The notes: generated by a model not told the origin, from the letters alone. Counted from the first letter of the stretch, positions 1 through 64,000 are shown. The stretch is DNA of 64,000 nt from Candidatus Saccharimonadota bacterium (GCA_030528025.1 JAUMZP010000002.1:134930-198929), one strand, 5' to 3'. A program made the numbers and translations.

Positions 1-186
1 CTTTCTCTCGCCACCGTCTCTTTAAAAACGCTAAAAGGGTCTTAGTATTTTCCTAAAACACTAGGCTCTTTAATGATCATACTGCAATGATCACCACGGG
101 CAACTTTTTGTTCTACCAGGATGAAAGCACTGCGTTCTTTATATTCTGAGAGAGATGCAAATCTATTGCAGTGAGCAACTCGCTCG

Positions 187-870
187 CTAGACACGCAAAC
201 GAAATGGTGTGAAATTAGTGGTGGTGTCGTAGGTATCGACGGATTCGCGTCGCTTAAGCACGGCAATGACGCGGTAGGTAAGTGGTAGGCAGACGACCTC
301 AACGGCAAGCTTGAAGCCGAGTCCAACGGCGATATAGTTGAGTAGTGACGCTCCTGTAAGCTGTCCACCAAAAGCAACGACGCAGAATATAACGGTATCA
401 AACAAGCTCCCCACTACTGTCGACCCAAGCAGGCGCAGCCATAGCTGCCGACCCTTCATAGCAACCTTGAGCTTAGCAACGATGTACGAGTTGAGGAAGC
501 TCCCCGTTAGGAAGGCAAGCAAGCTCGCCACAACGATCTGCGGGAAGAAGCCGAGCACTGCCTCGTAAGCGGCTTGGTCGTGGTACTCTGCCGCCGCGGG
601 CAGATAGCGTACTAGTGTAAAGCAGCCAATCGCTAGCAACATGACCCCAAAGGCCGTCCAAATAGCGCGGCGTGCCCGGCGATAGCCATAGACCTCTGTC
701 ATGACATCATCGAAGATATACACGAGCGGGAAGAGTACTGCTCCACCATCAAGGATAAGTGGGCCGAGTGCCACCAGCTTGGTGGCGGCAATGTTGGAGA
801 TGAGTAGCGCCGCAACATATACTGCGAGAATGACGCTAAAGTATCGATAATTTTCGTTCGTGTGTTTCAT
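187..870 (-). CDS. Queuosine-precursor transporter, YhhQ/DUF165 (VUT) family membrane protein. The ORF track extends it to 891, but the Met at 870 is preferred.
   Basis: About 6 hydrophobic TM segments. The motif 'GPLILDGGAVLFPLVYIFDDVMTEVYGY' matches the conserved YhhQ-family core. It sits just upstream (antisense) of tRNA-Arg. Confidence 0.6.
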   Translation of the reverse strand: MKHTNENYRYFSVILAVYVAALLISNIAATKLVALGPLILDGGAVLFPLVYIFDDVMTEVYGYRRARRAIWTAFGVMLLAIGCFTLVRYLPAAAEYHDQAAYEAVLGFFPQIVVASLLAFLTGSFLNSYIVAKLKVAMKGRQLWLRLLGSTVVGSLFDTVIFCVVAFGGQLTGASLLNYIAVGLGFKLAVEVVCLPLTYRVIAVLKRRESVDTYDTTTNFTPFRLRV

Positions 871-904
871 GCTTCGTTTATCATACCACACCTGCCAAGA
901 AACC

Positions 905-913
905 TGCTATAAT
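905..913 (+). promoter_or_regulatory. Extended -10 box TGCTATAAT, 8 nt upstream of the tRNA-Arg 5' end
   Basis: Exact TGnTATAAT match. The same architecture recurs upstream of tRNA-Glu. Confidence 0.55.
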
Positions 914-921
914 AAACCCAT

Positions 922-998
922 GCCCCGATAGCTCAGCTGGATAGAGCAGAGGACTTCTAAGCCTAAGGCCGTAGGTTCGAATCCTACTCGGGGCGCCA
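922..998 (+). tRNA. tRNA-Arg, anticodon TCT
   Basis: 7-bp acceptor stem GCCCCGA/TCGGGGC. D-arm AGCTCAGCTGGATAGAGC. Anticodon loop CTTCTAA. T-arm GGTTCGAATCC. Encoded CCA. Confidence 0.85.
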
Positions 999-1012
999 TT
1001 TTATTGTCATAT

Positions 1013-1037
1013 CCCCATCTCGATGGGGTTGTTTTTA
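1013..1037 (+). terminator. Rho-independent terminator after tRNA-Arg
   Basis: Stem CCCCATC/GATGGGG followed by TTGTTTTTATT. Confidence 0.6.
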
Positions 1038-1074
1038 TTACATATAAAATGCATTTACATGCTGCGCGAGGCTA

Positions 1075-1083
1075 TGCTATAGT
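1075..1083 (+). promoter_or_regulatory. Extended -10 box TGCTATAGT, 12 nt upstream of the MFS start codon
   Basis: TGn + TATAGT. No SD sequence between the box and the ATG at 1096. Confidence 0.45.
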
Positions 1084-1095
1084 ACGGCGAGATTT

Positions 1096-2289
1096 ATGCA
1101 AGATGTGACCAACCACGACCTCCTCAAGCGCAACATCATCAAATATTCGTGGTTTCGGATTTTTACCAAGCGTGTCTACTTGCCGCTTATCACGGTGCAG
1201 CTGGTGAATGTTGGTAAAGTGAGTTTGGATGAGCTCGCACTAATGGTCGTTATCTCGTCCATCGTCCAGGCGGCGCTGCAGATGCCAGCGGGTTATGTGG
1301 CCGATAAGTTTGGCAATCGGCGAGCGATTATCCTTGGTGCGAGCATTGCTGTGGCGTCGCCACTGTTGTATGCTTTATGGCCGAGCTTCTGGGGCGGGCT
1401 GATTGCCTCAGTTTTGTTCTTTGGTGGCTATGCATTTCAGTCTGGTGCAGTCGAGGCCTTTATGCACGATTCTTTGACGGCGCTGGGGCGAGCGCGCGAC
1501 TATGCCAAGGTGATGGGCCGCGCCCAGACGTATGGATTGATTGGCAATACCGTGCTCATTATTGTAGTGCCACTCACATACCGTATCCATCATACGCTCC
1601 CATTTTTGATTGGCTTTTTGTCGCTTGCTGCGACGGTGTGGTTGGCGCTGAGCTTTGCTTATCCACCGCGCCGAGGAGTTGCCCAGGCTCAGCAGCCACG
1701 GCAGGCTGCTCGCGCAATCATTACTGCGAAAAATCTTGCTCTCTTTACCTTCGTTGGTTTCTTGGCTGGTGTGTCTAATAAAGGGCTAGAATATCGCGAG
1801 CTACTCTTCCAGCACGTTGGTATTGCTGTAGAGTGGTTTGGGGTAATTGCGGCGGTCGGGAGCTTGGGTGGAGCGTTACTGGGCTGGTATGTGTATTGGT
1901 TTGACCGCCTGCGGCCACTGGCATTCTATTGGGTCGATGCGTGGATTATGGCGCTGTGTATTGTCTTGATGGGTGTGACGCCAAGCCCAATTATCGCGGT
2001 CATTGCTGTTGTGTTATTTACTGCATATACGCGAGTGCGGCCGATTGTTTTGCAGTCAAAGATTCTCAGTGAGCTGCAGCATACATACAAAGCAACGCTC
2101 CTCTCCGCGCTCAATATGTTTACGTTGCTTGGTGACGTCGTGGCGATTAGCTTGCTCACTCGGATGGTTAATCAGTATGGCTATAGTGCGGGGCATGTGT
2201 GGTTTGGTGGGGCAGTTGGGGTGATTGCGCTTGGTCTGTGGCTAGTGATGTGCGTTGAGGCGCTGTGGCGTCGCAAGAAAGCGCGCTAA
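1096..2289 (+). CDS. MFS-type transporter
   Basis: 397 aa with about 12 TM helices. The MFS signature-like loop 'GYVADKFGNRRAI' follows TM2. Confidence 0.75.
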   Translation: MQDVTNHDLLKRNIIKYSWFRIFTKRVYLPLITVQLVNVGKVSLDELALMVVISSIVQAALQMPAGYVADKFGNRRAIILGASIAVASPLLYALWPSFWGGLIASVLFFGGYAFQSGAVEAFMHDSLTALGRARDYAKVMGRAQTYGLIGNTVLIIVVPLTYRIHHTLPFLIGFLSLAATVWLALSFAYPPRRGVAQAQQPRQAARAIITAKNLALFTFVGFLAGVSNKGLEYRELLFQHVGIAVEWFGVIAAVGSLGGALLGWYVYWFDRLRPLAFYWVDAWIMALCIVLMGVTPSPIIAVIAVVLFTAYTRVRPIVLQSKILSELQHTYKATLLSALNMFTLLGDVVAISLLTRMVNQYGYSAGHVWFGGAVGVIALGLWLVMCVEALWRRKKAR

Positions 2290-2520
2290 ATTAGTTAACT
2301 TCAGTATTTACCTACCTTATCCATTTGTCATTTTTTAATCATCTGCTCTACCCAATGAAATATAGTGATGACCCCTATTACAGGTAGGAAGACTCACTAT
2401 AGAAGCGGTAATAAACCTGAGGAGAAGCAAGCAACCTGGTGAGAGGAGAGAGGTATAAGGTAGTAAAGTTTTGAGATTGAGAATGAATGGCTGTAGGTAA
2501 TAGACAAACTGCGCTATCTC

Positions 2521-2529
2521 TGCTACAAT
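2521..2529 (+). promoter_or_regulatory. Extended -10 box TGCTACAAT upstream of tRNA-His
   Basis: TGnTAcAAT, 44 nt upstream of the tRNA 5' end. Confidence 0.4.
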
Positions 2530-2572
2530 ACAGCATGTCAGCAGCACAGTAAGGTTTGCCGTGCGATCGTCT

Positions 2573-2651
2573 GGTGGATATAGCTCAGTTTGGTTAGAGC
2601 GCTGGTTTGTGGCACCGGAGGCCGTGAGTTCAAGTCTCATTATCCACCCCA
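2573..2651 (+). tRNA. tRNA-His, anticodon GTG, with genomically encoded G-1 and CCA
   Basis: Anticodon stem CTGGT/ACCGG with loop TTGTGGC. An extra 5' G pairs with discriminator C73, which is the His identity element. T-arm GAGTTCAAGTCTC. Confidence 0.9.
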
Positions 2652-2658
2652 AAATAAA

Positions 2659-2687
2659 TTCCCGGATGATTCCGGGGTTTTATTTTG
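2659..2687 (+). terminator. Rho-independent terminator after tRNA-His
   Basis: Stem CCCGGA/TCCGGG followed by GTTTTATTTT. Confidence 0.65.
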
Positions 2688-2942
2688 GTTATTGCCAGGA
2701 GTTTAAGGCACACGCCTGACGTGTCTGTTTTGTGTACTTTTGCTTTTTGTACTCTTTTTCTCATGCTATGCGAGATAAGAATCGATCTTCGCAGCTCAAC
2801 AGGCAAAACACTGGCGGACGGGAGCTGATACTGATAAGGTAGACTTTCTAAGACTTAGGCTCTATTTATGTAAAGTCTGCGCAAGAGACCTCTCATTATG
2901 AGAGGCTCTCTATTGGCGCGGATAAGACAAGCTAAGAAGCGG

Positions 2943-4469
2943 CTAATATTCCCATATTGTTTCGATATCCGCCCCGAGAGTGTTGAGTCGGTTAGCAAAG
3001 TCTTCGTAGCCTCGGTTGATATTGTACACGTCACGCAGGATGGAGCGCCCAGGAGCTGCGAGCATAGCTAGCATCACGACGACGCTGGGGCGCAAGGCTG
3101 GCGGTGCTACGACATCGGCAGGCTTCCAGCGGGTAGGGCCACTGATGTAAACGCGGTGTGGATCGACCATCTCTACTTGTGCGCCAAGGCGAGTGAGGTC
3201 GGTGAAGTAAATGGCGCGGTTATCGTAGCTCCAGTCGTGCACCAGAGTGCGCCCCGTTGCTACCGTGGCGATGAGACCAAGGAAGGGGAGATTATCCATA
3301 TTGATGCCTGGGAAGGGCATACTGTGGAGCTTGTCTTGTGGAGCGGTGAGAGTCGATTTGTGCAGGCTAATATCGACCAGGCGAGTCTGGCCATTGCGCG
3401 CTGGGTACTCGCTGGAGAGCTCATATTGTAAGCCCATACCGCGCAGCACTGCTAGCTCGAGCTCGAGGAATTCGATTGGTGCTCGGCGGATGGTAATAGC
3501 GGAGTCTGTCACTACACCTGCTGCGATGAAGCTCATTGCCTCGATAGGGTCTTCGCTTGGACAATATTCGACTGTTTGGTTGATCTCGCTGACACCATGG
3601 ATAGTGAGGGTCGTTGTGCCGATGCCATCGATCTGCACCCCAAGCTTTTGCAAGAAGAAACAGAGGTCTTGCACCATGTAGTTGGGGCTGGCGTTGCGAA
3701 TCGTCACGATGCCTGGGTGGAGTGCTGCCGCCATGATAACATTCTCAGTGACGGTGTCGCCGCGCTCGGTAAGGACGATGGCGTGCTCAACCATATGTGG
3801 GTTGGCTGTTGCTTGGTAGTAATCTGTCGTTGCCTCGACAGTCAGGCCAAAGGGTGCGAGGCCCGCCATATGTGGTCCAACCGTCCGTGTGCCAAGGTTG
3901 CACCCACCCGCGAAGGGGATTTGGAATGACTCATATTGATGGAGTAATGGCCCAAGAAACATAATAATGCTGCGGGTGCGCTTAGCTGCGGCGATATCCA
4001 TCTCGTCTAGATGGAGGGTGCGTGGTGGGGTGATCTCGAGGTCATTGTGTTCAAGCCAGCGGCAGCGCACGCCAATGCTTTCGAGCACCTCAATGATGCG
4101 ATTAACTTCCTCGATCCGTGCCACTCGGTGTAGTGTCGTTTTGCCTTTATTAAGGAGGCTTGCGCAGAGCAGAGCGACAGCGGCATTTTTGCTCGTCTTT
4201 ACCTCAATCTCGCCGTGGAGCGAGCCACCACCATTGATGACGAAGTTTGTTTTACCAGCTTTGTTGATGCGGACAATCTCACTGCTCAGCACCTCGCCAA
4301 TGCGAGCAATCATTTCTAGGCTGATGTTTTGGCCACCCTTTTCGATGCGGTTGATGGCCGACTGGCTCGTGCCAAGTGCTGCAGCGAGCTCGGCTTGCGT
4401 CATACCGCGCGCTTGGCGGGTTTCTTGGATGAGTGTTCCGATATTACGGAGATATTTTGCTGTTCCCAT
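2943..4469 (-). CDS. murA: UDP-N-acetylglucosamine 1-carboxyvinyltransferase (MurA) with an N-terminal XRE-family helix-turn-helix domain. An alternative upstream start lies at 4514.
   Basis: Residues 1-65 are 'TQAELAAALGTSQSAINRIEKGGQNISLEMIARI', a classic HTH_3 domain. The rest is a full MurA: 'INGGGSLHGEIEVKTSKNAAVALLCASLL' and the catalytic Cys loop 'FAGGCNLGTRTVGPHM'. A TTGACA...TATATT promoter-like pair lies just upstream of the ATG at 4469. Confidence 0.85.
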   Translation of the reverse strand: MGTAKYLRNIGTLIQETRQARGMTQAELAAALGTSQSAINRIEKGGQNISLEMIARIGEVLSSEIVRINKAGKTNFVINGGGSLHGEIEVKTSKNAAVALLCASLLNKGKTTLHRVARIEEVNRIIEVLESIGVRCRWLEHNDLEITPPRTLHLDEMDIAAAKRTRSIIMFLGPLLHQYESFQIPFAGGCNLGTRTVGPHMAGLAPFGLTVEATTDYYQATANPHMVEHAIVLTERGDTVTENVIMAAALHPGIVTIRNASPNYMVQDLCFFLQKLGVQIDGIGTTTLTIHGVSEINQTVEYCPSEDPIEAMSFIAAGVVTDSAITIRRAPIEFLELELAVLRGMGLQYELSSEYPARNGQTRLVDISLHKSTLTAPQDKLHSMPFPGINMDNLPFLGLIATVATGRTLVHDWSYDNRAIYFTDLTRLGAQVEMVDPHRVYISGPTRWKPADVVAPPALRPSVVVMLAMLAAPGRSILRDVYNINRGYEDFANRLNTLGADIETIWEY

Positions 4470-4767
4470 GCTTGTACAATATATCATCGGTGATATATTG
4501 TCAAACACAGGCATCTCGTGTTGTAAAAAGAAATACAGAAGTTAGGCTGCGAAGTCTCACTAATAACTCTATCAGCCCTTTTCTGTTATTTCATTTAGCT
4601 GTGCGCAAGGCCTATATTTACTACACGAGCAAGTGCCTAGTCTTCACACCAGAGAGTAATGTCAAAAGAGATGCGATAGTACGTCAATACTACTAGAGAA
4701 AAAGAGAGCTATCGCAAGCTCAAGACGCACGTAGTCAAGTACTGCAACTCCCCACATTGGGTAGCTG

Positions 4768-4776
4768 TGCTATACT
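4768..4776 (+). promoter_or_regulatory. Extended -10 box TGCTATACT for glyA, with a roughly 65-nt leader carrying the SD sequence AAGGAG
   Basis: TGnTATAcT. AAGGAG lies at 4832-4837, 9 nt before the ATG. Confidence 0.45.
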
Positions 4777-4846
4777 ACACATATGATCTGATGAAAAGTG
4801 CATAGCGAATCCTAAGATATAACCAACAAACAAGGAGTTATTACCC

Positions 4847-6121
4847 ATGCACGAAACAACTATTGCTACCCTTATCACCCGTGAGCAGCAACGCCAACGC
4901 GAAGGCTTGGAGCTCATCCCTAGCGAGAATTATGTCTCTGGTGATGTACTACGGGCGCTTGGGAGCGTCTTTACTAATAAATATAGCGAGGGTTACCCAG
5001 GCCGGCGTTACTATGGCGGGCAACAGTATACCAACCAAGTAGAGCAGCTGGCAATCGACCGTGCCAAGCAGCTCTTCCGGGCTGACCATGCTAATGTCCA
5101 GCCGCACAGTGGTGCTCAGGCGAATGAAGCAGTGTATTTTGCATGGTGCGAGCCAGGCGACACCATCCTTGCGATGGATCTAGGTCATGGTGGTCACCTG
5201 ACACATGGTGCACCTGTGACACATAGTGCTCGTGAGTATAATTTTGTTCGCTACAAAATGAAGGACGTGAGAACGGGCGAGATTGACTACGATGAGCTAC
5301 ATCGGATGGCGCAAGAACATCGACCAAAGATCATCCTGGCGGGCTTTAGTGCCTATCCGCGCCAGCTAGATTTTGCACGCTTTGCGGCGATCGGCCACGA
5401 GGTTGGTGCGTTGCTCATGGCCGATATGGCGCATGTCGCGGGGTTGATTGCTGGTGGGGTAGCGGAGAATCCACTCGACTATGGTTTTCATGTTATGACG
5501 ACGACGACGCACAAGACGCTGCGCGGGCCGCGTGGTGGGCTCATCGTTAGCAAGGGAGTGGTGAGCAACCCACTCAAGCGCCCAGCCAAGACACTCGAGA
5601 ATATTCCGACACTTATCGATCGAGCGGTCTTTCCTGGTATTCAGGGCGGGCCACATATGCATACGATTGCCGCCAAGGCAGTGGCTTTTGGTGAGGCGCT
5701 CCAACCAGCCTTTCGTGCCTATGCTCAACAGGTGGTGGCTAATGCCGCTGTCTTAGCACGGGAACTGCAGCAGCGCGGCTTTGTGCTCGTGACAGGTGGC
5801 ACAAGCAACCATCTTATCTTGGCCGATGTCCACACGAGCTTTGGGATTGATGGCAAGACGGTGGAGATTGCGATGGATAAGATTGGCTTGACGCTTAACG
5901 CTAATGCCATCCCAGATGACCCACTGCCGCCATTCCGCCCTAGCGGCGTTCGCCTCGGTACGCCAGCGGCAACAACGCGTGGCTTAGAGCCGCAGCATAT
6001 GCCGCAGATTGCTGAGTGGATGCAGCAAGCCATCGACTACCGTGATGATGAGGCAGAGCTAGCTAAGCTCCGCACCGATGTTGCACACTTCTTGGCGGAT
6101 TTCCCAGTGCCGACGGAATAG
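4847..6121 (+). CDS. glyA: Serine hydroxymethyltransferase
   Basis: 'LELIPSENYVS', 'THKTLRGPRGG' (the PLP-lysine motif), 424 aa. Confidence 0.95.
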   Translation: MHETTIATLITREQQRQREGLELIPSENYVSGDVLRALGSVFTNKYSEGYPGRRYYGGQQYTNQVEQLAIDRAKQLFRADHANVQPHSGAQANEAVYFAWCEPGDTILAMDLGHGGHLTHGAPVTHSAREYNFVRYKMKDVRTGEIDYDELHRMAQEHRPKIILAGFSAYPRQLDFARFAAIGHEVGALLMADMAHVAGLIAGGVAENPLDYGFHVMTTTTHKTLRGPRGGLIVSKGVVSNPLKRPAKTLENIPTLIDRAVFPGIQGGPHMHTIAAKAVAFGEALQPAFRAYAQQVVANAAVLARELQQRGFVLVTGGTSNHLILADVHTSFGIDGKTVEIAMDKIGLTLNANAIPDDPLPPFRPSGVRLGTPAATTRGLEPQHMPQIAEWMQQAIDYRDDEAELAKLRTDVAHFLADFPVPTE

Positions 6122-6198
6122 ACAGAAGGTTAGGGAGTTTGTTGCTGTCATTGATAATCGTGTCTCGCTAGGCGCAGTAGTAATACATCGCATATCTA

Positions 6199-6230
6199 AA
6201 ACACCCGCCAGAGAGCGGGTGTTTTTTGTT
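6199..6230. terminator. Bidirectional intrinsic terminator between convergent glyA and the pilin gene
   Basis: Stem ACACCCGC/GCGGGTGT flanked by A-run and T-run on both sides. Confidence 0.6.
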
Positions 6231-6246
6231 AATTGAGAGGATAAGC

Positions 6247-6660
6247 TTAGCAGGTGCCTCGGACGATATCTTCGGTTTTATCACCCTTCTTGTAGGTGAT
6301 TTTTGCACCCTTACCACTACCACACTGGGTATACAAGACAGGAGTGTCGTTGTTTGGTGCGCCAGTTGTGATGATCTTCTTCTTGAGGTCTGGATCAATC
6401 TTTGCCTCAGTCACTTTATCGTCAACAAGATTATCATTGACTTGTGCGGCTGTTGGGTATTCACCCTTCTGGCTGTTCCATGCCTCTACCTTGGTCGAGA
6501 GCTGCGATGCAGCGCCAGCAGCTGCAGAGTCGCGAGCACGTTGCTGGATACCGTTGTAAGCGACGATGGTAATAGCCGCTAGGATGGCAATGATCACAAT
6601 CACGATGAGAAGCTCGACAATTGTGAAACCGCGCAGGTTACGTTGAGTTTTTGTTGTCAT
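6247..6660 (-). CDS. Type IV pilin (prepilin with class III signal peptide), candidate major pilin
   Basis: 'MTTKTQRNLRG|FTIVELLIVIVIIAILAAI' is the prepilin peptidase cleavage/methylation motif. It is 137 aa with a C-terminal Cys...Cys pair (disulfide D-region). Confidence 0.85.
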   Translation of the reverse strand: MTTKTQRNLRGFTIVELLIVIVIIAILAAITIVAYNGIQQRARDSAAAGAASQLSTKVEAWNSQKGEYPTAAQVNDNLVDDKVTEAKIDPDLKKKIITTGAPNNDTPVLYTQCGSGKGAKITYKKGDKTEDIVRGTC

Positions 6661-6861
6661 ACAGAGTTACCCCTCCTTGTTACTGATTATATTACGATCA
6701 TACTACGAACATTCATTAAACACAAGCTTTTTGAGTACAGATATATGAGAATATTTTTCAGAGATAGTGTGCGCACCAGCATAGGCTGAATCGTGGCTAA
6801 TGGCGCGCTAGTATAGCTAGAATACCTGAGCTACACGCTGCCTATTGTTTTCTCGATTGAG

Positions 6862-7677
6862 CTAATTATTAATTCGCCGAGCCTGCATCGACCCCCGAGC
6901 ATGAATGGTCTGGCCAGTGCTCAGAGCAGCGATATCTACTGTGGCAGAGATGACGGTGGTGCTATCATTTGGCGTAGTGCTGGCTGCTTGATGAAAACCC
7001 GTTGCATAGCCAAAGCGAATGCTCGATACGTTGCTTGCGACGCGAGTGTCGAGCGCCTTACAGTAGCCACCAATGTAATTGCAGGTACTCTGCTGCCAGG
7101 GTTGGCCGCACATTGTGTTGTTGCTGGGGTTGGTATCATTGAATTCGTATTGGCTTGGCACGATAGTCCGCCGCCAGAGGGTAGTGCCTTGCACAAAGTA
7201 TACGACTTTGACGGTAAGTGGGTTATTTGTACGATAGAGTTTGGCGGCCAGCTCAGCCTGTGTGCGACAGGAATTAGCTTGGCTATTGAGGTAGATAAGC
7301 TCGCGCTGAGGGTCGGAGGGGTTGCGATCGGTGGCATATTGAGTAAGGATCAAGACATTATCGCTCGCGTAGTGCTGTGCCCAGTTGGCTGCGATGGCCT
7401 TGCTCTCGACTTTTGTCGCTAGGCGGACGTCTTGCTCGATTTGGTCAAGTGTATCTTCCATAGTATACGTCAGTGCACCGCGCTGATTGGAGATAACAAT
7501 CGAGCTTAGCAGCCCCACCAAAGCAGCGACTAATACGCCAACCACCACTACAATAATAGGGATCACTACTAGCATCTCCACTACAGTGAAGCCGCGCTCT
7601 TGTCGCCGCGCAGCGTAGATACAGCGGATGAGCTGCTGTATTCGCTCTCGTATATTAGTGGCTGCTGAGAATCGCAT
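6862..7677 (-). CDS. Prepilin-type N-terminal domain protein (minor pilin or pseudopilin, 271 aa)
   Basis: '...RRQERG|FTVVEMLVVIPII' motif after a 29-aa leader. It overlaps the upstream pilin gene by 23 nt. Confidence 0.7.
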   Translation of the reverse strand: MRFSAATNIRERIQQLIRCIYAARRQERGFTVVEMLVVIPIIVVVVGVLVAALVGLLSSIVISNQRGALTYTMEDTLDQIEQDVRLATKVESKAIAANWAQHYASDNVLILTQYATDRNPSDPQRELIYLNSQANSCRTQAELAAKLYRTNNPLTVKVVYFVQGTTLWRRTIVPSQYEFNDTNPSNNTMCGQPWQQSTCNYIGGYCKALDTRVASNVSSIRFGYATGFHQAASTTPNDSTTVISATVDIAALSTGQTIHARGSMQARRINN

Positions 7678-8062
7678 GGCGAACCTCCGATTGGCTAGAG
7701 CCTTGCCCGTAGCGCACCGTTACCGATACACGGCTTATCTGTGGTGCGGTAGTGCTATATGGGCAATCGACGACGATGGTGGCACTAATGGGCTGAGGTA
7801 AGCCATCGGTATCGAGCGAGTGATCAGTCGTGAGATTGCGATTGGCTGCGCGGTTTGTGCACGGCGTTGGTGTACCATCGCCAACTTCGCGGCGGAGCAG
7901 CTCGTACCCCACAATGCTCGCCTTGGCGTCGCGATTGGCCTCTGTGGCGCCCTGGATCGTCACAATATAGAGCTGGTATAGCGTCCCAACAAAGAGTACG
8001 CCCAGCACCATCGTCACCAACATCTCTACCAGAGTAAAGCCAGCGTCTGGACTATGCTTCAT
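7655..8062 (-). CDS. Minor pilin (prepilin-type)
   Basis: 'MKHSPDAG|FTLVEMLVTMVLGVL'. Confidence 0.75.
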   Translation of the reverse strand: MKHSPDAGFTLVEMLVTMVLGVLFVGTLYQLYIVTIQGATEANRDAKASIVGYELLRREVGDGTPTPCTNRAANRNLTTDHSLDTDGLPQPISATIVVDCPYSTTAPQISRVSVTVRYGQGSSQSEVRHAILSSH

Positions 8063-8577
8063 TGGTGGTTACTCGTGATGGTTATCGTTACTGTTGGTGC
8101 GTGTTCTAGCCGGTAGTAGAGGAAGAAACGGCTGCACTCTTGGCTGGTGGTGACACAGAGCGAACCATCGCGGGCGCGTGGCTCGTAGACGAAGCGGTCA
8201 ATCGATGCACTATCTTTGCTAATACCATTGCTTGGCGACTGGACGAAGAGCGCTTGCTGGCCACTGCGCGATGGGTATTGATAGCTATCCTCGGGTAGTC
8301 CAGGGAGGATATGACGAATTGCCGTACCATCAAGCGAAGTCAAAAACTGTTCGGCCGACGGATAGCGGTGTCCTTGCTCGCCCGACGTGCCAGTCGCATC
8401 GCCGTTGTAGAAAGACTCAAGACTGCGTGCTACTGTCTCAACAGTGGTTGTGCGAGCAGTATCGCGCGAGGAACGCTGCGTATTATTGAGTGTCACCACA
8501 CCCAGCACTAGCAGCACTAGCATAATTGCTAGCACAATAATAATTTCCACGATTGTATACCCGCGTTGTACCCTCAT
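8059..8577 (-). CDS. Minor pilin (prepilin-type)
   Basis: 'MRVQRG|YTIVEIIIVLAIMLVL'. There is a 4-nt overlap with the next gene. Confidence 0.75.
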   Translation of the reverse strand: MRVQRGYTIVEIIIVLAIMLVLLVLGVVTLNNTQRSSRDTARTTTVETVARSLESFYNGDATGTSGEQGHRYPSAEQFLTSLDGTAIRHILPGLPEDSYQYPSRSGQQALFVQSPSNGISKDSASIDRFVYEPRARDGSLCVTTSQECSRFFLYYRLEHAPTVTITITSNHQ

Positions 8578-8903
8578 GCAATTAGCATAAGGGTTTTGAG
8601 GTAAAAGTGCAAGAGGTGAGAAGTTGAATCGAGGTGATTATGGCTTGCTTTGCCTCAACTACGGCCCATAGGTCACCAAATAGGGGGCAATAAGAAAAGA
8701 ATTCTCCAGTAGGACGAAATAAACTTCGTGCTCGTCCGATAGAAAAGAATAAAGCCGGCTGAGAACAAGCAAAATCAGTGAGATACAGATACTCAAAAAT
8801 ATATAGTCAATTTTACTTTCTTGACTATATGTATCGCAAAAATTATTGATGAAAAGGGTAAAAAGACAAAAATATCTACAGGTACTGTATGTTATTTGAC
8901 TCG

Positions 8904-9932
8904 TCACGCCGCTGGCATTTCTAGCGGTTCTTGCACAATGGTGATGCCAAATTTTTCCTCCACTGAGCGAATAATTTCCTCGCGAGCGGCAGCAAGATCG
9001 CGGTAGCTGGTGGCCGATTGATTGATGAGCACGACTGCATTCTTATCGTGTACCTTCATGCCGTGGAGGACGCTACCTTTGAGCCCCGCTTGCTCGATGA
9101 GCCAGCCCGATGGCACCTTGACGCGCCCATCGGGCAGCGCATAGTGCGGTGCTGTGGGGTAGTGCTGCTGGAGCTGAGAAAATTCTTCACTTGAAATAAT
9201 CGCATTTTTGAAGAATGAGCCAGTATTGGGGAGCTTGGCTGGGTCAGGCAGCTTGCCAGCACGGATTGTCATGACGGCTCGGCGAATGTCTTGCGGGGTA
9301 GGCTCTGCTATAGCGTGGGTGGTGAGATAATCTTGAACGGCTTGGTAGAAGGGTGGCTGCGGCAAACCCTTACGTAGGCGGAGCGTTATGCTTGTGATGA
9401 TATATCGCCCCATCTCGCGGCCCCGGAAAATACTGTGCCGATACGAGAACGCGCAGTCGGCAGCGCTCAGCACCACAAACCGCTCTTGCTGGCGATCATA
9501 TGCCTCGAGCGAGACGAGTGTGTCGGCAATCTCCTGCCCATACGCACCAACATTCTGCACTGGCGCAGCGCCTGCTGTACCTGGGATAGCCGATAGTGCC
9601 TCAATGCCACTCAGACCACTGGCTACTGTCTTGGCCACGACAGTATCGAGAACTTCTCCTGCACCAATGGTAATCGTCGTCGACGCATCGTCCTCAGCAA
9701 TGATCGAGAAGCCTGGAATACGGTTGCGCGCCACAATGCCAGCAAAGCCGCTGTCTTGGGCTAGAGTGTTGCTCCCGCCACCAAGGACAAAGAGCTCGGC
9801 CTGCTGCTGGCGGGCCATCGTGCACACTGCCACGACATCATCATTGGTATAGAGGTCAACCATAGTATGGGCGTTGCCACCAAGCTGCATCGTCAAATAT
9901 GGTTTGAGTGAAACGTCAGTACGAATATCCAT
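8904..9932 (-). CDS. murB: UDP-N-acetylenolpyruvoylglucosamine reductase
   Basis: FAD-binding N-terminus 'FVLGGGSNTL', 342 aa, MurB C-terminal domain. Confidence 0.9.
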   Translation of the reverse strand: MDIRTDVSLKPYLTMQLGGNAHTMVDLYTNDDVVAVCTMARQQQAELFVLGGGSNTLAQDSGFAGIVARNRIPGFSIIAEDDASTTITIGAGEVLDTVVAKTVASGLSGIEALSAIPGTAGAAPVQNVGAYGQEIADTLVSLEAYDRQQERFVVLSAADCAFSYRHSIFRGREMGRYIITSITLRLRKGLPQPPFYQAVQDYLTTHAIAEPTPQDIRRAVMTIRAGKLPDPAKLPNTGSFFKNAIISSEEFSQLQQHYPTAPHYALPDGRVKVPSGWLIEQAGLKGSVLHGMKVHDKNAVVLINQSATSYRDLAAAREEIIRSVEEKFGITIVQEPLEMPAA

Positions 9933-10034
9933 AGGTATAATATATCACTCATGATATATATCTGCAAGGTGTGTCGACCTAAACCTAGATAACAACAAGC
10001 CTGCAAGCACTGCTAACTCTTATGGAATCTAATA

Positions 10035-10865
10035 CTACTCTTCTCTCGACTCGATTGTTGTCTGCGCCGCTTGAATAACGTGGTCGATCATCACGGCGAT
10101 AGTGAGAGGGCCGACGCCGCCTTTTTCTGGGGTGAGAGTGACATCACTGCGCTCGCGCACGCTTGGGTCGACATCGCCAACGATAACACCACCTTCGCTT
10201 GCTGTGCCAGCATCGACGACCACTGCACCTGTTTTGACCATATCCGCTGTAATGAGATGGGGCTGGCCAGTAGCGGTGACGATGACGTCACTTGCAGCGA
10301 TGATCTCTGTAGTATTAGGCGTTTGGCGGTCGCACACTGTTACTGTCAAGCCACGGTCGCGCCACAGCCGCTCTAGTGGTGCGCCTACTAACCGCCCTCG
10401 CCCGATGATGGCGAGCTGCTTATCGTCGAGGCTAATGTTGTAACCTGCCAGTAGCCAATCGATTGCTTGTGCCGTTGCTGGCGTATAAGCAGCTTGTGGG
10501 CCACTTAGGCCATCGACGTCCTTGGCGGGAGAGATGCGCTGCACGATGGTATCTGTTTGTGATGGGTCGTTGAGCGGCAATTGGACGATAATACCGTGGA
10601 CGTGTGGGTTGTTGTTTGCTCGGTCGATCACGCCCGGCATATCTGTCTCGGCGGTTGGCGCTACTTCTGTCTCAACGAGGATATCAGTAGCATAGGCTTG
10701 CTTGTAGCGCACGTAGGCATTGATTGGCCCCGATGCGTCAAGCGGAGTGACAATGAGCAGCTTGGGGGTGATGCTATGCGCTTGGCGTAAGTGGCGTACT
10801 TGGCGGGCTTGGCGCTGCTTGATGAAGCTTGCGAGCTCGCGGCCGTTGAGCGATGGAGTGGGCAT
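10035..10865 (-). CDS. folD: Bifunctional methylenetetrahydrofolate dehydrogenase/cyclohydrolase
   Basis: 'IIGRGRLVGAPL' and 'PEKGGVGPLTIAVMI' motifs, 276 aa. Confidence 0.9.
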   Translation of the reverse strand: MPTPSLNGRELASFIKQRQARQVRHLRQAHSITPKLLIVTPLDASGPINAYVRYKQAYATDILVETEVAPTAETDMPGVIDRANNNPHVHGIIVQLPLNDPSQTDTIVQRISPAKDVDGLSGPQAAYTPATAQAIDWLLAGYNISLDDKQLAIIGRGRLVGAPLERLWRDRGLTVTVCDRQTPNTTEIIAASDVIVTATGQPHLITADMVKTGAVVVDAGTASEGGVIVGDVDPSVRERSDVTLTPEKGGVGPLTIAVMIDHVIQAAQTTIESREE

Positions 10866-10958
10866 AAGGCGTAATCCTTTCGTAAATATATGGTTAATAC
10901 TAGTGATAGGTATCTCTATAGCAAACAGTCCTCTGGGAATACCGAGGACTACATACTA

Positions 10959-11035
10959 TGGAGGGCCAGGAGGGACTCGAACCCTCGACACCCTGCTTAA
11001 GAGGCAGGTGCTCTAACCAGCTGAGCTACTGGCCC
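10959..11035 (-). tRNA. tRNA-Lys, anticodon CTT
   Basis: Reverse complement is GGGCCAGTAGCTCAGCTGGTTAGAGCACCTGCCTCTTAAGCAGGGTGTCGAGGGTTCGAGTCCCTCCTGGCCCTCCA. Anticodon stem CCTGC/GCAGG, loop CTCTTAA. The discriminator appears to be U. Confidence 0.85.
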
Positions 11036-11211
11036 ATGTTGTGTCTGCACTATCCGTGCAAAGCCCTTTTACTATAGCGGATAGCTTGGGGTTCTGTCAA
11101 GAGGTCGTGGAGTGAATTAAAAGGTTTTCTTACTGCACTGCTCGCGCTTGCTTGTCTTTTTGCCAAAAACGCATTACCATAAGGCAAGAGAGTTTAATCG
11201 GGAGAATAGCA

Positions 11212-11763
11212 ATGGCAAATGAACAACCTACAGCACAACCAACACCACCAACTGAGGTAGCATCGCAAGCAGCTCCAGCTGCCAGCCAGCCAGCAGTGCC
11301 AGCCGCTGCGCCTGCGCCAGTTGATACCTCACCGCGCAACTACTTGGCGGTTGTTGCCCTTGCTGCGTTTATGGGGCAGTATGGCTTGGCTCGTTGGTAT
11401 CGTGGCGACGAGCTGGGCAAGATCCGCTTTTGGATTGCAGTGGGCTGTACGGTAACATCAGCTGTGCCGTATGTTAATATCGTTTCGCTGTTAGGGCTGT
11501 TTGTCCTATCTGTCTGGGGTATCGTCGACTTCTTCTTGCTGACGAGTACCACAGCAGATGCAAACGGCATGCCATACGTTGCAACAGAGCGCGACAAGAC
11601 GTGGGCGCAGGGGCTTAAGATCGCCTACATTGTTGGTCTTGTCTTGGCAGCAGTGGCGATTGTTGTCTTCTTGATCTTGCTGGCAGCTGGAGTGATTATG
11701 CTGTGGGATACAACAAACACAACTAGACCTATGCGGTCATCGACATACTATTATCCTCGTTAA
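11212..11763 (+). CDS. Membrane protein with a Pro/Ala-rich N-terminus and a TM2-domain-like core
   Basis: 'NYLAVVALAAFMGQYGLARWYRGDELGKIRFWIAVG' resembles the TM2 domain. Several TM helices. The ORF track starts at 11152, but the Met at 11212 is preferred. Confidence 0.5.
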   Translation: MANEQPTAQPTPPTEVASQAAPAASQPAVPAAAPAPVDTSPRNYLAVVALAAFMGQYGLARWYRGDELGKIRFWIAVGCTVTSAVPYVNIVSLLGLFVLSVWGIVDFFLLTSTTADANGMPYVATERDKTWAQGLKIAYIVGLVLAAVAIVVFLILLAAGVIMLWDTTNTTRPMRSSTYYYPR

Positions 11764-11858
11764 TAGCGGTTGTAGCAGTAGTGCAACAAAAGGGGTTGGT
11801 AGTGCGCTAGCCCTTTTTTGTATAGTGCGGCCGCAAAATGAATAGTAAATAGTGCCAT

Positions 11859-11884
11859 ATAAAAAACCCAGAGCGTGCTGGGAT
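11859..11884 (-). terminator. Intrinsic terminator downstream of tRNA-Arg(TCG) on the minus strand
   Basis: Minus-strand stem CCCAGCACGCTCTGGG followed by TTTTTTAT. Confidence 0.55.
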
Positions 11885-11898
11885 ATATAGAACAAAGT

Positions 11899-11975
11899 TG
11901 GTACACCCGGCAGGATTCGAACCTGCGGCCACTTGGTTCGAAGCCAAGTACTCTAATCCGCTGAGCTACGGGTGC
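11899..11975 (-). tRNA. tRNA-Arg, anticodon TCG
   Basis: Reverse complement is GCACCCGTAGCTCAGCGGATTAGAGTACTTGGCTTCGAACCAAGTGGCCGCAGGTTCGAATCCTGCCGGGTGTACCA. Anticodon stem CTTGG/CCAAG, loop CTTCGAA. Confidence 0.85.
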
Positions 11976-12332
11976 TTACTAGCCCTATTGTACCACCACT
12001 GACGTGAGAATCCAAACTGCCTCCGATTTGTGAGACTGGTAGCATAAGGTCTGTATGACCGTAGTATAGATTACGTGAGTAAGAGACTTAATGCAACGTA
12101 CATATCACGCATATAGAGATGGAGTAGGGGGGGTGATGAGGAGTTACCGGGCAAAGATGATTTACAAAGATAGCACATACGCCAAATGTAGTCATTAATC
12201 TGTTGATTATTGAAGAATGTGCGGATTGGTTATTGTTGGTTAAGCTGAAGTTTTTTGCAATTGCACAAGGAAAATGATGTGGTAGAATTAAGTAAAATAA
12301 TAAAAGATCTGTGAAAACAATGGAGGTAAAAA

Positions 12333-13058
12333 ATGCCAAGCATACTATATCAAAAATGGGCAAGTGAATCTGGGCTCACTCCTGACGATTGGTTTAAAAG
12401 CACTGTCGTCAAATCTAAGGACTCGTGCGACGACCCTATCTATCAAGAAGTGCTACAACTGTTCACCTTAGCCTATGGAGCAAGTTACTTTTCAGTACTT
12501 GAGTATGAAGAAGGTGAACCGATGGCACGTGAGCATTATATCGATGCGCTATCGTACTGCCTGGAGTATAAAGAACGGACTGAACGCCTAAATGATGATG
12601 TAGCACCCCAAGCTCCCGACACCTTCGATGCACAGTCATTGCGCGACGGCGCAGACATCATTGTCGAAATCCTGAAACCTACAATCAATACAGAATTCTG
12701 CCGAGACGCCGTTCGTCATACGATGGAGTATGCCACCGAAACAGCACTTCCTCGCCTTGCCAAGGACATGAGTCAAGATTCAGTCGAATGGCTTCGTGAA
12801 GACTACGAGTGGTTCCATTACAATAGCTACTCTGATGAGTTCGATCGTGTACATAACGTGCTTGCAACACTCGAGTGGTTTGTCGACAAAGGACTGCTAA
12901 CAGACGCGGAGCAAATACAGCAGATGCAAGACTACCGCACACAACTCGTGGCTTTTGATGAACAGATACGTCCTTTGCTGCCACGACTCCGGGGCTTGCA
13001 ATTTGACGGTTTTCAACTTGACGAGTTGGCCGCCGAGCGGTGTTGGTGGCTTCACTAG
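12333..13058 (+). CDS. Hypothetical cytoplasmic protein (241 aa, acidic, Trp/Tyr-rich)
   Basis: Long ORF with coding-like composition and no recognisable motif. It follows a 245-bp AT-rich region. Confidence 0.5.
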   Translation: MPSILYQKWASESGLTPDDWFKSTVVKSKDSCDDPIYQEVLQLFTLAYGASYFSVLEYEEGEPMAREHYIDALSYCLEYKERTERLNDDVAPQAPDTFDAQSLRDGADIIVEILKPTINTEFCRDAVRHTMEYATETALPRLAKDMSQDSVEWLREDYEWFHYNSYSDEFDRVHNVLATLEWFVDKGLLTDAEQIQQMQDYRTQLVAFDEQIRPLLPRLRGLQFDGFQLDELAAERCWWLH

Positions 13059-13073
13059 TAGTTTAGTTTGTTG

Positions 13074-13460
13074 CTATTCCGTTATTATCCCACGCTCCGT
13101 CAAAGCTTCCTCCACTCGCTTGACGACTTGGCTGGGGGTGAGCTCTGCTTTGACGATGTAGCTGTGGACACCGAGGTGCTGGAGTTTCTTTGGAGCTTCT
13201 TCGTGGCCAAGGTTGGTGAGAATGATAACAGGGATGGCCTTACCCCATGAGTAGGCGCGGATATGCTCGAGCGTGTCAGCACCATTGAGGTGGGGCATCT
13301 GGAGGTCGAGCAGGATGATATCGGGGTGAGTCCGTTGCACGAGCATGATGCCAGCTTTGCCATCGCCTGCGACTTCCACCGCAAAGCCAGCCGCTTCGAA
13401 CTTCATGCGGTACATTTGGCTAATGGTTTGGTCGTCTTCAATGATGGCAATTTTAACCAT
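13074..13460 (-). CDS. Single-domain response regulator (CheY-like receiver only)
   Basis: 'MVKIAIIEDD' acidic pocket, phospho-acceptor 'ILLDLQMP', conserved 'T' and 'K' positions, no output domain. An alternative start at 13499 would overlap the kinase gene. Confidence 0.8.
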   Translation of the reverse strand: MVKIAIIEDDQTISQMYRMKFEAAGFAVEVAGDGKAGIMLVQRTHPDIILLDLQMPHLNGADTLEHIRAYSWGKAIPVIILTNLGHEEAPKKLQHLGVHSYIVKAELTPSQVVKRVEEALTERGIITE

Positions 13461-13484
13461 TTGCTTTATAATAGCAGGTGTAGC

Positions 13485-14795
13485 ATGAAAATGGAACAAA
13501 ATCGCCCAAAATCAAGCATGACATCTACATCAGCCGAGCCGCTGGTAGCACTGGGTAGTGCGCTAGCTCGTGCGACTGACTTTGCAGAAGTGGTAGCAGC
13601 GGTACGCACAGCGCTAAGAGCGGTTGCCCAGCCGACTTGGTGTGGGGTAATGATAATGGTGGATAGAGCGCCGCCGCTAATTGACTTGCCAGATGAATGC
13701 GCTACCTCTGTCGATATACTCTTGCCGCTGTGTGAAGAAGCAACGGCTCGTACAGTGACTGTCATGTTACCCAAGCACCATGCACTTCGTTGTTACAACA
13801 TTGCTGTAGTGCTGCAGCTGGTGTGGCAGGGCAATCACTGTGGATATATCGTACTGGGCCCGCCAGCTGAGCGAGCCACGTATACTACTGCGCAGCGAGC
13901 CACTCTTGCAATGATAGCCCAGCAATGCGCGGTGACGCTGATGGCGCAGCAGTGCCACAATACCACGCAACAGTTCCAGCAGCAGCTCACCCAAGCGGTA
14001 GACCACGCAACGCGCCAACTGCGCGCTTCGAACCGCCGCCTGCGCGAGCTCGATGCCGCGAAGGATGAGTTTGTCAGTATGGCGAGCCACCAGCTGCGTA
14101 CACCGCTCACTAGTGTGAAGGGCTATATATCGATGGTGCTGGAGGGTGACGCTGGTGAGATTAATGCCACGCAGCGCACCTTCCTTACTGAGGCCTTTAC
14201 GAGTAGCGAGCGAATGGTACAGCTGATTGGCAACTTCCTTAATGTGTCGCGCATCCGCACTGGCAACTTCACAGTCGATTTCCGCCTAGGCGATGTTGCC
14301 GCGCTGGTGGCACAGAGTATCGAGTCTATCCAGCTCATTGCTGAGCGCCATCGTTTGCGGGTGGATTATCGACCGCGTGGGGTTATACCACCTCTGCTAA
14401 TCGACGAGAATAAACTCCGGCAAGTTATCGTTAATTATATTGATAATGCCATTTACTATTCGCCTGGTGCTGATGTTATTACGGTACGACTCTACCGCAA
14501 GGACGGCTGGGTCGTGTGCACGGTGCAAGACCATGGCATTGGAGTGCCGCAGGGTGAGCAGCGCAAGATCTTTACAAAGTTCTTCCGGGCGCATAATGCC
14601 CAGCTGCAGCGGCCCGATGGTACAGGGATTGGGCTATTTTTAGCAAAGAAGATCGTACTGGGACACCATGGCGAACTGATCTTTCATTCGCGGGAGGGGC
14701 AGGGTAGCACCTTTGGCTTCCGCTTGCCGATCAATCGCCTCACACCGCACCAGAATATTTTGCCAAACGAAAATCACTCCCCGCGTGGGAAGTGA
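13485..14795 (+). CDS. Soluble sensor histidine kinase (Cys-rich GAF-like N-domain + HisKA + HATPase_c)
   Basis: H-box 'EFVSMASHQLRTPLTSVKGY', N-box 'VIVNYIDNAIYYS', G-boxes 'DHGIGVP' and 'GTGIGL'. No TM segments. A TATAAT sits 12 nt upstream of the ATG. Confidence 0.85.
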   Translation: MKMEQNRPKSSMTSTSAEPLVALGSALARATDFAEVVAAVRTALRAVAQPTWCGVMIMVDRAPPLIDLPDECATSVDILLPLCEEATARTVTVMLPKHHALRCYNIAVVLQLVWQGNHCGYIVLGPPAERATYTTAQRATLAMIAQQCAVTLMAQQCHNTTQQFQQQLTQAVDHATRQLRASNRRLRELDAAKDEFVSMASHQLRTPLTSVKGYISMVLEGDAGEINATQRTFLTEAFTSSERMVQLIGNFLNVSRIRTGNFTVDFRLGDVAALVAQSIESIQLIAERHRLRVDYRPRGVIPPLLIDENKLRQVIVNYIDNAIYYSPGADVITVRLYRKDGWVVCTVQDHGIGVPQGEQRKIFTKFFRAHNAQLQRPDGTGIGLFLAKKIVLGHHGELIFHSREGQGSTFGFRLPINRLTPHQNILPNENHSPRGK

Positions 14796-15079
14796 AAATC
14801 GCACATCTCCTGGGCTGGGTAAGATACCCAAGGAGTCCTCCTTTGCTTGGCACCTCTCGCACGGGTGCCAAGTGTGAATTTGCACAGTTATAGCGTGAAC
14901 AAACCAGACAAATGCAGTATGGGTTCTCCTGCATCTCGTGGCTTGCGATGGCTGTATCGAGTGCTGTTTGTGTTAGTTGTCTCCACCATGCAAGTGCATG
15001 ACACGATCAGTGTAGCATTATGATTATGGTATGTCAAGCCTTTTTTACAACATTATCGCTAGACAAGTGTCGATTTTTT

Positions 15080-15088
15080 TGCTATAGT
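15080..15088 (+). promoter_or_regulatory. Extended -10 box TGCTATAGT, 8 nt upstream of tRNA-Glu
   Basis: Same spacing as the promoter-tRNA pair at 905/922. Confidence 0.55.
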
Positions 15089-15096
15089 GACTAGGC

Positions 15097-15171
15097 GGCC
15101 TCATCGTCTAGCGGTTAGGACACTGGGTTCTCATCCCAGCAACCCGGGTTCGATTCCCGGTGAGGTCACCA
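15097..15171 (+). tRNA. tRNA-Glu, anticodon CTC
   Basis: GGCCTCATCGTCTAGCGGTTAGGACACTGGGTTCTCATCCCAGCAACCCGGGTTCGATTCCCGGTGAGGTCACCA. Anticodon stem CTGGG/CCCAG, loop TTCTCAT. Confidence 0.85.
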
Positions 15172-15184
15172 CAGATTTATCACA

Positions 15185-15207
15185 TGGCTCTTTGGAGCCA
15201 TTTTTAT
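15185..15207 (+). terminator. Intrinsic terminator after tRNA-Glu
   Basis: Stem TGGCTC/GAGCCA followed by TTTTTAT. Confidence 0.6.
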
Positions 15208-15303
15208 ATACCATAGATGTGCATTTACTAGGCAAAACACCTGAGGCGCGCCATACTGTAATGTACTTGTAACACCCTTCTGCCCGTGGCCTGGCTTCTG
15301 CAC

Positions 15304-15312
15304 TGGTATAAT
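15304..15312 (+). promoter_or_regulatory. Extended -10 box TGGTATAAT, 7 nt upstream of the GH5 start (leaderless)
   Basis: TGnTATAAT. ATG at 15320 with no SD sequence. Confidence 0.5.
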
Positions 15313-15319
15313 AAAGCAT

Positions 15320-16288
15320 ATGCATAAACCATTACGCGGTGTTAACTTGGGTGGGTGGCTGGTGCTTGAGCGCTGGATGACGCCATCGGTCTTTGCGGGC
15401 ACCGATGCGAGCAACGAGCATCAACTGATGATGCAACCAGACGGCCCAGAGCGCATTGCCAAGCACCGGCAGGAATTTATGACCGAAGCGGACTTTGCCT
15501 GGCTGCATGCACACGGTATCGATGCACTGCGTGTGCCGGTTGGTTACTGGGTGCTGGAAAGCCAGGATGGTTACCTCGAGGCTACCAAGCAGCTGGACTG
15601 GTGCTTTGCAATGGCTAAAAAATACCATATGCGTGTCTTGCTTGATTTACACGCGGCGCCTGGCGCACAGAACTTGGGCGACCACAGCGGGAGTGGCAAC
15701 CGCATGCCGCAGACAGGCTGGTACCAGGCCAAAAACCGCCGGGCAACCCGCCGTATCCTCATACAGCTTGCCGAGCGCTATAGTGCAAGCCCGCAGCTCT
15801 GGGGGATTGAGCTGCTGAACGAGCCCTTCACCAAAAACTGGCTGCAGCACTGGCTGCTGCGGCTGTGGTCGCGCCGCACAACTGGCTGGTTGCGCCGTAT
15901 TGTGCCAGCCACAACGCGCATTATTATCAGTGACGCCTACCAGCTGCCGCGGTGGCGCCGGGCGCAGCCCCGTGATTGGCTCGATATTCACCACTACCAG
16001 TGCTTTGGGGCGGCCAACTTAGCGCTGGTGGATTATGACCAGCACGCGAGTATTGTGGATGAATTTACCCACATGCACCAGTCGTTGCAGCGCCCAACCA
16101 TCATTGGTGAGTGGAGCGCGATTTTGCCGCCCGCCATTGCCATGATCCCGCCGACCATTACCGCCTACATACTGGCGCAGCAAACAGCTTTTGCCAGCGC
16201 CGACGCTCACTTTTTCTGGAGTTATAAAACCGAATCAAACGATGGCTGGAACTACCGTTGGCTGGTAGAGCAGGGTATTATGCCATAG
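15320..16288 (+). CDS. Glycoside hydrolase family 5, exo-beta-1,3-glucanase-like
   Basis: 'GVNLGGWLVLERW', catalytic acid motif 'IELLNEP', 'IIISDAY', 'LDIHHYQCF', nucleophile motif 'IIGEWS'. These are collinear with fungal and bacterial GH5 exoglucanases. By eye the GC content (~60%) is higher than the surrounding DNA. Confidence 0.8.
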   Translation: MHKPLRGVNLGGWLVLERWMTPSVFAGTDASNEHQLMMQPDGPERIAKHRQEFMTEADFAWLHAHGIDALRVPVGYWVLESQDGYLEATKQLDWCFAMAKKYHMRVLLDLHAAPGAQNLGDHSGSGNRMPQTGWYQAKNRRATRRILIQLAERYSASPQLWGIELLNEPFTKNWLQHWLLRLWSRRTTGWLRRIVPATTRIIISDAYQLPRWRRAQPRDWLDIHHYQCFGAANLALVDYDQHASIVDEFTHMHQSLQRPTIIGEWSAILPPAIAMIPPTITAYILAQQTAFASADAHFFWSYKTESNDGWNYRWLVEQGIMP

Positions 16289-16525
16289 GAACTAGGCTGA
16301 GTTGCGCACAGGTTTTGGATGGGCAATCGATCCGAAGTGGACATTATCTTGCGGTTGTTGTATTGGATGTGACCGAAGTATGTGTGCTGGACCAAGAGGT
16401 GTATCATACCCATCATGCTGATGCACGGGTTGCGGTTGGTGATTTTTCGTTTGATAGTAATCATCAATAATGAGGATGAGAGGCGCTGAGCGATCGAGTA
16501 TCCCTTCCAGCTATCCGCCAAATCA

Positions 16526-16533
16526 TGTATAAT
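16526..16533 (+). promoter_or_regulatory. -10 box TGTATAAT upstream of ybaB, with SD sequence GGAGGA
   Basis: TGnTATAAT at 16526. GGAGGA lies 9 nt before the ATG at 16576. Confidence 0.4.
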
Positions 16534-16575
16534 AAATCGAGTACGACAGCCAAGAAACGGAGGAAATGAAGAAGT

Positions 16576-16878
16576 ATGGCAATGGGCGACAAAATGAAAT
16601 TGGTTAATAGCGCGATCAAGGTGCAAAAAATACAGAAATCACTAGAGAAGGAGATTATAGAGGTTGATGCTGGTGATGGTGCAGTGATTGTGCAGATTGC
16701 AGCTGATATGAAGATCAAGGATATAAAGATAGACCCAAGTAAGGTGGATCTGGATAATATCCATCAGTTAGAGCATTGGCTCAAGATTGCAATCCGCGAC
16801 GGTATGGCCAAGGCGCAAGAGATTGCTGCCAAGAAAATGCAGCCACTGATGGGTGGGCTTGGCAACCTCGGGTTCTAG
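16576..16878 (+). CDS. ybaB: Nucleoid-associated protein YbaB/EbfC
   Basis: 100 aa with the 'MQ..MGG.' C-terminal pattern. It has the conserved position immediately upstream of recR. Confidence 0.85.
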   Translation: MAMGDKMKLVNSAIKVQKIQKSLEKEIIEVDAGDGAVIVQIAADMKIKDIKIDPSKVDLDNIHQLEHWLKIAIRDGMAKAQEIAAKKMQPLMGGLGNLGF

Positions 16879-16883
16879 CTAGT

Positions 16884-17498
16884 ATGGCAGATATTCTGCC
16901 TCAGGCCCTGCAACGGGCAATAGACGAACTAGGGCACCTGCCAGGAGTGGGCGCACGCACGGCAGAGCGCTATGCGTATTTTTTGCTGCGAGCCGATGGA
17001 CGGACGAGCCAGGGCATTGCCCAGGCCATCACACAGCTTCACACTGCTGTTGCGACCTGCCCCATCACCTTTGCTCTAATGGACCCTGATCAAGACGTTT
17101 CGCCGCTCTATAGTAGCCCAGAGCGCAATCGTAAGCAGATTGCTGTGGTGGAGGAGCCACTCGACATCGTGGCGCTGGAGCGCACAGGCCACTACAAGGG
17201 GACGTACCATGTGCTGGGTGGCGTCATCTCACCGATTGATGGGGTAGGGCCAGAGCAATTGCACATCCCCGAGCTGCTGGAGCGTATTACCAATGACGCA
17301 GTAGAGGAGGTGATTATTGCCACCAATGCAAGTGTGGAGGGCGAGTCGACCGCGCTCTTCTTGCAGCGGCACATTGCCGAGGCAGGCCTAAGGGTGCGGA
17401 TGACACGCTTGGCACGCGGCATCCCCGTCGGCGTTGACCTTGAATATGCCGACCAAATAACCCTCGGCCACGCGCTGGAGGGGCGGCGCGCGGTGTAG
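16884..17498 (+). CDS. recR: Recombination protein RecR with a degenerate zinc finger
   Basis: HhH 'LPGVGARTAERYAYFLL', Toprim 'VVEEPLDIVALERTGHYKGTYHVLGGVISP' and Walker-B-like 'EVIIATNASVEGESTA'. Only one Cys remains where the C4 zinc finger is expected. The ORF track starts at 16776, but the Met at 16884 is preferred. Confidence 0.85.
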   Translation: MADILPQALQRAIDELGHLPGVGARTAERYAYFLLRADGRTSQGIAQAITQLHTAVATCPITFALMDPDQDVSPLYSSPERNRKQIAVVEEPLDIVALERTGHYKGTYHVLGGVISPIDGVGPEQLHIPELLERITNDAVEEVIIATNASVEGESTALFLQRHIAEAGLRVRMTRLARGIPVGVDLEYADQITLGHALEGRRAV

Positions 17499-17509
17499 TG
17501 AAGATGTTA

Positions 17510-19153
17510 TTATGCTGATTCTGCGTGGAGACGCCACTGCTCTTCGGCGGCTTCTTGCTTCTCGACAAAGTTATAGAGGCATTTGCTGACAGTACTTTCG
17601 AGTGTGTTAAGATTCTCAACTTGCTGGTCGAGCGCCTTTATTGGCGACGTTGCTTCGCGCGCAGTTGCTTCTTGCAAAAAGCGAAATACGTCATAGTCAT
17701 AACCGATACATTCGAAATAAAGCGTTGCAAGCTCGCTGTTTGGGTTGTCGCGAAATTGCTGTGCAACCCACTGTTTGACTCGCTCGGCCTCTCCTAGCTC
17801 ATCTTTGAGCAAAAGCACATAGAAATGGATTTCCTCTATCTCATCTGTTTGGTAGAAATAATAATTCACTCTATCCCAGGCAGCCTTCCGAGCGACCGCT
17901 TGCTCGCCATGCTTGGCGCAGAGACTTACAATATAGTAGTCGTCAAACAATTGTGAAGAAGATTGCCCTGCTGGATGCTTGGTGATGATGGTAATGTAAG
18001 CATCACGGATCCGCTGATCGAAGATAAAGCGCCGGTCGTTCAAGGAATTAACAACAGGGTGGAGTGTATACTCTTCATCCTCGGGTGCAATAACATAAGT
18101 AGAGGCGCGGGCTTGGCGTGTGCCGTCTGGATCCTTACCATGTATGACATACTCGGCATCAATTTCTGCCCTGATATAGGGGCTGATGACATACTGCTCG
18201 AGTTGCTGTGCCTTCGCTACACCATCATCATCGAATTCGAGAAGGAGTTCGATGATCGTACGCATTTCTCGCTGAGCTGATGAAATATATTGACTGACTT
18301 CTCGATCTTGCGAGGGTGTTGTTGTCGCAGGGTTATATCTAAAGTGCCGATAGGCCATTTCTTGGCAAAGGCTCGCAATCGTGCAAATGCGAGTAAAATC
18401 ATGAGCATCTTGAGTGCGCAAGTGGAGGGTATCGGCATCGCCGAGAAGGTGATAAAAAGGCCAATCGATATCATTGCGCTGCATATCTCTGGCGGCAGCA
18501 ATACGAGCATTGAGCGATTCGCGTAGCTCCTGCAAGCGGGCTGCTCCATCTGGTGCATCACCCATTTTGATATACTCACGGTATCGCTGATGAAAGAGCT
18601 CCTGTGGCTCAAGATCGGCAGGGATGGTCTGGAGTGACACAGCGCCAGACTCATCGCGCTGGAGCTCAAGAGTGCTCGACCGCATTGCTTGTGTTGGCTG
18701 CGAATTTGGCATAATGACATCTAGAAACTCCCAGACGTCTTGCTTAATCTTGGGGAGTTTTGCAGCAAGACCGGGGATATCTTTGCTAATCTTCTGCAGG
18801 TCGCGTAGGAGATCGGTTGCGAAGCGTCTACACTCGGTTATAGTCTGCTCATCAAAATAACTATCAGAGTAGGGATCACAATTAGACTGGCGTAGAGCAG
18901 TGGTGAGTCTAGCAACTATCTTCCATATATTGATATCCCAGAGCATTTCATCCTCTGCTACCGTCTGCTCGAGCAAATCCCGATCAAGCAGCTGCTCGCG
19001 GTACTCTGCGATGTAGTAGTCGATCATTGCTTTTATCTTGACTGGGTCGATTGGGAGCTGGCTTGCCTGTAGCCTTTGTTGCTGGGTAACAGTGGTATCA
19101 TCTGGAGAATTTGTCATAATATATACCATAGTGGAGGAAGAGGGAGTTGTCAA
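17510..19153 (-). CDS. Hypothetical cytoplasmic protein (547 aa, acidic)
   Basis: Long uninterrupted ORF with no confidently recognisable domain. Alternative starts lie at 19129 and 19117. Confidence 0.5.
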   Translation of the reverse strand: MTTPSSSTMVYIMTNSPDDTTVTQQQRLQASQLPIDPVKIKAMIDYYIAEYREQLLDRDLLEQTVAEDEMLWDINIWKIVARLTTALRQSNCDPYSDSYFDEQTITECRRFATDLLRDLQKISKDIPGLAAKLPKIKQDVWEFLDVIMPNSQPTQAMRSSTLELQRDESGAVSLQTIPADLEPQELFHQRYREYIKMGDAPDGAARLQELRESLNARIAAARDMQRNDIDWPFYHLLGDADTLHLRTQDAHDFTRICTIASLCQEMAYRHFRYNPATTTPSQDREVSQYISSAQREMRTIIELLLEFDDDGVAKAQQLEQYVISPYIRAEIDAEYVIHGKDPDGTRQARASTYVIAPEDEEYTLHPVVNSLNDRRFIFDQRIRDAYITIITKHPAGQSSSQLFDDYYIVSLCAKHGEQAVARKAAWDRVNYYFYQTDEIEEIHFYVLLLKDELGEAERVKQWVAQQFRDNPNSELATLYFECIGYDYDVFRFLQEATAREATSPIKALDQQVENLNTLESTVSKCLYNFVEKQEAAEEQWRLHAESA

Positions 19154-19295
19154 TCAAAAGAAACCTCATCCTTCCAGAATCTAGCTTTGTCACATTCTCG
19201 GAGTGGACGCGATAACTACAGAGGTTTAAAGAGAAAACAAAAGATGGCCTCATCAAGAGAAGAAACAACACGCGTTTATTTGCTATACTAAAACA

Positions 19296-20033
19296 ATGGC
19301 AAAATCAAAGAAATGGACGAAGAAGCTAACACGTTGGGTGCAGAGCAATCGCTGGGGGCTTATGAGTGCAGCGCTGGTACTTGTGCTCGTAGGTGGTGTG
19401 TATCTCGCGTGGCAGCATGGTATGTTGGCACGGTTTATCAAAACACCGCAGGACACTGCAAATGTAGCACTCACGAGCCAAGATAACACCTTGCCTGCCT
19501 GGATGCCAGATACCGTTAAGCGCTGGCAGGGTGAGATTACCAAGCAGGCCCGGCAGTACAGTATTTCGCCGCAGCTGGTGGCGATTATCATGACGCTGGA
19601 ATCCGGTGGTTACCCCAAGGCGCATAGTGGTGTGGCGAGTGGTTTGATGCAGGTGACGGATAGCACAGGCAAGGAGATTGCCGCTAAGTTTGTTCGGCCA
19701 GCTCGTACTCAGTACGATCTGTATGACCCAGCAACGAGCATCGCCTTTGGCGCGGCCTACCTAGCGCATTTACGCGATCAGCTGTGTGTGCCGCTCGGCA
19801 ATCTATCCGAGAATGAGTGCGTTGAGCTTGTTGCTGCTGGCTACAATGGTGGCCCGGGTGCAGCGGGTAACCTATACCGTGGCCGTGGGCTGGAAGCGAT
19901 CGAGACTCTCAGTTACAGCCGCGATGCCATGAACCTGTGGCGTGAGCGAGTAAGCGGCAGTAGCCCCACCTATACACGCTGGTTTGAGCGTGGCGGCAAG
20001 AAGCTGGTAGAGAAGGCGCAGACAGGCAACTAA
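19296..20033 (+). CDS. Membrane-anchored lytic transglycosylase (SLT domain)
   Basis: N-terminal TM, then the SLT catalytic motif 'ESGGYPKAHSGVASGLMQV' and 'AYNGGPG'. Confidence 0.75.
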   Translation: MAKSKKWTKKLTRWVQSNRWGLMSAALVLVLVGGVYLAWQHGMLARFIKTPQDTANVALTSQDNTLPAWMPDTVKRWQGEITKQARQYSISPQLVAIIMTLESGGYPKAHSGVASGLMQVTDSTGKEIAAKFVRPARTQYDLYDPATSIAFGAAYLAHLRDQLCVPLGNLSENECVELVAAGYNGGPGAAGNLYRGRGLEAIETLSYSRDAMNLWRERVSGSSPTYTRWFERGGKKLVEKAQTGN

Positions 20034-20477
20034 GGATCGTTAGTACTGATATAGATTCTGGTATTTTGCTTGGTTATTTCTCTGAATTCATTTCTCTAGG
20101 AGTTGCCGGTTTATCCTTTTCATATGGAGGGAGCGGGAAGCCGTGCCAGTATATCGTTCGTGCGGTGTCTATGAAACCTTTTGTTCTTTCGGCTAGCTCT
20201 AGAAATTTCGCGCCGAATTTTTGCCGCAAGGTTGCTGTCTGTTTGCTTTCATGTGCTTGATCGCTTGGTCGGTGTTGAGTTTTCTCGTAGCCTATCATAA
20301 AATCTCCGTACTAGTACTACTAAAACTACCGTACTATATTTCTATGATATTATGCAAATAAGAATAGACCCCGCTCACTATATTCATCACAATTCGTCCT
20401 TGCTTAACTACGACCCTGCGGCTTATATATCAGGCTATAAATCCACCGCACCATACCTCGCGCCTGCTGGCAAATTC

Positions 20478-20486
20478 TGCTACACT
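20478..20486 (+). promoter_or_regulatory. Extended -10-like box TGCTACACT, 7 nt upstream of the nrnA start
   Basis: TGnTAcAcT. ATG at 20494. Confidence 0.35.
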
Positions 20487-20493
20487 AAAGAGG

Positions 20494-21498
20494 ATGTTTG
20501 ACGAAGTGATACGCGCGGTTCAATGCGCAGACAAAATTATTATTATCCAAGCTGAAAACCCCGATGGCGACAGTGTCGGCAGTAGCCTCGCGCTGGAGGA
20601 GATCCTGGGCGATTTGGGCAAGCAGGTGACGCTCTATTGCCCGGTGGCAGTGCCCAAATATTTGCGGTATATTCGCGGCTGGGATCGCATTACTGATGAG
20701 TTTGACAGCAGTGCTGAGCTGGCGATTATTGTTGATACCAGTGCAGATATCTTGCTCAGTAAGGTGCTCGAAGCACCGAGTGCTCACGCCTTCCTTACGA
20801 CGCACCCAGTGCTCGTGCTGGACCACCACGCGACGGAGAGTACCCTAAGCTTTGACCATACACTTATCAATCAAGATGTGGTGGCGACTGGTGAGCTCAT
20901 CTACAATCTTGCACAGCATGCTCAGTGGGCGATCAACCCACAAGCGGCAGAGAATCTCCTCATCGCGATCATGAGCGATAGCCTGGGCCTAACAACGCAA
21001 AACACCACAGCCAACTCCATCCAGACCGTCGCAGAGCTGACCCGGCTGGGCGCAAGCAATGCCGCCATTGAGGTGCGCCGCCGTGACTTTATGAAAAAAG
21101 CGCCAGAGATCCTTAGCTACAAAGGGCGCTTGATCGAGCGGATCGAGTATATGCTAGATGGCCGCTTGGCACTTATTCATATCCCGTGGGAGGAGATCCA
21201 GGAATATAGCGACCAATATAACCCCAGTATGCTTGTGCTAGACGAGATGCGCCTGGTGGAAGGGGTAGATGTGGCGATTGCTATCAAGACCTACCCCGAT
21301 GGCAAGCTGACTGGCAAGATCCGTAGCAATGCGCCAGTAGCGGCAATGATCGCTGGCTACTTTGGTGGTGGTGGCCATGCCTATGCAGCGGGTTGGCGGA
21401 TGTATGAGGATTACCAGCTAGCGATGCGCGAGATCGTCGAGGCAGCCAGCCGGGCCTTCGTTGAGTATGATGAGAGCGAGGCAGCCCATGGCGATTAA
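20494..21498 (+). CDS. nrnA: DHH/DHHA1 phosphoesterase, NrnA-like bifunctional oligoribonuclease/pAp phosphatase
   Basis: 'ENPDGDSVGSSLAL', 'VLVLDHHATE' (the DHH motif) and 'GGGGHAYAAG' (DHHA1). Confidence 0.8.
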   Translation: MFDEVIRAVQCADKIIIIQAENPDGDSVGSSLALEEILGDLGKQVTLYCPVAVPKYLRYIRGWDRITDEFDSSAELAIIVDTSADILLSKVLEAPSAHAFLTTHPVLVLDHHATESTLSFDHTLINQDVVATGELIYNLAQHAQWAINPQAAENLLIAIMSDSLGLTTQNTTANSIQTVAELTRLGASNAAIEVRRRDFMKKAPEILSYKGRLIERIEYMLDGRLALIHIPWEEIQEYSDQYNPSMLVLDEMRLVEGVDVAIAIKTYPDGKLTGKIRSNAPVAAMIAGYFGGGGHAYAAGWRMYEDYQLAMREIVEAASRAFVEYDESEAAHGD

Positions 21499-22966
21499 GT
21501 TTGCTAATACACTGACTCGTCACCTCGATACATTTGTACCGCTCCAGCCTGGCAAGGTGTCGCTCTACACCTGTGGGCCAACGGTGTATAGCTATTTGCA
21601 TGTTGGCAACTGGGCGGCGTATATCTACTGGGATATCCTGGTGCGCATGCTTCAGGCGGAGAGCTATGAGGTGGAGCGTGTGATGAATATCACCGATGTT
21701 GGCCACCTGACGAGTGATGCCGATGAAGGTGAAGATAAGCTCGAGAAGGGTGCACGCCGTGAGGGCAAGACCGCCTGGCAGATTGCTAAATTCTACGCCG
21801 ATGACTTCATCCGCGGGATGAACGCGTTGCACTTAACACCGCCGAGTCAGCTGGCCCGTGCCACCGACTATATTGACGAGCAAATCCAGCTTGCTATTAC
21901 TCTCAAGCGTAAGGGGCACACCTACCAGACGAGTGATGGGATTTATTTTGATACCAGTACCTTCCCGGCCTATGCAGACTTTGCCCGGCTCGATCTGCGA
22001 GCCTTGCGGGCGGGGGCACGGATTGGTCCCAATAGCGAGAAGCGCCACGCGAGCGATTTTGCCCTATGGAAGTTCTCGCCAGCTGGCGTCAAACGCGACA
22101 TGGAGTGGCCCACGCCACCGGAGCTGCTCGACCAGCTATCAACTGACGGCGCGCCAGTGATGGGCTTCCCGGGGTGGCACTTGGAATGCTCGGCGATTGC
22201 AATGCACTTCCTTGGCGCGACGCTCGACGTCCACACTGGTGGGATCGATCATATCCCTGTACACCACAGCAACGAGATTGCTCAGAGCGAGGCTGCGACG
22301 GGCCAACCCTTTGCCCACTACTGGCTGCACTGTAACCACCTCAAGGTTAATGGCACGAAGATCAGCAAGAGCCTGGGCAATGGTTATACCTTGACCGACC
22401 TCGCTGAGCGGGGCTACACCCCCATGGAGTACAAGTTATTCGTCTTACAGAGCCACTACTCGCACGAGGGGAACTTTAGCTGGGAAAACCTCAGTGCAGC
22501 GCGCAACCGCCTGCGCAAGTGGTATGAAGTAGCGTGCCTGCGCCACCAGACGTATGAGAGTCTGGATGATGACCAGCGTAAGAGTGACAAACAATCGAGC
22601 CATGTGTCACTCCTGGCAGCAAGTGGGGTAGTGCGCGAGGCGCTCGCAAATGACCTTAATACCCCCGAGGCGCTGCGGCTCATCGATGAAGCATTTGATC
22701 GGGTGCTCGCGCGGCCACTGGCAGCAGTGTATCATCGTGGATTGGAGGAGCTGCTGGTGGCGATCGATCAGCTACTTGGTCTCGATCTCTGTGAGTCAAC
22801 GCCAGACATTACTGATGAGGCAAAGCAGCTCATCCTCCAACGCCAGCATGCTCGCGAAGCCCGCGATTGGCCCACAGCCGATCGCTTACGCACCGAGCTT
22901 GCCGCGCAACACATCGCCGTGCGTGACACACCGCAAGGGCCAGTGTGGTGGTGGGCAGAGAAATAA
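21488..22966 (+). CDS. cysS: Cysteine--tRNA ligase
   Basis: 'YTCGPTVYSYLHVGN' (HIGH), 'KISKSLGN' (KMSKS) and the Zn-binding Cys. It overlaps the nrnA stop by 11 nt. Confidence 0.92.
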   Translation: MAIKFANTLTRHLDTFVPLQPGKVSLYTCGPTVYSYLHVGNWAAYIYWDILVRMLQAESYEVERVMNITDVGHLTSDADEGEDKLEKGARREGKTAWQIAKFYADDFIRGMNALHLTPPSQLARATDYIDEQIQLAITLKRKGHTYQTSDGIYFDTSTFPAYADFARLDLRALRAGARIGPNSEKRHASDFALWKFSPAGVKRDMEWPTPPELLDQLSTDGAPVMGFPGWHLECSAIAMHFLGATLDVHTGGIDHIPVHHSNEIAQSEAATGQPFAHYWLHCNHLKVNGTKISKSLGNGYTLTDLAERGYTPMEYKLFVLQSHYSHEGNFSWENLSAARNRLRKWYEVACLRHQTYESLDDDQRKSDKQSSHVSLLAASGVVREALANDLNTPEALRLIDEAFDRVLARPLAAVYHRGLEELLVAIDQLLGLDLCESTPDITDEAKQLILQRQHAREARDWPTADRLRTELAAQHIAVRDTPQGPVWWWAEK

Positions 22967-22967
22967 T

Positions 22968-23693
22968 ATGCGCGAAACTCTATCAGGAGAGACTGCCACA
23001 CCACAGACAGAGCAAGAAGCATCACAATCAGGTCAGAAGATTGCCGCTTTAAACACGGTGTATGATGCAGTGCGGTGCAGAGCATACGAGAATAGCGAAT
23101 ATAGCAATCATGATATCAACGAAGTGACTATTATACTAGGCGACCTCATCGTGTGTGAAGCGTACCTCAGTGCTGGGCTGCCACCTGAGGATCTACCACT
23201 GACTGAGCGGACGGGCTATGACATAGGCAAAACTCTACCCAAGAATATCGACCTTGCCATCGCAGCGTACCTGCCAGACTATGCCAAGAAGCTGCCAGAC
23301 CTTGGCTACAACGGTAGCGGGTTGGCTGTGGGTTACGATGAGTATAATGTACCTGAGGAGATATCTGACGAAGAATGGCAAACATTGGAGCTAGATATGC
23401 CTGATGAGCCGATGGTAGCAGCGTCGCTTGTTGATCCGCTACGTGCGCTGGTGCTGATGCATCATTATTACAAGCTAGTCGTTGCGCCGATTGAATATGG
23501 TAGTAAGGGTAAACCGTACTACGATTGGTCGTCGCCCGATACACTCAAGACAACAGGAGTTATTGCACCAGTTGTGCAGCTATGTATGCGAGGCCAAAAG
23601 GTGGTGCACCGCTGCATACCGAGAGAGTATTATGACGCGATGAATCACGCACAGGGCAGTAGTGTGATAGCACAAAATGGCGATGGTGTATAG
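22968..23693 (+). CDS. Hypothetical acidic protein (241 aa), translationally coupled to cysS (TAATATG)
   Basis: Its ATG is 2 nt after the cysS stop. No recognisable motif. Confidence 0.5.
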   Translation: MRETLSGETATPQTEQEASQSGQKIAALNTVYDAVRCRAYENSEYSNHDINEVTIILGDLIVCEAYLSAGLPPEDLPLTERTGYDIGKTLPKNIDLAIAAYLPDYAKKLPDLGYNGSGLAVGYDEYNVPEEISDEEWQTLELDMPDEPMVAASLVDPLRALVLMHHYYKLVVAPIEYGSKGKPYYDWSSPDTLKTTGVIAPVVQLCMRGQKVVHRCIPREYYDAMNHAQGSSVIAQNGDGV

Positions 23694-23703
23694 GATATGA
23701 TGG

Positions 23704-23712
23704 TGGTATAAT
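23704..23712 (+). promoter_or_regulatory. Extended -10 box TGGTATAAT, 9 nt upstream of the ATG at 23722 (leaderless)
   Basis: TGnTATAAT. Confidence 0.45.
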
Positions 23713-23721
23713 ACTATCATC

Positions 23722-24189
23722 ATGACATGGAACAGCATTACCCCACAAAAATTTGTCGACCTTGTAAATTACTGGGTCAACCAAGATTGGCCACTCACAG
23801 AAGACAAGTTGGCAGCGGCTATGGAAAAACTAGGTTGGGATGAAAGTGATCCAAGTACTATCGTAAAGGATATTCCAGTTAGTCAACCGAGACTGAGGGC
23901 AACCACATCCGATCCGGTTAGAGGGCTTGACATGATCTCATGGAGTTTAACAGATATTGATACAACAAAATCAATTGAACAAGACAGATTTATGAACGAC
24001 GCTTTTGTCGGCTACGTAGAAGCAGGGACTGCCGTTTGGGGTAGACCTCGAATCAAGCGTGATGCTGAGCGTGAAATTGCACACTGGAAGACAGAGAATG
24101 GCTGTGAGTTTCAAATATCCAATCGGCGTTCAGCTATCGCAGTATATATCCATTCCCCACAGTATGCGAATGTATTGAATAGCATTTAA
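23722..24189 (+). CDS. Hypothetical protein (155 aa)
   Basis: ORF with coding-like composition, Trp-rich N-terminus 'MTWNSITPQKFVDLVNYWVNQDWPLTEDKL', no assignable family. Confidence 0.5.
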   Translation: MTWNSITPQKFVDLVNYWVNQDWPLTEDKLAAAMEKLGWDESDPSTIVKDIPVSQPRLRATTSDPVRGLDMISWSLTDIDTTKSIEQDRFMNDAFVGYVEAGTAVWGRPRIKRDAEREIAHWKTENGCEFQISNRRSAIAVYIHSPQYANVLNSI

Positions 24190-24204
24190 CATGGCGGTTT
24201 CAAC

Positions 24205-24726
24205 ATGCACCAATTTTCCTGGTTACAGTTCGAGAATAGACTGGCGCGCACACTCATGCGCGCTGGCGATCGAGTACACATTGTACTGATCTCCGAAGTG
24301 TCTACAGAATATATGACACAGTACCTTCATTACGCCGTTAGCGACAGGGCGATTGTCTGTGAACTGCGTCTTTCTCCACAGACGCAGAATGTATCAGGTG
24401 TGCACAAGTCCAGTGATATCCGCACTATAGTCAATCAAGGGTGGCAGCAGAGTAATGAAAATGAAGCTTACTCGCGTCATCTCCTGCTGCCGACGTATAG
24501 TTCGGCGTATGTCTCACTCGCGGCACAATCGATCCACATTTTGCGTGACATCCTTCGGGCCAGCGAACCAACTTCATTGACTTACTACGCATGGCGTGCT
24601 CCTGAAGAACTAGAAGATGGTCGTTACTACTCCGCAGAAGAGGTAGATGAACTAGACGAAGGTGAGGATCCGCTTGAGGTTGATTTGGGGATTGAGATGA
24701 CGTCGAGGCGACCAGAGTTATTATAG
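24205..24726 (+). CDS. Hypothetical protein (173 aa) with a strongly acidic C-terminus
   Basis: 'EEVDELDEGEDPLEVDLGIEM' tail, no assignable family. Confidence 0.5.
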   Translation: MHQFSWLQFENRLARTLMRAGDRVHIVLISEVSTEYMTQYLHYAVSDRAIVCELRLSPQTQNVSGVHKSSDIRTIVNQGWQQSNENEAYSRHLLLPTYSSAYVSLAAQSIHILRDILRASEPTSLTYYAWRAPEELEDGRYYSAEEVDELDEGEDPLEVDLGIEMTSRRPELL

Positions 24727-24750
24727 ATTATTACATAGCAGGAAAATAAT

Positions 24751-25251
24751 ATGCCAACGAATCCAGACAATAATGCCCAATCAGATAGTCAACGTGAGCT
24801 TGCAGCATACACACAGAAGCATGCACAGTATTTCATCGACTATATGTCGAAAGTGTTGGGACGTGACCTCTATAGTATGCTTGATTATTCAGTAAAGAGC
24901 CTTGCAGTGGTAGATGATGTGCTTGACGTACTCTATCGAGAAGCTGCCGATACTACATCAAAGAACCATACGTTTGTTCTTGAGATAAAAGATGCGGTAG
25001 CGATGGATGCAGGTTGTTATATCCTTGAGGTTGCCAAGCGAAACTTTGGTGGACGCTACGCGTGGATTACTGAGTGGAATGAGCCGACGATCGTGACAGG
25101 AGAGCCAGAGTATAGTGTTTCTCTTGGTGCATGTAGCAAGGCTAAGGGGCGGATTGATAATGGCGATGAGGACAATATTCCCTTCTTCTTCGATGGGTAT
25201 GTCGATAGGGTTACACATCCACGGCCTGGACAGGAAATATTTATTAGTTAG
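24751..25251 (+). CDS. Hypothetical protein (166 aa)
   Basis: ORF with coding-like composition, no assignable family. Confidence 0.5.
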   Translation: MPTNPDNNAQSDSQRELAAYTQKHAQYFIDYMSKVLGRDLYSMLDYSVKSLAVVDDVLDVLYREAADTTSKNHTFVLEIKDAVAMDAGCYILEVAKRNFGGRYAWITEWNEPTIVTGEPEYSVSLGACSKAKGRIDNGDEDNIPFFFDGYVDRVTHPRPGQEIFIS

Positions 25252-25334
25252 AGTGTTTAAATCTCTATTCTTCTCTATCTTGTATGTAGATATATCGTAT
25301 GATTCTTACTGGCGTGGCTCTCGCTGCGAGGTTT

Positions 25335-26468
25335 CTATCCCTCGCCCTTAATCTTTTCCACCAGTTTGGCTAGTGGCTTGGTGGATTCTTCTCGAGCGTG
25401 GGCGTTGTGCTCGAGGTAGTCGTCTAGCAGGACTTTGCAGCAGCCAGCGATAGGGATGGAGATGAGACCGCCGATGATGCCAAAGACGTAGAGGCCGATG
25501 GTGATGGCAACAAGGACGATCAGCGGTGTGAGCTCGATCTTGCGCGACTGGATGGTAGGCGAGATGAAGTTATTCTCGATCTGCTGGTAGATGATGAAAA
25601 ATGCTGCAAAGATGAGGCCGCCCGGCAAAGCATTAAAGCCAAGCAAAAGAGAGATCATCACCCCGGCAATCGTAGCACCAAACATAGGGATGAGTGCTAG
25701 GACGAAGGTGACGGCAATGGTGACGAGCGCAAGGTTGCCTGGAATAGCCGAGAAAAAGAGGCTGAGCACAAAGACCGCTGCACCAGCAAAGAGGGCACCA
25801 ATGCCTGAGATCGTGAGCTGTCCTGTCACATAGCCCGCTACCACAGCGTGCATGCGGTGGGCGACCTTTTGGTGGCGCTCCATCGTGGCTTGGTCGCGGT
25901 AGAGCCCCCAAAAGCGCTCAGCCCAGGCTGGCCCTTCTGTCAGCATCAAGAAGGTGAGGACAAGCACCAAGAACCCCGAACCAACTGCCGAAAAGACAGA
26001 GCTAATACCAGCGAGGAGGTTGCCGCTGAGGCCACGAGTCCATGACTCGACGCTTCCGCGAGCGCTCTCAACTACTTGGTTGACCTGTGCCTGGATATGA
26101 TACTGCTCGGCAAAAGTGCCAAAGCTGTGCCACTGCTCGCCTGCTGTGTGGATCATCCCTGGCAGGGCATCGACAAATTTGCTCGTCTGCTGGACGATAG
26201 GCGGCACCACGAGCACGAGAACCACTCCAAGCAGTGCCACGATGCTAATAAAAGCTAGCGCAGTGCTGAGTGTCCGGCTACGGTTAGGCAGGCGCTCAAC
26301 GATGGCATTGACTGGCCCATTGAGCGCCAACGCGAGGAATCCCGCTGTGCCAATCATAATCAAGGCAGTCTGCGCTAGATAAATCGCGAGAATCGCAAAG
26401 GCAAAACCAATCACCACCAGCCAAAACCGCACAAAAGTCTTCGTATCTATCTCTATCCGTACTCTCAT
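25335..26468 (-). CDS. AI-2E family transporter (PerM/TqsA-like)
   Basis: 377 aa with about 8 TM helices, matching the family's typical length, topology and conserved Gly/Pro-rich helices. Confidence 0.75.
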   Translation of the reverse strand: MRVRIEIDTKTFVRFWLVVIGFAFAILAIYLAQTALIMIGTAGFLALALNGPVNAIVERLPNRSRTLSTALAFISIVALLGVVLVLVVPPIVQQTSKFVDALPGMIHTAGEQWHSFGTFAEQYHIQAQVNQVVESARGSVESWTRGLSGNLLAGISSVFSAVGSGFLVLVLTFLMLTEGPAWAERFWGLYRDQATMERHQKVAHRMHAVVAGYVTGQLTISGIGALFAGAAVFVLSLFFSAIPGNLALVTIAVTFVLALIPMFGATIAGVMISLLLGFNALPGGLIFAAFFIIYQQIENNFISPTIQSRKIELTPLIVLVAITIGLYVFGIIGGLISIPIAGCCKVLLDDYLEHNAHAREESTKPLAKLVEKIKGEG

Positions 26469-26945
26469 ACTCTTTAGTATACCACGATTTGCCGATAGAT
26501 TAGCGGCAAGGATGCAACGGTGGGACGATGCTGACCCTGTGTATTTTTAATCGAGTAAGAAACGATCTAGATGATGCTGACAGTGTATAACGTTTGTCCT
26601 ACATGCTTGTATACCATCAAACAAGATTTATGGGAAAGTATAGCACGCTTTGGCTGTGCTTTGATATTACTCTACAATCACTGTCATCCGCACCATCAAA
26701 CACAGCAAGACAAGTCCTGTGCCAGCCAGCACTGAGACAGCAATAGTCATGCGGTTGGGGTAGTAGTCAATGGTCTTGGGTTGTTCGGCTTGGTGTAATG
26801 AGGAGTGAGCGACTGGTGTACTAGTGCGCTTCGATGATTTTTTGGCTGCTGCCCTAGTTTTGGTTACAGTGGTGTGTGGAGCTTTTGTCATGGCTTTAGT
26901 ATACGCCGATGTGTGGTAATTTGTCCAGAATGCTTATGCTTCTTG

Positions 26946-26954
26946 TGCTATAAT
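26946..26954 (+). promoter_or_regulatory. Extended -10 box TGCTATAAT, 9 nt upstream of the ATPase ATG (leaderless)
   Basis: Exact TGCTATAAT. ATG at 26964. Confidence 0.55.
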
Positions 26955-26963
26955 AGATCTATT

Positions 26964-29522
26964 ATGACATACCATGCCAAGACTCCTCAGCAGACGATGG
27001 CCGACCTATCGTCTGGCATCCGTGGGCTTGATGACACCGCCGTGGCTGAGCGGCTGGAGCGCTACGGCCCGAATATCATCCGCGTTGTGCACGAACCACT
27101 GTGGCGGCGGCTCATCAAGCCATTTTGCTCGGTGTTTATGCTGGTGCTGTTTGCGGCAGCGGCGATTAGTTTCTTCCACCAGGCGGTGGTGGATGGACTG
27201 ATTATTTTGGCGATTATTCTGGTGAGTGCACTGATCGATTACACGCAGCAGCTCTCTACCGAGCGCATTATTCGCTCATTGCAAAAGCACGCTCCATTGC
27301 AGGTGCGCGTCCGTCGACATGAAGGTGAGCAATCACTTGATGCCGAGCAGCTGGTACCGGGTGATGTGATCATCGTGGAAGAGGGTGATAAGATTCCGGC
27401 TGATGCGCGGGTGCTCGAGGCACGCTCGCTCCGGGTGGATGAATCACAGCTGACGGGTGAGTCGCTCCCGATCGAGAAGAATAATGCGGTTCTCCCCATG
27501 GCAACGGCGCTCTATGAGCGGCGGAATTGTTTGTATCAGGGGTCATTTGTGATTGGTGGCAGTGCGCTTGCTATTGTGACGGCAACCGGAAATGTGACTG
27601 AATATGGTAAACTGGCTGCTCTCTCGAGTCACCCACGTGAGACGAGCCCTGTGGAGCGCACGATCAATAAGTTGGTAAGTCAAATCATCGTCGTTGTGTT
27701 GGTGGCATCAGTAGTAGCGCTCGGGCTGGCGCTGTGGCGTGGTATGGAATTCACCGCAGCGCTGCAGTTTGTGATTGCGCTTGCCGTTAGTGCAGTGCCG
27801 GAGGGGTTGCCAGTGGCAATCTCGGTGATTTTGGCTATTGGTATGCAGCGGATGGCGCGGCGCAAGGCACTAGTGCGGACGATGGCGGCAATTGAGACAG
27901 TTGGCGTCGTGACGACAATCGCTACAGACAAGACGGGCACCCTCACGCGCAACAAACTCACTGTCCAGGCCATCTGGGCACCGGGTAACCGTACTGATCC
28001 ACTACTCCAGACACTGGCTGGCAGCACCTTGCCTAATAGCCGGAGCAAGATGTATGATCCACTCGATCGAGCCTTTGCCGCCTATTGCAACGAGCAGCGC
28101 GTCTCGCGGCCGCAGCGCCGAGCAGGTTTGACGCTCTTTCCCTTTGAACACAAGCTGGCGATGAGTGGCACACTCCAGGCAGTCGGTACTGGGCAATATC
28201 GCCTGTGTGTGAAGGGTGCGCCAGAGGCGATCATTCGCCATGCGCGGCTTTCTAGTACTGATAAGCGCGCGACGCTCCAGGCTTTGCAGCAGCTCACGGG
28301 GCAGGGGTATAGGGTGATTGCCTTGGCGTATACGGCGCTTCGCACGTCGATTGATTCGCTGGAGCAATTGCCAGCCCGTCAGGGGTTGCAGTTTGCGGGG
28401 CTGGTTGGTGTGGCAGACAGCGTGCGGCCAGAGGCTCGGCCGTCGATTGCTCGGGCACGCCAAGCAGGTATCACAGTGCGGATGATTACTGGCGATCATT
28501 TTGAGACGGCGTATCAGATTGGGCGGCAACTCGGCCTCGTGCGGGGGCGCGATGAGGTGTATGATTGCCGACGGCTTGGCCAATTGAGCGACGGTGAGCT
28601 CGCTACAGTGGTGGCCCGGGCACGCGTCTTCTCGCGGGTCATACCAGAGCACAAGCATCGCATCCTCACAGCGCTCAATGCGACGGATATTACTGCCATG
28701 ACGGGCGATGGTGTCAATGATATCCCCGCACTGACTAATGCTAATGTTGGTATCGCGATGGGCTCGGGGGCGCAGATAGCGCGCGATGCTGGCGATATTA
28801 TCTTGCTCGATAACAACTTCCGCTCCATCATCAGTGCCGTGCATGAGGGGCGGACGATCTACGCTAATATCAAGCGTATGGTGGTGTATTTGCTTGCGAC
28901 GAACCTTGGTGAGGTGTTAGTGTCGATCGGCTCACTACTAGTGGGCTTGCCTATCCCGCTTTTGCCGGTGCAGATCTTGTGGGTCAATTTGGTGACGGAT
29001 ACAACGATGGTTATCCCATTGGGGGTCGAGCCAGGCTCACCCCAAGCAATGCGTCGATCGCCATACCATCCCAAAGCACCGCTACTCAGTCGCTTTATAC
29101 TGAGCCGGGTTGGGCTTATCGCGGTGGTGATGGCGGTTATCACATTGGGGCTCTACAGTATGTATTATCACTCGCACGGCGAAGGATATGCGCGCACTAT
29201 TGCCTTCTGTACACTAGTGGTGATGCAGTGGGCGAGCGCTCTCGCTGCCCGCAGTGATTACGAACCTGTCTGGCGACGCGCTCGACGGTGGAGTACAGCA
29301 TTTTATGGTGGCTTGGCAGTGTCGATTGCGCTCCAGCTGGTTGCGCTGTTTGGGCCGCTTGAGCAGTGGCTCCATGTGGCGCCCGTCTCGTGGAGCGATG
29401 GCGTCTTTGTCTGGATCGTGGCGTTCTTCGTCCCACTGGCGATTATCGAAGGGCACAAGTGGCTTGGCCGCACCTACTTTGGCAAAGGGCACGCTGTGGT
29501 GCGTTCGCGTCGACGGCGGTAA
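26964..29522 (+). CDS. Calcium-translocating P-type ATPase (type II)
   Basis: Phosphorylation motif 'DKTGTLT', 'MITGDH', 'TGDGVNDIPAL', M4 'VPEGLP' and M6 'NLVTD', which are typical of Ca-ATPases. The track ORF extends to 26874, but the Met at 26964 is preferred. Confidence 0.9.
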   Translation: MTYHAKTPQQTMADLSSGIRGLDDTAVAERLERYGPNIIRVVHEPLWRRLIKPFCSVFMLVLFAAAAISFFHQAVVDGLIILAIILVSALIDYTQQLSTERIIRSLQKHAPLQVRVRRHEGEQSLDAEQLVPGDVIIVEEGDKIPADARVLEARSLRVDESQLTGESLPIEKNNAVLPMATALYERRNCLYQGSFVIGGSALAIVTATGNVTEYGKLAALSSHPRETSPVERTINKLVSQIIVVVLVASVVALGLALWRGMEFTAALQFVIALAVSAVPEGLPVAISVILAIGMQRMARRKALVRTMAAIETVGVVTTIATDKTGTLTRNKLTVQAIWAPGNRTDPLLQTLAGSTLPNSRSKMYDPLDRAFAAYCNEQRVSRPQRRAGLTLFPFEHKLAMSGTLQAVGTGQYRLCVKGAPEAIIRHARLSSTDKRATLQALQQLTGQGYRVIALAYTALRTSIDSLEQLPARQGLQFAGLVGVADSVRPEARPSIARARQAGITVRMITGDHFETAYQIGRQLGLVRGRDEVYDCRRLGQLSDGELATVVARARVFSRVIPEHKHRILTALNATDITAMTGDGVNDIPALTNANVGIAMGSGAQIARDAGDIILLDNNFRSIISAVHEGRTIYANIKRMVVYLLATNLGEVLVSIGSLLVGLPIPLLPVQILWVNLVTDTTMVIPLGVEPGSPQAMRRSPYHPKAPLLSRFILSRVGLIAVVMAVITLGLYSMYYHSHGEGYARTIAFCTLVVMQWASALAARSDYEPVWRRARRWSTAFYGGLAVSIALQLVALFGPLEQWLHVAPVSWSDGVFVWIVAFFVPLAIIEGHKWLGRTYFGKGHAVVRSRRRR

Positions 29523-30067
29523 GGTGCCATTTTGCACCCTTGCTATTGCTTTATGGCAAGTGGTGTAGTTTCATACACATATGACAACACACTATGAAAC
29601 TACCCCCCCTCGATTGCTGACACCTATGACCAGCAGCCGACACCTACACCAATGACGCGCCTGGAGGCGATCGAGTATATAGTAAGTAAAACGGATTTCG
29701 ATTATCCTGAGACACCGTTTCGACGGAGAGATCCATATACAGTAACGGCTTCTGAGATTAGCCAGATGACAGATAACGAGCTGAGGGATTATACGAAAGC
29801 CTTGCAAACCGTCAATACTTTTGGGGCAACAGTACCGCGTGAACGCCGCGCTGACGAATAGGACTAATCTGTGTTAGCTTGAAAACAAAACCATCTTTCT
29901 ATATGGTGAGTTTTCTTGCTAATTTCGACAAATGACGGGCGGAATACACTAGAGTGTAATAGGTGGAGCTGGGGGGTAGACCTCAGGAAGCTCGTGGTTT
30001 ATTATGTTCTCTGGTAATCGTAGTAGCAATAAAAAATAGCCTGCCTCTGCAGACTAAAAATGCTATA

Positions 30068-30142
30068 TGGCTGGGGTGGAGGGATTCGAACCCCCGCATG
30101 ACGGGACCAGAACCCGTTGCCTTACCACTTGGCGACACCCCA
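30068..30142 (-). tRNA. tRNA-Gln, anticodon CTG
   Basis: Reverse complement is TGGGGTGTCGCCAAGTGGTAAGGCAACGGGTTCTGGTCCCGTCATGCGGGGGTTCGAATCCCTCCACCCCAGCCA. U1-A72 and G73 are typical of tRNA-Gln. Confidence 0.85.
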
Positions 30143-30424
30143 TCGCTGTAGATACTGTAGCACAGGCAGGGGTGGTTTTCAAGCTGTTTGCGTCGAAACT
30201 ACGCGGCTTTATCGTATTGCCTACTCACCCTCTTTCTTGTTAGTTCATTCGAATAATGGTAGCTTGTCGCCAAGTAAACAAGTCCTCTAGCTTCGCACAC
30301 GAAATGAAAACTCAATAAAGATATTCATTCTCTCATTGCGCTAGCAGGGAGCGTGGGGAGTAGATAGAGGATATAAACTCATCAGGCGCTAGTAATTAAG
30401 ATGCGGGTATGTAATCTAAGAGTG

Positions 30425-30922
30425 TTAAAACTCATCCTTCACTTCGTGTGCAACATATAGCGCCGCTAGCGCAAACAACAGCGACATGAGCGACACTAGC
30501 GCGGCCAGTGGCATCATGAATATATTGAGGATGAAGCCAATCACCGCAAAGAGACCAATTACTAGGGCACTACATACCGCAAGCACCCAGCCTTGTTTGC
30601 GCCGTTCGCGCAAGGGGAGGACTGCAAGGCCAGCAACGATTCCTTGAGTAATGACACACAGCAATGCCACAACAAGATAAACTCGCCGTGCAGTCAGCGA
30701 CGAAGATACTTGTGGCGCAACCATCATCAGCAAGGTACTTACCTTTGATGCAAAAGCCTGATACAGTTGGATAAGCAAGGATATTCCGTACCCAGCATTA
30801 ACAACCGCAACCAGCAGCATCATAATCCAGAGGTTATCACGAAACCACTGCTTCATGGCAGCGCTCATGCGGGGGAGGGGTTGGCAAAGTTTGGTGAGAG
30901 TAGTCGTCAATACATCAATCAT
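30425..30922 (-). CDS. Hypothetical 4-TM membrane protein
   Basis: 165 aa with hydrophobic helices. No motif recognised. Confidence 0.45.
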   Translation of the reverse strand: MIDVLTTTLTKLCQPLPRMSAAMKQWFRDNLWIMMLLVAVVNAGYGISLLIQLYQAFASKVSTLLMMVAPQVSSSLTARRVYLVVALLCVITQGIVAGLAVLPLRERRKQGWVLAVCSALVIGLFAVIGFILNIFMMPLAALVSLMSLLFALAALYVAHEVKDEF

Positions 30923-31019
30923 AATGTTAGTATATCATCTTGGGATAAGTCGTCAATTTTGCTCCTTAGCGAGTAGAATATCTCCCCAGAATTAGCTGCA
31001 AATATGATAAAATATCTCC

Positions 31020-31367
31020 ATGAAAGCAGAGCGGCTGCAAACAATGACATTTAAAATCACCGGTGGGAGCACAGTATGTCTCAATAGCCGGATTGTTGTG
31101 CAGCAAGCGCTGCGTGAGATTGCCTGGCGAGCGGGGCTCTCGGCAGTGCGCTCGGTGAGCCACGACTATGTGCCATACGGCATTGGTGTGGCGCTTCTCT
31201 TGCCCGAAGCGCATATTGCAGCGCGTACTTGGCCCGAGACTGGTCTGGCATACGTGACGATGACAACCTGTCAACCAGTTGAAAATGAGATGATCTCTAG
31301 CCTCGAACGCGTCCTAGGCGCTGCCTTTGTAGCCGAGCAGGTCGAGACAGGCGTGGTGAATTTATAG
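31020..31367 (+). CDS. S-adenosylmethionine decarboxylase proenzyme-like (SpeH/SpeD class 1) protein. The pyruvoyl-precursor Ser is replaced by Ala.
   Basis: 'GIGVALLLPEAHIAARTWPETGLAYVTMTTC' aligns to the AdoMetDC consensus '[32 protein letters not shown]'. The E-S-H cleavage site is E-A-H here. Confidence 0.6.
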   Translation: MKAERLQTMTFKITGGSTVCLNSRIVVQQALREIAWRAGLSAVRSVSHDYVPYGIGVALLLPEAHIAARTWPETGLAYVTMTTCQPVENEMISSLERVLGAAFVAEQVETGVVNL

Positions 31368-31450
31368 CCGCAGGGTAGGGCAGAGTACTCTCTCTAATGG
31401 GCTAATGTTCGTCGTCTTAGCAAATCTATTGAACAAATTGCGTACATACC

Positions 31451-31479
31451 TTGTCAAAATACATGTCCCATGCTATAAT
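31451..31479 (+). promoter_or_regulatory. Sigma70-like promoter TTGTCA-N17-TATAAT with TG extension, 14 nt upstream of the T4SS-ATPase ATG
   Basis: TTGTCA at 31451-31456 and TGCTATAAT at 31471-31479. Confidence 0.55.
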
Positions 31480-31493
31480 CAAAGCGCGTCATT

Positions 31494-34367
31494 ATGGCAT
31501 TTTTTACGACGTTTTTCACGATTATTCTGCAGTGGTATGTGTGGGTGCCAGTGGTGATCCTCCTCGGTTATTTGACGTGGCGCAACAATCGGCAAGTTGA
31601 TGTGCTGCGCGAGGTCGAGAGTGAACTGCTTATCCTTGAGATCCCCCGTGCCAATGATAAGTCTGAGCTAGCAGCTGAGCAAATGTTTGCCAGCCTCCAT
31701 GGTATCTTGCGTGATGCGCGCGAGCTCAAGATTAATGATGGCTACCAAGAACATCTCAGCTTTGAGATTGCGTCTGTCGGTGGACAGATTCAGTTTTATG
31801 TCTGGACGCCGCGTGCACTACGCAACTTCGTTGAGAGTCAGATTTATTCGCAGTATCCCACGGTGCAAATCCGCACCGCCACAGCCGACTATACAGCGCA
31901 CGAGCAGCAGCATAATGTCGTCTATACAGCAGAGGTTGTGCTGGCAGAGAGTGAGTTTTTGCCGATCAAGACTTTTCAGAGCTTTGAGGTTGATCCACTG
32001 GCGGGCATTACAGGTACATTAGCCAAGTTGGAGGATACGGATGATGAGATTTGGATTCAAATTTTAGTGCGCCCCGTGGCAGATGACTGGCACAAAGCAT
32101 CTGATGCGTGGGTCAAGCGCGTGCGCGGCGGTGGGCTCTTTGGCGATGCATTTCACCCCAAGGCGCGGTGGTTTAGCCAGTTCCTCATGGCGCTGTGGCA
32201 ACCACCCGAAGGCAATATGACGACAGTAACGGAGCTCTCCGATCGTGACAAAACCCGCATCGCCGAAGCCGAAAAAAAGGCCGCCAAACTGGGCTATCAG
32301 GTCAAGATTCGCGTTGCATATCTTGGCGATAGCACCACTGATGCGCGGCTGCGTATGCAGGCAATCATCGGTACCTTCAAGCAGTATAACAGCACCAACC
32401 TCAATGGTTTTACCATGAGCCACGACAGCTTCCGCAAGGAAGATCTCAACCGCTATAAGCTGCGCCTCTTTGCCGACCGTGGCTTTTTGCTCAATATTGA
32501 GGAGATGGCGAGTGTCTTTCACTTGCCACACACCAATGTTGAGACGCCCAATATCGTTTGGGCAAGCAACAAAACTGCCGAACCGCCCAACCGTCTGCCT
32601 GTCCTCACTGGTCATGCAGCTGATGACGAGAAGATCTCGGCCTTTGGTCTGACCAACTTTCGGGGAATCAACCACCAGTTTGGTATGCTGCGGAGCGATC
32701 GCTCGCGCCACGTCTACATCATCGGCCAGACAGGAGCGGGGAAGAGTGGCCTGCTGGAGCTCTTTGCCTTGAGTGATATTTATCATAATCAAGGCTATGC
32801 CATTATTGACCCGCATGGCGATTTTGCCATCGAGAATATGAAGTTCATCCCCGAGGCACGGCTAGATGACGTCGTGTACTTTAACCCTGCAGACGTCGAG
32901 CACCCGATTGGCTTTAACCCACTGGAGGTTACCAACCCAGCGCAGAAATCGACGATCTCATCAGAGGTGATTGGTGTGCTCAAGCGGATGTTTGGCGATA
33001 GTTGGGGGCCGCGGCTGGAATATATTTTGCGCTATACTATTTTGGTACTACTCGATCGGCCCGAGCCTACCATGCTTGATATCACCCGCATGCTGACGGA
33101 TAAAAAATTCCGCAAAGAGACGATCGGCTACTGCAACGATGTGGTGGTGCGGCAGTTTTGGAATGTGGAATTTGCCAGTTGGTCAGAGAAGTTCCAGACG
33201 GAGGCTATTGCGCCAGTGCTCAACAAGGTGGGAGCTTTTACGGCGAATCCCATTATCCGCAATATTATTGGTCAGACGCACTCGTCATTTAATATTCGCC
33301 AGATTATGGACGAGGGCAAGATCTTGGTAGTGAATTTGTCGAAGGGGTTGATTGGCGAGGATAATGCGGGAATTCTTGGTTCATTCTTGGTCACGAAGAT
33401 CCAGCTGGCGGCGATGAGTCGTAGCGATATCCTCGATATTCACGACCGGCGGCCATTTTATCTCTATGTCGATGAGTTCCAAAACTTCGCAACTGACAGC
33501 TTTGCCACTATCCTGAGTGAGGCACGAAAGTATGGGCTTAACCTCACTGTAGCTAATCAATATATCTCGCAGATGGAGCCAACGGTGCGTGATGCGGTCT
33601 TTGGCAACGTCGGGACAATGATCAGCTTCCGCGTCTCGCCAGACGACAGCCCGATTCTTGCTAAACAGTTTGAACCGCAGTTTGAGGAGAACGATCTCAC
33701 ACAGATGCATAATCGCAACTTCATCATCAACATGGTGATTAATGGTGAGAAGGCACCAGCCTTTAGTGCTACTACGCTTAATCTACCCGAGGCCAAGCGG
33801 AGCCATTTGTCGCGCATTATTGAGCATAGCCGTGAGCTGTATAGCCAGTCGCGCCAAACAGTAGAGGATACCATCAATGAGCGGATCCACCTGGGTAGTA
33901 CAGGGGTGAATGTAACGTTGGCAGGTCAAACGGGGACTTCAGCGGCATCGTCAGCCACCACTACGGGTGAAGGTACAGCCAAGCGCCGTCGACGTCGCCG
34001 ACGCAAGCCAGCTGGTGGCGAAGCACGCGATGAGCAGGCGACTACTGGGCAATCAAGTGCTCAATCTAGTAAGCAGGTGAAGAAGCCTATTACTCCCAGT
34101 AAAGCTGCCAAGCCAGCCACTCCTTCTCCAGGCAAAAAACCAGCGAGCACCACACCTAAGTCAGCTGAGCCACGCGATCCATCACTTCTCTCCATTCAGC
34201 ATGCCAAACCACGCACCACAATCCCGGCGCAGCTCTTACACCACCAGCCGCATACTACGCAGACTCAGTCAGATGGCCCGGTGCCACTGGCCAAGCAGCC
34301 TGATAGTACAACCTCAGCGCATGCGCACGATGAGCTTGATGACCCAACCTTCTTTGCTTTGCGTTAG
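31494..34367 (+). CDS. Type IV secretion/conjugation-type P-loop ATPase (VirD4/TraD/TrwB-VirB4 superfamily, 'T4SS DNA-binding domain' type). It has an N-terminal TM, a roughly 400-aa extension and a disordered basic K/P/A/T-rich C-terminal tail.
   Basis: Walker A 'IIGQTGAGKSGLLEL', 'AIIDPHGDFA', Walker B 'FYLYVDEFQNF' and 'EARKYGLNLTVANQYISQM'. Compare TrwB: 'GATGTGKSV', 'VIVDPNGDML', 'LWLFIDELASL', 'ARKFGLRVVAGFQSTSQL'. The C-terminus reads 'KRRRRRRRKPAGGEARDEQ...KKPITPSKAAKPATPSPGKKPASTTPK'. Confidence 0.8.
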   Translation: MAFFTTFFTIILQWYVWVPVVILLGYLTWRNNRQVDVLREVESELLILEIPRANDKSELAAEQMFASLHGILRDARELKINDGYQEHLSFEIASVGGQIQFYVWTPRALRNFVESQIYSQYPTVQIRTATADYTAHEQQHNVVYTAEVVLAESEFLPIKTFQSFEVDPLAGITGTLAKLEDTDDEIWIQILVRPVADDWHKASDAWVKRVRGGGLFGDAFHPKARWFSQFLMALWQPPEGNMTTVTELSDRDKTRIAEAEKKAAKLGYQVKIRVAYLGDSTTDARLRMQAIIGTFKQYNSTNLNGFTMSHDSFRKEDLNRYKLRLFADRGFLLNIEEMASVFHLPHTNVETPNIVWASNKTAEPPNRLPVLTGHAADDEKISAFGLTNFRGINHQFGMLRSDRSRHVYIIGQTGAGKSGLLELFALSDIYHNQGYAIIDPHGDFAIENMKFIPEARLDDVVYFNPADVEHPIGFNPLEVTNPAQKSTISSEVIGVLKRMFGDSWGPRLEYILRYTILVLLDRPEPTMLDITRMLTDKKFRKETIGYCNDVVVRQFWNVEFASWSEKFQTEAIAPVLNKVGAFTANPIIRNIIGQTHSSFNIRQIMDEGKILVVNLSKGLIGEDNAGILGSFLVTKIQLAAMSRSDILDIHDRRPFYLYVDEFQNFATDSFATILSEARKYGLNLTVANQYISQMEPTVRDAVFGNVGTMISFRVSPDDSPILAKQFEPQFEENDLTQMHNRNFIINMVINGEKAPAFSATTLNLPEAKRSHLSRIIEHSRELYSQSRQTVEDTINERIHLGSTGVNVTLAGQTGTSAASSATTTGEGTAKRRRRRRRKPAGGEARDEQATTGQSSAQSSKQVKKPITPSKAAKPATPSPGKKPASTTPKSAEPRDPSLLSIQHAKPRTTIPAQLLHHQPHTTQTQSDGPVPLAKQPDSTTSAHAHDELDDPTFFALR

Positions 34368-34626
34368 ATATGCAATGCTAATTTCTCTTAGGTCACTATT
34401 GCGTCACCTTACTCTAGAGGAGTGTGAGGGGTGTAGCGAATTTTCTTCTCAATACGAAGGTATAATATGATCAGACTTGAGAAAATCCTCGAGTGGGTAG
34501 CATAGTGAAGTAGCGCGAGGTAGGCCTTAGGCAGTCGGTGCAAACACCACAGAGGTAATCACGCGAAAAAGCCTCCTTATCCTGTGTATAACTCTGTTAC
34601 CTCGCCTCACTAACCAATGTGGATTA

Positions 34627-34635
34627 TGCTATAAT
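34627..34635 (+). promoter_or_regulatory. Extended -10 box TGCTATAAT upstream of parA
   Basis: Exact match, 26 nt before the ATG at 34662. Confidence 0.5.
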
Positions 34636-34661
34636 GGAGAGGATAAACGGAAATACGGGAC

Positions 34662-35426
34662 ATGACGGCAGTAATTTGTGTAACAAATCAAAAAGGTGGT
34701 GTTGGCAAAACGACAACAGCGATTAATGTTGCCTACTATTTGGCAAAGGCTGGCAAGAAAACCCTCGTCGTCGATTTTGACCCGCAGGGTAATGCCACTA
34801 GTGGCCTTGGCATTGATAAGCAGCTGCTTGATGCTACCATGACAGAGGTCGTCAAGAGCGAGAAGAAGCTTGCTGATATCATCCAGCCTACCGAGCACAA
34901 GAATCTTTTCATCGCACCCGCCCTGCCGCAGCTGGCTAATGCCGAAGTAGAACTGGCCAAGGCGCAGCACCGGTTTAGTCGTCTCAAAGGGGCGATCGAT
35001 GAATTAACTGGTTACGACTATATCATTATCGATAGCCCACCAAGCCTCAGTCTCCTCACCGTCAATGGGCTCATTGCAGCACGCTATGTGCTATTGCCAG
35101 TCCAGGCGGAATTTTATGCGTTGGAAGGGCTCGGGCAGCTGCTCGAGACAATGAAGCTGGTGCGCAAAAATATGAATCCAACGCTCGATCTTATTGGGGT
35201 GCTGCCCACCATGGTAGATGGTCGCACATCGCTCTCGAGCCAGGTCTTGGCTGAGATTGCAAAGCATTTTCCAGCGAAGGTGTTTGCGGAGTCTATCCCG
35301 CGCAATGTCCGCCTGGCCGAGGCACCGAGCCATGGTGCACCGATTGGGGCATATGACCGCTTTAGTCGGGGTGCACGGGCATACAAAGCCGTGACGAAAG
35401 AAATAATCGAACGAACGGGGGTATAA
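34662..35426 (+). CDS. parA: Chromosome/plasmid partitioning ATPase ParA (Soj)
   Basis: Deviant Walker A 'NQKGGVGKTTTAINVA', 'DFDPQGNAT', 254 aa. Confidence 0.9.
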   Translation: MTAVICVTNQKGGVGKTTTAINVAYYLAKAGKKTLVVDFDPQGNATSGLGIDKQLLDATMTEVVKSEKKLADIIQPTEHKNLFIAPALPQLANAEVELAKAQHRFSRLKGAIDELTGYDYIIIDSPPSLSLLTVNGLIAARYVLLPVQAEFYALEGLGQLLETMKLVRKNMNPTLDLIGVLPTMVDGRTSLSSQVLAEIAKHFPAKVFAESIPRNVRLAEAPSHGAPIGAYDRFSRGARAYKAVTKEIIERTGV

Positions 35427-36341
35427 ATGGCAAAACGAGGTTTAGGGCGGGGGTTTGATTCGCTGATTCCAGCGGAGCTACTGGACGAATCGTTCGACCC
35501 AACCGCCGACCAAGACGACCGGATTAGTGACCTGCGTCAGATCAAGCTTGCAGAAATCATGCCTGACCCTACTCAGCCGCGTCGGGTGTTTGACGAGACG
35601 CTGCTCGATGAGCTCGCTGAGTCTATCCGTGTTCATGGTGTGCTGCAACCTATCGTTGTCACCCCTGATAACAAAGGCAAATATGTCATTGTGGCTGGTG
35701 AGCGGCGCTACCGAGCTGCTACCAAGGCGGGGCTGGAGAAGATCCCGGCACTGGTGCGCACGTTGTCTGATCAGCACAAGCTCGAGCTCTCTCTTATCGA
35801 AAATATCCAACGCCAAAACCTCAACGCCATCGAAACCGCTACGGCGTATCTCAAGCTGCGCGATCAATTCAACCTTACGCTCGAGCAAATCGGCCAGCGT
35901 GTTGGTGGCAAGTCACCCAGTGCGGTAAGCAACACGCTGCGTCTCTTGCGCTTGCCTGAGGTAGTGCGCCAAGCAGTAGTCGATGGCAAGCTGAGCGAGG
36001 GGCAAGTCCGGCCGCTGATTAGCCTGGATGAAGCGCAGATTGCGGATATTCTACCTAAGATTATTCAGGAAGAGTGGAGCGCGCGGCGGATCGAGCAGTA
36101 CCTCGCTATTCTTAAGCGTACCGAGGCAAGTGACTCTGCTCAAAAGACCGCCAAGGCGCAGCGTCCAGCACCGCCACCGCAGTATACGGCTGCTAGCCAG
36201 CGCTTTGAGCAGCAGCTGAGTGCACCAGTCCAGATCCGTGGTAACCGCCGCGGGGCGGGGCAGATCGTTATCCGCTTCACGAGCGACGATGACTTCGAGC
36301 GGATCATTGGCTTGCTTGAGCATACACAGGATGAGAAGTAG
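35427..36341 (+). CDS. parB: Partition protein ParB (Spo0J)
   Basis: 'GLGRGFDSLIP', ParB box 'IVAGERRYRAA', HTH and C-terminal dimerisation region. Its start abuts the parA stop. Confidence 0.9.
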   Translation: MAKRGLGRGFDSLIPAELLDESFDPTADQDDRISDLRQIKLAEIMPDPTQPRRVFDETLLDELAESIRVHGVLQPIVVTPDNKGKYVIVAGERRYRAATKAGLEKIPALVRTLSDQHKLELSLIENIQRQNLNAIETATAYLKLRDQFNLTLEQIGQRVGGKSPSAVSNTLRLLRLPEVVRQAVVDGKLSEGQVRPLISLDEAQIADILPKIIQEEWSARRIEQYLAILKRTEASDSAQKTAKAQRPAPPPQYTAASQRFEQQLSAPVQIRGNRRGAGQIVIRFTSDDDFERIIGLLEHTQDEK

Positions 36342-36365
36342 CGGAATAAAGTGTAGCTTACAATA

Positions 36366-36398
36366 AGCCTTCTTAGAGTAGAAGGTTTATTTGTTTTT
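36366..36398 (+). terminator. Intrinsic terminator after parB
   Basis: Stem CCTTCT/AGAAGG followed by TTTATTTGTTTTT. Confidence 0.6.
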
Positions 36399-36498
36399 CG
36401 GTAAAGATCTGATAGCGTATAAATTACCCTGTAATAATGAATATATCTCTATAAAATTCAGATTCTGGATAGAGAAGTCGCCAGAACGATATTAGATG

Positions 36499-37104
36499 CT
36501 ATATCTGAAACCCTTGAACTTTCGTCAACGGCCAGAGACGCAGGCTGACGGGGCCAATCACATCATAGAGTGGCACGGTGCCGAGGCCATTACGTGAGTC
36601 GAGCGAGTAGCTGCCTTGACGGTGATCACCCGCCACAAAAATCGATCCTTCGGGCACCGTCACCTCTGTATCGCCACTGGTGGGAGAGCCAGGACCATCC
36701 CAGCTGTCGTCGGGGTGAAAGCCTTGTGGGTGTTCTTTGTTATAGACAGTCAGCGTCCCATCCTTGACGGTGACGCGCTCGCCTGCAAAGGCAATGACCC
36801 GCTTAACGAGGTTCATATCCTCGCTGCCTGGGCTATAGAGCGGGTTCTTGAAGACGATAATTTGCCCCCGCTTGGGTGTGTATGAGTTGTTTTGCAAATG
36901 CGCCATCGTGACGGGCAGGCGATTGACAATCAGCCGATCGCCAGTGTAGAGCGTCTGCTCCATGCTTGGGCCAGTTACACTAAAGCTACGAAATACAAAG
37001 GTGTTGATAAGGAGTGTGCCAACAATGACGCACACCACAAAAATTACAAAGCCACCGATATCCTTGAGCCTGGGGTGGCGGGTCAAAAAACTTGCTTCCA
37101 TCAT
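36499..37104 (-). CDS. lepB: Signal peptidase I
   Basis: N-terminal TM, catalytic Ser box 'VTGPSME', Lys box 'LVKRVIAFAGERV', and box E 'VAGDHRQGSYSLDSRNGLGTVP'. Confidence 0.85.
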   Translation of the reverse strand: MMEASFLTRHPRLKDIGGFVIFVVCVIVGTLLINTFVFRSFSVTGPSMEQTLYTGDRLIVNRLPVTMAHLQNNSYTPKRGQIIVFKNPLYSPGSEDMNLVKRVIAFAGERVTVKDGTLTVYNKEHPQGFHPDDSWDGPGSPTSGDTEVTVPEGSIFVAGDHRQGSYSLDSRNGLGTVPLYDVIGPVSLRLWPLTKVQGFQI

Positions 37105-37196
37105 GAAGTATTATATCACTAAATGCGGGCGGAGGGGAGGAATAATTGCAATGTATGCGCTCCGCCACCGACCTAGCGGAGCGCATACTGTGAGGC

Positions 37197-37952
37197 TCAA
37201 CGCGAGGTTGATGACGGAGCGGGGTTTCCGCCCGTTAAGAGCAGATTATACTGCTCAGGTGTGAGAGTGATGGTAACATGGGTGTTGCTGAACTTGCTAA
37301 ACGTCGTCTGAATAAGACTAGGCAGCTCGCTGTCCACGCGCGCGGTTGTCTCTGTCTTGAGGTGGTGATTTTCACACGTCCACCAACCATACTTAATGCG
37401 CTTCTTGCAGGTGCTATATGTATCACGTATGGTGTATTTACCGGCGGGTAGTGGGTAGTCCATGTGCATCTTCATCGAAGGCTGAGCAACTTCAGACTGA
37501 ATAAAAGTTATATGAGACATTGGAATCTCGAAGATATAACTTTTTCCGTTGGCTGTGAAGCCAACCGAGAGGCTCGAAGCTGGTGACCAGCTACTCTTAT
37601 TATAGAGGTAGAAGTAACCACCTCCTGTTGTCGTACTACCGGCAGTGCCAGCAATACGATTGCCAAGATCAAAAGGATACTCGGTGTCACTCTTGAGGCC
37701 GTACGATGCCGTGGCCTCGGCAAGTGTCATATCCTTTTCTCTTTCCGATATTTTGCTGTTGCCTGTCCAGTTATAGACAATGAAGTTGGCGACAACGTAC
37801 ATTATGGTGACTGTAGCTATAGCCTTCACAAGACTGATCTTCAAATTTTTTTCGAAGTTCTTATCATCAACATCTCCAGCATTCTCAATGAAGACGTACA
37901 ATGCCGTGAAAAGTCCAACAATAGTCGCGAGAATAGCCATGAACAGAGCCAT
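37197..37952 (-). CDS. Hypothetical protein with an N-terminal TM anchor and extracytoplasmic domain
   Basis: Start chosen at the Met with SD sequence AAGGAAG (37952). 'MALFMAILATIVGLFTALYVFI' is the TM. Function unknown. Confidence 0.45.
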   Translation of the reverse strand: MALFMAILATIVGLFTALYVFIENAGDVDDKNFEKNLKISLVKAIATVTIMYVVANFIVYNWTGNSKISEREKDMTLAEATASYGLKSDTEYPFDLGNRIAGTAGSTTTGGGYFYLYNKSSWSPASSLSVGFTANGKSYIFEIPMSHITFIQSEVAQPSMKMHMDYPLPAGKYTIRDTYSTCKKRIKYGWWTCENHHLKTETTARVDSELPSLIQTTFSKFSNTHVTITLTPEQYNLLLTGGNPAPSSTSR

Positions 37953-38134
37953 GACAATCACTTCCTTTTCAACTCTGGGTGGAAACGTACCATCTCCTGC
38001 GGGTCGGCGCAAAAGATTAATATATATATCAATATATGGAGGTGGAGTCAAGCAGACAGCTATAGAAATTTTATAAAGAGAGCAGCCACTTAGAATGAGT
38101 AGCTGCTCTCTTGAGTTATGCTATTTGCTACAAC

Positions 38135-38419
38135 CTAGCATCCTACAACAAAGTCAAAGTAGTCGCGATGAAACGCCTCCCCCTCCTCTTCTTCCACAAT
38201 GCTAGCTAAAGTTTCGAGTGTTTTAATTTCTGTTTCTGTCAAGTGCTTGTTTTGCTTAGATAAGTTGGAGGCGACGCAGAGACATATGTATTCTAACGAA
38301 ATAGCCCACTCGCCGACCCTGGCATATTCTCTCGCTTTTTCGGCTTGCGATTGAGACAAGTAGGGGGATTCGTTGATGTAGTTATAAAGCGCAGTCGTTT
38401 GTTTAACTTGTTCACTCAT
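38135..38419 (-). CDS. Hypothetical small acidic protein (94 aa) in an AT-rich segment
   Basis: An ATG is immediately preceded by GTTATAAT (leaderless). No motif. Confidence 0.35.
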   Translation of the reverse strand: MSEQVKQTTALYNYINESPYLSQSQAEKAREYARVGEWAISLEYICLCVASNLSKQNKHLTETEIKTLETLASIVEEEEGEAFHRDYFDFVVGC

Positions 38420-38735
38420 GGATATAATTATAACATAAATCGTTAGTCTGTAGTGCATCGGTTATCTCCTCAGGTTATAAAGATAAGTGTAATTATTTAA
38501 AGCAACATTCCAGCGGCTCTTATGGGATATGTTGCGGTATGAAAATTATGAAAATATTGTTGAGGTCCGGGCTGTATCGTGATGTCCGTATGCAAAATAG
38601 TGCTGCATTGTGCAAATATGTGCTTATACTCCAAACGACCACAGTCTCTCGTGGTATTTTGGCTTGCAAAGTGCAAGTTTGGGCGCGGCTTTGTATTTAT
38701 TTTTTGGGGCAGATCCAGTATAGTAGAGAGAGTTT

Positions 38736-40478
38736 ATGGCGGGTCGCAATTCGATAGATGGTTTTCGGTCACAAGATGGCGGGGTGGTGGATAGGCGCCC
38801 CCGCTCGCTTCGTCGTGCCGATGGCTCGATGCCGCGGATGGGTCGCTCGATGACGGGTACGGCTGGCTCTAGTCGCAGCTTGGCCACAGCAGAGCAGCCA
38901 AGGAATTATACACCGCGCCGCAGTGCGTCTATCAGCACCAACAACCCCAGTAGTAGCCTAACTGACTTCGATATTAATCCAAGTGACAATATATTTGCTG
39001 ACCTAGAGCAGGGCAGCGGCAAGCGTAGCCGCAAAGGCCGCAAGAAGCCGCAATCAACGCGGCGCAAATGGATCAAGCGTATTATCATCGCTCTCGTCAT
39101 CATTGGTGTGGGCTTTGGTGGTATGCTGCTGTGGCGGACCTTTATGGCGAGCTCACATATCTTTAAGGGTGATATCTTTGGCTTGATTCAACAAAAGGAG
39201 CTCAAGGCGGATAGCAATGGCCGGAGCAACATTCTCTTGCTTGGTACGTCGGAGGATGACCCAGGCCACGAAGGGTCGTACCTGACCGACTCCATCATGA
39301 TCTTGAGTATTAGCCAGAGCAAGAAGGACGCCTATATGATTAGCATCCCGCGCGACCTCTACGTCAAATATCACCGGTCGTGTAACTCTGGCAATGCGGG
39401 TAAAATTAATGAGTACTTCAACTGCGTTAATAGTGATTGGTCGAGCACTGAGGCAGAGGATGAGCGCCAGGCCGCTTCGCGCAAGTTCTTTGGCAATATT
39501 GTGGGGTTGGATTTGCAATACAGTGTGCACGTGAACTACACAGTGCTGCGCGACCTCGTCTCGGCACTGGGCGGCATTAAAGTAACGATTGAGAGCCGTG
39601 ACCCTCGTGGCCAGATGGATGGTAACTTCGACTGGAAGTGTAGGGGTGGAAACCCTCGCGCGAGCCATGCCACGATGGTTAAGAATTGCCCACCGAATGG
39701 TCACTTTATCGATTACCCTAATGGGCCAGTCAATCTCGATGCCGAGCATGCGCTCTACTTAGCGCAGGCACGCGGTGCCTCGGGTATATCGTATGGCTTC
39801 GAGCAGTCCAACTTCGACCGCGAGAAGAACCAACAAAAGGTGCTCGTGGCTATCAAAGAAAAGGCGACAAGTGCTGGTACCCTGACGAACTTTGGTGCAG
39901 TAACAGGGATCATTGATGCACTAGGCAAGAACCTTCGGACTAACTTTGAGACAAGTGAGATCCGTACACTTATGTCGCTGGGGCAAAATATCAAGAGTGA
40001 TGCTATCAAGAGTGTAGGCTTGCTCGATACGCCTGTTGGCGATCTAGTGGTAGCACAGACAGTTAACGGTATTAGCTCTGTTATACCCGCAGCGGGCACA
40101 TACGACTACAGTCAGATCCAAGCGTACATCAACAAGACACTCAATGCCACAGAAGTATCTAAAGAGTCGGCCCATGTCGTCGTCCTCAATGCATCAGGTG
40201 CATCAGGGGTAGCTAAGCGCGAAGCAGACAAGCTAGAGAAGCTTGGTATGGTCATTGACAGCATTGATAATGCTCCACACAGCGGTAGCGCAGGGAGTAA
40301 CAAGATCTACCAAGTGGCCGGGAGAGCTAGCGCGCCGCACACGAAGGCCAAGCTAGAGTCGATCTACCATGCTCAAGCCACTACTGGCACACCACCAGTG
40401 ACTACTGGCAGCCATACGCAGTTTGTTGTCGTGGTTGGTCAGTCCACGACGGGTACTTCATCGGCAATTAGTGATTAG
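38736..40478 (+). CDS. LCP-family (LytR-CpsA-Psr) cell-wall glycopolymer ligase with a long Arg/Ser-rich cytoplasmic tail
   Basis: A single TM, then 'NILLLGTSEDDPGHEGSYLTDSIMILSISQSKKDAYMISIPRDLYV' (the LCP core), plus a C-terminal LytR_C-like domain. Confidence 0.85.
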   Translation: MAGRNSIDGFRSQDGGVVDRRPRSLRRADGSMPRMGRSMTGTAGSSRSLATAEQPRNYTPRRSASISTNNPSSSLTDFDINPSDNIFADLEQGSGKRSRKGRKKPQSTRRKWIKRIIIALVIIGVGFGGMLLWRTFMASSHIFKGDIFGLIQQKELKADSNGRSNILLLGTSEDDPGHEGSYLTDSIMILSISQSKKDAYMISIPRDLYVKYHRSCNSGNAGKINEYFNCVNSDWSSTEAEDERQAASRKFFGNIVGLDLQYSVHVNYTVLRDLVSALGGIKVTIESRDPRGQMDGNFDWKCRGGNPRASHATMVKNCPPNGHFIDYPNGPVNLDAEHALYLAQARGASGISYGFEQSNFDREKNQQKVLVAIKEKATSAGTLTNFGAVTGIIDALGKNLRTNFETSEIRTLMSLGQNIKSDAIKSVGLLDTPVGDLVVAQTVNGISSVIPAAGTYDYSQIQAYINKTLNATEVSKESAHVVVLNASGASGVAKREADKLEKLGMVIDSIDNAPHSGSAGSNKIYQVAGRASAPHTKAKLESIYHAQATTGTPPVTTGSHTQFVVVVGQSTTGTSSAISD

Positions 40479-40785
40479 TGAGTGGTAGTTTAATAAGCCG
40501 ATAAGCTTCTGTGTTCGGCGTATAACTGCAAGGCCGTGCAGAGTAAGTATTAGCTCTTAACCTTCGAATCAAAATAGATCATTATAATAACCCTTTCCTC
40601 GGTCGAGTAAGATAGCGAGAAGGGGGTTATTTCCATCTGTGAAGTACAAAAAACGGTGATTTGCCGATTGTATAGCATTATTGCCAAAATATGGTAGTGT
40701 TTGCACGGTTTTACATTACTCAGCCTTAGATTTACCTACGACGAGTTGTGCGGCTAAGCTACGAGATACGAAAATACCTACCGTC

Positions 40786-41292
40786 TTATCGCCCATGCCA
40801 AAACTGTTGCGTTTTCATCCACTCAGGGTCCTGAGTGGAGAGCTTTGCATTGCTGAGTTCGTCATAGCAGCGCATAATGCTGGTACGAAAGAGTGATTCC
40901 TGAACCTGGATAGATGAGTTCTTTATGATGCGATGTGGCAAACCACGACTCGCAAAGCACTGAGCAGCTGCATCGAATAGCTTGCGATCGGTCACTTGCC
41001 GTACATTCAGTACCTCTTTGTACGAACCTGATGGGAAGTGTCGTGGTATCTCGCTGCCAATAAAGCCAGCCAATATAAAGGCAGTCACAGGTACAGTAAT
41101 AACAAGGAGAGGTGCAAGGATGGCGGCGGCCACCCAGTGTTGCTTGGTATTGCGAAAATGGAGTTTGCTTGTCATATATAGTAAGTATAGAGCGTATAGT
41201 ATGGTTGAGTCAAACAAAGCAAATACTGCCTGAATCTTATAATTCCTCTTCCTCAGTATTTGTTTCACCTTCCTTCTGATAAATTGCAACAA
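40786..41292 (-). CDS. Hypothetical membrane protein
   Basis: ORF with hydrophobic helices. Start uncertain (alternative Met 'MTSKLHF'). Confidence 0.3.
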   Translation of the reverse strand: MLQFIRRKVKQILRKRNYKIQAVFALFDSTILYALYLLYMTSKLHFRNTKQHWVAAAILAPLLVITVPVTAFILAGFIGSEIPRHFPSGSYKEVLNVRQVTDRKLFDAAAQCFASRGLPHRIIKNSSIQVQESLFRTSIMRCYDELSNAKLSTQDPEWMKTQQFWHGR

Positions 41293-41517
41293 GAGCTAGC
41301 GCTCCTCGGGCATCAACTCTCTTACACTTATCTAAAAAAGCACATTTATTACAATCAATTTCACGCTCCACCGGAGGAAATGCGAGAGAAGCGGCGTGCG
41401 ATCTTATGGTGAGACTCTACAAACTGAGGCGTAGCAAGATAAACTGTGGAACTAGCATAGCCGGCACAGTAGAGAGTAGAATGTTCTCGCCCTAGGCTCT
41501 TATTTTTTCGCCCAAAA

Positions 41518-41526
41518 TGGTATAAT
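41518..41526 (+). promoter_or_regulatory. Extended -10 box TGGTATAAT, 8 nt upstream of the ATG at 41535 (leaderless)
   Basis: TGnTATAAT. Confidence 0.45.
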
Positions 41527-41534
41527 AAAAGGCA

Positions 41535-42317
41535 ATGGATTTTTTGCATGGTACACATCGTCAGTCTCGGGTCAGTGAGGTCGTTTATGTGGCGCTCAAT
41601 CTTGGGCTTGCGACGCTGCTGTTTTTGATCGTCCTAGAGGTGCAGTCGCCTTGGCTTGCGTTAGCACTGGTGATTGCCAGTAAGTGGCGGGCGCTCGCGG
41701 TGCGGCCACGCTTTTGGCTTGCCAATATTGTGGCAAATATGATCGACCTCACGGTAGGTATTAGTGTTGTGATGTTGATGTATGCTGCGAGTGGAGTGAT
41801 CTGGCTACAGGTTATCTTGGCAGTGCTGCATGCGTTGTGGCTCGTAGTGCTCAAGCCACGATCAGATCGCCGTTCGGTGGCTATTCAGGCGGGTGTTGGT
41901 GTCTTTGTTGGAGCAACGGCCCTCGCCATGAGCTCCTATCGGTGGGATGCCGCCCTAGTGGTACTACCGCTATGGGTGCTGGGGTACTGTGCTGCGCGGC
42001 ATATTATCGGTAGCTATGAAGAACCACTCACGCGTACCTACGCGCTGATTACCGCGACGATCTTTGCGGAGCTTGGCTGGGTGAGCTATCACTGGATGTT
42101 TGCCTATACTATCTCTGGTCTGGGGGCGATTAAGCTTGCACAGTTGCCGCTCTTTTTGGTGCTCTTTGGCTTTGTGTGTGAGCGTGCCTATAATAGCTAC
42201 TATCAGCATGGTGTGGTGCGCGGGGCAGATATTGTCTTGCCATCGACACTGGCGGTTGGGCTTGTGCTGACGCTTTTGCTGTTGTTTAACAGCCTGAGCG
42301 CCACTGGCCTTGCGTAG
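41535..42317 (+). CDS. Hypothetical polytopic membrane protein (260 aa)
   Basis: About 7 TM helices. It lies immediately upstream of htrA and may be co-transcribed with it. Confidence 0.5.
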   Translation: MDFLHGTHRQSRVSEVVYVALNLGLATLLFLIVLEVQSPWLALALVIASKWRALAVRPRFWLANIVANMIDLTVGISVVMLMYAASGVIWLQVILAVLHALWLVVLKPRSDRRSVAIQAGVGVFVGATALAMSSYRWDAALVVLPLWVLGYCAARHIIGSYEEPLTRTYALITATIFAELGWVSYHWMFAYTISGLGAIKLAQLPLFLVLFGFVCERAYNSYYQHGVVRGADIVLPSTLAVGLVLTLLLLFNSLSATGLA

Positions 42318-42356
42318 CCGAGGCAAATGAGAAAAAGGGTAAGGGGAAAAGAGGTT

Positions 42357-43562
42357 ATGAATCAACAACCGCAGATGACAGCGCAAGACCAGCGGGCGGC
42401 GCGCGCCATGCGTCAATCAAAAATCATGTCTATTATTGCAGCGGGTGCGCTTGCCCTTGTCTTCGTCGTGGCGATGGCGATGTGGGTTTATTTGCGAACA
42501 ATTGACCGCAATGCGACCGTCACTGAGCGCGATCAGGTTAGCACTGATGGTAACCTCGCTCCCACCGCCGATGAATCTGCAGTAGCTAATGTAGCCGACA
42601 AAGCATCAAAGAGTGTCGTGTCTATCATCACTAATATCGAAGAATCATCATCGCTCCGCACGACCACTCGCCAATCAGCTGCAGCGGGCACTGGCATTAT
42701 TGTCAGCAAAGATGGTTACATCGTCACAAACAAACATGTTGTGTCTAAGGCGAGCTCTATCCGTGTTATTGCTTCGGACGGCACGCGGTATGATGACGTC
42801 CGGGTGGTGGGTGAGGACCCGCTCAATGATATTGCCTACCTCAAGCTTGAGGTGGGCAATACGGTGCTTACGCCACTGTCGCTTGGCGACTCAGCAACGG
42901 TGCGGGTAGGGCAGTCGGTTGTGGCAATCGGCAACGCACTGGGCCGCTACCAAAACACCGTCACCAGCGGTATCATCTCTGGTAAAGGGCGACCTGTCAC
43001 GGCCTCTACATCGGGCAATAGCACCCAGCGAACGGAAAGCCTAACTGATCTTATCCAAACCGATGCTGCCGTAAATTCTGGTAATTCTGGTGGGCCATTG
43101 CTTAACCGCTCAGGGCAGGTGATTGGCATCAATGTAGCAGTGGCAACCAATGCTCAGGGCATTAGCTTTGCTATTCCTGTTAATGCTATGAAGGGGACGC
43201 TCAAGTCGGTCCTGGCGGGTAAGGGAGTGCGCCGGGCCTACCTTGGGGCGCGCTATGTGATGCTCACGCCAGATGTTGCCAAGCAGGTCGGTACTTCGGC
43301 GAAGGAAGGCGCGTATGTGATGACAAGTGGCGACAAAAGCGCGATTGTAGCAGGTAGCCCAGCTGATAAAGCTGGCCTCCGCGAGAAGGATGTGATTACC
43401 AAGATCAATAGCCTCGTCGTGGGCAAGCAAGGCGACGTCTCGAGCCTGATTGGCGAATACCAGCCTGGCGATGTCGTAGCCCTCACCATCCTCCGTGATG
43501 GCAAAGAGCGCGTCGTGCGCGTGACACTGAGTGAGTATCAGAGCGGAGAGAGTGGGGAGTAG
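42357..43562 (+). CDS. htrA: HtrA/DegP-family serine protease with C-terminal PDZ domain
   Basis: Catalytic triad contexts 'VTNKHVV', 'DIAYLKL' and 'GNSGGPLLN'. PDZ 'GARYVMLTPDVAKQ...GSPADKAGLREKDVITKIN'. An alternative upstream start lies at 42327. Confidence 0.85.
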   Translation: MNQQPQMTAQDQRAARAMRQSKIMSIIAAGALALVFVVAMAMWVYLRTIDRNATVTERDQVSTDGNLAPTADESAVANVADKASKSVVSIITNIEESSSLRTTTRQSAAAGTGIIVSKDGYIVTNKHVVSKASSIRVIASDGTRYDDVRVVGEDPLNDIAYLKLEVGNTVLTPLSLGDSATVRVGQSVVAIGNALGRYQNTVTSGIISGKGRPVTASTSGNSTQRTESLTDLIQTDAAVNSGNSGGPLLNRSGQVIGINVAVATNAQGISFAIPVNAMKGTLKSVLAGKGVRRAYLGARYVMLTPDVAKQVGTSAKEGAYVMTSGDKSAIVAGSPADKAGLREKDVITKINSLVVGKQGDVSSLIGEYQPGDVVALTILRDGKERVVRVTLSEYQSGESGE

Positions 43563-43572
43563 AGTAGAGGGG

Positions 43573-44139
43573 CTATAGAAGGCGCAGTACACGCTTATTG
43601 TCCTCACTACGTCGTATTTCACCAGTCAGCAGATTGACATCAAACGTACCGTATTCCATCTCCGATTGAGGTCTGCAGTTGGCCCAGTCATCAGTGATAC
43701 CCTCAACAGTAATGCCGTCAAGAGCGATTCTCCCTGTTTTCCAGCGCACGCCAGTAGAGTCGAGCGCAAGCATACCTATGTGAGTAATGAATAGAATAAT
43801 ACTCTGGTCAACGATTGGCTTTATGGCGACAATACCATCATATAGTTCATCTATTTTTGCGAACAACTGAGGATATCGTACATCACAAACATAGAGATCT
43901 CCTTGCTTAATGATGCACAACTGCCATGGGTTGGGAGCTGTGATTATGTCAGTAACAAGACCAGACGATGTATCACTAGAATGTATACCAAGCGTATAGC
44001 TTAGTGTTTCGTCGACCGTGATCCGGTATGGCGTCATATAGTCTAAGCCTGTTGGTCCAATCTCATAATCAACACCAGATGAAGGAAGGTCGATTGGTTC
44101 GATAGTATAGGTCACAGGGAAGATGGTATTGAGAGTCAT
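43573..44139 (-). CDS. Hypothetical protein (188 aa), low-GC
   Basis: ORF convergent with htrA. No motif. Confidence 0.4.
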   Translation of the reverse strand: MTLNTIFPVTYTIEPIDLPSSGVDYEIGPTGLDYMTPYRITVDETLSYTLGIHSSDTSSGLVTDIITAPNPWQLCIIKQGDLYVCDVRYPQLFAKIDELYDGIVAIKPIVDQSIILFITHIGMLALDSTGVRWKTGRIALDGITVEGITDDWANCRPQSEMEYGTFDVNLLTGEIRRSEDNKRVLRLL

Positions 44140-44386
44140 TTTTATCCTTTCCAGTGATTCTTTATATTCTTAGAATTACGTATAAGCATGCTTTATTAAT
44201 TTATTGTAGCACCTTTGCAGTACGCAAATCTGCTGAATTTTCCACAACAATTTATGATATAACCTCTGTTCTATAAATGTATGATCGCCATATGTTGTAA
44301 GATATGCTTGGAGCTCGGCAAAATGTATGCTATAGTCGAACATAGGTGGGACAAACAATATGAGAACATAATACACAGGGGGCATT

Positions 44387-45016
44387 GTGGAAACAATCAA
44401 CTTTTACCAACTAATACGATATTATGCACGAAAGTGGCCGGTGATGATTGTTGCCATTCTCGTTGGTATTGGGCTGGGTGCGGCCTATGCGCTGTCCATC
44501 CAACAGCCGCAGTATAAAAGCTCCGCAACATTGCTGCTAACAGGGGTAGAGCAGGGCCAAAACACCATTACGCTCACCAACTACACCACGCTCTTTACCT
44601 CGCGGCGAGTGCTCGATCCGGTGATTGACCGTGCCCAGTACAAGGGGAGCTACGAGACACTACTGGCCAACACAACTGCCAAGCACGTAAAGAACACCGA
44701 TATCATCACTGTCTCGATGAATGCTGGTGAGCCCAAGATGAGCGAAACCTTGCTCAAGCAAGCGATTACCGAGTTTGAAAAGCAGACGAAAGCATTGTAT
44801 GGCAAGACCAAAATTAGCATCAAAACTGTCGACGCTGTCAATACGCCAAACGTGCCAGCAAGCATAGGGCTGTGGCAGGCAATGGCACTCGGTGGCGGTA
44901 GCGCACTGCTGCTTGCCATCGTAGGATTGTTCTTTGCCTACGACTATGCGCAGTCGCAGCGCGCGGCCGAAGCAGCCGCTGCAGCTACATCCGCAGCGAC
45001 CAAGACTAAGCGCTAG
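44387..45016 (+). CDS. Wzz/polysaccharide co-polymerase (chain-length determinant) N-terminal-domain protein
   Basis: GTG start with SD sequence AGGGGG. There is a TM near each end, a periplasmic-type middle region and an Ala-rich tail. It sits at the head of a polysaccharide locus. Confidence 0.6.
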   Translation: METINFYQLIRYYARKWPVMIVAILVGIGLGAAYALSIQQPQYKSSATLLLTGVEQGQNTITLTNYTTLFTSRRVLDPVIDRAQYKGSYETLLANTTAKHVKNTDIITVSMNAGEPKMSETLLKQAITEFEKQTKALYGKTKISIKTVDAVNTPNVPASIGLWQAMALGGGSALLLAIVGLFFAYDYAQSQRAAEAAAAATSAATKTKR

Positions 45017-45104
45017 CGCTACCTATACAGAACTTATTTGCTGAAGCATACAGCCGCATGGGTACGCGGCACGATAACAACACAGGATAACAAGGGGGTA
45101 TACC

Positions 45105-45725
45105 ATGTATCGGGAATACGGAAAACGCATCGAAGATGTGAGCATTGCGCTGGCTGCGCTGGTGATTCTAGGACTACCAATGCTGCTGGTTGCAGCGGCA
45201 ATCCGCCTCACATCGAAAGGGCCAGCCTTGTTCCGCCAGAAGCGCTTCGGCAAAGATAAGCAGCTATTTACAGTTTATAAATTTCGGACTATGTCTACGA
45301 AAGCACCAAAGAATATGCCAACCAATAGTTTTACCAACGCAGATAGCTATATTACACCACTTGGTGGGGTGCTGCGCAAGCTATCTATCGACGAACTACC
45401 ACAGCTACTCAACGTCATCAAAGGCGAGATGAGTATCGTTGGGCCACGGCCCGTCATTAAGACAGAGAAAAAGCTCATTAGTCTGCGCCAAAAATACCAC
45501 GCTAATTCCGTCAAGCCAGGCATCACTGGCTGGGCGCAGGTAAATGGTCGCGATGACCTAGATGACCAGCGCAAAGCTGAGATGGACGGTGAGTATGTGC
45601 AGCAGCTGAGCTTCCTGACCGACGTTAAGATAATGATAAAAACTATTGGAGCGGTATTGATGATGAGTGGCCATACAGAAGGAAGCAAGCGTGCGGTAAC
45701 AGGAGTCGATAATGCCCTCGAATAA
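45105..45725 (+). CDS. Initiating sugar-phosphate transferase (bacterial sugar transferase, WbaP/CpsE C-terminal type)
   Basis: 'LFRQKRFGKDKQLFTVYKFRTM' and 'DELPQLLNVIKGEMSIVGPRP' motifs. Confidence 0.85.
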   Translation: MYREYGKRIEDVSIALAALVILGLPMLLVAAAIRLTSKGPALFRQKRFGKDKQLFTVYKFRTMSTKAPKNMPTNSFTNADSYITPLGGVLRKLSIDELPQLLNVIKGEMSIVGPRPVIKTEKKLISLRQKYHANSVKPGITGWAQVNGRDDLDDQRKAEMDGEYVQQLSFLTDVKIMIKTIGAVLMMSGHTEGSKRAVTGVDNALE

Positions 45726-46833
45726 GAAAAAAGTCCTGTTCACCTCACACACCGCCAACTTCCAGAAGTTCAACCGGCCCTTCATGCGGATGCTGCGCGA
45801 ACAGGGGTATGAGGTGCATTATGCCTCAATGGGCGAGGAGCAGATCGAGGATTGCGACAAGCAGTTTGTCGTACCATTTACGCGTAGCCCCTTCACACTG
45901 AGTAATGTCCGGGCCTATCGCCAGCTCAAGGAGATTATCAACCACGAGCAGTATGACCTCATCCATACCCACACACCGGTGGGGAGTGTGGTGACGCGCC
46001 TCGCCGCTCGGCAGGCTCGGCAGCGCGGCACGCGGGTGATCTACACTGCTCATGGCTTTCACTTCTTTACGGGTGCGCCGCTGCTTAATTGGCTGGTGTA
46101 CTATCCCATCGAGCGCCTGATGGCGCACTACACTGACGTCCTCATCACGATCAATGCTGAGGACTACGCCCGAGCCAACCGTCACTTTGCCACCAGCGTG
46201 GTGTATGTGCCGGGGGTGGGGGTGGATCCAAAGCGGTTTGACATTACAATCAACAAGAAATCACGGCAGGCAATACGTGCTGAGTTGGGTATTAAGCCAA
46301 ATGATTTCGTAATAATCTATGTCGCTGAGCTGTCAAAAAGGAAGAACCAGTCTTGGCTCCTCAGTGCGCTTAAGACAACCTTACAGCAAGACACATCAAT
46401 GCATCTTTTGCTGGTTGGTGCAGACAGTATGCAAGGGAAGATCCACAAGCAGTCTGTTCGCTACGGTATACAGAGCCAAGTCCATTTCCTCGGGTATAGA
46501 AAGGATATACCAGAGTTACTCCAAGCATCGGACCTATACGTCTCTACATCAAAGCAAGAGGGATTGCCTGTTAATGTTCTTGAGGCGATGATGGGACGTA
46601 TGCCAATTGTCGCCCTGGAATGCCGAGGGGTTGCTGAGCTCCTCTCGTTGGTGGGTGCTACGCCAGCGCGTGATATGCAGACATTCCGTGCGGCTGTCCA
46701 GCGCCACAAAAAGCACCGCTCCTTGCACCGCGAGAAAGACGTAATCCAATCCGCACTATCGCGATACACGACACCAAATATTATGAAAAATATGCGCCAA
46801 CTGTATGAATACGAGGGAGAGGCTGCTCGATGA
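45712..46833 (+). CDS. Glycosyltransferase family 4
   Basis: GT-B fold and the EX7E-like region 'SKQEGLPVNVLEAMMGRMPIVA'. Confidence 0.8.
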   Translation: MPSNKKKVLFTSHTANFQKFNRPFMRMLREQGYEVHYASMGEEQIEDCDKQFVVPFTRSPFTLSNVRAYRQLKEIINHEQYDLIHTHTPVGSVVTRLAARQARQRGTRVIYTAHGFHFFTGAPLLNWLVYYPIERLMAHYTDVLITINAEDYARANRHFATSVVYVPGVGVDPKRFDITINKKSRQAIRAELGIKPNDFVIIYVAELSKRKNQSWLLSALKTTLQQDTSMHLLLVGADSMQGKIHKQSVRYGIQSQVHFLGYRKDIPELLQASDLYVSTSKQEGLPVNVLEAMMGRMPIVALECRGVAELLSLVGATPARDMQTFRAAVQRHKKHRSLHREKDVIQSALSRYTTPNIMKNMRQLYEYEGEAAR

Positions 46834-48077
46834 ACCAAGAAGGAACTATAGCGATCATAACAACCGGCCTCTTGCCGGTGCCTTCGGTGATGGGGGGTGC
46901 GGTAGAGAATCTGGTGCAGAACTTTATCGATGAGAACGAGCGGCAAGGCGGCCCTCGCCTCACGGTATATAGCACCACAACGCCAGATGCTATAGAAAAG
47001 GCTCAGGCGTACACGCATACAGACTTTGTCTTTATACACACCCCATGGGTTATCAGAGCAGCGGACTCTATACTCTACAGTGTATTCCGGCGCCTTGTCG
47101 ATACAAATAAGAGTGCGTCTTTGCGGGCAATCCTGCAGCGGCTGTATTTTTTGAGGAAGGTGTCAAGGCATATTGCTCGCAAAAACCATCGCAAAATACT
47201 GTTTGAGAATGCAATCATCCAGACGCACATCCTACGGTGGCACAAAAATCAGGAACGATACAAAGGTAGAGTCTATGTGCATATTCATAATGAAATAACT
47301 AACTTTTATAAGACATATAAGTATCTAGTAGATGCAAAAATTATCGTCGTGAGTAATTTCATCAAAGATAGCTTGATCGCTAAATCGGCGCAAAGTAATG
47401 AACGCAGCGGCCCACTACAAAACGTATCGGTACTCAAGAACGCAGTTGACAATACCCGGTTTACTGCAATGACAAGGAAGCGCGCGTCGAAGCTATTGCA
47501 TCAACAATATACCATCGATGCTTCAAGAAAGATCGTATTATTCAGTGGTAGACTGACGCCGGAGAAGGGGATTGATGTGTTGCTGCGGGCGCTTGATCGG
47601 GTGAAAGAACAAAATTACCAGCTGCTTGTGGTTGGTAGCTCGTTCTTTGGGACTGATATTAAAAACTTGTTCTTAAAGGAACTTCGCGACCTCACTGAGG
47701 CACATCGGGAGCACGTAACATTTACCGGATATATCGACTATGACAACATGCCGCTACTCTACCGCGGGTGTGACTTTGCCGTGTTGCCGTCGGTGTGTAA
47801 TGATGCTGCGCCATTAACGGTTATAGAATCGATTACAGCAGGCCTGCCGATGATCACAACAAACAGAGGTGGCATACCAGAATATGCATCAGACAAAGCA
47901 GCTATTCTCCTTGATACAGATGAGAACCTTGAGCAGTCTATAGCAAAAAATATAGAAAAACTTCTCAGAGAGGATGACACATTGCAAGCCATGAGTAAAG
48001 TAGGCAAAAGAGCCGCTAAAGATATGACACTATACAATTATTATAGAGGGCTCCTCGAGAAGCTGGGAGAAGAATAA
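46830..48077 (+). CDS. Glycosyltransferase family 4
   Basis: 'SGRLTPEKGIDVLLRAL' and 'LPSVCNDAAPLTVIESITAGLPMITT'. ATGA overlap with the previous gene. Confidence 0.8.
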   Translation: MNQEGTIAIITTGLLPVPSVMGGAVENLVQNFIDENERQGGPRLTVYSTTTPDAIEKAQAYTHTDFVFIHTPWVIRAADSILYSVFRRLVDTNKSASLRAILQRLYFLRKVSRHIARKNHRKILFENAIIQTHILRWHKNQERYKGRVYVHIHNEITNFYKTYKYLVDAKIIVVSNFIKDSLIAKSAQSNERSGPLQNVSVLKNAVDNTRFTAMTRKRASKLLHQQYTIDASRKIVLFSGRLTPEKGIDVLLRALDRVKEQNYQLLVVGSSFFGTDIKNLFLKELRDLTEAHREHVTFTGYIDYDNMPLLYRGCDFAVLPSVCNDAAPLTVIESITAGLPMITTNRGGIPEYASDKAAILLDTDENLEQSIAKNIEKLLREDDTLQAMSKVGKRAAKDMTLYNYYRGLLEKLGEE

Positions 48078-48084
48078 AAAATTT

Positions 48085-49206
48085 ATGAGCACACTACAAA
48101 AGCTAAATTTGAAAAAGATACTCGCGACCACGCTTGTGTTTGTGATGATCACGTACTATTACCTCTACGTAGTATCACCACAGTTGACGGCGTGGCTGCC
48201 TCTAGTGCTGATAATTGGCATTGTTCTATCGGGGATTATTCTGGTAGATTTTGCCATAACAAACAAGCTTACTAGGTGGCATTGTAAATACCTGCTCTTT
48301 TATATTGCGGTACTGGGAGTTTCAGTCATTTTTCAATGGCCAAATGTTGCATGGCTCGCACTAACTTCGAGCACGCTTTTGATCCTCAAGAGAGATGAGT
48401 TTATCAAGATATTTTTCTATACCTCGGTAGGGTTTTATCTCCTCGTGGTTGCTTTGGCGCTCTTAGGGATGTTGCCCATGGTGTATGTTGGGTTTGATGG
48501 TAATGAATCACAGCGGTATGGATTTGCAAAATACTCGCTTGGGTTTGACGGGCCAAACCAAGCGTCGTTGTCATTCTTCCCAATACTGCTCAGCGGTATG
48601 TATCTCTATGGTACTCGCCGGGTGTTTACGGGTATTGCTTTGATTGCTTGTATCGCTGTTGGTATTCTGACTGGTAGTCGCATGGGCCTCTTGCTGAGCC
48701 TTGCCTTTATTCCAACCTATAGGCTACTACTCCACAAGCATGGTGAGCGCAAGAAAAGCACCATAGCATCATATTTGTTTATTCTTGGCCTTCTTGTATC
48801 GTGCATTGGTGCGGCACTGTTTGTTGATAATGACCTAGCAAATAGGGTTATGTCTGGCAGGCCAAAGTTGATTGACCAATATCTGCAATCAGAATACACT
48901 CCATCAGTATTTGGATCGGATGAGGTGTACAATAAGGCCCAGTACGGGACACCTCCGGTCGATAACTTCCCGGTATATATATATGCTCGCTATGGCGTCA
49001 TTGGCTTTATTATATTTGCCTTCGTCTTTTGGCAGGGGATGCGGCGAGAACGCTCGACGAAGATGTATATTCTATTCTTATTCATCATCCTGTATGGATT
49101 TGCAGAAGCCTTCTTCGATATTGCAGCAAAGAACTTCATCTTGCCGATCCTCATGGTTTCACTATTTCAGAAAGGAGCTTTGTATGAGCAGCAAGACACT
49201 CGTTAG
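48085..49206 (+). CDS. Wzy-type polysaccharide polymerase / O-antigen-ligase-family membrane protein
   Basis: About 10 TM helices with a large loop, placed in a Wzx/Wzy locus. Confidence 0.55.
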   Translation: MSTLQKLNLKKILATTLVFVMITYYYLYVVSPQLTAWLPLVLIIGIVLSGIILVDFAITNKLTRWHCKYLLFYIAVLGVSVIFQWPNVAWLALTSSTLLILKRDEFIKIFFYTSVGFYLLVVALALLGMLPMVYVGFDGNESQRYGFAKYSLGFDGPNQASLSFFPILLSGMYLYGTRRVFTGIALIACIAVGILTGSRMGLLLSLAFIPTYRLLLHKHGERKKSTIASYLFILGLLVSCIGAALFVDNDLANRVMSGRPKLIDQYLQSEYTPSVFGSDEVYNKAQYGTPPVDNFPVYIYARYGVIGFIIFAFVFWQGMRRERSTKMYILFLFIILYGFAEAFFDIAAKNFILPILMVSLFQKGALYEQQDTR

Positions 49207-50179
49207 TATTGTTATACCGGTCTACAATATGGAGCAATACCTCAGTCAATGCATCGATAGTGTTATTGCTCAAACATACCGCGCGCTAGAGATCATCATC
49301 ATCAATGATGGCTCATCAGATAGATCGCTTGATATTGCTTATGATCTTGCCCGGAAAGATCAGAGGATTGTCGTTGTTGATAAGCCAAATGGTGGCGTGA
49401 GCTCGGCACGAAACGAAGGTATTGAGCGAATGCAGGGAAGTTACGTTACCTTCGTTGATGCAGATGATTCAATCCACCCAACGTATATTGAGAATCTTCT
49501 GGTTGATGCACAAGCGACTGATGCCGATATAGTGAGCACACCAAAGCACTTGCTTGGTGATGCAGAGCGGCAGGACTTCTTGGATGCGACTATCCCAGTT
49601 GTTGCGTCGGCGTCGGTCTTTACTCGCACTGAGGCATTAACCGCACTATATAATGGACGGCTCGAGAAGGGTAACAATGGCTGCCAACTGTACAAAACAG
49701 AGATTATTACGAGCAATAATATCAGGTTTGATTCTCAGATGGCGATAGGGGAGGATTTTGATTTTTTGGCCCGCGCGATTATATCGACGCGCTGTATTGC
49801 GGTTGACAATCGCAACCTCTATTACTATCGAGCTAACCCGACAAGTGCCGTTCATCAGGAGTTTAACATTCGGCACTACCAAGCAATTGAGAATATGCAA
49901 AAGACAGGCAGAGCACTCCGCAATCCACCAAAGAAACTCGTTCAGGCGATGGATAACAATCTATTTGTCGCCTCGGCATCATACGGTGCATTGATGTATG
50001 CAAGCCGCAAAAAATTCCCAAGAGAATTTGACGAAATCAAACGTACCGTTCGGCGGCTCAAGTGGGGCACACTATTGAGCCGAGACGTCAAGCATAGTGG
50101 TCGAATACGGGCGGCACTGATTATTTGTCTTGGTACCAACCTTGGGTTTATTGCAATTAGAAAATTGATAAAAATCTAA
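49184..50179 (+). CDS. Glycosyltransferase family 2
   Basis: 'VSIVIPVYNMEQYL', 'IIINDGSSD' and 'VTFVDADD' (DXD). The start at 49184 is preferred over the track start at 48872. Confidence 0.85.
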   Translation: MSSKTLVSIVIPVYNMEQYLSQCIDSVIAQTYRALEIIIINDGSSDRSLDIAYDLARKDQRIVVVDKPNGGVSSARNEGIERMQGSYVTFVDADDSIHPTYIENLLVDAQATDADIVSTPKHLLGDAERQDFLDATIPVVASASVFTRTEALTALYNGRLEKGNNGCQLYKTEIITSNNIRFDSQMAIGEDFDFLARAIISTRCIAVDNRNLYYYRANPTSAVHQEFNIRHYQAIENMQKTGRALRNPPKKLVQAMDNNLFVASASYGALMYASRKKFPREFDEIKRTVRRLKWGTLLSRDVKHSGRIRAALIICLGTNLGFIAIRKLIKI

Positions 50180-50196
50180 AAGACGAGGATATTCTT

Positions 50197-51333
50197 ATGA
50201 AAAAAGTCGGTATTATCACCTTTCATCGTTCGCATAATTGTGGGTCTATTATGCAAGCATATGCACTGCAAAAAGTCTTGCAAACGCGGTATGGCATTGC
50301 GCCCGAATTCATCGATTTCTCGAGCCCTGGTCAGCAAAAGCTCTACTCAGTCTTTAGTGGAGACAACAGTGCAAAGGGTATGCTGCGTAATGTCGGGCGG
50401 GCATTTATCTACAACCGGCTCAAGAAGAATCAGGCGAGCTACGATAGGTACATCAAGAAGCATCTGAGGCTATCTAGCCACGCATTTACCACCAACAAAG
50501 AATTGCAAGAGGCTCATTTTGCGTACGATGCGTATATTGCGGGGAGTGACCAGGTGTGGAATATAATGATTGATGATTATGATCCTGCCTATTTCTTGAA
50601 TTTTGTTGAAAAAAAGAAGCCAAAGATATCATACGCGGCCTCATTTGGTGCACGGCGAGTAAGTAGCAACACTAATCATCCCGAAACAATTCGTGATATG
50701 ATACAGGACTTCAACTACATCTCGGTCAGAGAGCCAAATGGACAAAAATGGCTAGCCGAAGATTTTGCAATCAAAAGCACCGTGGTTCTCGACCCAACGT
50801 TACTCATTGATGGGAGCGATTATCGCGATGGAGAAGAGCGACCAGCAGAGTATATCAAGAAGGACTATATCTTTATTTACGCAGTGAGTGTGTCGCGTAA
50901 GTTTGAACAACGGATACAGCAACTCGCACGAGAAGAAGGGCTCAAGATTGTTATATGGCAGCCTGATACGTGGCTCAAAATGAAAGGGGCAGCAAAGGGT
51001 TATATGCTACCAAAAGATGAGAACCCAGGGAAATACTTATGGTATATACGTCATGCCAAATATGTCTTTACGGCGTCTTTCCATGGTGTGATATTTTGTG
51101 CCCAGTATAGAAAGAATTTCTGGATCTTGTACAATAAAGGAATGAATTATGACAAAGACGATCGTATTCTTTCGCTCGTGGATAGCCTTGCATTGTCAGA
51201 TCGGCTTCTGCCGGAAGATGATACAGAAAAGAATTTACGATCTGCCGTTGATTATACAGCCTACGAAAAAAACCTTGCCAAGAGGCGTCAGCAATCATTT
51301 GAGTTTCTTGACAAGGCGGTAAAAAACATATGA
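50197..51333 (+). CDS. Polysaccharide pyruvyl transferase family protein
   Basis: N-terminus 'KKVGIITFHRSHNCGSIMQAYALQKVL' matches the PS_pyruv_trans signature 'iLtfHrahNyGavLQayALq'. Confidence 0.65.
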   Translation: MKKVGIITFHRSHNCGSIMQAYALQKVLQTRYGIAPEFIDFSSPGQQKLYSVFSGDNSAKGMLRNVGRAFIYNRLKKNQASYDRYIKKHLRLSSHAFTTNKELQEAHFAYDAYIAGSDQVWNIMIDDYDPAYFLNFVEKKKPKISYAASFGARRVSSNTNHPETIRDMIQDFNYISVREPNGQKWLAEDFAIKSTVVLDPTLLIDGSDYRDGEERPAEYIKKDYIFIYAVSVSRKFEQRIQQLAREEGLKIVIWQPDTWLKMKGAAKGYMLPKDENPGKYLWYIRHAKYVFTASFHGVIFCAQYRKNFWILYNKGMNYDKDDRILSLVDSLALSDRLLPEDDTEKNLRSAVDYTAYEKNLAKRRQQSFEFLDKAVKNI

Positions 51334-52766
51334 GCAGATCTGCCGAGCTAATAAAAAACACCGCGCTCCTCACTATTAGCAAGATCACGACGCAGGCCGT
51401 AGCGTTCTTGCTTGTTCCTCTGTATACATTTTATTTGTCCGCAAGTGACTATGGGCAGGTTGACCTTATCTTGACGTATATTGCTTTGTTTGCGCCGATA
51501 TTATCGGTTCAACTGGAGTTTGCAGCATTTCGGTTTGCGATCGATTCGCGCAATGATGCGGATAGGCTCAGTAGTATTCTATCAACGATATTTAAAATAG
51601 TTCTGCCTATAACAGGACTAGCTATTGCTTTGTTAGCTATAGGGTCGCTGTTTGTTGCTATCCCGTATTTGATTCTTGTGTGTCTCAATATTGTTCTCTC
51701 TATCGTATCTGCGGTGCTACTGCAATTTACGCGAGGAGTTGGTGATGCAAAGCATTTTTCTATCGCGAGCATACTCATTGGCGTGGTGAGTACACTATGC
51801 TCCTTTGTCTTTGTTGCGGTCATGCGGCTACCTGCCTTTAGTTTGATGATATCATTAGTGCTCGCGAATTTAGTAGGCATAGGCTACCTGTTAGTGACTA
51901 TTCGGCGCAAGAAACGCATTCGCTTGCTACACGGCGAGACGCACCAATCGTTGCGCTCGGATATGCTGCGGTATGCTATTCCACTTTTGCCAAATAATAT
52001 CGCATGGTGGGTGCTCAATGTCTCAGACAGGACTATTATTTCGATGTTTATTGGTGCGGCGGCAAATGGTATGTATGCGATTGCGAATAAATTTGCATTT
52101 GTCCCAAGTATATTGTTTGGCATATTTAGTATGAGTTGGAGCGAATCTGCCTCGATTCATATTACTTCGCAAGATAGAGATGCATTCTTTTCGAAGGTGT
52201 CTGACATGTGTTTGCGGCTATACTCATTTGCAACAGTGGTGTATGTGTTGGTGATAGATATATTTTATTCACGAATCGTTGGCGCAGAGTATGCGGATGC
52301 GCATGGCTTAACACCCATCTTGGCGATAGGGGCGTTCTTCCAGGCGATCCTTGGCAACTACTCTGCGATATACATTGCTAAGAAAAAGACAAAAGAGGTT
52401 GCCAATAGCTCCCTTGCGGCGGCAGTAATTAACATCGTCGTCAACCTTGCTTTGGTAGGTGTTATTGGTGTGTATGCTTCGGCACTCTCGACTGCTATAG
52501 CCTTTGCTTGCATGGCAGTGATACGGCATATTCATGTCCAACGGTATGTTAAGGTGCGCTATCGTGCACAAAGCATTATATGCTCTGGAGCTGTATTAAT
52601 AGCTGGGGGGATTATCTACTATACTCATGTGCCAAAGATCGTATCTATAGTAGCCTGTGTGGTTGCGATGCTCGTCGGTATTGTTTGCACAAAGGATCTC
52701 TTCGCAAAGATGCCCGTCAAAAAATACTTTCGCAAAAACCTAGACAAGATGCTCCATCATAAATAA
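51330..52766 (+). CDS. Wzx-type oligosaccharide flippase (MOP/polysaccharide biosynthesis protein family)
   Basis: 478 aa with about 14 TM helices. ATGA overlap with the upstream gene. Confidence 0.75.
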   Translation: MSRSAELIKNTALLTISKITTQAVAFLLVPLYTFYLSASDYGQVDLILTYIALFAPILSVQLEFAAFRFAIDSRNDADRLSSILSTIFKIVLPITGLAIALLAIGSLFVAIPYLILVCLNIVLSIVSAVLLQFTRGVGDAKHFSIASILIGVVSTLCSFVFVAVMRLPAFSLMISLVLANLVGIGYLLVTIRRKKRIRLLHGETHQSLRSDMLRYAIPLLPNNIAWWVLNVSDRTIISMFIGAAANGMYAIANKFAFVPSILFGIFSMSWSESASIHITSQDRDAFFSKVSDMCLRLYSFATVVYVLVIDIFYSRIVGAEYADAHGLTPILAIGAFFQAILGNYSAIYIAKKKTKEVANSSLAAAVINIVVNLALVGVIGVYASALSTAIAFACMAVIRHIHVQRYVKVRYRAQSIICSGAVLIAGGIIYYTHVPKIVSIVACVVAMLVGIVCTKDLFAKMPVKKYFRKNLDKMLHHK

Positions 52767-52776
52767 TATATGCTAT

Positions 52777-53253
52777 ATGATAAGTAGAAAGCAGAAAACA
52801 GCCACTATACTTAATTACGTGATTGTTTGTGGCTGGGCTTTAGTTATCTTCATCCTCTCCAATCAACCCGCCGCCGTCTCTAGCGGGCAGAGTGGGGGGA
52901 TTGTTGGGTATTTGCAGCAGGCTATGCCAGGGGTAAGTACGGCTATCTTAACGTTTCTTGTGCGCAAGAGTGCTCATATTATTGCTTATTTTGTCCTTGG
53001 TATATTGATGTATCGTGCACTGCGTATCACTATACGCCGCTGGCGAACGCGCACTGTAGCGAGCTTTGCTTTGCTCAGCTGCAGTCTCTATGCAGTGACA
53101 GACGAGATTCATCAGCTCTTCGTACCGGGGCGCAGTGGCGAATTGCGCGATGTCATGATCGATAGCATAGCGGCACTGGTGGGAGTGGGGCTGTGCGTGT
53201 GGTTGATGCGTCGATGGGCATTGCGCAAGAGCATAGTCACGAGCAATCAATGA
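52777..53253 (+). CDS. VanZ-family membrane protein
   Basis: 4 TM helices and the 'DEIHQLFVPGRSGELRDVMIDSIAALVG' VanZ motif. Confidence 0.7.
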   Translation: MISRKQKTATILNYVIVCGWALVIFILSNQPAAVSSGQSGGIVGYLQQAMPGVSTAILTFLVRKSAHIIAYFVLGILMYRALRITIRRWRTRTVASFALLSCSLYAVTDEIHQLFVPGRSGELRDVMIDSIAALVGVGLCVWLMRRWALRKSIVTSNQ

Positions 53254-54396
53254 CGGCATGATAGAATATACGCACTCGCAATTGTTTGCAAGAGACTCGT
53301 GTACATTTATATGTTATTTTCTGCGGCAAGTCAGGTAGTAGATGAGATGATGTCTGTGGGTTACAAGCAATGAGTGGTGAGATGCATGGTTTGGTTGCAA
53401 TATATAAAATTAGGCAGCAATCTCGAACAAAAATCCCAAAAAATGAAACAAACGTTTGCTAATTGTTCGATATAGTGCTACACTGTTGTAGGGGTACTGA
53501 TAAGGTACTTCGAACACATGTTAGCACAGAGGTAGCTATGGGTTAGGCTACTGGTGCAGCGATCAGCCGTGGGCGCTATCGCCAGTTGGCAATGGGTTTG
53601 CCAGAGGTCTCCACCAAGGTGGATAGGCGCGATGGGTGATCATTCCTCCTCTTTTGCTCATGAGCGAGCCATTATGTTTGCGTTTCTCTCGGAGAGAAAG
53701 CGCCTTGTTCTAAGCCAAGCTTAGCGTTATTTCCTTTTTCGCTAGCAAGATACCGCAGTAGATGACGCTGCGGTATTACTATATGTACACTAATGGTCGT
53801 ATCTTTGGGAAGCTCTTTTGCGAGAGATAGATAATCTTACTTGCCCTGGTAGCGCCGGACAATTGGTGCTACAGAATACAATGCCATAGGTAGGACGAGA
53901 AGCTCACCATCTTGCCCAAGCCGGTACAATATGCCAGCCGCCACAAGATGAAGCACGACGATTCCTGCCGTCAGCCACGGCAAGAAAGCTCGTGGTATGC
54001 ACGGCGCAAACAAGAGATAGAGAATACCGCCAAAGCAGTCGAGTGCCAATGCGAGATGTAAGAGGGATGGTGTCACAGTGTTAGACTCCTTATAGTAAAG
54101 TGATGTTATAGCCTAGCATACTGTGATTACATGGTGCTGTCAAATGATCGGTAGATAAATACCATAGTCTTTGCTTTTTTGCTTATCCTGCTTTTCACGC
54201 CATTTTTGCAAACGGCGTATGAGGATAGGCTGCTCCAATCTATTTTTTGGACTCTGATGTGGGGTGGCTAATAGAGAGTAGCTATCAGTGTTCTGGGGGG
54301 TAATGAAAGGAGTGAAATTGGCCAAAATACTCGGTTTATCGTATATGTATACTCACCTAAGTGATGCCACTTGTGTTTAACTATTTTGCATTATGC

Positions 54397-54405
54397 TGCT
54401 ATAAT
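54397..54405 (+). promoter_or_regulatory. Extended -10 box TGCTATAAT, 9 nt upstream of the pyk ATG (leaderless)
   Basis: Exact TGCTATAAT. ATG at 54415. Confidence 0.55.
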
Positions 54406-54414
54406 ATGTACGCA

Positions 54415-55845
54415 ATGAATAATTCTACAAAACGTACAAAGATACTGGCTACTCTGGGGCCAGCTACCAACACACCAGAGAAAATAGAAGCTTTGATCCG
54501 GGCGGGTGCCAACGGCTTTCGCCTCAACTTTAGCCACGGCTCGTACGAAGAGCGGCTTGACCAAATTGCGTGGATTCGTAAGGCGAGTGCCACTGTTGGT
54601 CGCACCGTCGCGATTTTGCAAGACTTGCAAGGGCCAAAGATTCGCCTCGGCGTACTCAAGGATAACCACTTCGACATTGCGGCAGGCGATGAAATTATCC
54701 TCGACCATGCAGTGGAAGAGCACAATGGCAGCAATCGTCTGCCCATTCAGTACAACCTTGCCGACAAGGTCAAGGTAGGTGAGCCTGTCTACCTCTTCGA
54801 TGGTAAATTGCGCGGTGAGATGACCGAGCGCGTTAGCGACACCGCTATCAAGGTACGCCTGAGTAATGATGGCTTCTTGATGAGCCGCAAGGGGCTCAAC
54901 CTGCCAGACACCGACTTTGGTGGTGACATTCTGACACCAAAGGACCTGGCTGATGTCGAGTTTGGGGCAGATAAAGATATTGATTTCGTAGCACTGAGCT
55001 TTATCCAGAGCGCGGAGGATATCAACAACCTACGCCAGATTTTGCTGAGCCATGGTTCGACTGCGCAGATCATTGCCAAGGTCGAGACCAAGGCGGCTAT
55101 CGAGCCAGAAACACTCAAGGAAATCGTCAAGGCTGCTGATGGTGTGATGGTTGCTCGCGGTGACCTCGCGGTCGAGACGAGCCCAGAGATTGTGCCTATC
55201 GTTGAGCGCGAAATTATCCGCCTCTGCCGCAAGTATGGCAAGCTCTCGATTGTTGCGACACAGATGCTAGCCAGTATGGTCGATAACCCCGAGCCAACCC
55301 GGGCTGAGGTAAGTGACGTTGCAACTGCTGCCATCCTCGGAACAGATGCCGTGATGCTTTCTGACGAGACGGCCAATGGTGACTACCCAGTTGAGGCTGT
55401 TAAGATGATGGCCGATACCGTGCGCTACACTCAGTCGCGCTGGCCGATGAATGACATGCCCATCAAGGAGGGCCGCACCAACCGCCGACTCAATGCGATT
55501 GCTCATGCTGCCGTTGATGTTGCTCACAAAGTTGATGCAACAGTGATCGTTGCTGAGACACGCTCGGGTGCGACTGCTGCACGTATTGCTGCTTGCCGTC
55601 CAGAATTGCCAATCGTCGCTGTGGCGCCAGATGCCCGCGTAGCGCAGCAGCTTGCACTGTCGTATGCAACGCGCAGCTTCGTCCGGCCCGACAGCCAGCA
55701 GCTGGGGAGTGACCTCACGCGCGAGCTACTCAGCCAAGGTGCCTTTGGTGATGTATCATCGGTGACTGCCGTCATCATCAGTGGTTGCCAGCCTGGCGCA
55801 ACTGGTGGAACAGATACGCTGAGCGTCCGCACCTTCGAGCGCTAG
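54415..55845 (+). CDS. pyk: Pyruvate kinase
   Basis: 'RTKILATLGPAT', 'GANGFRLNFSHG' and 'MVARGDLAVE'. Confidence 0.92.
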   Translation: MNNSTKRTKILATLGPATNTPEKIEALIRAGANGFRLNFSHGSYEERLDQIAWIRKASATVGRTVAILQDLQGPKIRLGVLKDNHFDIAAGDEIILDHAVEEHNGSNRLPIQYNLADKVKVGEPVYLFDGKLRGEMTERVSDTAIKVRLSNDGFLMSRKGLNLPDTDFGGDILTPKDLADVEFGADKDIDFVALSFIQSAEDINNLRQILLSHGSTAQIIAKVETKAAIEPETLKEIVKAADGVMVARGDLAVETSPEIVPIVEREIIRLCRKYGKLSIVATQMLASMVDNPEPTRAEVSDVATAAILGTDAVMLSDETANGDYPVEAVKMMADTVRYTQSRWPMNDMPIKEGRTNRRLNAIAHAAVDVAHKVDATVIVAETRSGATAARIAACRPELPIVAVAPDARVAQQLALSYATRSFVRPDSQQLGSDLTRELLSQGAFGDVSSVTAVIISGCQPGATGGTDTLSVRTFER

Positions 55846-55869
55846 ACCCGCTAGAACACCCTATAGAAG

Positions 55870-55901
55870 CACCCGCCTATCACTACGGTGGGTGTTTTTA
55901 T
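55870..55901 (+). terminator. Intrinsic terminator after pyk
   Basis: Stem CACCCGCC/GGTGGGTG followed by TTTTTATT. Confidence 0.6.
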
Positions 55902-56317
55902 TGGTGAAGGCAAGGTAATTGTTTTTACTTCGCATACTGTACTGTTGTATATAATACAGCGTATATGAAAAAGTACTGTAAAAATAACATCATGTAGGAA
56001 GAGTACCTTTTGCAAAAATATCAGCCAATCGACCAGAGGTAGACTATTGCCTAGAGTGCAACACGATGGTATGAATAGGGCAATCAGTGCATCGATACTT
56101 CGCACCAAATGAGCAAGGTGAGTTGCACCACAATGTCAAATAAGCTACACTAGAGAAAACAACATAAGCGATACATTGTGGGCATACGATTGATCAACAA
56201 CCAAGGTAGTATCCAAAACTCGATACGAGGCTTCGGTTCGTTGTATCAGGGTGTGGACTGGTGTGCACCACACAAAAACTGTAGTGTTTATATAAAAACA
56301 AACAAAGGAAACCGTTC

Positions 56318-59300
56318 ATGCCAGATATAGACTTCGACGAACTCGACCGCGCGGTGCACGACCTCATGCGCCAGTCTGGTCAGCTGCCAGCAACGCAAGA
56401 CAAGCCGTCTGAAGCGCCTGCCGCCACACCAAGCAAAGATTCGACCTCATCAAGTATGCAAGCTGCATCGTCTCAACCAGCAGCGTCGGCAGCTACCTCA
56501 GCTCGTCCTGAGGTGAATGACGACGCGCAGGATACAAGCACGTCAAGCGCTCAGAGCGATACTTCGACAGATGCTGCACAGCAGGTGGACTCATCAGATG
56601 ATACAGTGTCAGCTAAGCAGTCACCCGCGCCAGCACCTCAGGATGATGCTGATAGTACCGATGAAACGGTGCAGACCGATGACGATACTGCAACCGCTGA
56701 CGCCAATTCTGATACCGATACAAATAGTGCGTCGGCTCGCCACCGTGGCGTGACAATTATGCCATTATCTCAGCAGGCGGACGGAGCGGAGCTAACAGGG
56801 GAGCCATATGAGCCAGTTGAGTCCGAGCCGGTTATTGACCATGCCCGGGCACTGTCGGAGTCGGTCGTTGCATCGGAGCGCGAACCAGCTTCGATGCCTG
56901 CTACGCCAGAGCAACCTGATACGGCATATAATGATATAGAGTTAGCCCAAACACCCTTTGTAGATATGGTAGCGCCAGTGCAGACAACGGCAGAAGATAC
57001 GCCATCACAGAGTCAGCCTGCAGCAGTTGTAACAGTCGATCCTGACGATATTATTACCCCTGCTAGCGATGACGACGATGAGAGCGACGACACATATACC
57101 GATCGAGCGCAGTTCTTTGGCCGGTCGGCAGCGCGGCCATTCTTTGCGCCGCCTCGTGCAGTAACGCCAGTGGACGATGTATCATCCACAACAGTTTCAG
57201 ACGTGTCAGCTCCTATGGTGGAGACAGATAACACTGGGCCATTAACCCAGAGCGATGGAGCAGTGAGTGACGAAACACCTGCTGTGGCTACGGAGGAAGA
57301 AGCGCCAGCAACGATCGACCAAGTTGAGTCAGAGACGCCAACAATGCCGTATCAGTTTGCAGGTGAAGATGCTGAGAGCGATGATGACGACGATGAAGCG
57401 CTTGCCGGCCGCCTCAATGAGGTGAACCACACGCAAGATGATGGGACTGAGCCAGCGCAAGTATCCGTTGTTGATGATCTCGATGACGCATTTGCTCCGC
57501 AACCACTTATCATTCCACCGCCCAAAGAGGAGGGTGATATGGCGCTGCCTCCTGCCAAGACAGTGGTAGAGCCAATGGATGATACACATACTACTGATGA
57601 TATACCAGCTGCCGCGTCGCAGGATGAGTCTGATAGTATAACCAACACGAGCAGCACTAATGACACTGACGACAATCATTTGCTCTATGCACCAGAAACA
57701 CCGGCAAACACAGATGTGCCAGCAGTGTTGAGTAGTAGCGATGCTTCTGATACTGAGACAGTGCAGCCACTGAACCAGCCGCTCAAGGGGCCGGCCTGGC
57801 CCGAATTGCAATACGATGAGCCGGATGGCACGCCAGATGTGCAAGCCCCTGATGGAGACCATACTGCACCTATGTGGCCAGAGGTAGTAGCAGAAAATAC
57901 GAGCGCTGTGGATGATAGCCAGACGGCGGCCCAAGCAGTTGATGCGAGTGTGCCAAGCGAGTATGAATCGTTTGATAGTGAGAGTAGCTCCTGGGTTGAG
58001 CCCACCACTGTGCCAGGTCAACCACAGGCAGGCGATATCGCTCCTGCAGAATTGTTGACGGCTGAGCACACTATGCCTGATGTAGCAGCAGACAATGACA
58101 GCCCATTGCCACAGCCAAAGGAAGTGCTTGCTGAGGATGCTATGCCAGAAGCTCGCGTCGATCGCCCATTGCCACTCCTTAGTACATATAATGAGCACCG
58201 GGCAGCTCCTGAGCCACACGTTGATACCCCACCGTTGTCTGATTCGCAAGAGGAAGCGAATGCCATTGATGTAACTGATGCCGCTCAGAATACGAATGAT
58301 ATTGCGCAAGGCATGACAGATATGCAATTGCTGGATACTCCTGATGACCAAGCAGAACAGCCATATGCACCCGCTGCACCACTGTTTGCCCCAGCCGATG
58401 ATGTTGTATCTAAGGCGCAGCAGATTATTGCTGCTCGCCCTGAGGTATCCGCCAATAATACACCAACACTTCCGCAAGAAGAGGAAGACGCGCCGAAGAA
58501 TGCGCCCGATGTCGTGCCAATTACGCTTTCTCAGTCAGCCGACCAACAGACTGAGCCATCGGTTGCCGATGCACCAGCTGTGCATGCTGTAGACGAGACA
58601 GCACCAGCCGAGTCAAATGATGATCAAGCAGCCGCTTCAGCTATACAGCGTCCGCGTGGTCGCTTTATGGATATTGTGGGCGGAGCAGCCCCGGTTGCTG
58701 CAGCCGCCCAAACGGCTCGCCCGCGAGTGCGCCGCCAAGGTGCGGTGGTTGAGCCACTAACAAGTAGCGCACCAGTGGTGGGTATGGATATTCGTCCTGT
58801 ACCTGGCCACGAGCCAGCGCAGCATCACATAGGAGCAGCCCCAGATACTCCAACAGGTGATAACGCTAAAGTATCGGATGTAGCAACGCCTGATGTGGCG
58901 CTATCTGCAGATGCGCTTGACCTCCAGCCTGGTGATGAAAAGCCGCTTGGCTACACACCATTCTTGCCTGATGCCGAGACCAAGGTAGATAAGCGTCCGC
59001 TCGGTGGTGCCGACACGCTGGTGGGTAATGCGCCAACTTTGGCTGATACTGCTCCGATGGGGATGTATCATGATGAACCTGGTGTATTTGGCATGGCTCC
59101 AGCTGATAATAACGAGCCAGTGGTACCGTCGCATCTCTTTGCGCCGCATGATGAGCATGCCTCGGCTGAGCAATTCATCGATGCACTGACAGACACAAGC
59201 GAGAATGCGCCATCACTCTATCCGGCCGATCACTACCCACTACCTGAGCAAGACACGCCAGAGACTGCCACGCCGGATGATGAGCCCATGTACCAGCTAG

Positions 59301-59794
59301 AGGATCACTATGGTGCTGACCGGTCGCTCTACCCAGATGAACCAGCCGACTCTCATGAGACATCAGCCGATGGAGCAGGACCGCAGTTTGCAGAGGATGA
59401 GATTGACCTGAGTCTGCCTGTGCCTGGCCCTGGTGAGCCAGATATCGACTACTACGGCGAAGCAGAGCGAGTCGAAGCCGAGCCAATGACGGTGGAGACT
59501 GAGTGGGATAATGAGCCAGACACGAGCGACCAAGCACACGTCAATACCATCGAAGAAGCGGCTGCCACCACCCAAAATGGTGATACTGCGCTCGCCCTCC
59601 ACCAAGCACTTCAGGAAGAGAACGAAGGCAATGTGGTCGCACCAATCTACAGTGCTGAAGAATTTACTCGCGCACCGAAAAAGTCGCGCCGCCGTCCCGA
59701 ACAAGCTGCTGGCTGGATTTGGCTGCTGTGGATCGTCATGTTACTGGCGCTTGGTGCTGGTCTTGGCGCAGTCTATTACACACTCTTTACCTAG
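56318..59794 (+). CDS. Giant (1158 aa) hyper-acidic, low-complexity protein with a single C-terminal TM anchor
   Basis: Uninterrupted ORF with SD sequence AAAGGAAA. Asp/Glu/Ala/Pro/Thr/Ser dominate and Lys/Arg are nearly absent until '...RAPKKSRRRPEQAAGWIWLLWIVMLLALGAGLGAVYYTLFT*'. Confidence 0.8.
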   Translation: MPDIDFDELDRAVHDLMRQSGQLPATQDKPSEAPAATPSKDSTSSSMQAASSQPAASAATSARPEVNDDAQDTSTSSAQSDTSTDAAQQVDSSDDTVSAKQSPAPAPQDDADSTDETVQTDDDTATADANSDTDTNSASARHRGVTIMPLSQQADGAELTGEPYEPVESEPVIDHARALSESVVASEREPASMPATPEQPDTAYNDIELAQTPFVDMVAPVQTTAEDTPSQSQPAAVVTVDPDDIITPASDDDDESDDTYTDRAQFFGRSAARPFFAPPRAVTPVDDVSSTTVSDVSAPMVETDNTGPLTQSDGAVSDETPAVATEEEAPATIDQVESETPTMPYQFAGEDAESDDDDDEALAGRLNEVNHTQDDGTEPAQVSVVDDLDDAFAPQPLIIPPPKEEGDMALPPAKTVVEPMDDTHTTDDIPAAASQDESDSITNTSSTNDTDDNHLLYAPETPANTDVPAVLSSSDASDTETVQPLNQPLKGPAWPELQYDEPDGTPDVQAPDGDHTAPMWPEVVAENTSAVDDSQTAAQAVDASVPSEYESFDSESSSWVEPTTVPGQPQAGDIAPAELLTAEHTMPDVAADNDSPLPQPKEVLAEDAMPEARVDRPLPLLSTYNEHRAAPEPHVDTPPLSDSQEEANAIDVTDAAQNTNDIAQGMTDMQLLDTPDDQAEQPYAPAAPLFAPADDVVSKAQQIIAARPEVSANNTPTLPQEEEDAPKNAPDVVPITLSQSADQQTEPSVADAPAVHAVDETAPAESNDDQAAASAIQRPRGRFMDIVGGAAPVAAAAQTARPRVRRQGAVVEPLTSSAPVVGMDIRPVPGHEPAQHHIGAAPDTPTGDNAKVSDVATPDVALSADALDLQPGDEKPLGYTPFLPDAETKVDKRPLGGADTLVGNAPTLADTAPMGMYHDEPGVFGMAPADNNEPVVPSHLFAPHDEHASAEQFIDALTDTSENAPSLYPADHYPLPEQDTPETATPDDEPMYQLEDHYGADRSLYPDEPADSHETSADGAGPQFAEDEIDLSLPVPGPGEPDIDYYGEAERVEAEPMTVETEWDNEPDTSDQAHVNTIEEAAATTQNGDTALALHQALQEENEGNVVAPIYSAEEFTRAPKKSRRRPEQAAGWIWLLWIVMLLALGAGLGAVYYTLFT

Positions 59795-59829
59795 CGTCAG
59801 TGTGATGACATCCGGTATAATAGGCTACT

Positions 59830-61980
59830 ATGGATGATATACTCAATGGATTAAATGACGCCCAGCGTTCGGCAGTGGTTGCATCTGATGGCCCGGTCCT
59901 AATTCTTGCAGGGGCGGGTAGTGGCAAGACAAAAACGCTCACACACCGCATTGCTTACCTCCTGACCGAGCAGGGCGTCTGGCCGAATGAAGTCTTGGCT
60001 GTTACCTTCACTAACAAGGCAGCTCGCGAGATGCGCCAGCGCCTCTGGCAGATTGCTGGGCACACCCAGGCAAGCTCGCCTCACATGTCCCAAACCGACC
60101 AACCACCTCGCTCCTTTATGCCATGGATGGGGACATTCCATGGCATTTGTGTGCGGATTTTGCGGCGTGATGGTGCGGCCATCAGCATTCCACCTAATTT
60201 CGTGATTTATGACGAAGACGACCGTCAAGGGCTCATCAAACAAGCGATGAAGCAGCTCTCTATTGGTACGGACAGGCTTAAACCACGTGCTGCCAGTGCA
60301 GCCATTAGCAAAGCTAAGAATCAACTCCTCTCGCCCAGTGACTATGCGGCTAGTGCGCGGTTTCCCTTCCAGCAGGCAGTGGCAGAGATCTACCAGCTGT
60401 ATGAGCAGCTGCTGGCTGATGCAGGTGCGCTCGATTTTGATGACCTCTTGCTCGAGACGGTACGCCTCCTGCGAGACCACTCGGTGGTGCGTCAGCGCTA
60501 CCAGACGCAGTTTAAGCATATTCTCGTTGACGAGTATCAGGACACAAATGCTGCGCAGTATCAGATCATCAAGCTGCTCGTAAACCCACGCCGCAATATC
60601 TGCGTGGTAGGAGATGACTGGCAGTCGATCTATAGCTGGCGTGGCGCAGATTTTACGAATATTCTCAACTTCGAGCGCGATTTCCCGGGGGCGCTGGTGG
60701 TGAAGCTTGAGCAAAATTATCGCTCGACAGGGGCCATTCTCGAAGCTGCTGGCAATGTGATTAACAAAAATCAGCAGCGGACGGATAAAACCCTCTGGAC
60801 GGCAGCAGGCCCAGGTGCGCCAGTGCACGTACAAGCTGCCTATGATGAGGCAGAGGAGGCATATACCATTGCGAGCCAGATTGCTACGCAGGTGGCGACC
60901 GGTGAGCGCGACTATAGCGACTTTGCTGTCCTGTACCGCACCAATGCACAGAGCTATGCCTTTGAGCGAGCGTTCAACCAGCACCACGTGCCGTACCAGT
61001 TGGTTGGTGGAGTACGATTTTATGATCGTAAGGAGATTAAGGATATCTTGGCCTATCTGCGTCTTATCTACCAGCCAAATGACCGTGTGAGTTTTAGTCG
61101 GATCGCTAATGTACCAACGCGGGGGATTGGAACAACGAGCCTAGAGAAATTCCTTATCTGGCAGGGCACTAGTGGGCTCGATATCATTAGTGCGCTGGTT
61201 AATGCCAGCCAGGTAGCGACACTGACGAAGCGGGCGCAGACTACCCTGACGCAGCTGGGCCAGTTGTTACGCGGCTTCCAAGCGCAGGTCGAGGCTGCGG
61301 CTGATCCAAGTCAACTGATTGATGATGTGATTACTAAGACGGGCTACCGCAATTATATCCTTGATGGCTCGCCTCAGGCTGATGACCGCGAGGCTAACCT
61401 CAGTGCGTTATTGTCTGATGCGCAGGCCTTTGTCAGCATGCCAGACTTTCTTGAGGAAGTTGCGCTTATGTCTTCGGCCGACCAAGCGACGGGTGCGCAC
61501 AGCGTGACGCTTATGACGCTCCACGCTGCCAAGGGGCTAGAGTTTCCAGTGGTATATATGGTGGGGCTTGAGGACGGCCTGTTTCCCAGTGCCAGGGCAC
61601 TCGAGGAGGGGGCATCCGCACTCGAAGAGGAGCGTCGTCTCTGTTATGTCGGGATGACACGCGCTCGGCAGGAGCTCTATATGAGCTATGCGCAGAGTCG
61701 CTTGCAATTTGGTAGCCGCAGCTACAACAGCCCATCACGCTTTCTCGACGATATGGGCATGAGCCTGTCGATGGTGCATACCGAACCAGCTACACCAGTG
61801 TATGACGACGCGTTAGATGAGGTCATGCCGTATGAGATTGGCGATATGGTACGGTCGCTCCAGTTTGGTGATGGTGAGGTGATCGACATCGATGGCATGG
61901 CAGTGAGTGTGCGCTTTACAAATGGCTCTACCAAGAAGCTCAATGTGCAGTATGCCCGCCTTGAGAAAATTACTCCCTAG
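59830..61980 (+). CDS. pcrA: ATP-dependent DNA helicase PcrA/UvrD
   Basis: 'LILAGAGSGKTKTLTHRIAYL', 'VDEYQDTN', 'VTLMTLHAAKGLEFPVVYMVGLEDGLFP', 716 aa. Confidence 0.92.
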   Translation: MDDILNGLNDAQRSAVVASDGPVLILAGAGSGKTKTLTHRIAYLLTEQGVWPNEVLAVTFTNKAAREMRQRLWQIAGHTQASSPHMSQTDQPPRSFMPWMGTFHGICVRILRRDGAAISIPPNFVIYDEDDRQGLIKQAMKQLSIGTDRLKPRAASAAISKAKNQLLSPSDYAASARFPFQQAVAEIYQLYEQLLADAGALDFDDLLLETVRLLRDHSVVRQRYQTQFKHILVDEYQDTNAAQYQIIKLLVNPRRNICVVGDDWQSIYSWRGADFTNILNFERDFPGALVVKLEQNYRSTGAILEAAGNVINKNQQRTDKTLWTAAGPGAPVHVQAAYDEAEEAYTIASQIATQVATGERDYSDFAVLYRTNAQSYAFERAFNQHHVPYQLVGGVRFYDRKEIKDILAYLRLIYQPNDRVSFSRIANVPTRGIGTTSLEKFLIWQGTSGLDIISALVNASQVATLTKRAQTTLTQLGQLLRGFQAQVEAAADPSQLIDDVITKTGYRNYILDGSPQADDREANLSALLSDAQAFVSMPDFLEEVALMSSADQATGAHSVTLMTLHAAKGLEFPVVYMVGLEDGLFPSARALEEGASALEEERRLCYVGMTRARQELYMSYAQSRLQFGSRSYNSPSRFLDDMGMSLSMVHTEPATPVYDDALDEVMPYEIGDMVRSLQFGDGEVIDIDGMAVSVRFTNGSTKKLNVQYARLEKITP

Positions 61981-62004
61981 AATTGCCCGCCATCGGCCAA
62001 AAAA

Positions 62005-62013
62005 TGCTATACT
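62005..62013 (+). promoter_or_regulatory. Extended -10 box TGCTATACT, 6 nt upstream of the murE ATG (leaderless)
   Basis: TGnTATAcT. ATG at 62020. Confidence 0.45.
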
Positions 62014-62019
62014 AAAAAA

Positions 62020-63315
62020 ATGAAAAACACACTTGTAAAGCAGCTGCGTCGCCTCTTACCCGCAGCAATGATCCACACTCTTGAAGAAGCATATCGGCGG
62101 AGCCGCATTGCCCTGGTGGCAGCCCGCTATGGCAACCCGGCCAAGCATCTGCGCGTTATTGCTGTGACGGGCACGAATGGTAAAACGACCACCGTTAACT
62201 ATATCAATGAGATCCTTAAGGCGAGTGGCCGCCATACAGCAATGTTCTCCACGGCACTGATCGAGGTGGCAGGTCAGCGCCAGCTCAACGATCTCAATGC
62301 GACAGTCGGCTCTACCGCGCGGATGCAGCAGTTCTTTGCCGAGGCTAAGCGAGCCAATGTGGACTTCGTCGTGTTAGAAATTACCAGTCACGCACTTGAT
62401 CAACATAAGCTTGATGGTGTGCCAATTGAAGTTGCAGTCATGACTAACCTCACCCAAGACCACCTCGACTACCATAAGACGATGGAGCGCTATGCCGCCG
62501 CCAAGGGCAAACTCTTTGCCCGGAAGCCGCGCTTTATTGTGCTCAACCGTGATGACGAATGGTTTCCATTCTTTGACAAGTACACGGCGCGTGAGCAGAA
62601 GATTACCTATGGTCAAGATGCAGCTGCCACAGCTCGGATTACGCAGGCAGCGACTCGTAAAGTGGGTGGCAGCGCAACGGTGCTTCTTGGTGATGCGACA
62701 AAGCTACCACTTACAACACATCTTCCAGGGATATTTAATATTTACAATATGACAGCTGCAGCGGCTGCTTGCCAATTGCTGGGCGTGGTGCCAGCGGGCA
62801 TTGCCCGGGGCGTGGCTAACCTAACTGGCGTGCCAGGGCGCTTCGAGCGTGTACCGGTGGATACGCCATACGATGTGGTAGTCGATTATGCCCACACCCC
62901 TGATGCACTTGAGAAGCTACTGACCTCAGCGCGGGCTATCACCAAGCGGCGTATCATCTTGGTCTTTGGTGCGACGGGCGATCGCGACAAAGCGAAGCGA
63001 CCCATCATGGGTGAGATTGCTGCTCGCCTGGCTGACCAAATCATCGTAACTGACGAGGAGAGCTACAACGAAGAGCCAGCTGGCATCCGCCAGGCAATCC
63101 TGCGCGGCATTCACCAGGCTGGTGGGGCAAACCACACCAACGAGATTGCCGACCGGCGCGAGGCCATTGCCCAGGCGCTAGCTATTGCTCAGGCGGGCGA
63201 TACCATTCTTATCACTGGTATGGGCCATGAACAATTCCGCATCATTAATGGTCAGCGCCAACCATGGAATGACGCAGCAGTGGTGCGAAGTTTGGTTGCT
63301 GAGCATAAGCAGTAG
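62020..63315 (+). CDS. murE: Mur ligase, MurE-like (UDP-MurNAc-L-Ala-D-Glu:diamino-acid ligase) with a non-canonical specificity motif
   Basis: 'VIAVTGTNGKTTT', 'LEITSHAL', 'LTQDHLDYHKT', 'GATGDRDKAKRP' and 'ITGMGHEQF'. 'EESY' occupies the position of the DNPR/DNPA motif. Confidence 0.8.
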   Translation: MKNTLVKQLRRLLPAAMIHTLEEAYRRSRIALVAARYGNPAKHLRVIAVTGTNGKTTTVNYINEILKASGRHTAMFSTALIEVAGQRQLNDLNATVGSTARMQQFFAEAKRANVDFVVLEITSHALDQHKLDGVPIEVAVMTNLTQDHLDYHKTMERYAAAKGKLFARKPRFIVLNRDDEWFPFFDKYTAREQKITYGQDAAATARITQAATRKVGGSATVLLGDATKLPLTTHLPGIFNIYNMTAAAAACQLLGVVPAGIARGVANLTGVPGRFERVPVDTPYDVVVDYAHTPDALEKLLTSARAITKRRIILVFGATGDRDKAKRPIMGEIAARLADQIIVTDEESYNEEPAGIRQAILRGIHQAGGANHTNEIADRREAIAQALAIAQAGDTILITGMGHEQFRIINGQRQPWNDAAVVRSLVAEHKQ

Positions 63316-63431
63316 CGGCATTCTGACCCCTGATATAGTGAGGTTTCGAGGAGAGTTCTTCCGAGCTATCCACTAGCTTTTTTACCCACATTTTGCTATA
63401 CTACATCGTAGCGTATATTGTTACGCAGATT

Positions 63432-64000
63432 ATGATACAGTCTATTCCATTTTTGAAATTTCTCTTGCCACGCAATCTTGCTATCGCTGGTATGGTTGCA
63501 CTAGTTGGTATTGGTCTATGGCGGATTCCGTCCGTCCATGCAGCGTCGCGCCAGCCAGGTAGTGGCGAGCATATCATCACAGTGCACGAAGGTACGGCCA
63601 AGCGCGGGTTCTACACCAAGGCGACTACCTTGCGTGATGCGTTGCGTGAGGCAAATGTGCGGCTTGACGACAAAGATCGCACCGAGCCCGAGCTTGATAC
63701 ACCACTGGAGAGCGCCTCGTACGAAGTAAATATCTATCGAGCGCGGCCAGTGGTGATCCGCGATGGCGGGGCAGATACGAAGCTTATTACCGCTTATCGC
63801 ACAGGCAAGCAGATTGCTGAGCAGGCGGGTATTCCACTGCACGATGAAGACCAAGCGGTGCTGGCTCGCTCGCGCGATATTATTGCTGATGGGGCGGCAG
63901 AGGTGATGACAATCCGCCGCGCAACGCCCTTTACGCTTGTATTTTATGGCAAAACCATCCAGGCATACACGATGGAGAAGACGGTCGGTGCAATGCTCAA
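63432..64000 (+). CDS. DUF348-domain (YabE-like) cell-wall-associated protein, 5' partial; it runs off the window end
   Basis: N-terminal TM, then DUF348-like repeats 'ITVHEGTAKRGFYTKATTLRDALREANVRLDDKDRTEPELDTPLESASYEVNIYRARPVVI' and '...TIQAYTMEKTVGAML'. No stop codon before position 64000. Confidence 0.6.
   Translation, partial: MIQSIPFLKFLLPRNLAIAGMVALVGIGLWRIPSVHAASRQPGSGEHIITVHEGTAKRGFYTKATTLRDALREANVRLDDKDRTEPELDTPLESASYEVNIYRARPVVIRDGGADTKLITAYRTGKQIAEQAGIPLHDEDQAVLARSRDIIADGAAEVMTIRRATPFTLVFYGKTIQAYTMEKTVGAML

Follow-up and report, generated by a model that had tools for sequence, protein, structure and literature searches.

The window analysed here is a 64,000-nucleotide stretch of DNA from Candidatus Saccharimonadota bacterium (GCA_030528025.1 JAUMZP010000002.1:134930-198929). 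Between the genes for pyruvate kinase and a PcrA/UvrD-type helicase it encodes a large acidic protein of the predicted tail-anchored type, here called gene X. The features of this locus, counted from the first nucleotide of the window, are:

54361..55845, + strand: pyk (pyruvate kinase; Pfam accessions PF00224 and PF02887), the upstream neighbour
55874-55894: terminator-like hairpin after pyk
56105..56317, + strand: non-coding leader upstream of gene X, 96-100% identical in 16 species
56305..56309, + strand: Shine-Dalgarno-like AAGGA, 8 nt 5' of the gene X ATG, read from the upstream sequence
56318..59794, + strand: gene X, ATG start, 1158 aa, acidic, predicted disordered and C-tail-anchored (NCBI MDO4661219.1, 'hypothetical protein')
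59830..61980, + strand: pcrA/uvrD-type helicase gene (Pfam accessions PF00580 and PF13361), 35 nt 3' of gene X

A preliminary description of this DNA, made from the sequence by eye, had reported a 1158-aa reading frame with a Shine-Dalgarno sequence and no internal stops, and we confirm each of these points. The AAGGA block is 98-100% conserved among congeners (n=16), and a database protein (P0001) is identical to the gene X product. The same description allowed that homologues might reveal a merged or frameshifted gene. Neither the window gene nor any of 36 complete congener copies is merged or frameshifted; a frameshift is present in one other congener copy (L038), at the end of a contig.

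In all complete loci compared, 10 distant ones and 36 from congeners, gene X lies directly 5' of pcrA. The gaps between the two genes range from 3 to 76 nt across loci with 58% to 97% PcrA identity, and the 35-nt spacer in the window contains no terminator-like site. In the window, as in 46 related loci, the gene is flanked upstream by a glycolytic gene (here pyk) and downstream by pcrA; in distant loci the glycolytic neighbour is tpiA, at gaps of 1-16 nt. Every Saccharibacteria locus examined thus has the gene between pyk or tpiA on its 5' side and pcrA on its 3' side, contrary to the earlier view that position gave no operon hint. The leader is 96-100% identical although the dS of the flanking genes is 0.3-0.5, and a core block of ~50 nt is also kept in the sister clade (L037). 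Its predicted fold is not significantly stable (z -1.65) and it has no Rfam match. The adjacent intergenic region carries a 120-nt indel among congeners. A Mur ligase gene is located 3' of pcrA in the window, and a polysaccharide biosynthesis cluster is located a few kb upstream of gene X.

In many bacteria tpiA is usually followed by secG, which encodes a protein of about 75-110 aa with two transmembrane helices. We rejected this identity for gene X, which has no PF03840 match and a single transmembrane helix. Southlakia epibionticum has a separate, essential SecG (SEML1_0635).

By gene position, the Southlakia epibionticum orthologue of gene X is SEML1_0669, which is separated from pcrA by 18 nt and overlaps tpiA by 4 nt. 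Tn-seq called it non-essential, with reads falling from 3326 to 667 over the time course, or about 5-fold (PMC10633639 Table S1). This depletion could partly be a polar effect on the helicase gene. SEML1_0669 was named a 'SPOR domain-containing protein' by a language model (score 0.63; PMC10633639 Table S2). We rejected a SPOR-domain identity: neither giant nor short forms of the protein match PF05036 or any other Pfam model at E up to 1, and only ~6 residues lie beyond the transmembrane helix.

The gene X product is strongly acidic, though less so than had been estimated. Asp and Glu make up 20.1% of residues by composition count (more than 25% had been judged by eye) and Lys and Arg 4.0%. 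Counting residues gives a net charge of -187, the value at pH 7 is about -185, and the computed pI is about 3.5 rather than about 3. It is nevertheless the most acidic of the 40 window ORFs of at least 200 aa, whose median Asp+Glu content is 9.8%. The characterization of the protein as almost entirely low-complexity was overstated: Shannon entropy is 3.0-3.8 bits in every complete 50-aa block, and about a dozen blocks, adding up to ~556 of the 1158 residues, show little or no variation among congeners. The reported absence of tandem repeats holds (Tandem Repeats Finder, minimum score 30), and the protein contains no cysteine. Searches of Pfam, NCBIfam, PDB sequences and PADLOC returned no match, in keeping with the claim that there is no recognisable domain, but the protein is not featureless, as it carries the following conserved short motifs and segments:

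56324..56374, + strand: N-terminal acidic amphipathic helix, aa 3-19, DIDFDELDRAVHDLMRQ; family signature, invariant in A1
56399..58633, + strand: linker 1, the expanded polyanionic spacer, aa ~28-772, with embedded clade-conserved islands; pLDDT <50
56873..57064, + strand: ASEREP...DDIITPA module, aa 186-249, inside linker 1 and common to the sister giant clade
58649..58684, + strand: family motif RPRGRFMDIVGG, aa 778-789; invariant in congeners and sister clade, local dN/dS 0.05
58769..58798, + strand: second MDI-type motif, APVVGMDIRP, aa 818-827; invariant in congeners and sister clade
58931..59008, + strand: family motif GDEKPLGYTPFLPDAETKVDKRPLGG, aa 872-897; local dN/dS 0.02
59546..59698, + strand: C-proximal conserved block, aa 1077-1127; invariant in A1, dN about 0
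59705..59782, + strand: C-terminal transmembrane tail anchor, aa ~1130-1155, KD 2.34, with a conserved Trp and GAGxG motif

Structure predictions indicate that gene X is disordered apart from two terminal helices, in agreement with the preliminary description. AF2 pLDDT is <50 for residues 26-1128, and in a charge-hydropathy analysis gene X plots as disordered and its three neighbours plot as folded. Mean AF2 pLDDT is 33 for the giant gene X product and 53 for a short family member (48-sequence alignment), with only the terminal helices confident. The N-terminal helix is predicted at residues 6-19 (pLDDT 61-77) in gene X and 6-18 in a short member; in gene X it has a hydrophobic moment of 0.56, in the top 2% of shuffles, and a charge of -4. 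The C-terminal helix is predicted at residues 1128-1157 (pLDDT 72-77).

The only hydrophobic segment of gene X (aa ~1130-1155) is preceded by KKSRRRPE and followed by few residues. Its C-terminus, KKSRRRPEQAAGWIWLLWIVMLLALGAGLGAVYYTLFT, combines the basic patch with a single transmembrane helix containing Trp and GAGxG and a tail of at most 10 residues, as is typical of the family. W365, G378 and G380 (P0127 numbering) vary little or not at all within the family, and this conserved Trp/GAGxG helix may self-associate or contact a partner in the membrane. Family members have a median of 5 Lys/Arg in the 14 residues preceding the transmembrane core and about 6 residues beyond it. A scan of the whole gene X protein found no LPXTG, no LP.[TSA]G and no N-terminal hydrophobic stretch; the first 60 residues reach a maximum 11-aa hydropathy of 0.3, and the N-terminus is strongly acidic. 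With a single transmembrane helix near its C-terminus and no N-terminal signal, gene X has the sequence features of the C-tail-anchored class. The placement of Lys/Arg before the helix, the short tail and the lack of a signal peptide or LPXTG together predict that the acidic mass is cytoplasmic, and so lend computational support to the tail-anchored, acidic-side-in topology first proposed. Orthologues lacking the helix had been named as a potential weakness of a functional role; it is kept in every complete orthologue. A sortase-anchored surface protein was considered and rejected, as gene X lacks LP.[TSA]G and a hydrophobic N-terminus and its charges lie before, not after, the transmembrane helix.

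By profile matching, gene X belongs to a previously undescribed, unannotated Saccharibacteria family and is not an orphan. A family profile search identified at least 2,931 clusters at 90% identity. Among the best 120 matches, none has a Pfam domain, all are labelled 'hypothetical' except one 'lactocepin', and all taxon labels are Saccharimonadales lineages. The statement that nothing comparable is annotated is therefore true of the annotation, but a large unannotated family exists. A profile search run exhaustively over 1.84 billion representatives yielded 61 matches. Nearly all of the complete ones are 283-421 aa, with three giant clusters in addition, and most short-form matches align in 3-4 separate stretches along the gene X query. 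The typical member is about 390 aa with a median net charge of -32; members of this MSDIDFDELD family include MFZ1243275.1 (Ca. Saccharimonas sp., 391 aa) and HSW78271.1 (Chromulinivoraceae, 419 aa).

All 53 complete proteins examined have a recognisable N-terminal motif and a C-terminal transmembrane helix, and nearly all also have the FMD and KRPLG patterns. Of 229 family members, 226 have the N-terminal motif starting at residue 3; gene X starts MPDIDFDELDRAV, which fits [KS]-D-[IL]-D-F-D-E-L-D-[RK]-A-V at that residue. GRFMD[IV] (aa 781-786) precedes PFL.DAKVEKRPLG (aa 881-896) in gene X, the same order as in the family. Over 48 aligned short members, G, F, M and D are invariant in the motif corresponding to RPRGRFMDIVGG and P, K, R, P and L in that corresponding to GDEKPLGYTPFLPDAETKVDKRPLGG; the G-F-M-D and K-R-P-L stretches are also those on which the profile search matched short forms. 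Two MD[IV] motifs are present in some short members as well (e.g. L043). The C-proximal block holds a predicted helix (1089-1103), an IYS..EF motif and the basic patch KKSRRR (aa 1121-1126), and is the counterpart of the QQY / IYD..YHQP / KKKSGW region of the family. Gene X thus shares with the short family the residue-3 motif, GRFMD, KRPLG, the Tyr-rich block, the basic patch, the W/GAGxG transmembrane helix, predicted disorder and the address directly 5' of pcrA. It differs in size (1158 versus about 390 aa, or about 3x) and charge (about -187 versus about -32), and its locus differs in lacking pgk and tpiA and in having its own conserved 5' leader rather than abutting tpiA.

Hyper-acidity and giant size are clade-specific additions, almost wholly located in linker 1 and shared only with a sister clade. 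Linker 1 is 758 +/- 3.4 aa with a charge of about -136 in 139 congeners, versus a median of 65 aa and a charge of -3 in 109 short forms: a growth of about 12-fold, to about -0.18 charge per residue. The whole protein in the 139 congeners is 1159 +/- 4.4 aa long with a charge of -189 +/- 4.5. Giant forms of about 1130-1165 aa, with charges of -141 to -200, occur in the two sister clades. Linker 1 of the sister clade is about 700 aa long at -0.14 charge per residue, and its sequence is unalignable with that of the window clade. The ASEREP and DDIITPA elements occur in the same order in both, at a spacing of 57 aa in gene X and 58 aa in P0124 and P0125, and gene X shares 2-3 6-mers with sister giants where about 0.2 are expected. 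A second, independent expansion of linker 1 was identified in L047 (359 aa, Pro/Ala/Ser/Thr-rich and nearly neutral). It had been noted that a recent acidic expansion confined to this strain would weaken a functional role. The acidic region is indeed an expansion, but an old and length-constrained one, neither family-wide nor unique to the strain.

Gene X is under purifying selection. Its dN/dS is 0.255 (versus 34 congeners), compared with 0.024 for pyk, 0.068 for pcrA and 0.044 for mur. Within the gene, dN/dS is 0.08 in conserved islands and 0.45 in linkers at equal dS; the low island dN is partly circular, because the islands were defined by conservation, and the equal dS alone is independent evidence. 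Islands within the linker 1 insert have dN/dS of 0.03-0.08 (e.g. aa 241-270 and 331-360). By our estimate, some 30 charge-changing substitutions in a balanced random walk would scatter charge among congeners no more widely than the SD of 4.5 observed, so selection on charge within the clade is not demonstrated.

These observations tentatively suggest that gene X is a disordered scaffold, tethered to the membrane and studded with motifs, whose polyanionic spacer is specific to its clade, a reading to which we assign a probability of roughly 0.45. The tail-anchored, disordered architecture is well supported; the function is what we infer, from architecture and conservation pattern alone. One C-terminal transmembrane helix following a basic patch is predicted to anchor the protein, leaving the N-terminal mass in the cytoplasm. 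A series of motifs (GRFMD[IV], PFLPDA.KV[ED]KRPLG and the Tyr-rich block), split by fast-evolving linkers, may together with the N-terminal helix dock one or more cytoplasmic partners, with the linkers setting the reach of the docking sites from the membrane. With the grown linker 1 this reach would be roughly 20 nm rms instead of roughly 5 nm, and a large, negatively charged brush would lie beneath the membrane; in the window clade and its sister clade this linker also gained extra clade-specific motifs. On gene order only, PcrA and the adjacent glycolytic enzymes are candidate partners. Among the roles put forward in the preliminary description, the evidence favours a membrane-tethered polyanionic scaffold as the closest.

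A more specific PcrA/UvrD partnership (membrane tethering or sequestering), or a role as a membrane-bound DNA mimic or nucleoid-excluding brush, is unlikely. Adjacency to pcrA in every locus at 58-97% PcrA identity, and in Southlakia, a spacer that lacks a terminator-like site, and the charge of the giant forms (-141 to -200) speak for this reading. However, coupling to tpiA is equally tight (gaps of 1-16 nt, and a 4-nt overlap in Southlakia), so gene order does not single out PcrA. The motif that interacts with the PcrA C-terminal domain, [VIL]-D-x-x-T-G-E-[VIL]-[VILT] on an exposed beta-hairpin (PMC8318588), is found in 0 of 229 family members, and the lone TGE of gene X (aa 160) is not conserved among congeners. 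Typical members are only mildly acidic (median charge -32, linker 1 near-neutral), which means that DNA mimicry cannot be the ancestral function. Somewhat less probable again is that an ancestral ~390-aa protein is functional while the 12-fold growth of linker 1 is a runaway, neutral or close to it, of a disordered region that itself does nothing. Such a runaway would account for a linker dN/dS of 0.45, far more relaxed than the rest of the gene, for the unalignability of linker 1 between sister clades, for the independent expansion of different chemistry in L047 and for charge variation among congeners that we estimate to be compatible with drift. It fits poorly with a linker dN/dS well below 1, with a length held at 758 +/- 3.4 aa over 139 sequences at dS up to 0.6 while the adjacent intergenic region carries a 120-nt indel, with the many invariant islands of the insert (dN/dS 0.03-0.08) and with two linker 1 motifs kept in the sister clade at a spacing we count as identical (57 vs 58 aa). 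About 2.2 kb of useless coding sequence would also be unusual in a genome whose size we infer to be about 1 Mb.

A ZipA- or FtsN-like envelope or cell-division tether, joining a part of the cytoskeleton or divisome to the membrane, is improbable. An anchor, a long Pro-rich or charged linker and short binding elements do resemble divisome tethers in general, SEML1_0669 carries its machine-assigned SPOR name (0.63), and a Mur ligase gene lies 3' of pcrA. Against this, the SPOR, ZipA and FtsN Pfam models match neither giant nor short forms, the ~6 residues outside the membrane make a peptidoglycan-binding SPOR role impossible, the polarity is opposite to that of ZipA and FtsN, the loci compared have no conserved linkage to division genes, and the positional orthologue SEML1_0669 is non-essential. 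We consider it highly improbable that the acidic mass is extracellular, acting as an adhesin, cation binder or host-interaction factor with a C-terminal anchor. Acidic Pro/Thr/Ser-rich regions are common in cell-surface proteins, and the polysaccharide biosynthesis cluster is only a few kb away. Saccharibacteria also rely on surface contact with their hosts (PMC10633639). Yet gene X has no signal peptide (first-60-aa hydropathy maximum 0.3, acidic N-terminus) and no LPXTG, its basic cluster N-terminal to the transmembrane helix places the N-terminal mass inside by the positive-inside rule, and the envelope factors that the Tn-seq study lists as essential or enriched in Patescibacteria do not include the orthologue (PMC10633639).

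Saccharibacteria genomes are about 1 Mb, and a large share of their conserved genes has no known function. An apparent one-off oddity becomes a definable phylum-wide family of at least 2,931 clusters that has no Pfam or NCBIfam model. Its architecture is clear, its short motifs can be tested, its place in the genome is conserved, and its Southlakia epibionticum orthologue is genetically tractable. The family is also a natural experiment on disordered linkers, in that one linker has lengthened 5- to 12-fold on at least two occasions that differ in chemistry, and its tightly held length makes spacer length and charge directly testable. Should the motifs bring in PcrA or glycolytic enzymes, the family would be a hub of membrane organisation specific to ultra-small epibionts; if they do not, it is a moderately interesting uncharacterised conserved protein, non-essential in culture. 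Speculatively, and improbably, the family could be a new type of organiser: a tail-anchored, fully disordered 'fishing-line' hub that brings particular cytoplasmic machinery, with PcrA and the glycolytic enzymes as candidates, to the membrane of ultra-small cells through its invariant N-terminal helix and linear motifs. In the giants it would have become a polyanionic brush of ~20 nm that structures the zone under the membrane, for example by keeping out the nucleoid or ribosomes, and the conserved 5' leader would control expression.

Several known membrane-associated proteins resemble gene X in part. The Escherichia coli proteins ElaB, YqjD and YgaM (DUF883) are helical, about 100 aa long and reported to bind ribosomes. 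Like gene X, they carry a single transmembrane helix at the very C-terminal end and lack a signal peptide; their N-terminal part is cytoplasmic, as is predicted for gene X. The gene X family is 3-11 times longer, predicted disordered and without sequence relationship to them, and we rejected DUF883 membership, as neither giant nor short forms have a Pfam match at E up to 1. ZipA has an N-terminal transmembrane helix, a long, disordered, charged and Pro-rich linker and a folded FtsZ-binding end domain. Its resemblance to gene X lies in an anchor, a long flexible linker and a short binding element that would keep a partner within a set distance of the membrane. In gene X the polarity is reversed, short motifs and one helix take the place of the folded end domain, and the ZipA model does not match. 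The C-terminal scaffold of E. coli RNase E is a membrane-associated disordered region whose microdomains bind a helicase, a glycolytic enzyme and PNPase. Gene X lacks a catalytic domain, is acidic where the RNase E scaffold is Arg-rich, has a true transmembrane helix in place of an amphipathic one and shares no sequence similarity with RNase E. Both combine conserved microdomains within fast-evolving disorder with membrane association, and the encoding of gene X between glycolytic genes and a helicase gene is suggestive; the resemblance is architectural only.

A reading frame beside the pyruvate kinase gene (pyk) encodes an acidic protein of 1158 residues, predicted to be disordered and C-tail-anchored and here called the window protein. 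The gene of a PcrA/UvrD helicase (pcrA) follows it after 35 nt, and a Mur ligase gene (mur) is a further neighbour.

Features of the locus
55874-55894: terminator-like hairpin after pyk
8 nt upstream of the start codon, + strand: AAGGA, SD-like, read from the sequence
56318-59794, + strand: gene of the window protein, ATG start, 1158 codons, no internal stops

The preliminary description had placed this frame exactly, and its start, length and freedom from stops were confirmed. The residue make-up is alanine 14.4%, aspartate 12.2%, proline 11.1%, threonine 8.5%, glutamate 7.9% and serine 7.6%. Aspartate and glutamate together reach 20.1%, short of the more than 25% estimated earlier; lysine plus arginine account for 4.0%. 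Counting residues gives a net charge of -187, and the value at pH 7 is about -185; the pI is ~3.5. Among the 40 window ORFs of at least 200 aa (median Asp+Glu content 9.8%), no other is as acidic. The runner-up (12333-13058, 241 aa, Asp+Glu 19.5%, no Pfam match) looks globular, unlike the window protein. The window protein contains no cysteine and, as previously described, no tandem repeats. Its sole hydrophobic segment (residues ~1130-1155) comes after KKSRRRPE, with a few residues behind it. An LPXTG-anchored or signal-peptide protein was rejected because the sequence has neither an LPXTG motif nor a hydrophobic N-terminus or signal peptide.

Elsewhere in the window, a surface-polysaccharide biosynthesis cluster (44387-52766) encodes a Wzz-like protein, a Bac_transf sugar transferase, two GT4 and one GT2 glycosyltransferases, a polysaccharide pyruvyl transferase and a Wzx-type flippase. 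Its G+C content is 0.43-0.45, against about 0.52 elsewhere, and the cluster may thus be horizontally acquired. The mechanical ORF list holds two pairs of long same-strand ORFs that overlap by more than 300 nt (48085-49206 with 48872-50179, and 21461-22966 with 22650-23693). Since the GT2 domain starts at residue 112 of 48872-50179, the true start of that gene is probably downstream of the listed TTG.

NCBI lists the identical protein, from a Candidatus Saccharibacteria MAG, as hypothetical (MDO4661219.1). Searches of Pfam, NCBIfam, PADLOC and PDB sequences with the window protein, short family members, isolated termini and a 48-member profile returned no credible match, which agrees with the earlier statement that no domain is recognisable. 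SPOR and ZipA-like membership were excluded by domain tests. The gene for SecG is the usual follower of tpiA in many bacteria, and homologues of the window protein can occupy this slot; a domain search excluded SecG.

We examined ten complete loci of more distant Saccharibacteria, in which pyk is 59-88% identical. In all ten, the gene directly upstream of pcrA encodes a protein with MSDIDFDELD[RK]AV at its start and, at the other end, a basic patch and a single C-terminal transmembrane (TM) helix. These homologues are 298-392 aa long in eight loci, 704 aa in L047 and 1126 aa in L037, a locus of a sister clade of giant proteins. The genes pgk and tpiA sit between pyk and the homologue in 8 of the 10; in a ninth, tpiA is present and pyk is absent from the stretch examined. 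The homologue follows the tpiA stop codon at a distance of 1-16 nt. When 1.84 billion representative proteins were searched exhaustively with a profile, 61 matched, including three giant clusters (1126-1160 aa) and six fragments (60-167 aa); nearly all others are 283-421 aa long, and most match the query in three to four separate stretches. With a profile built from 48 short members, at least 2,931 clusters (90% identity) were recovered. The best 120 of these carry no Pfam domain, bear the taxon labels Saccharimonadales or Chromulinivoraceae, and are named 'hypothetical protein' with the single exception of a 'lactocepin'. A search with the central 146 residues of the window protein alone was uninformative (235 candidates, one fragment matched). 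The preliminary description was thus largely right about the protein itself and wrong in presenting it as unique, as it belongs to a widespread family. The elements of this family, all recognisable in the window protein, are as follows.

Family elements, from N- to C-terminus
1: N-terminal motif
2: linker 1
3: R.GRFMDV.HP
4: linker 2
5: PL.SPFL.DAKVEKRPLG
6: linker 3, containing an LP.EL..DL..IE helix
7: SI.QQY.E.P ... IYDT..YHQPL.HP
8: KKKSGW, then a TM helix with an invariant Trp and GAGxG

We found no recurrence of these motifs in other window proteins. An LCP (LytR-CpsA-Psr) protein (38736-40478) has a basic, disordered cytoplasmic N-terminal tail of ~120 aa that begins MAGRNSIDGFRS; its 'NSIDGFR'/'SIDGF' loosely recalls 'RFMDIV' of the window protein, a likeness too weak to use.

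Dissecting the proteins at motif positions located the extra length of the giant forms.

Linker length and charge in short and giant family members
Short forms (medians, n = 109): linker 1, 65 aa, charge -3; linker 3, 140 aa; total charge -32
Window clade (n = 139): linker 1, 758 +/- 3.4 aa, charge -136 +/- 4.4; linker 3, 234 aa; total charge -189
Sister clade (P0124 and P0125 of L037, n = 2): linker 1, about 704 aa, charge about -101; linker 3, about 213 aa; total charge about -146

BLAST aligns the window protein with the sister-clade protein P0125 only over residues 675-1157. Linker 1 of both giant clades nevertheless contains ASEREP and DDIITPA in the same order, with a spacing of 57 aa (window protein) or 58 aa (sister proteins), and the two linkers share 2-3 6-mers where about 0.2 are expected. 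These observations imply that the insert is older than the split of the two clades. It has since diverged almost beyond recognition with its length and acidity kept. L047 carries a separate expansion of linker 1 (359 aa) that is rich in Pro, Ala, Ser and Thr and nearly neutral; linker 1 is therefore a module that can expand repeatedly, and hyper-acidity is clade-specific. Internal duplication of core motifs left no detectable trace and was rejected as the source of the expansion: the look-alike pairs picked by eye (RRRGVTIMPL with RPRGRFMDIV, ARVDRPLPLL with TKVDKRPLGG) score no better than shuffles (z -0.7 to +0.6). The window protein is the family's most extreme variant and is specific to its clade.

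Complete orthologues, 73-87% identical and in the same pyk-pcrA-mur context, are present in 36 species-representative genomes; two more congener loci are truncated where their contigs end. In comparisons with 34 of these species, dN/dS (Nei-Gojobori) is 0.255 (range 0.23-0.29), compared with 0.024 for pyk, 0.068 for pcrA and 0.044 for mur at comparable dS. The gene is thus under purifying selection, with a protein-level rate 4-10 times that of its neighbours. Conservation is patchy, with about a dozen blocks invariant among congeners. The blocks have a dN/dS of 0.08 and the intervening stretches 0.45; because the blocks were picked by their conservation, the informative part is the equal dS (0.46 and 0.44), which indicates that they are kept at the protein level and not through a low local mutation rate. 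One congener locus (L038, 6001-6384), whose pyk is 97.8% identical, carries, where its contig ends, a copy with 89% DNA identity and with frameshifts and in-frame stops inside the first ~130 codons. A pseudogene and an assembly error are the two explanations for this copy; a highly divergent allele was rejected.

The region upstream of the gene is also conserved. The ~210 nt before the start codon (56105-56317) are 96-100% identical in 16 congeneric species in which the flanking genes have a dS of 0.3-0.5, and dS is unusually low (0.11) across the first 30 codons (56318-56407). A core block of ~50 nt, GAAAACAACATAAGCGATACATTGTGGGCA.A.GATTGATCA.CAA, is kept even in L037. A known or stably folded RNA was rejected, as the leader has no Rfam match even at E up to 1 and its fold is not significantly stable (z -1.65); it also contains no convincing small ORF. 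The 5' part of the gap after pyk (55846-56104; loci L001-L040) is variable, a ~120-nt indel giving two length classes of about 500 and about 620 nt. By tblastn, pgk and tpiA are absent from the locus and the whole 64-kb window, and the gap holds no detectable pseudogene remnant of either. As a promoter, operator or leader, the conserved upstream stretch may have taken the place of the tpiA-coupled expression of short-form lineages.

AlphaFold2 with the congener alignment gave a mean pLDDT of 33, exceeding 50 only in helix 6-19 and the TM helix (1128-1157). A 391-aa member (48-sequence alignment) behaved alike, yielding helices 6-18 and 365-389 together with a weak helix (270-280). In charge-hydropathy analysis the cytoplasmic part of the window protein plots as disordered (<H> 0.423, boundary 0.473), and pyruvate kinase, PcrA and the Mur ligase as folded. 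Both approaches thus bear out the disorder noted in the preliminary description. The N-terminal helix is strongly amphipathic (hydrophobic moment 0.56, top 2% of shuffles, charge -4), and 226 of the 229 members have its motif beginning at residue 3. Family members have a median of 5 Lys/Arg in the 14 residues ahead of the TM core and about 6 residues behind it. These basic residues, with the lack of a signal peptide, predict an N-in, tail-anchored topology.

The best-supported reading is that the window protein is a membrane-tethered disordered scaffold with putative docking partners. The TM helix would anchor it at the membrane, and TM conservation suggests specific helix packing. The acidic amphipathic N-terminal helix and the linear motifs would dock cytoplasmic partners, with the linkers setting reach. 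A standard scaling law for disordered chains is Rg = 0.254 N^0.522 nm. By this relation the rms span of linker 1 would be about 5 nm for 65 residues and about 20 nm for 758, which is considerable in a cell whose diameter is just a few hundred nanometres. The 12-fold expansion would thus give the N-terminal helix a far larger volume to sweep, and would place a charge of about -136 beneath the membrane.

An extracellular location of the acidic mass is disfavoured, as the sequence features speak against it. Neutral runaway expansion of linker 1 is likewise disfavoured by the constancy of linker length, the invariant islands embedded in the linker and a linker dN/dS below 1. Total length within the window clade varies by only +/- 4.4 aa across dS 0.25-0.6, in contrast to the 120-nt indel in the adjacent intergenic region. 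Linker substitutions are near balance (240 acid-losing and 205 acid-gaining), which is compatible with compositional equilibrium and is by itself no proof of selection on charge. A role centred on PcrA is suggested by the invariant adjacency to pcrA, but coupling to tpiA is just as tight, and the published motif for interaction with the PcrA C-terminal domain (PMC8318588) occurs in 0 of 229 family members.

Transposon data are available for a corresponding locus of Southlakia epibionticum, which comprises pyk (SEML1_0671), tpiA (SEML1_0670), SEML1_0669 and a UvrD-type helicase gene (SEML1_0668) (PMC10633639, Table S1). SEML1_0669 is a hypothetical gene of 1479 bp that overlaps tpiA by 4 nt and ends 18 nt before the helicase gene (PMC10633639). 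We assign it to the family by gene position only, which predicted membership perfectly in 10 of 10 readable distant loci. It is called non-essential at all three time points (57, 76 and 72 insertion sites), and its normalised reads drop from 3326 to 1678 to 667; reads for pyk fall from 2706 to 742 and for the helicase gene from 5101 to 2154, against unchanged counts for several neutral genes (PMC10633639). Table S2 of the same study lists no Pfam, Foldseek or ECOD match for SEML1_0669, and a low-confidence machine name, 'SPOR domain-containing protein' (PMC10633639). The window protein is thus an expansion of long standing, derived from an uncharacterised protein that is widespread and, judging by its positional orthologue, non-essential.

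Tail-anchored proteins and disordered membrane tethers are already-known kinds of protein. In our literature searches, nothing relevant turned up on this family or on Saccharibacteria proteins that are both disordered and tail-anchored. Absent from the domain libraries and the literature searched, it is a new family of a known protein kind.
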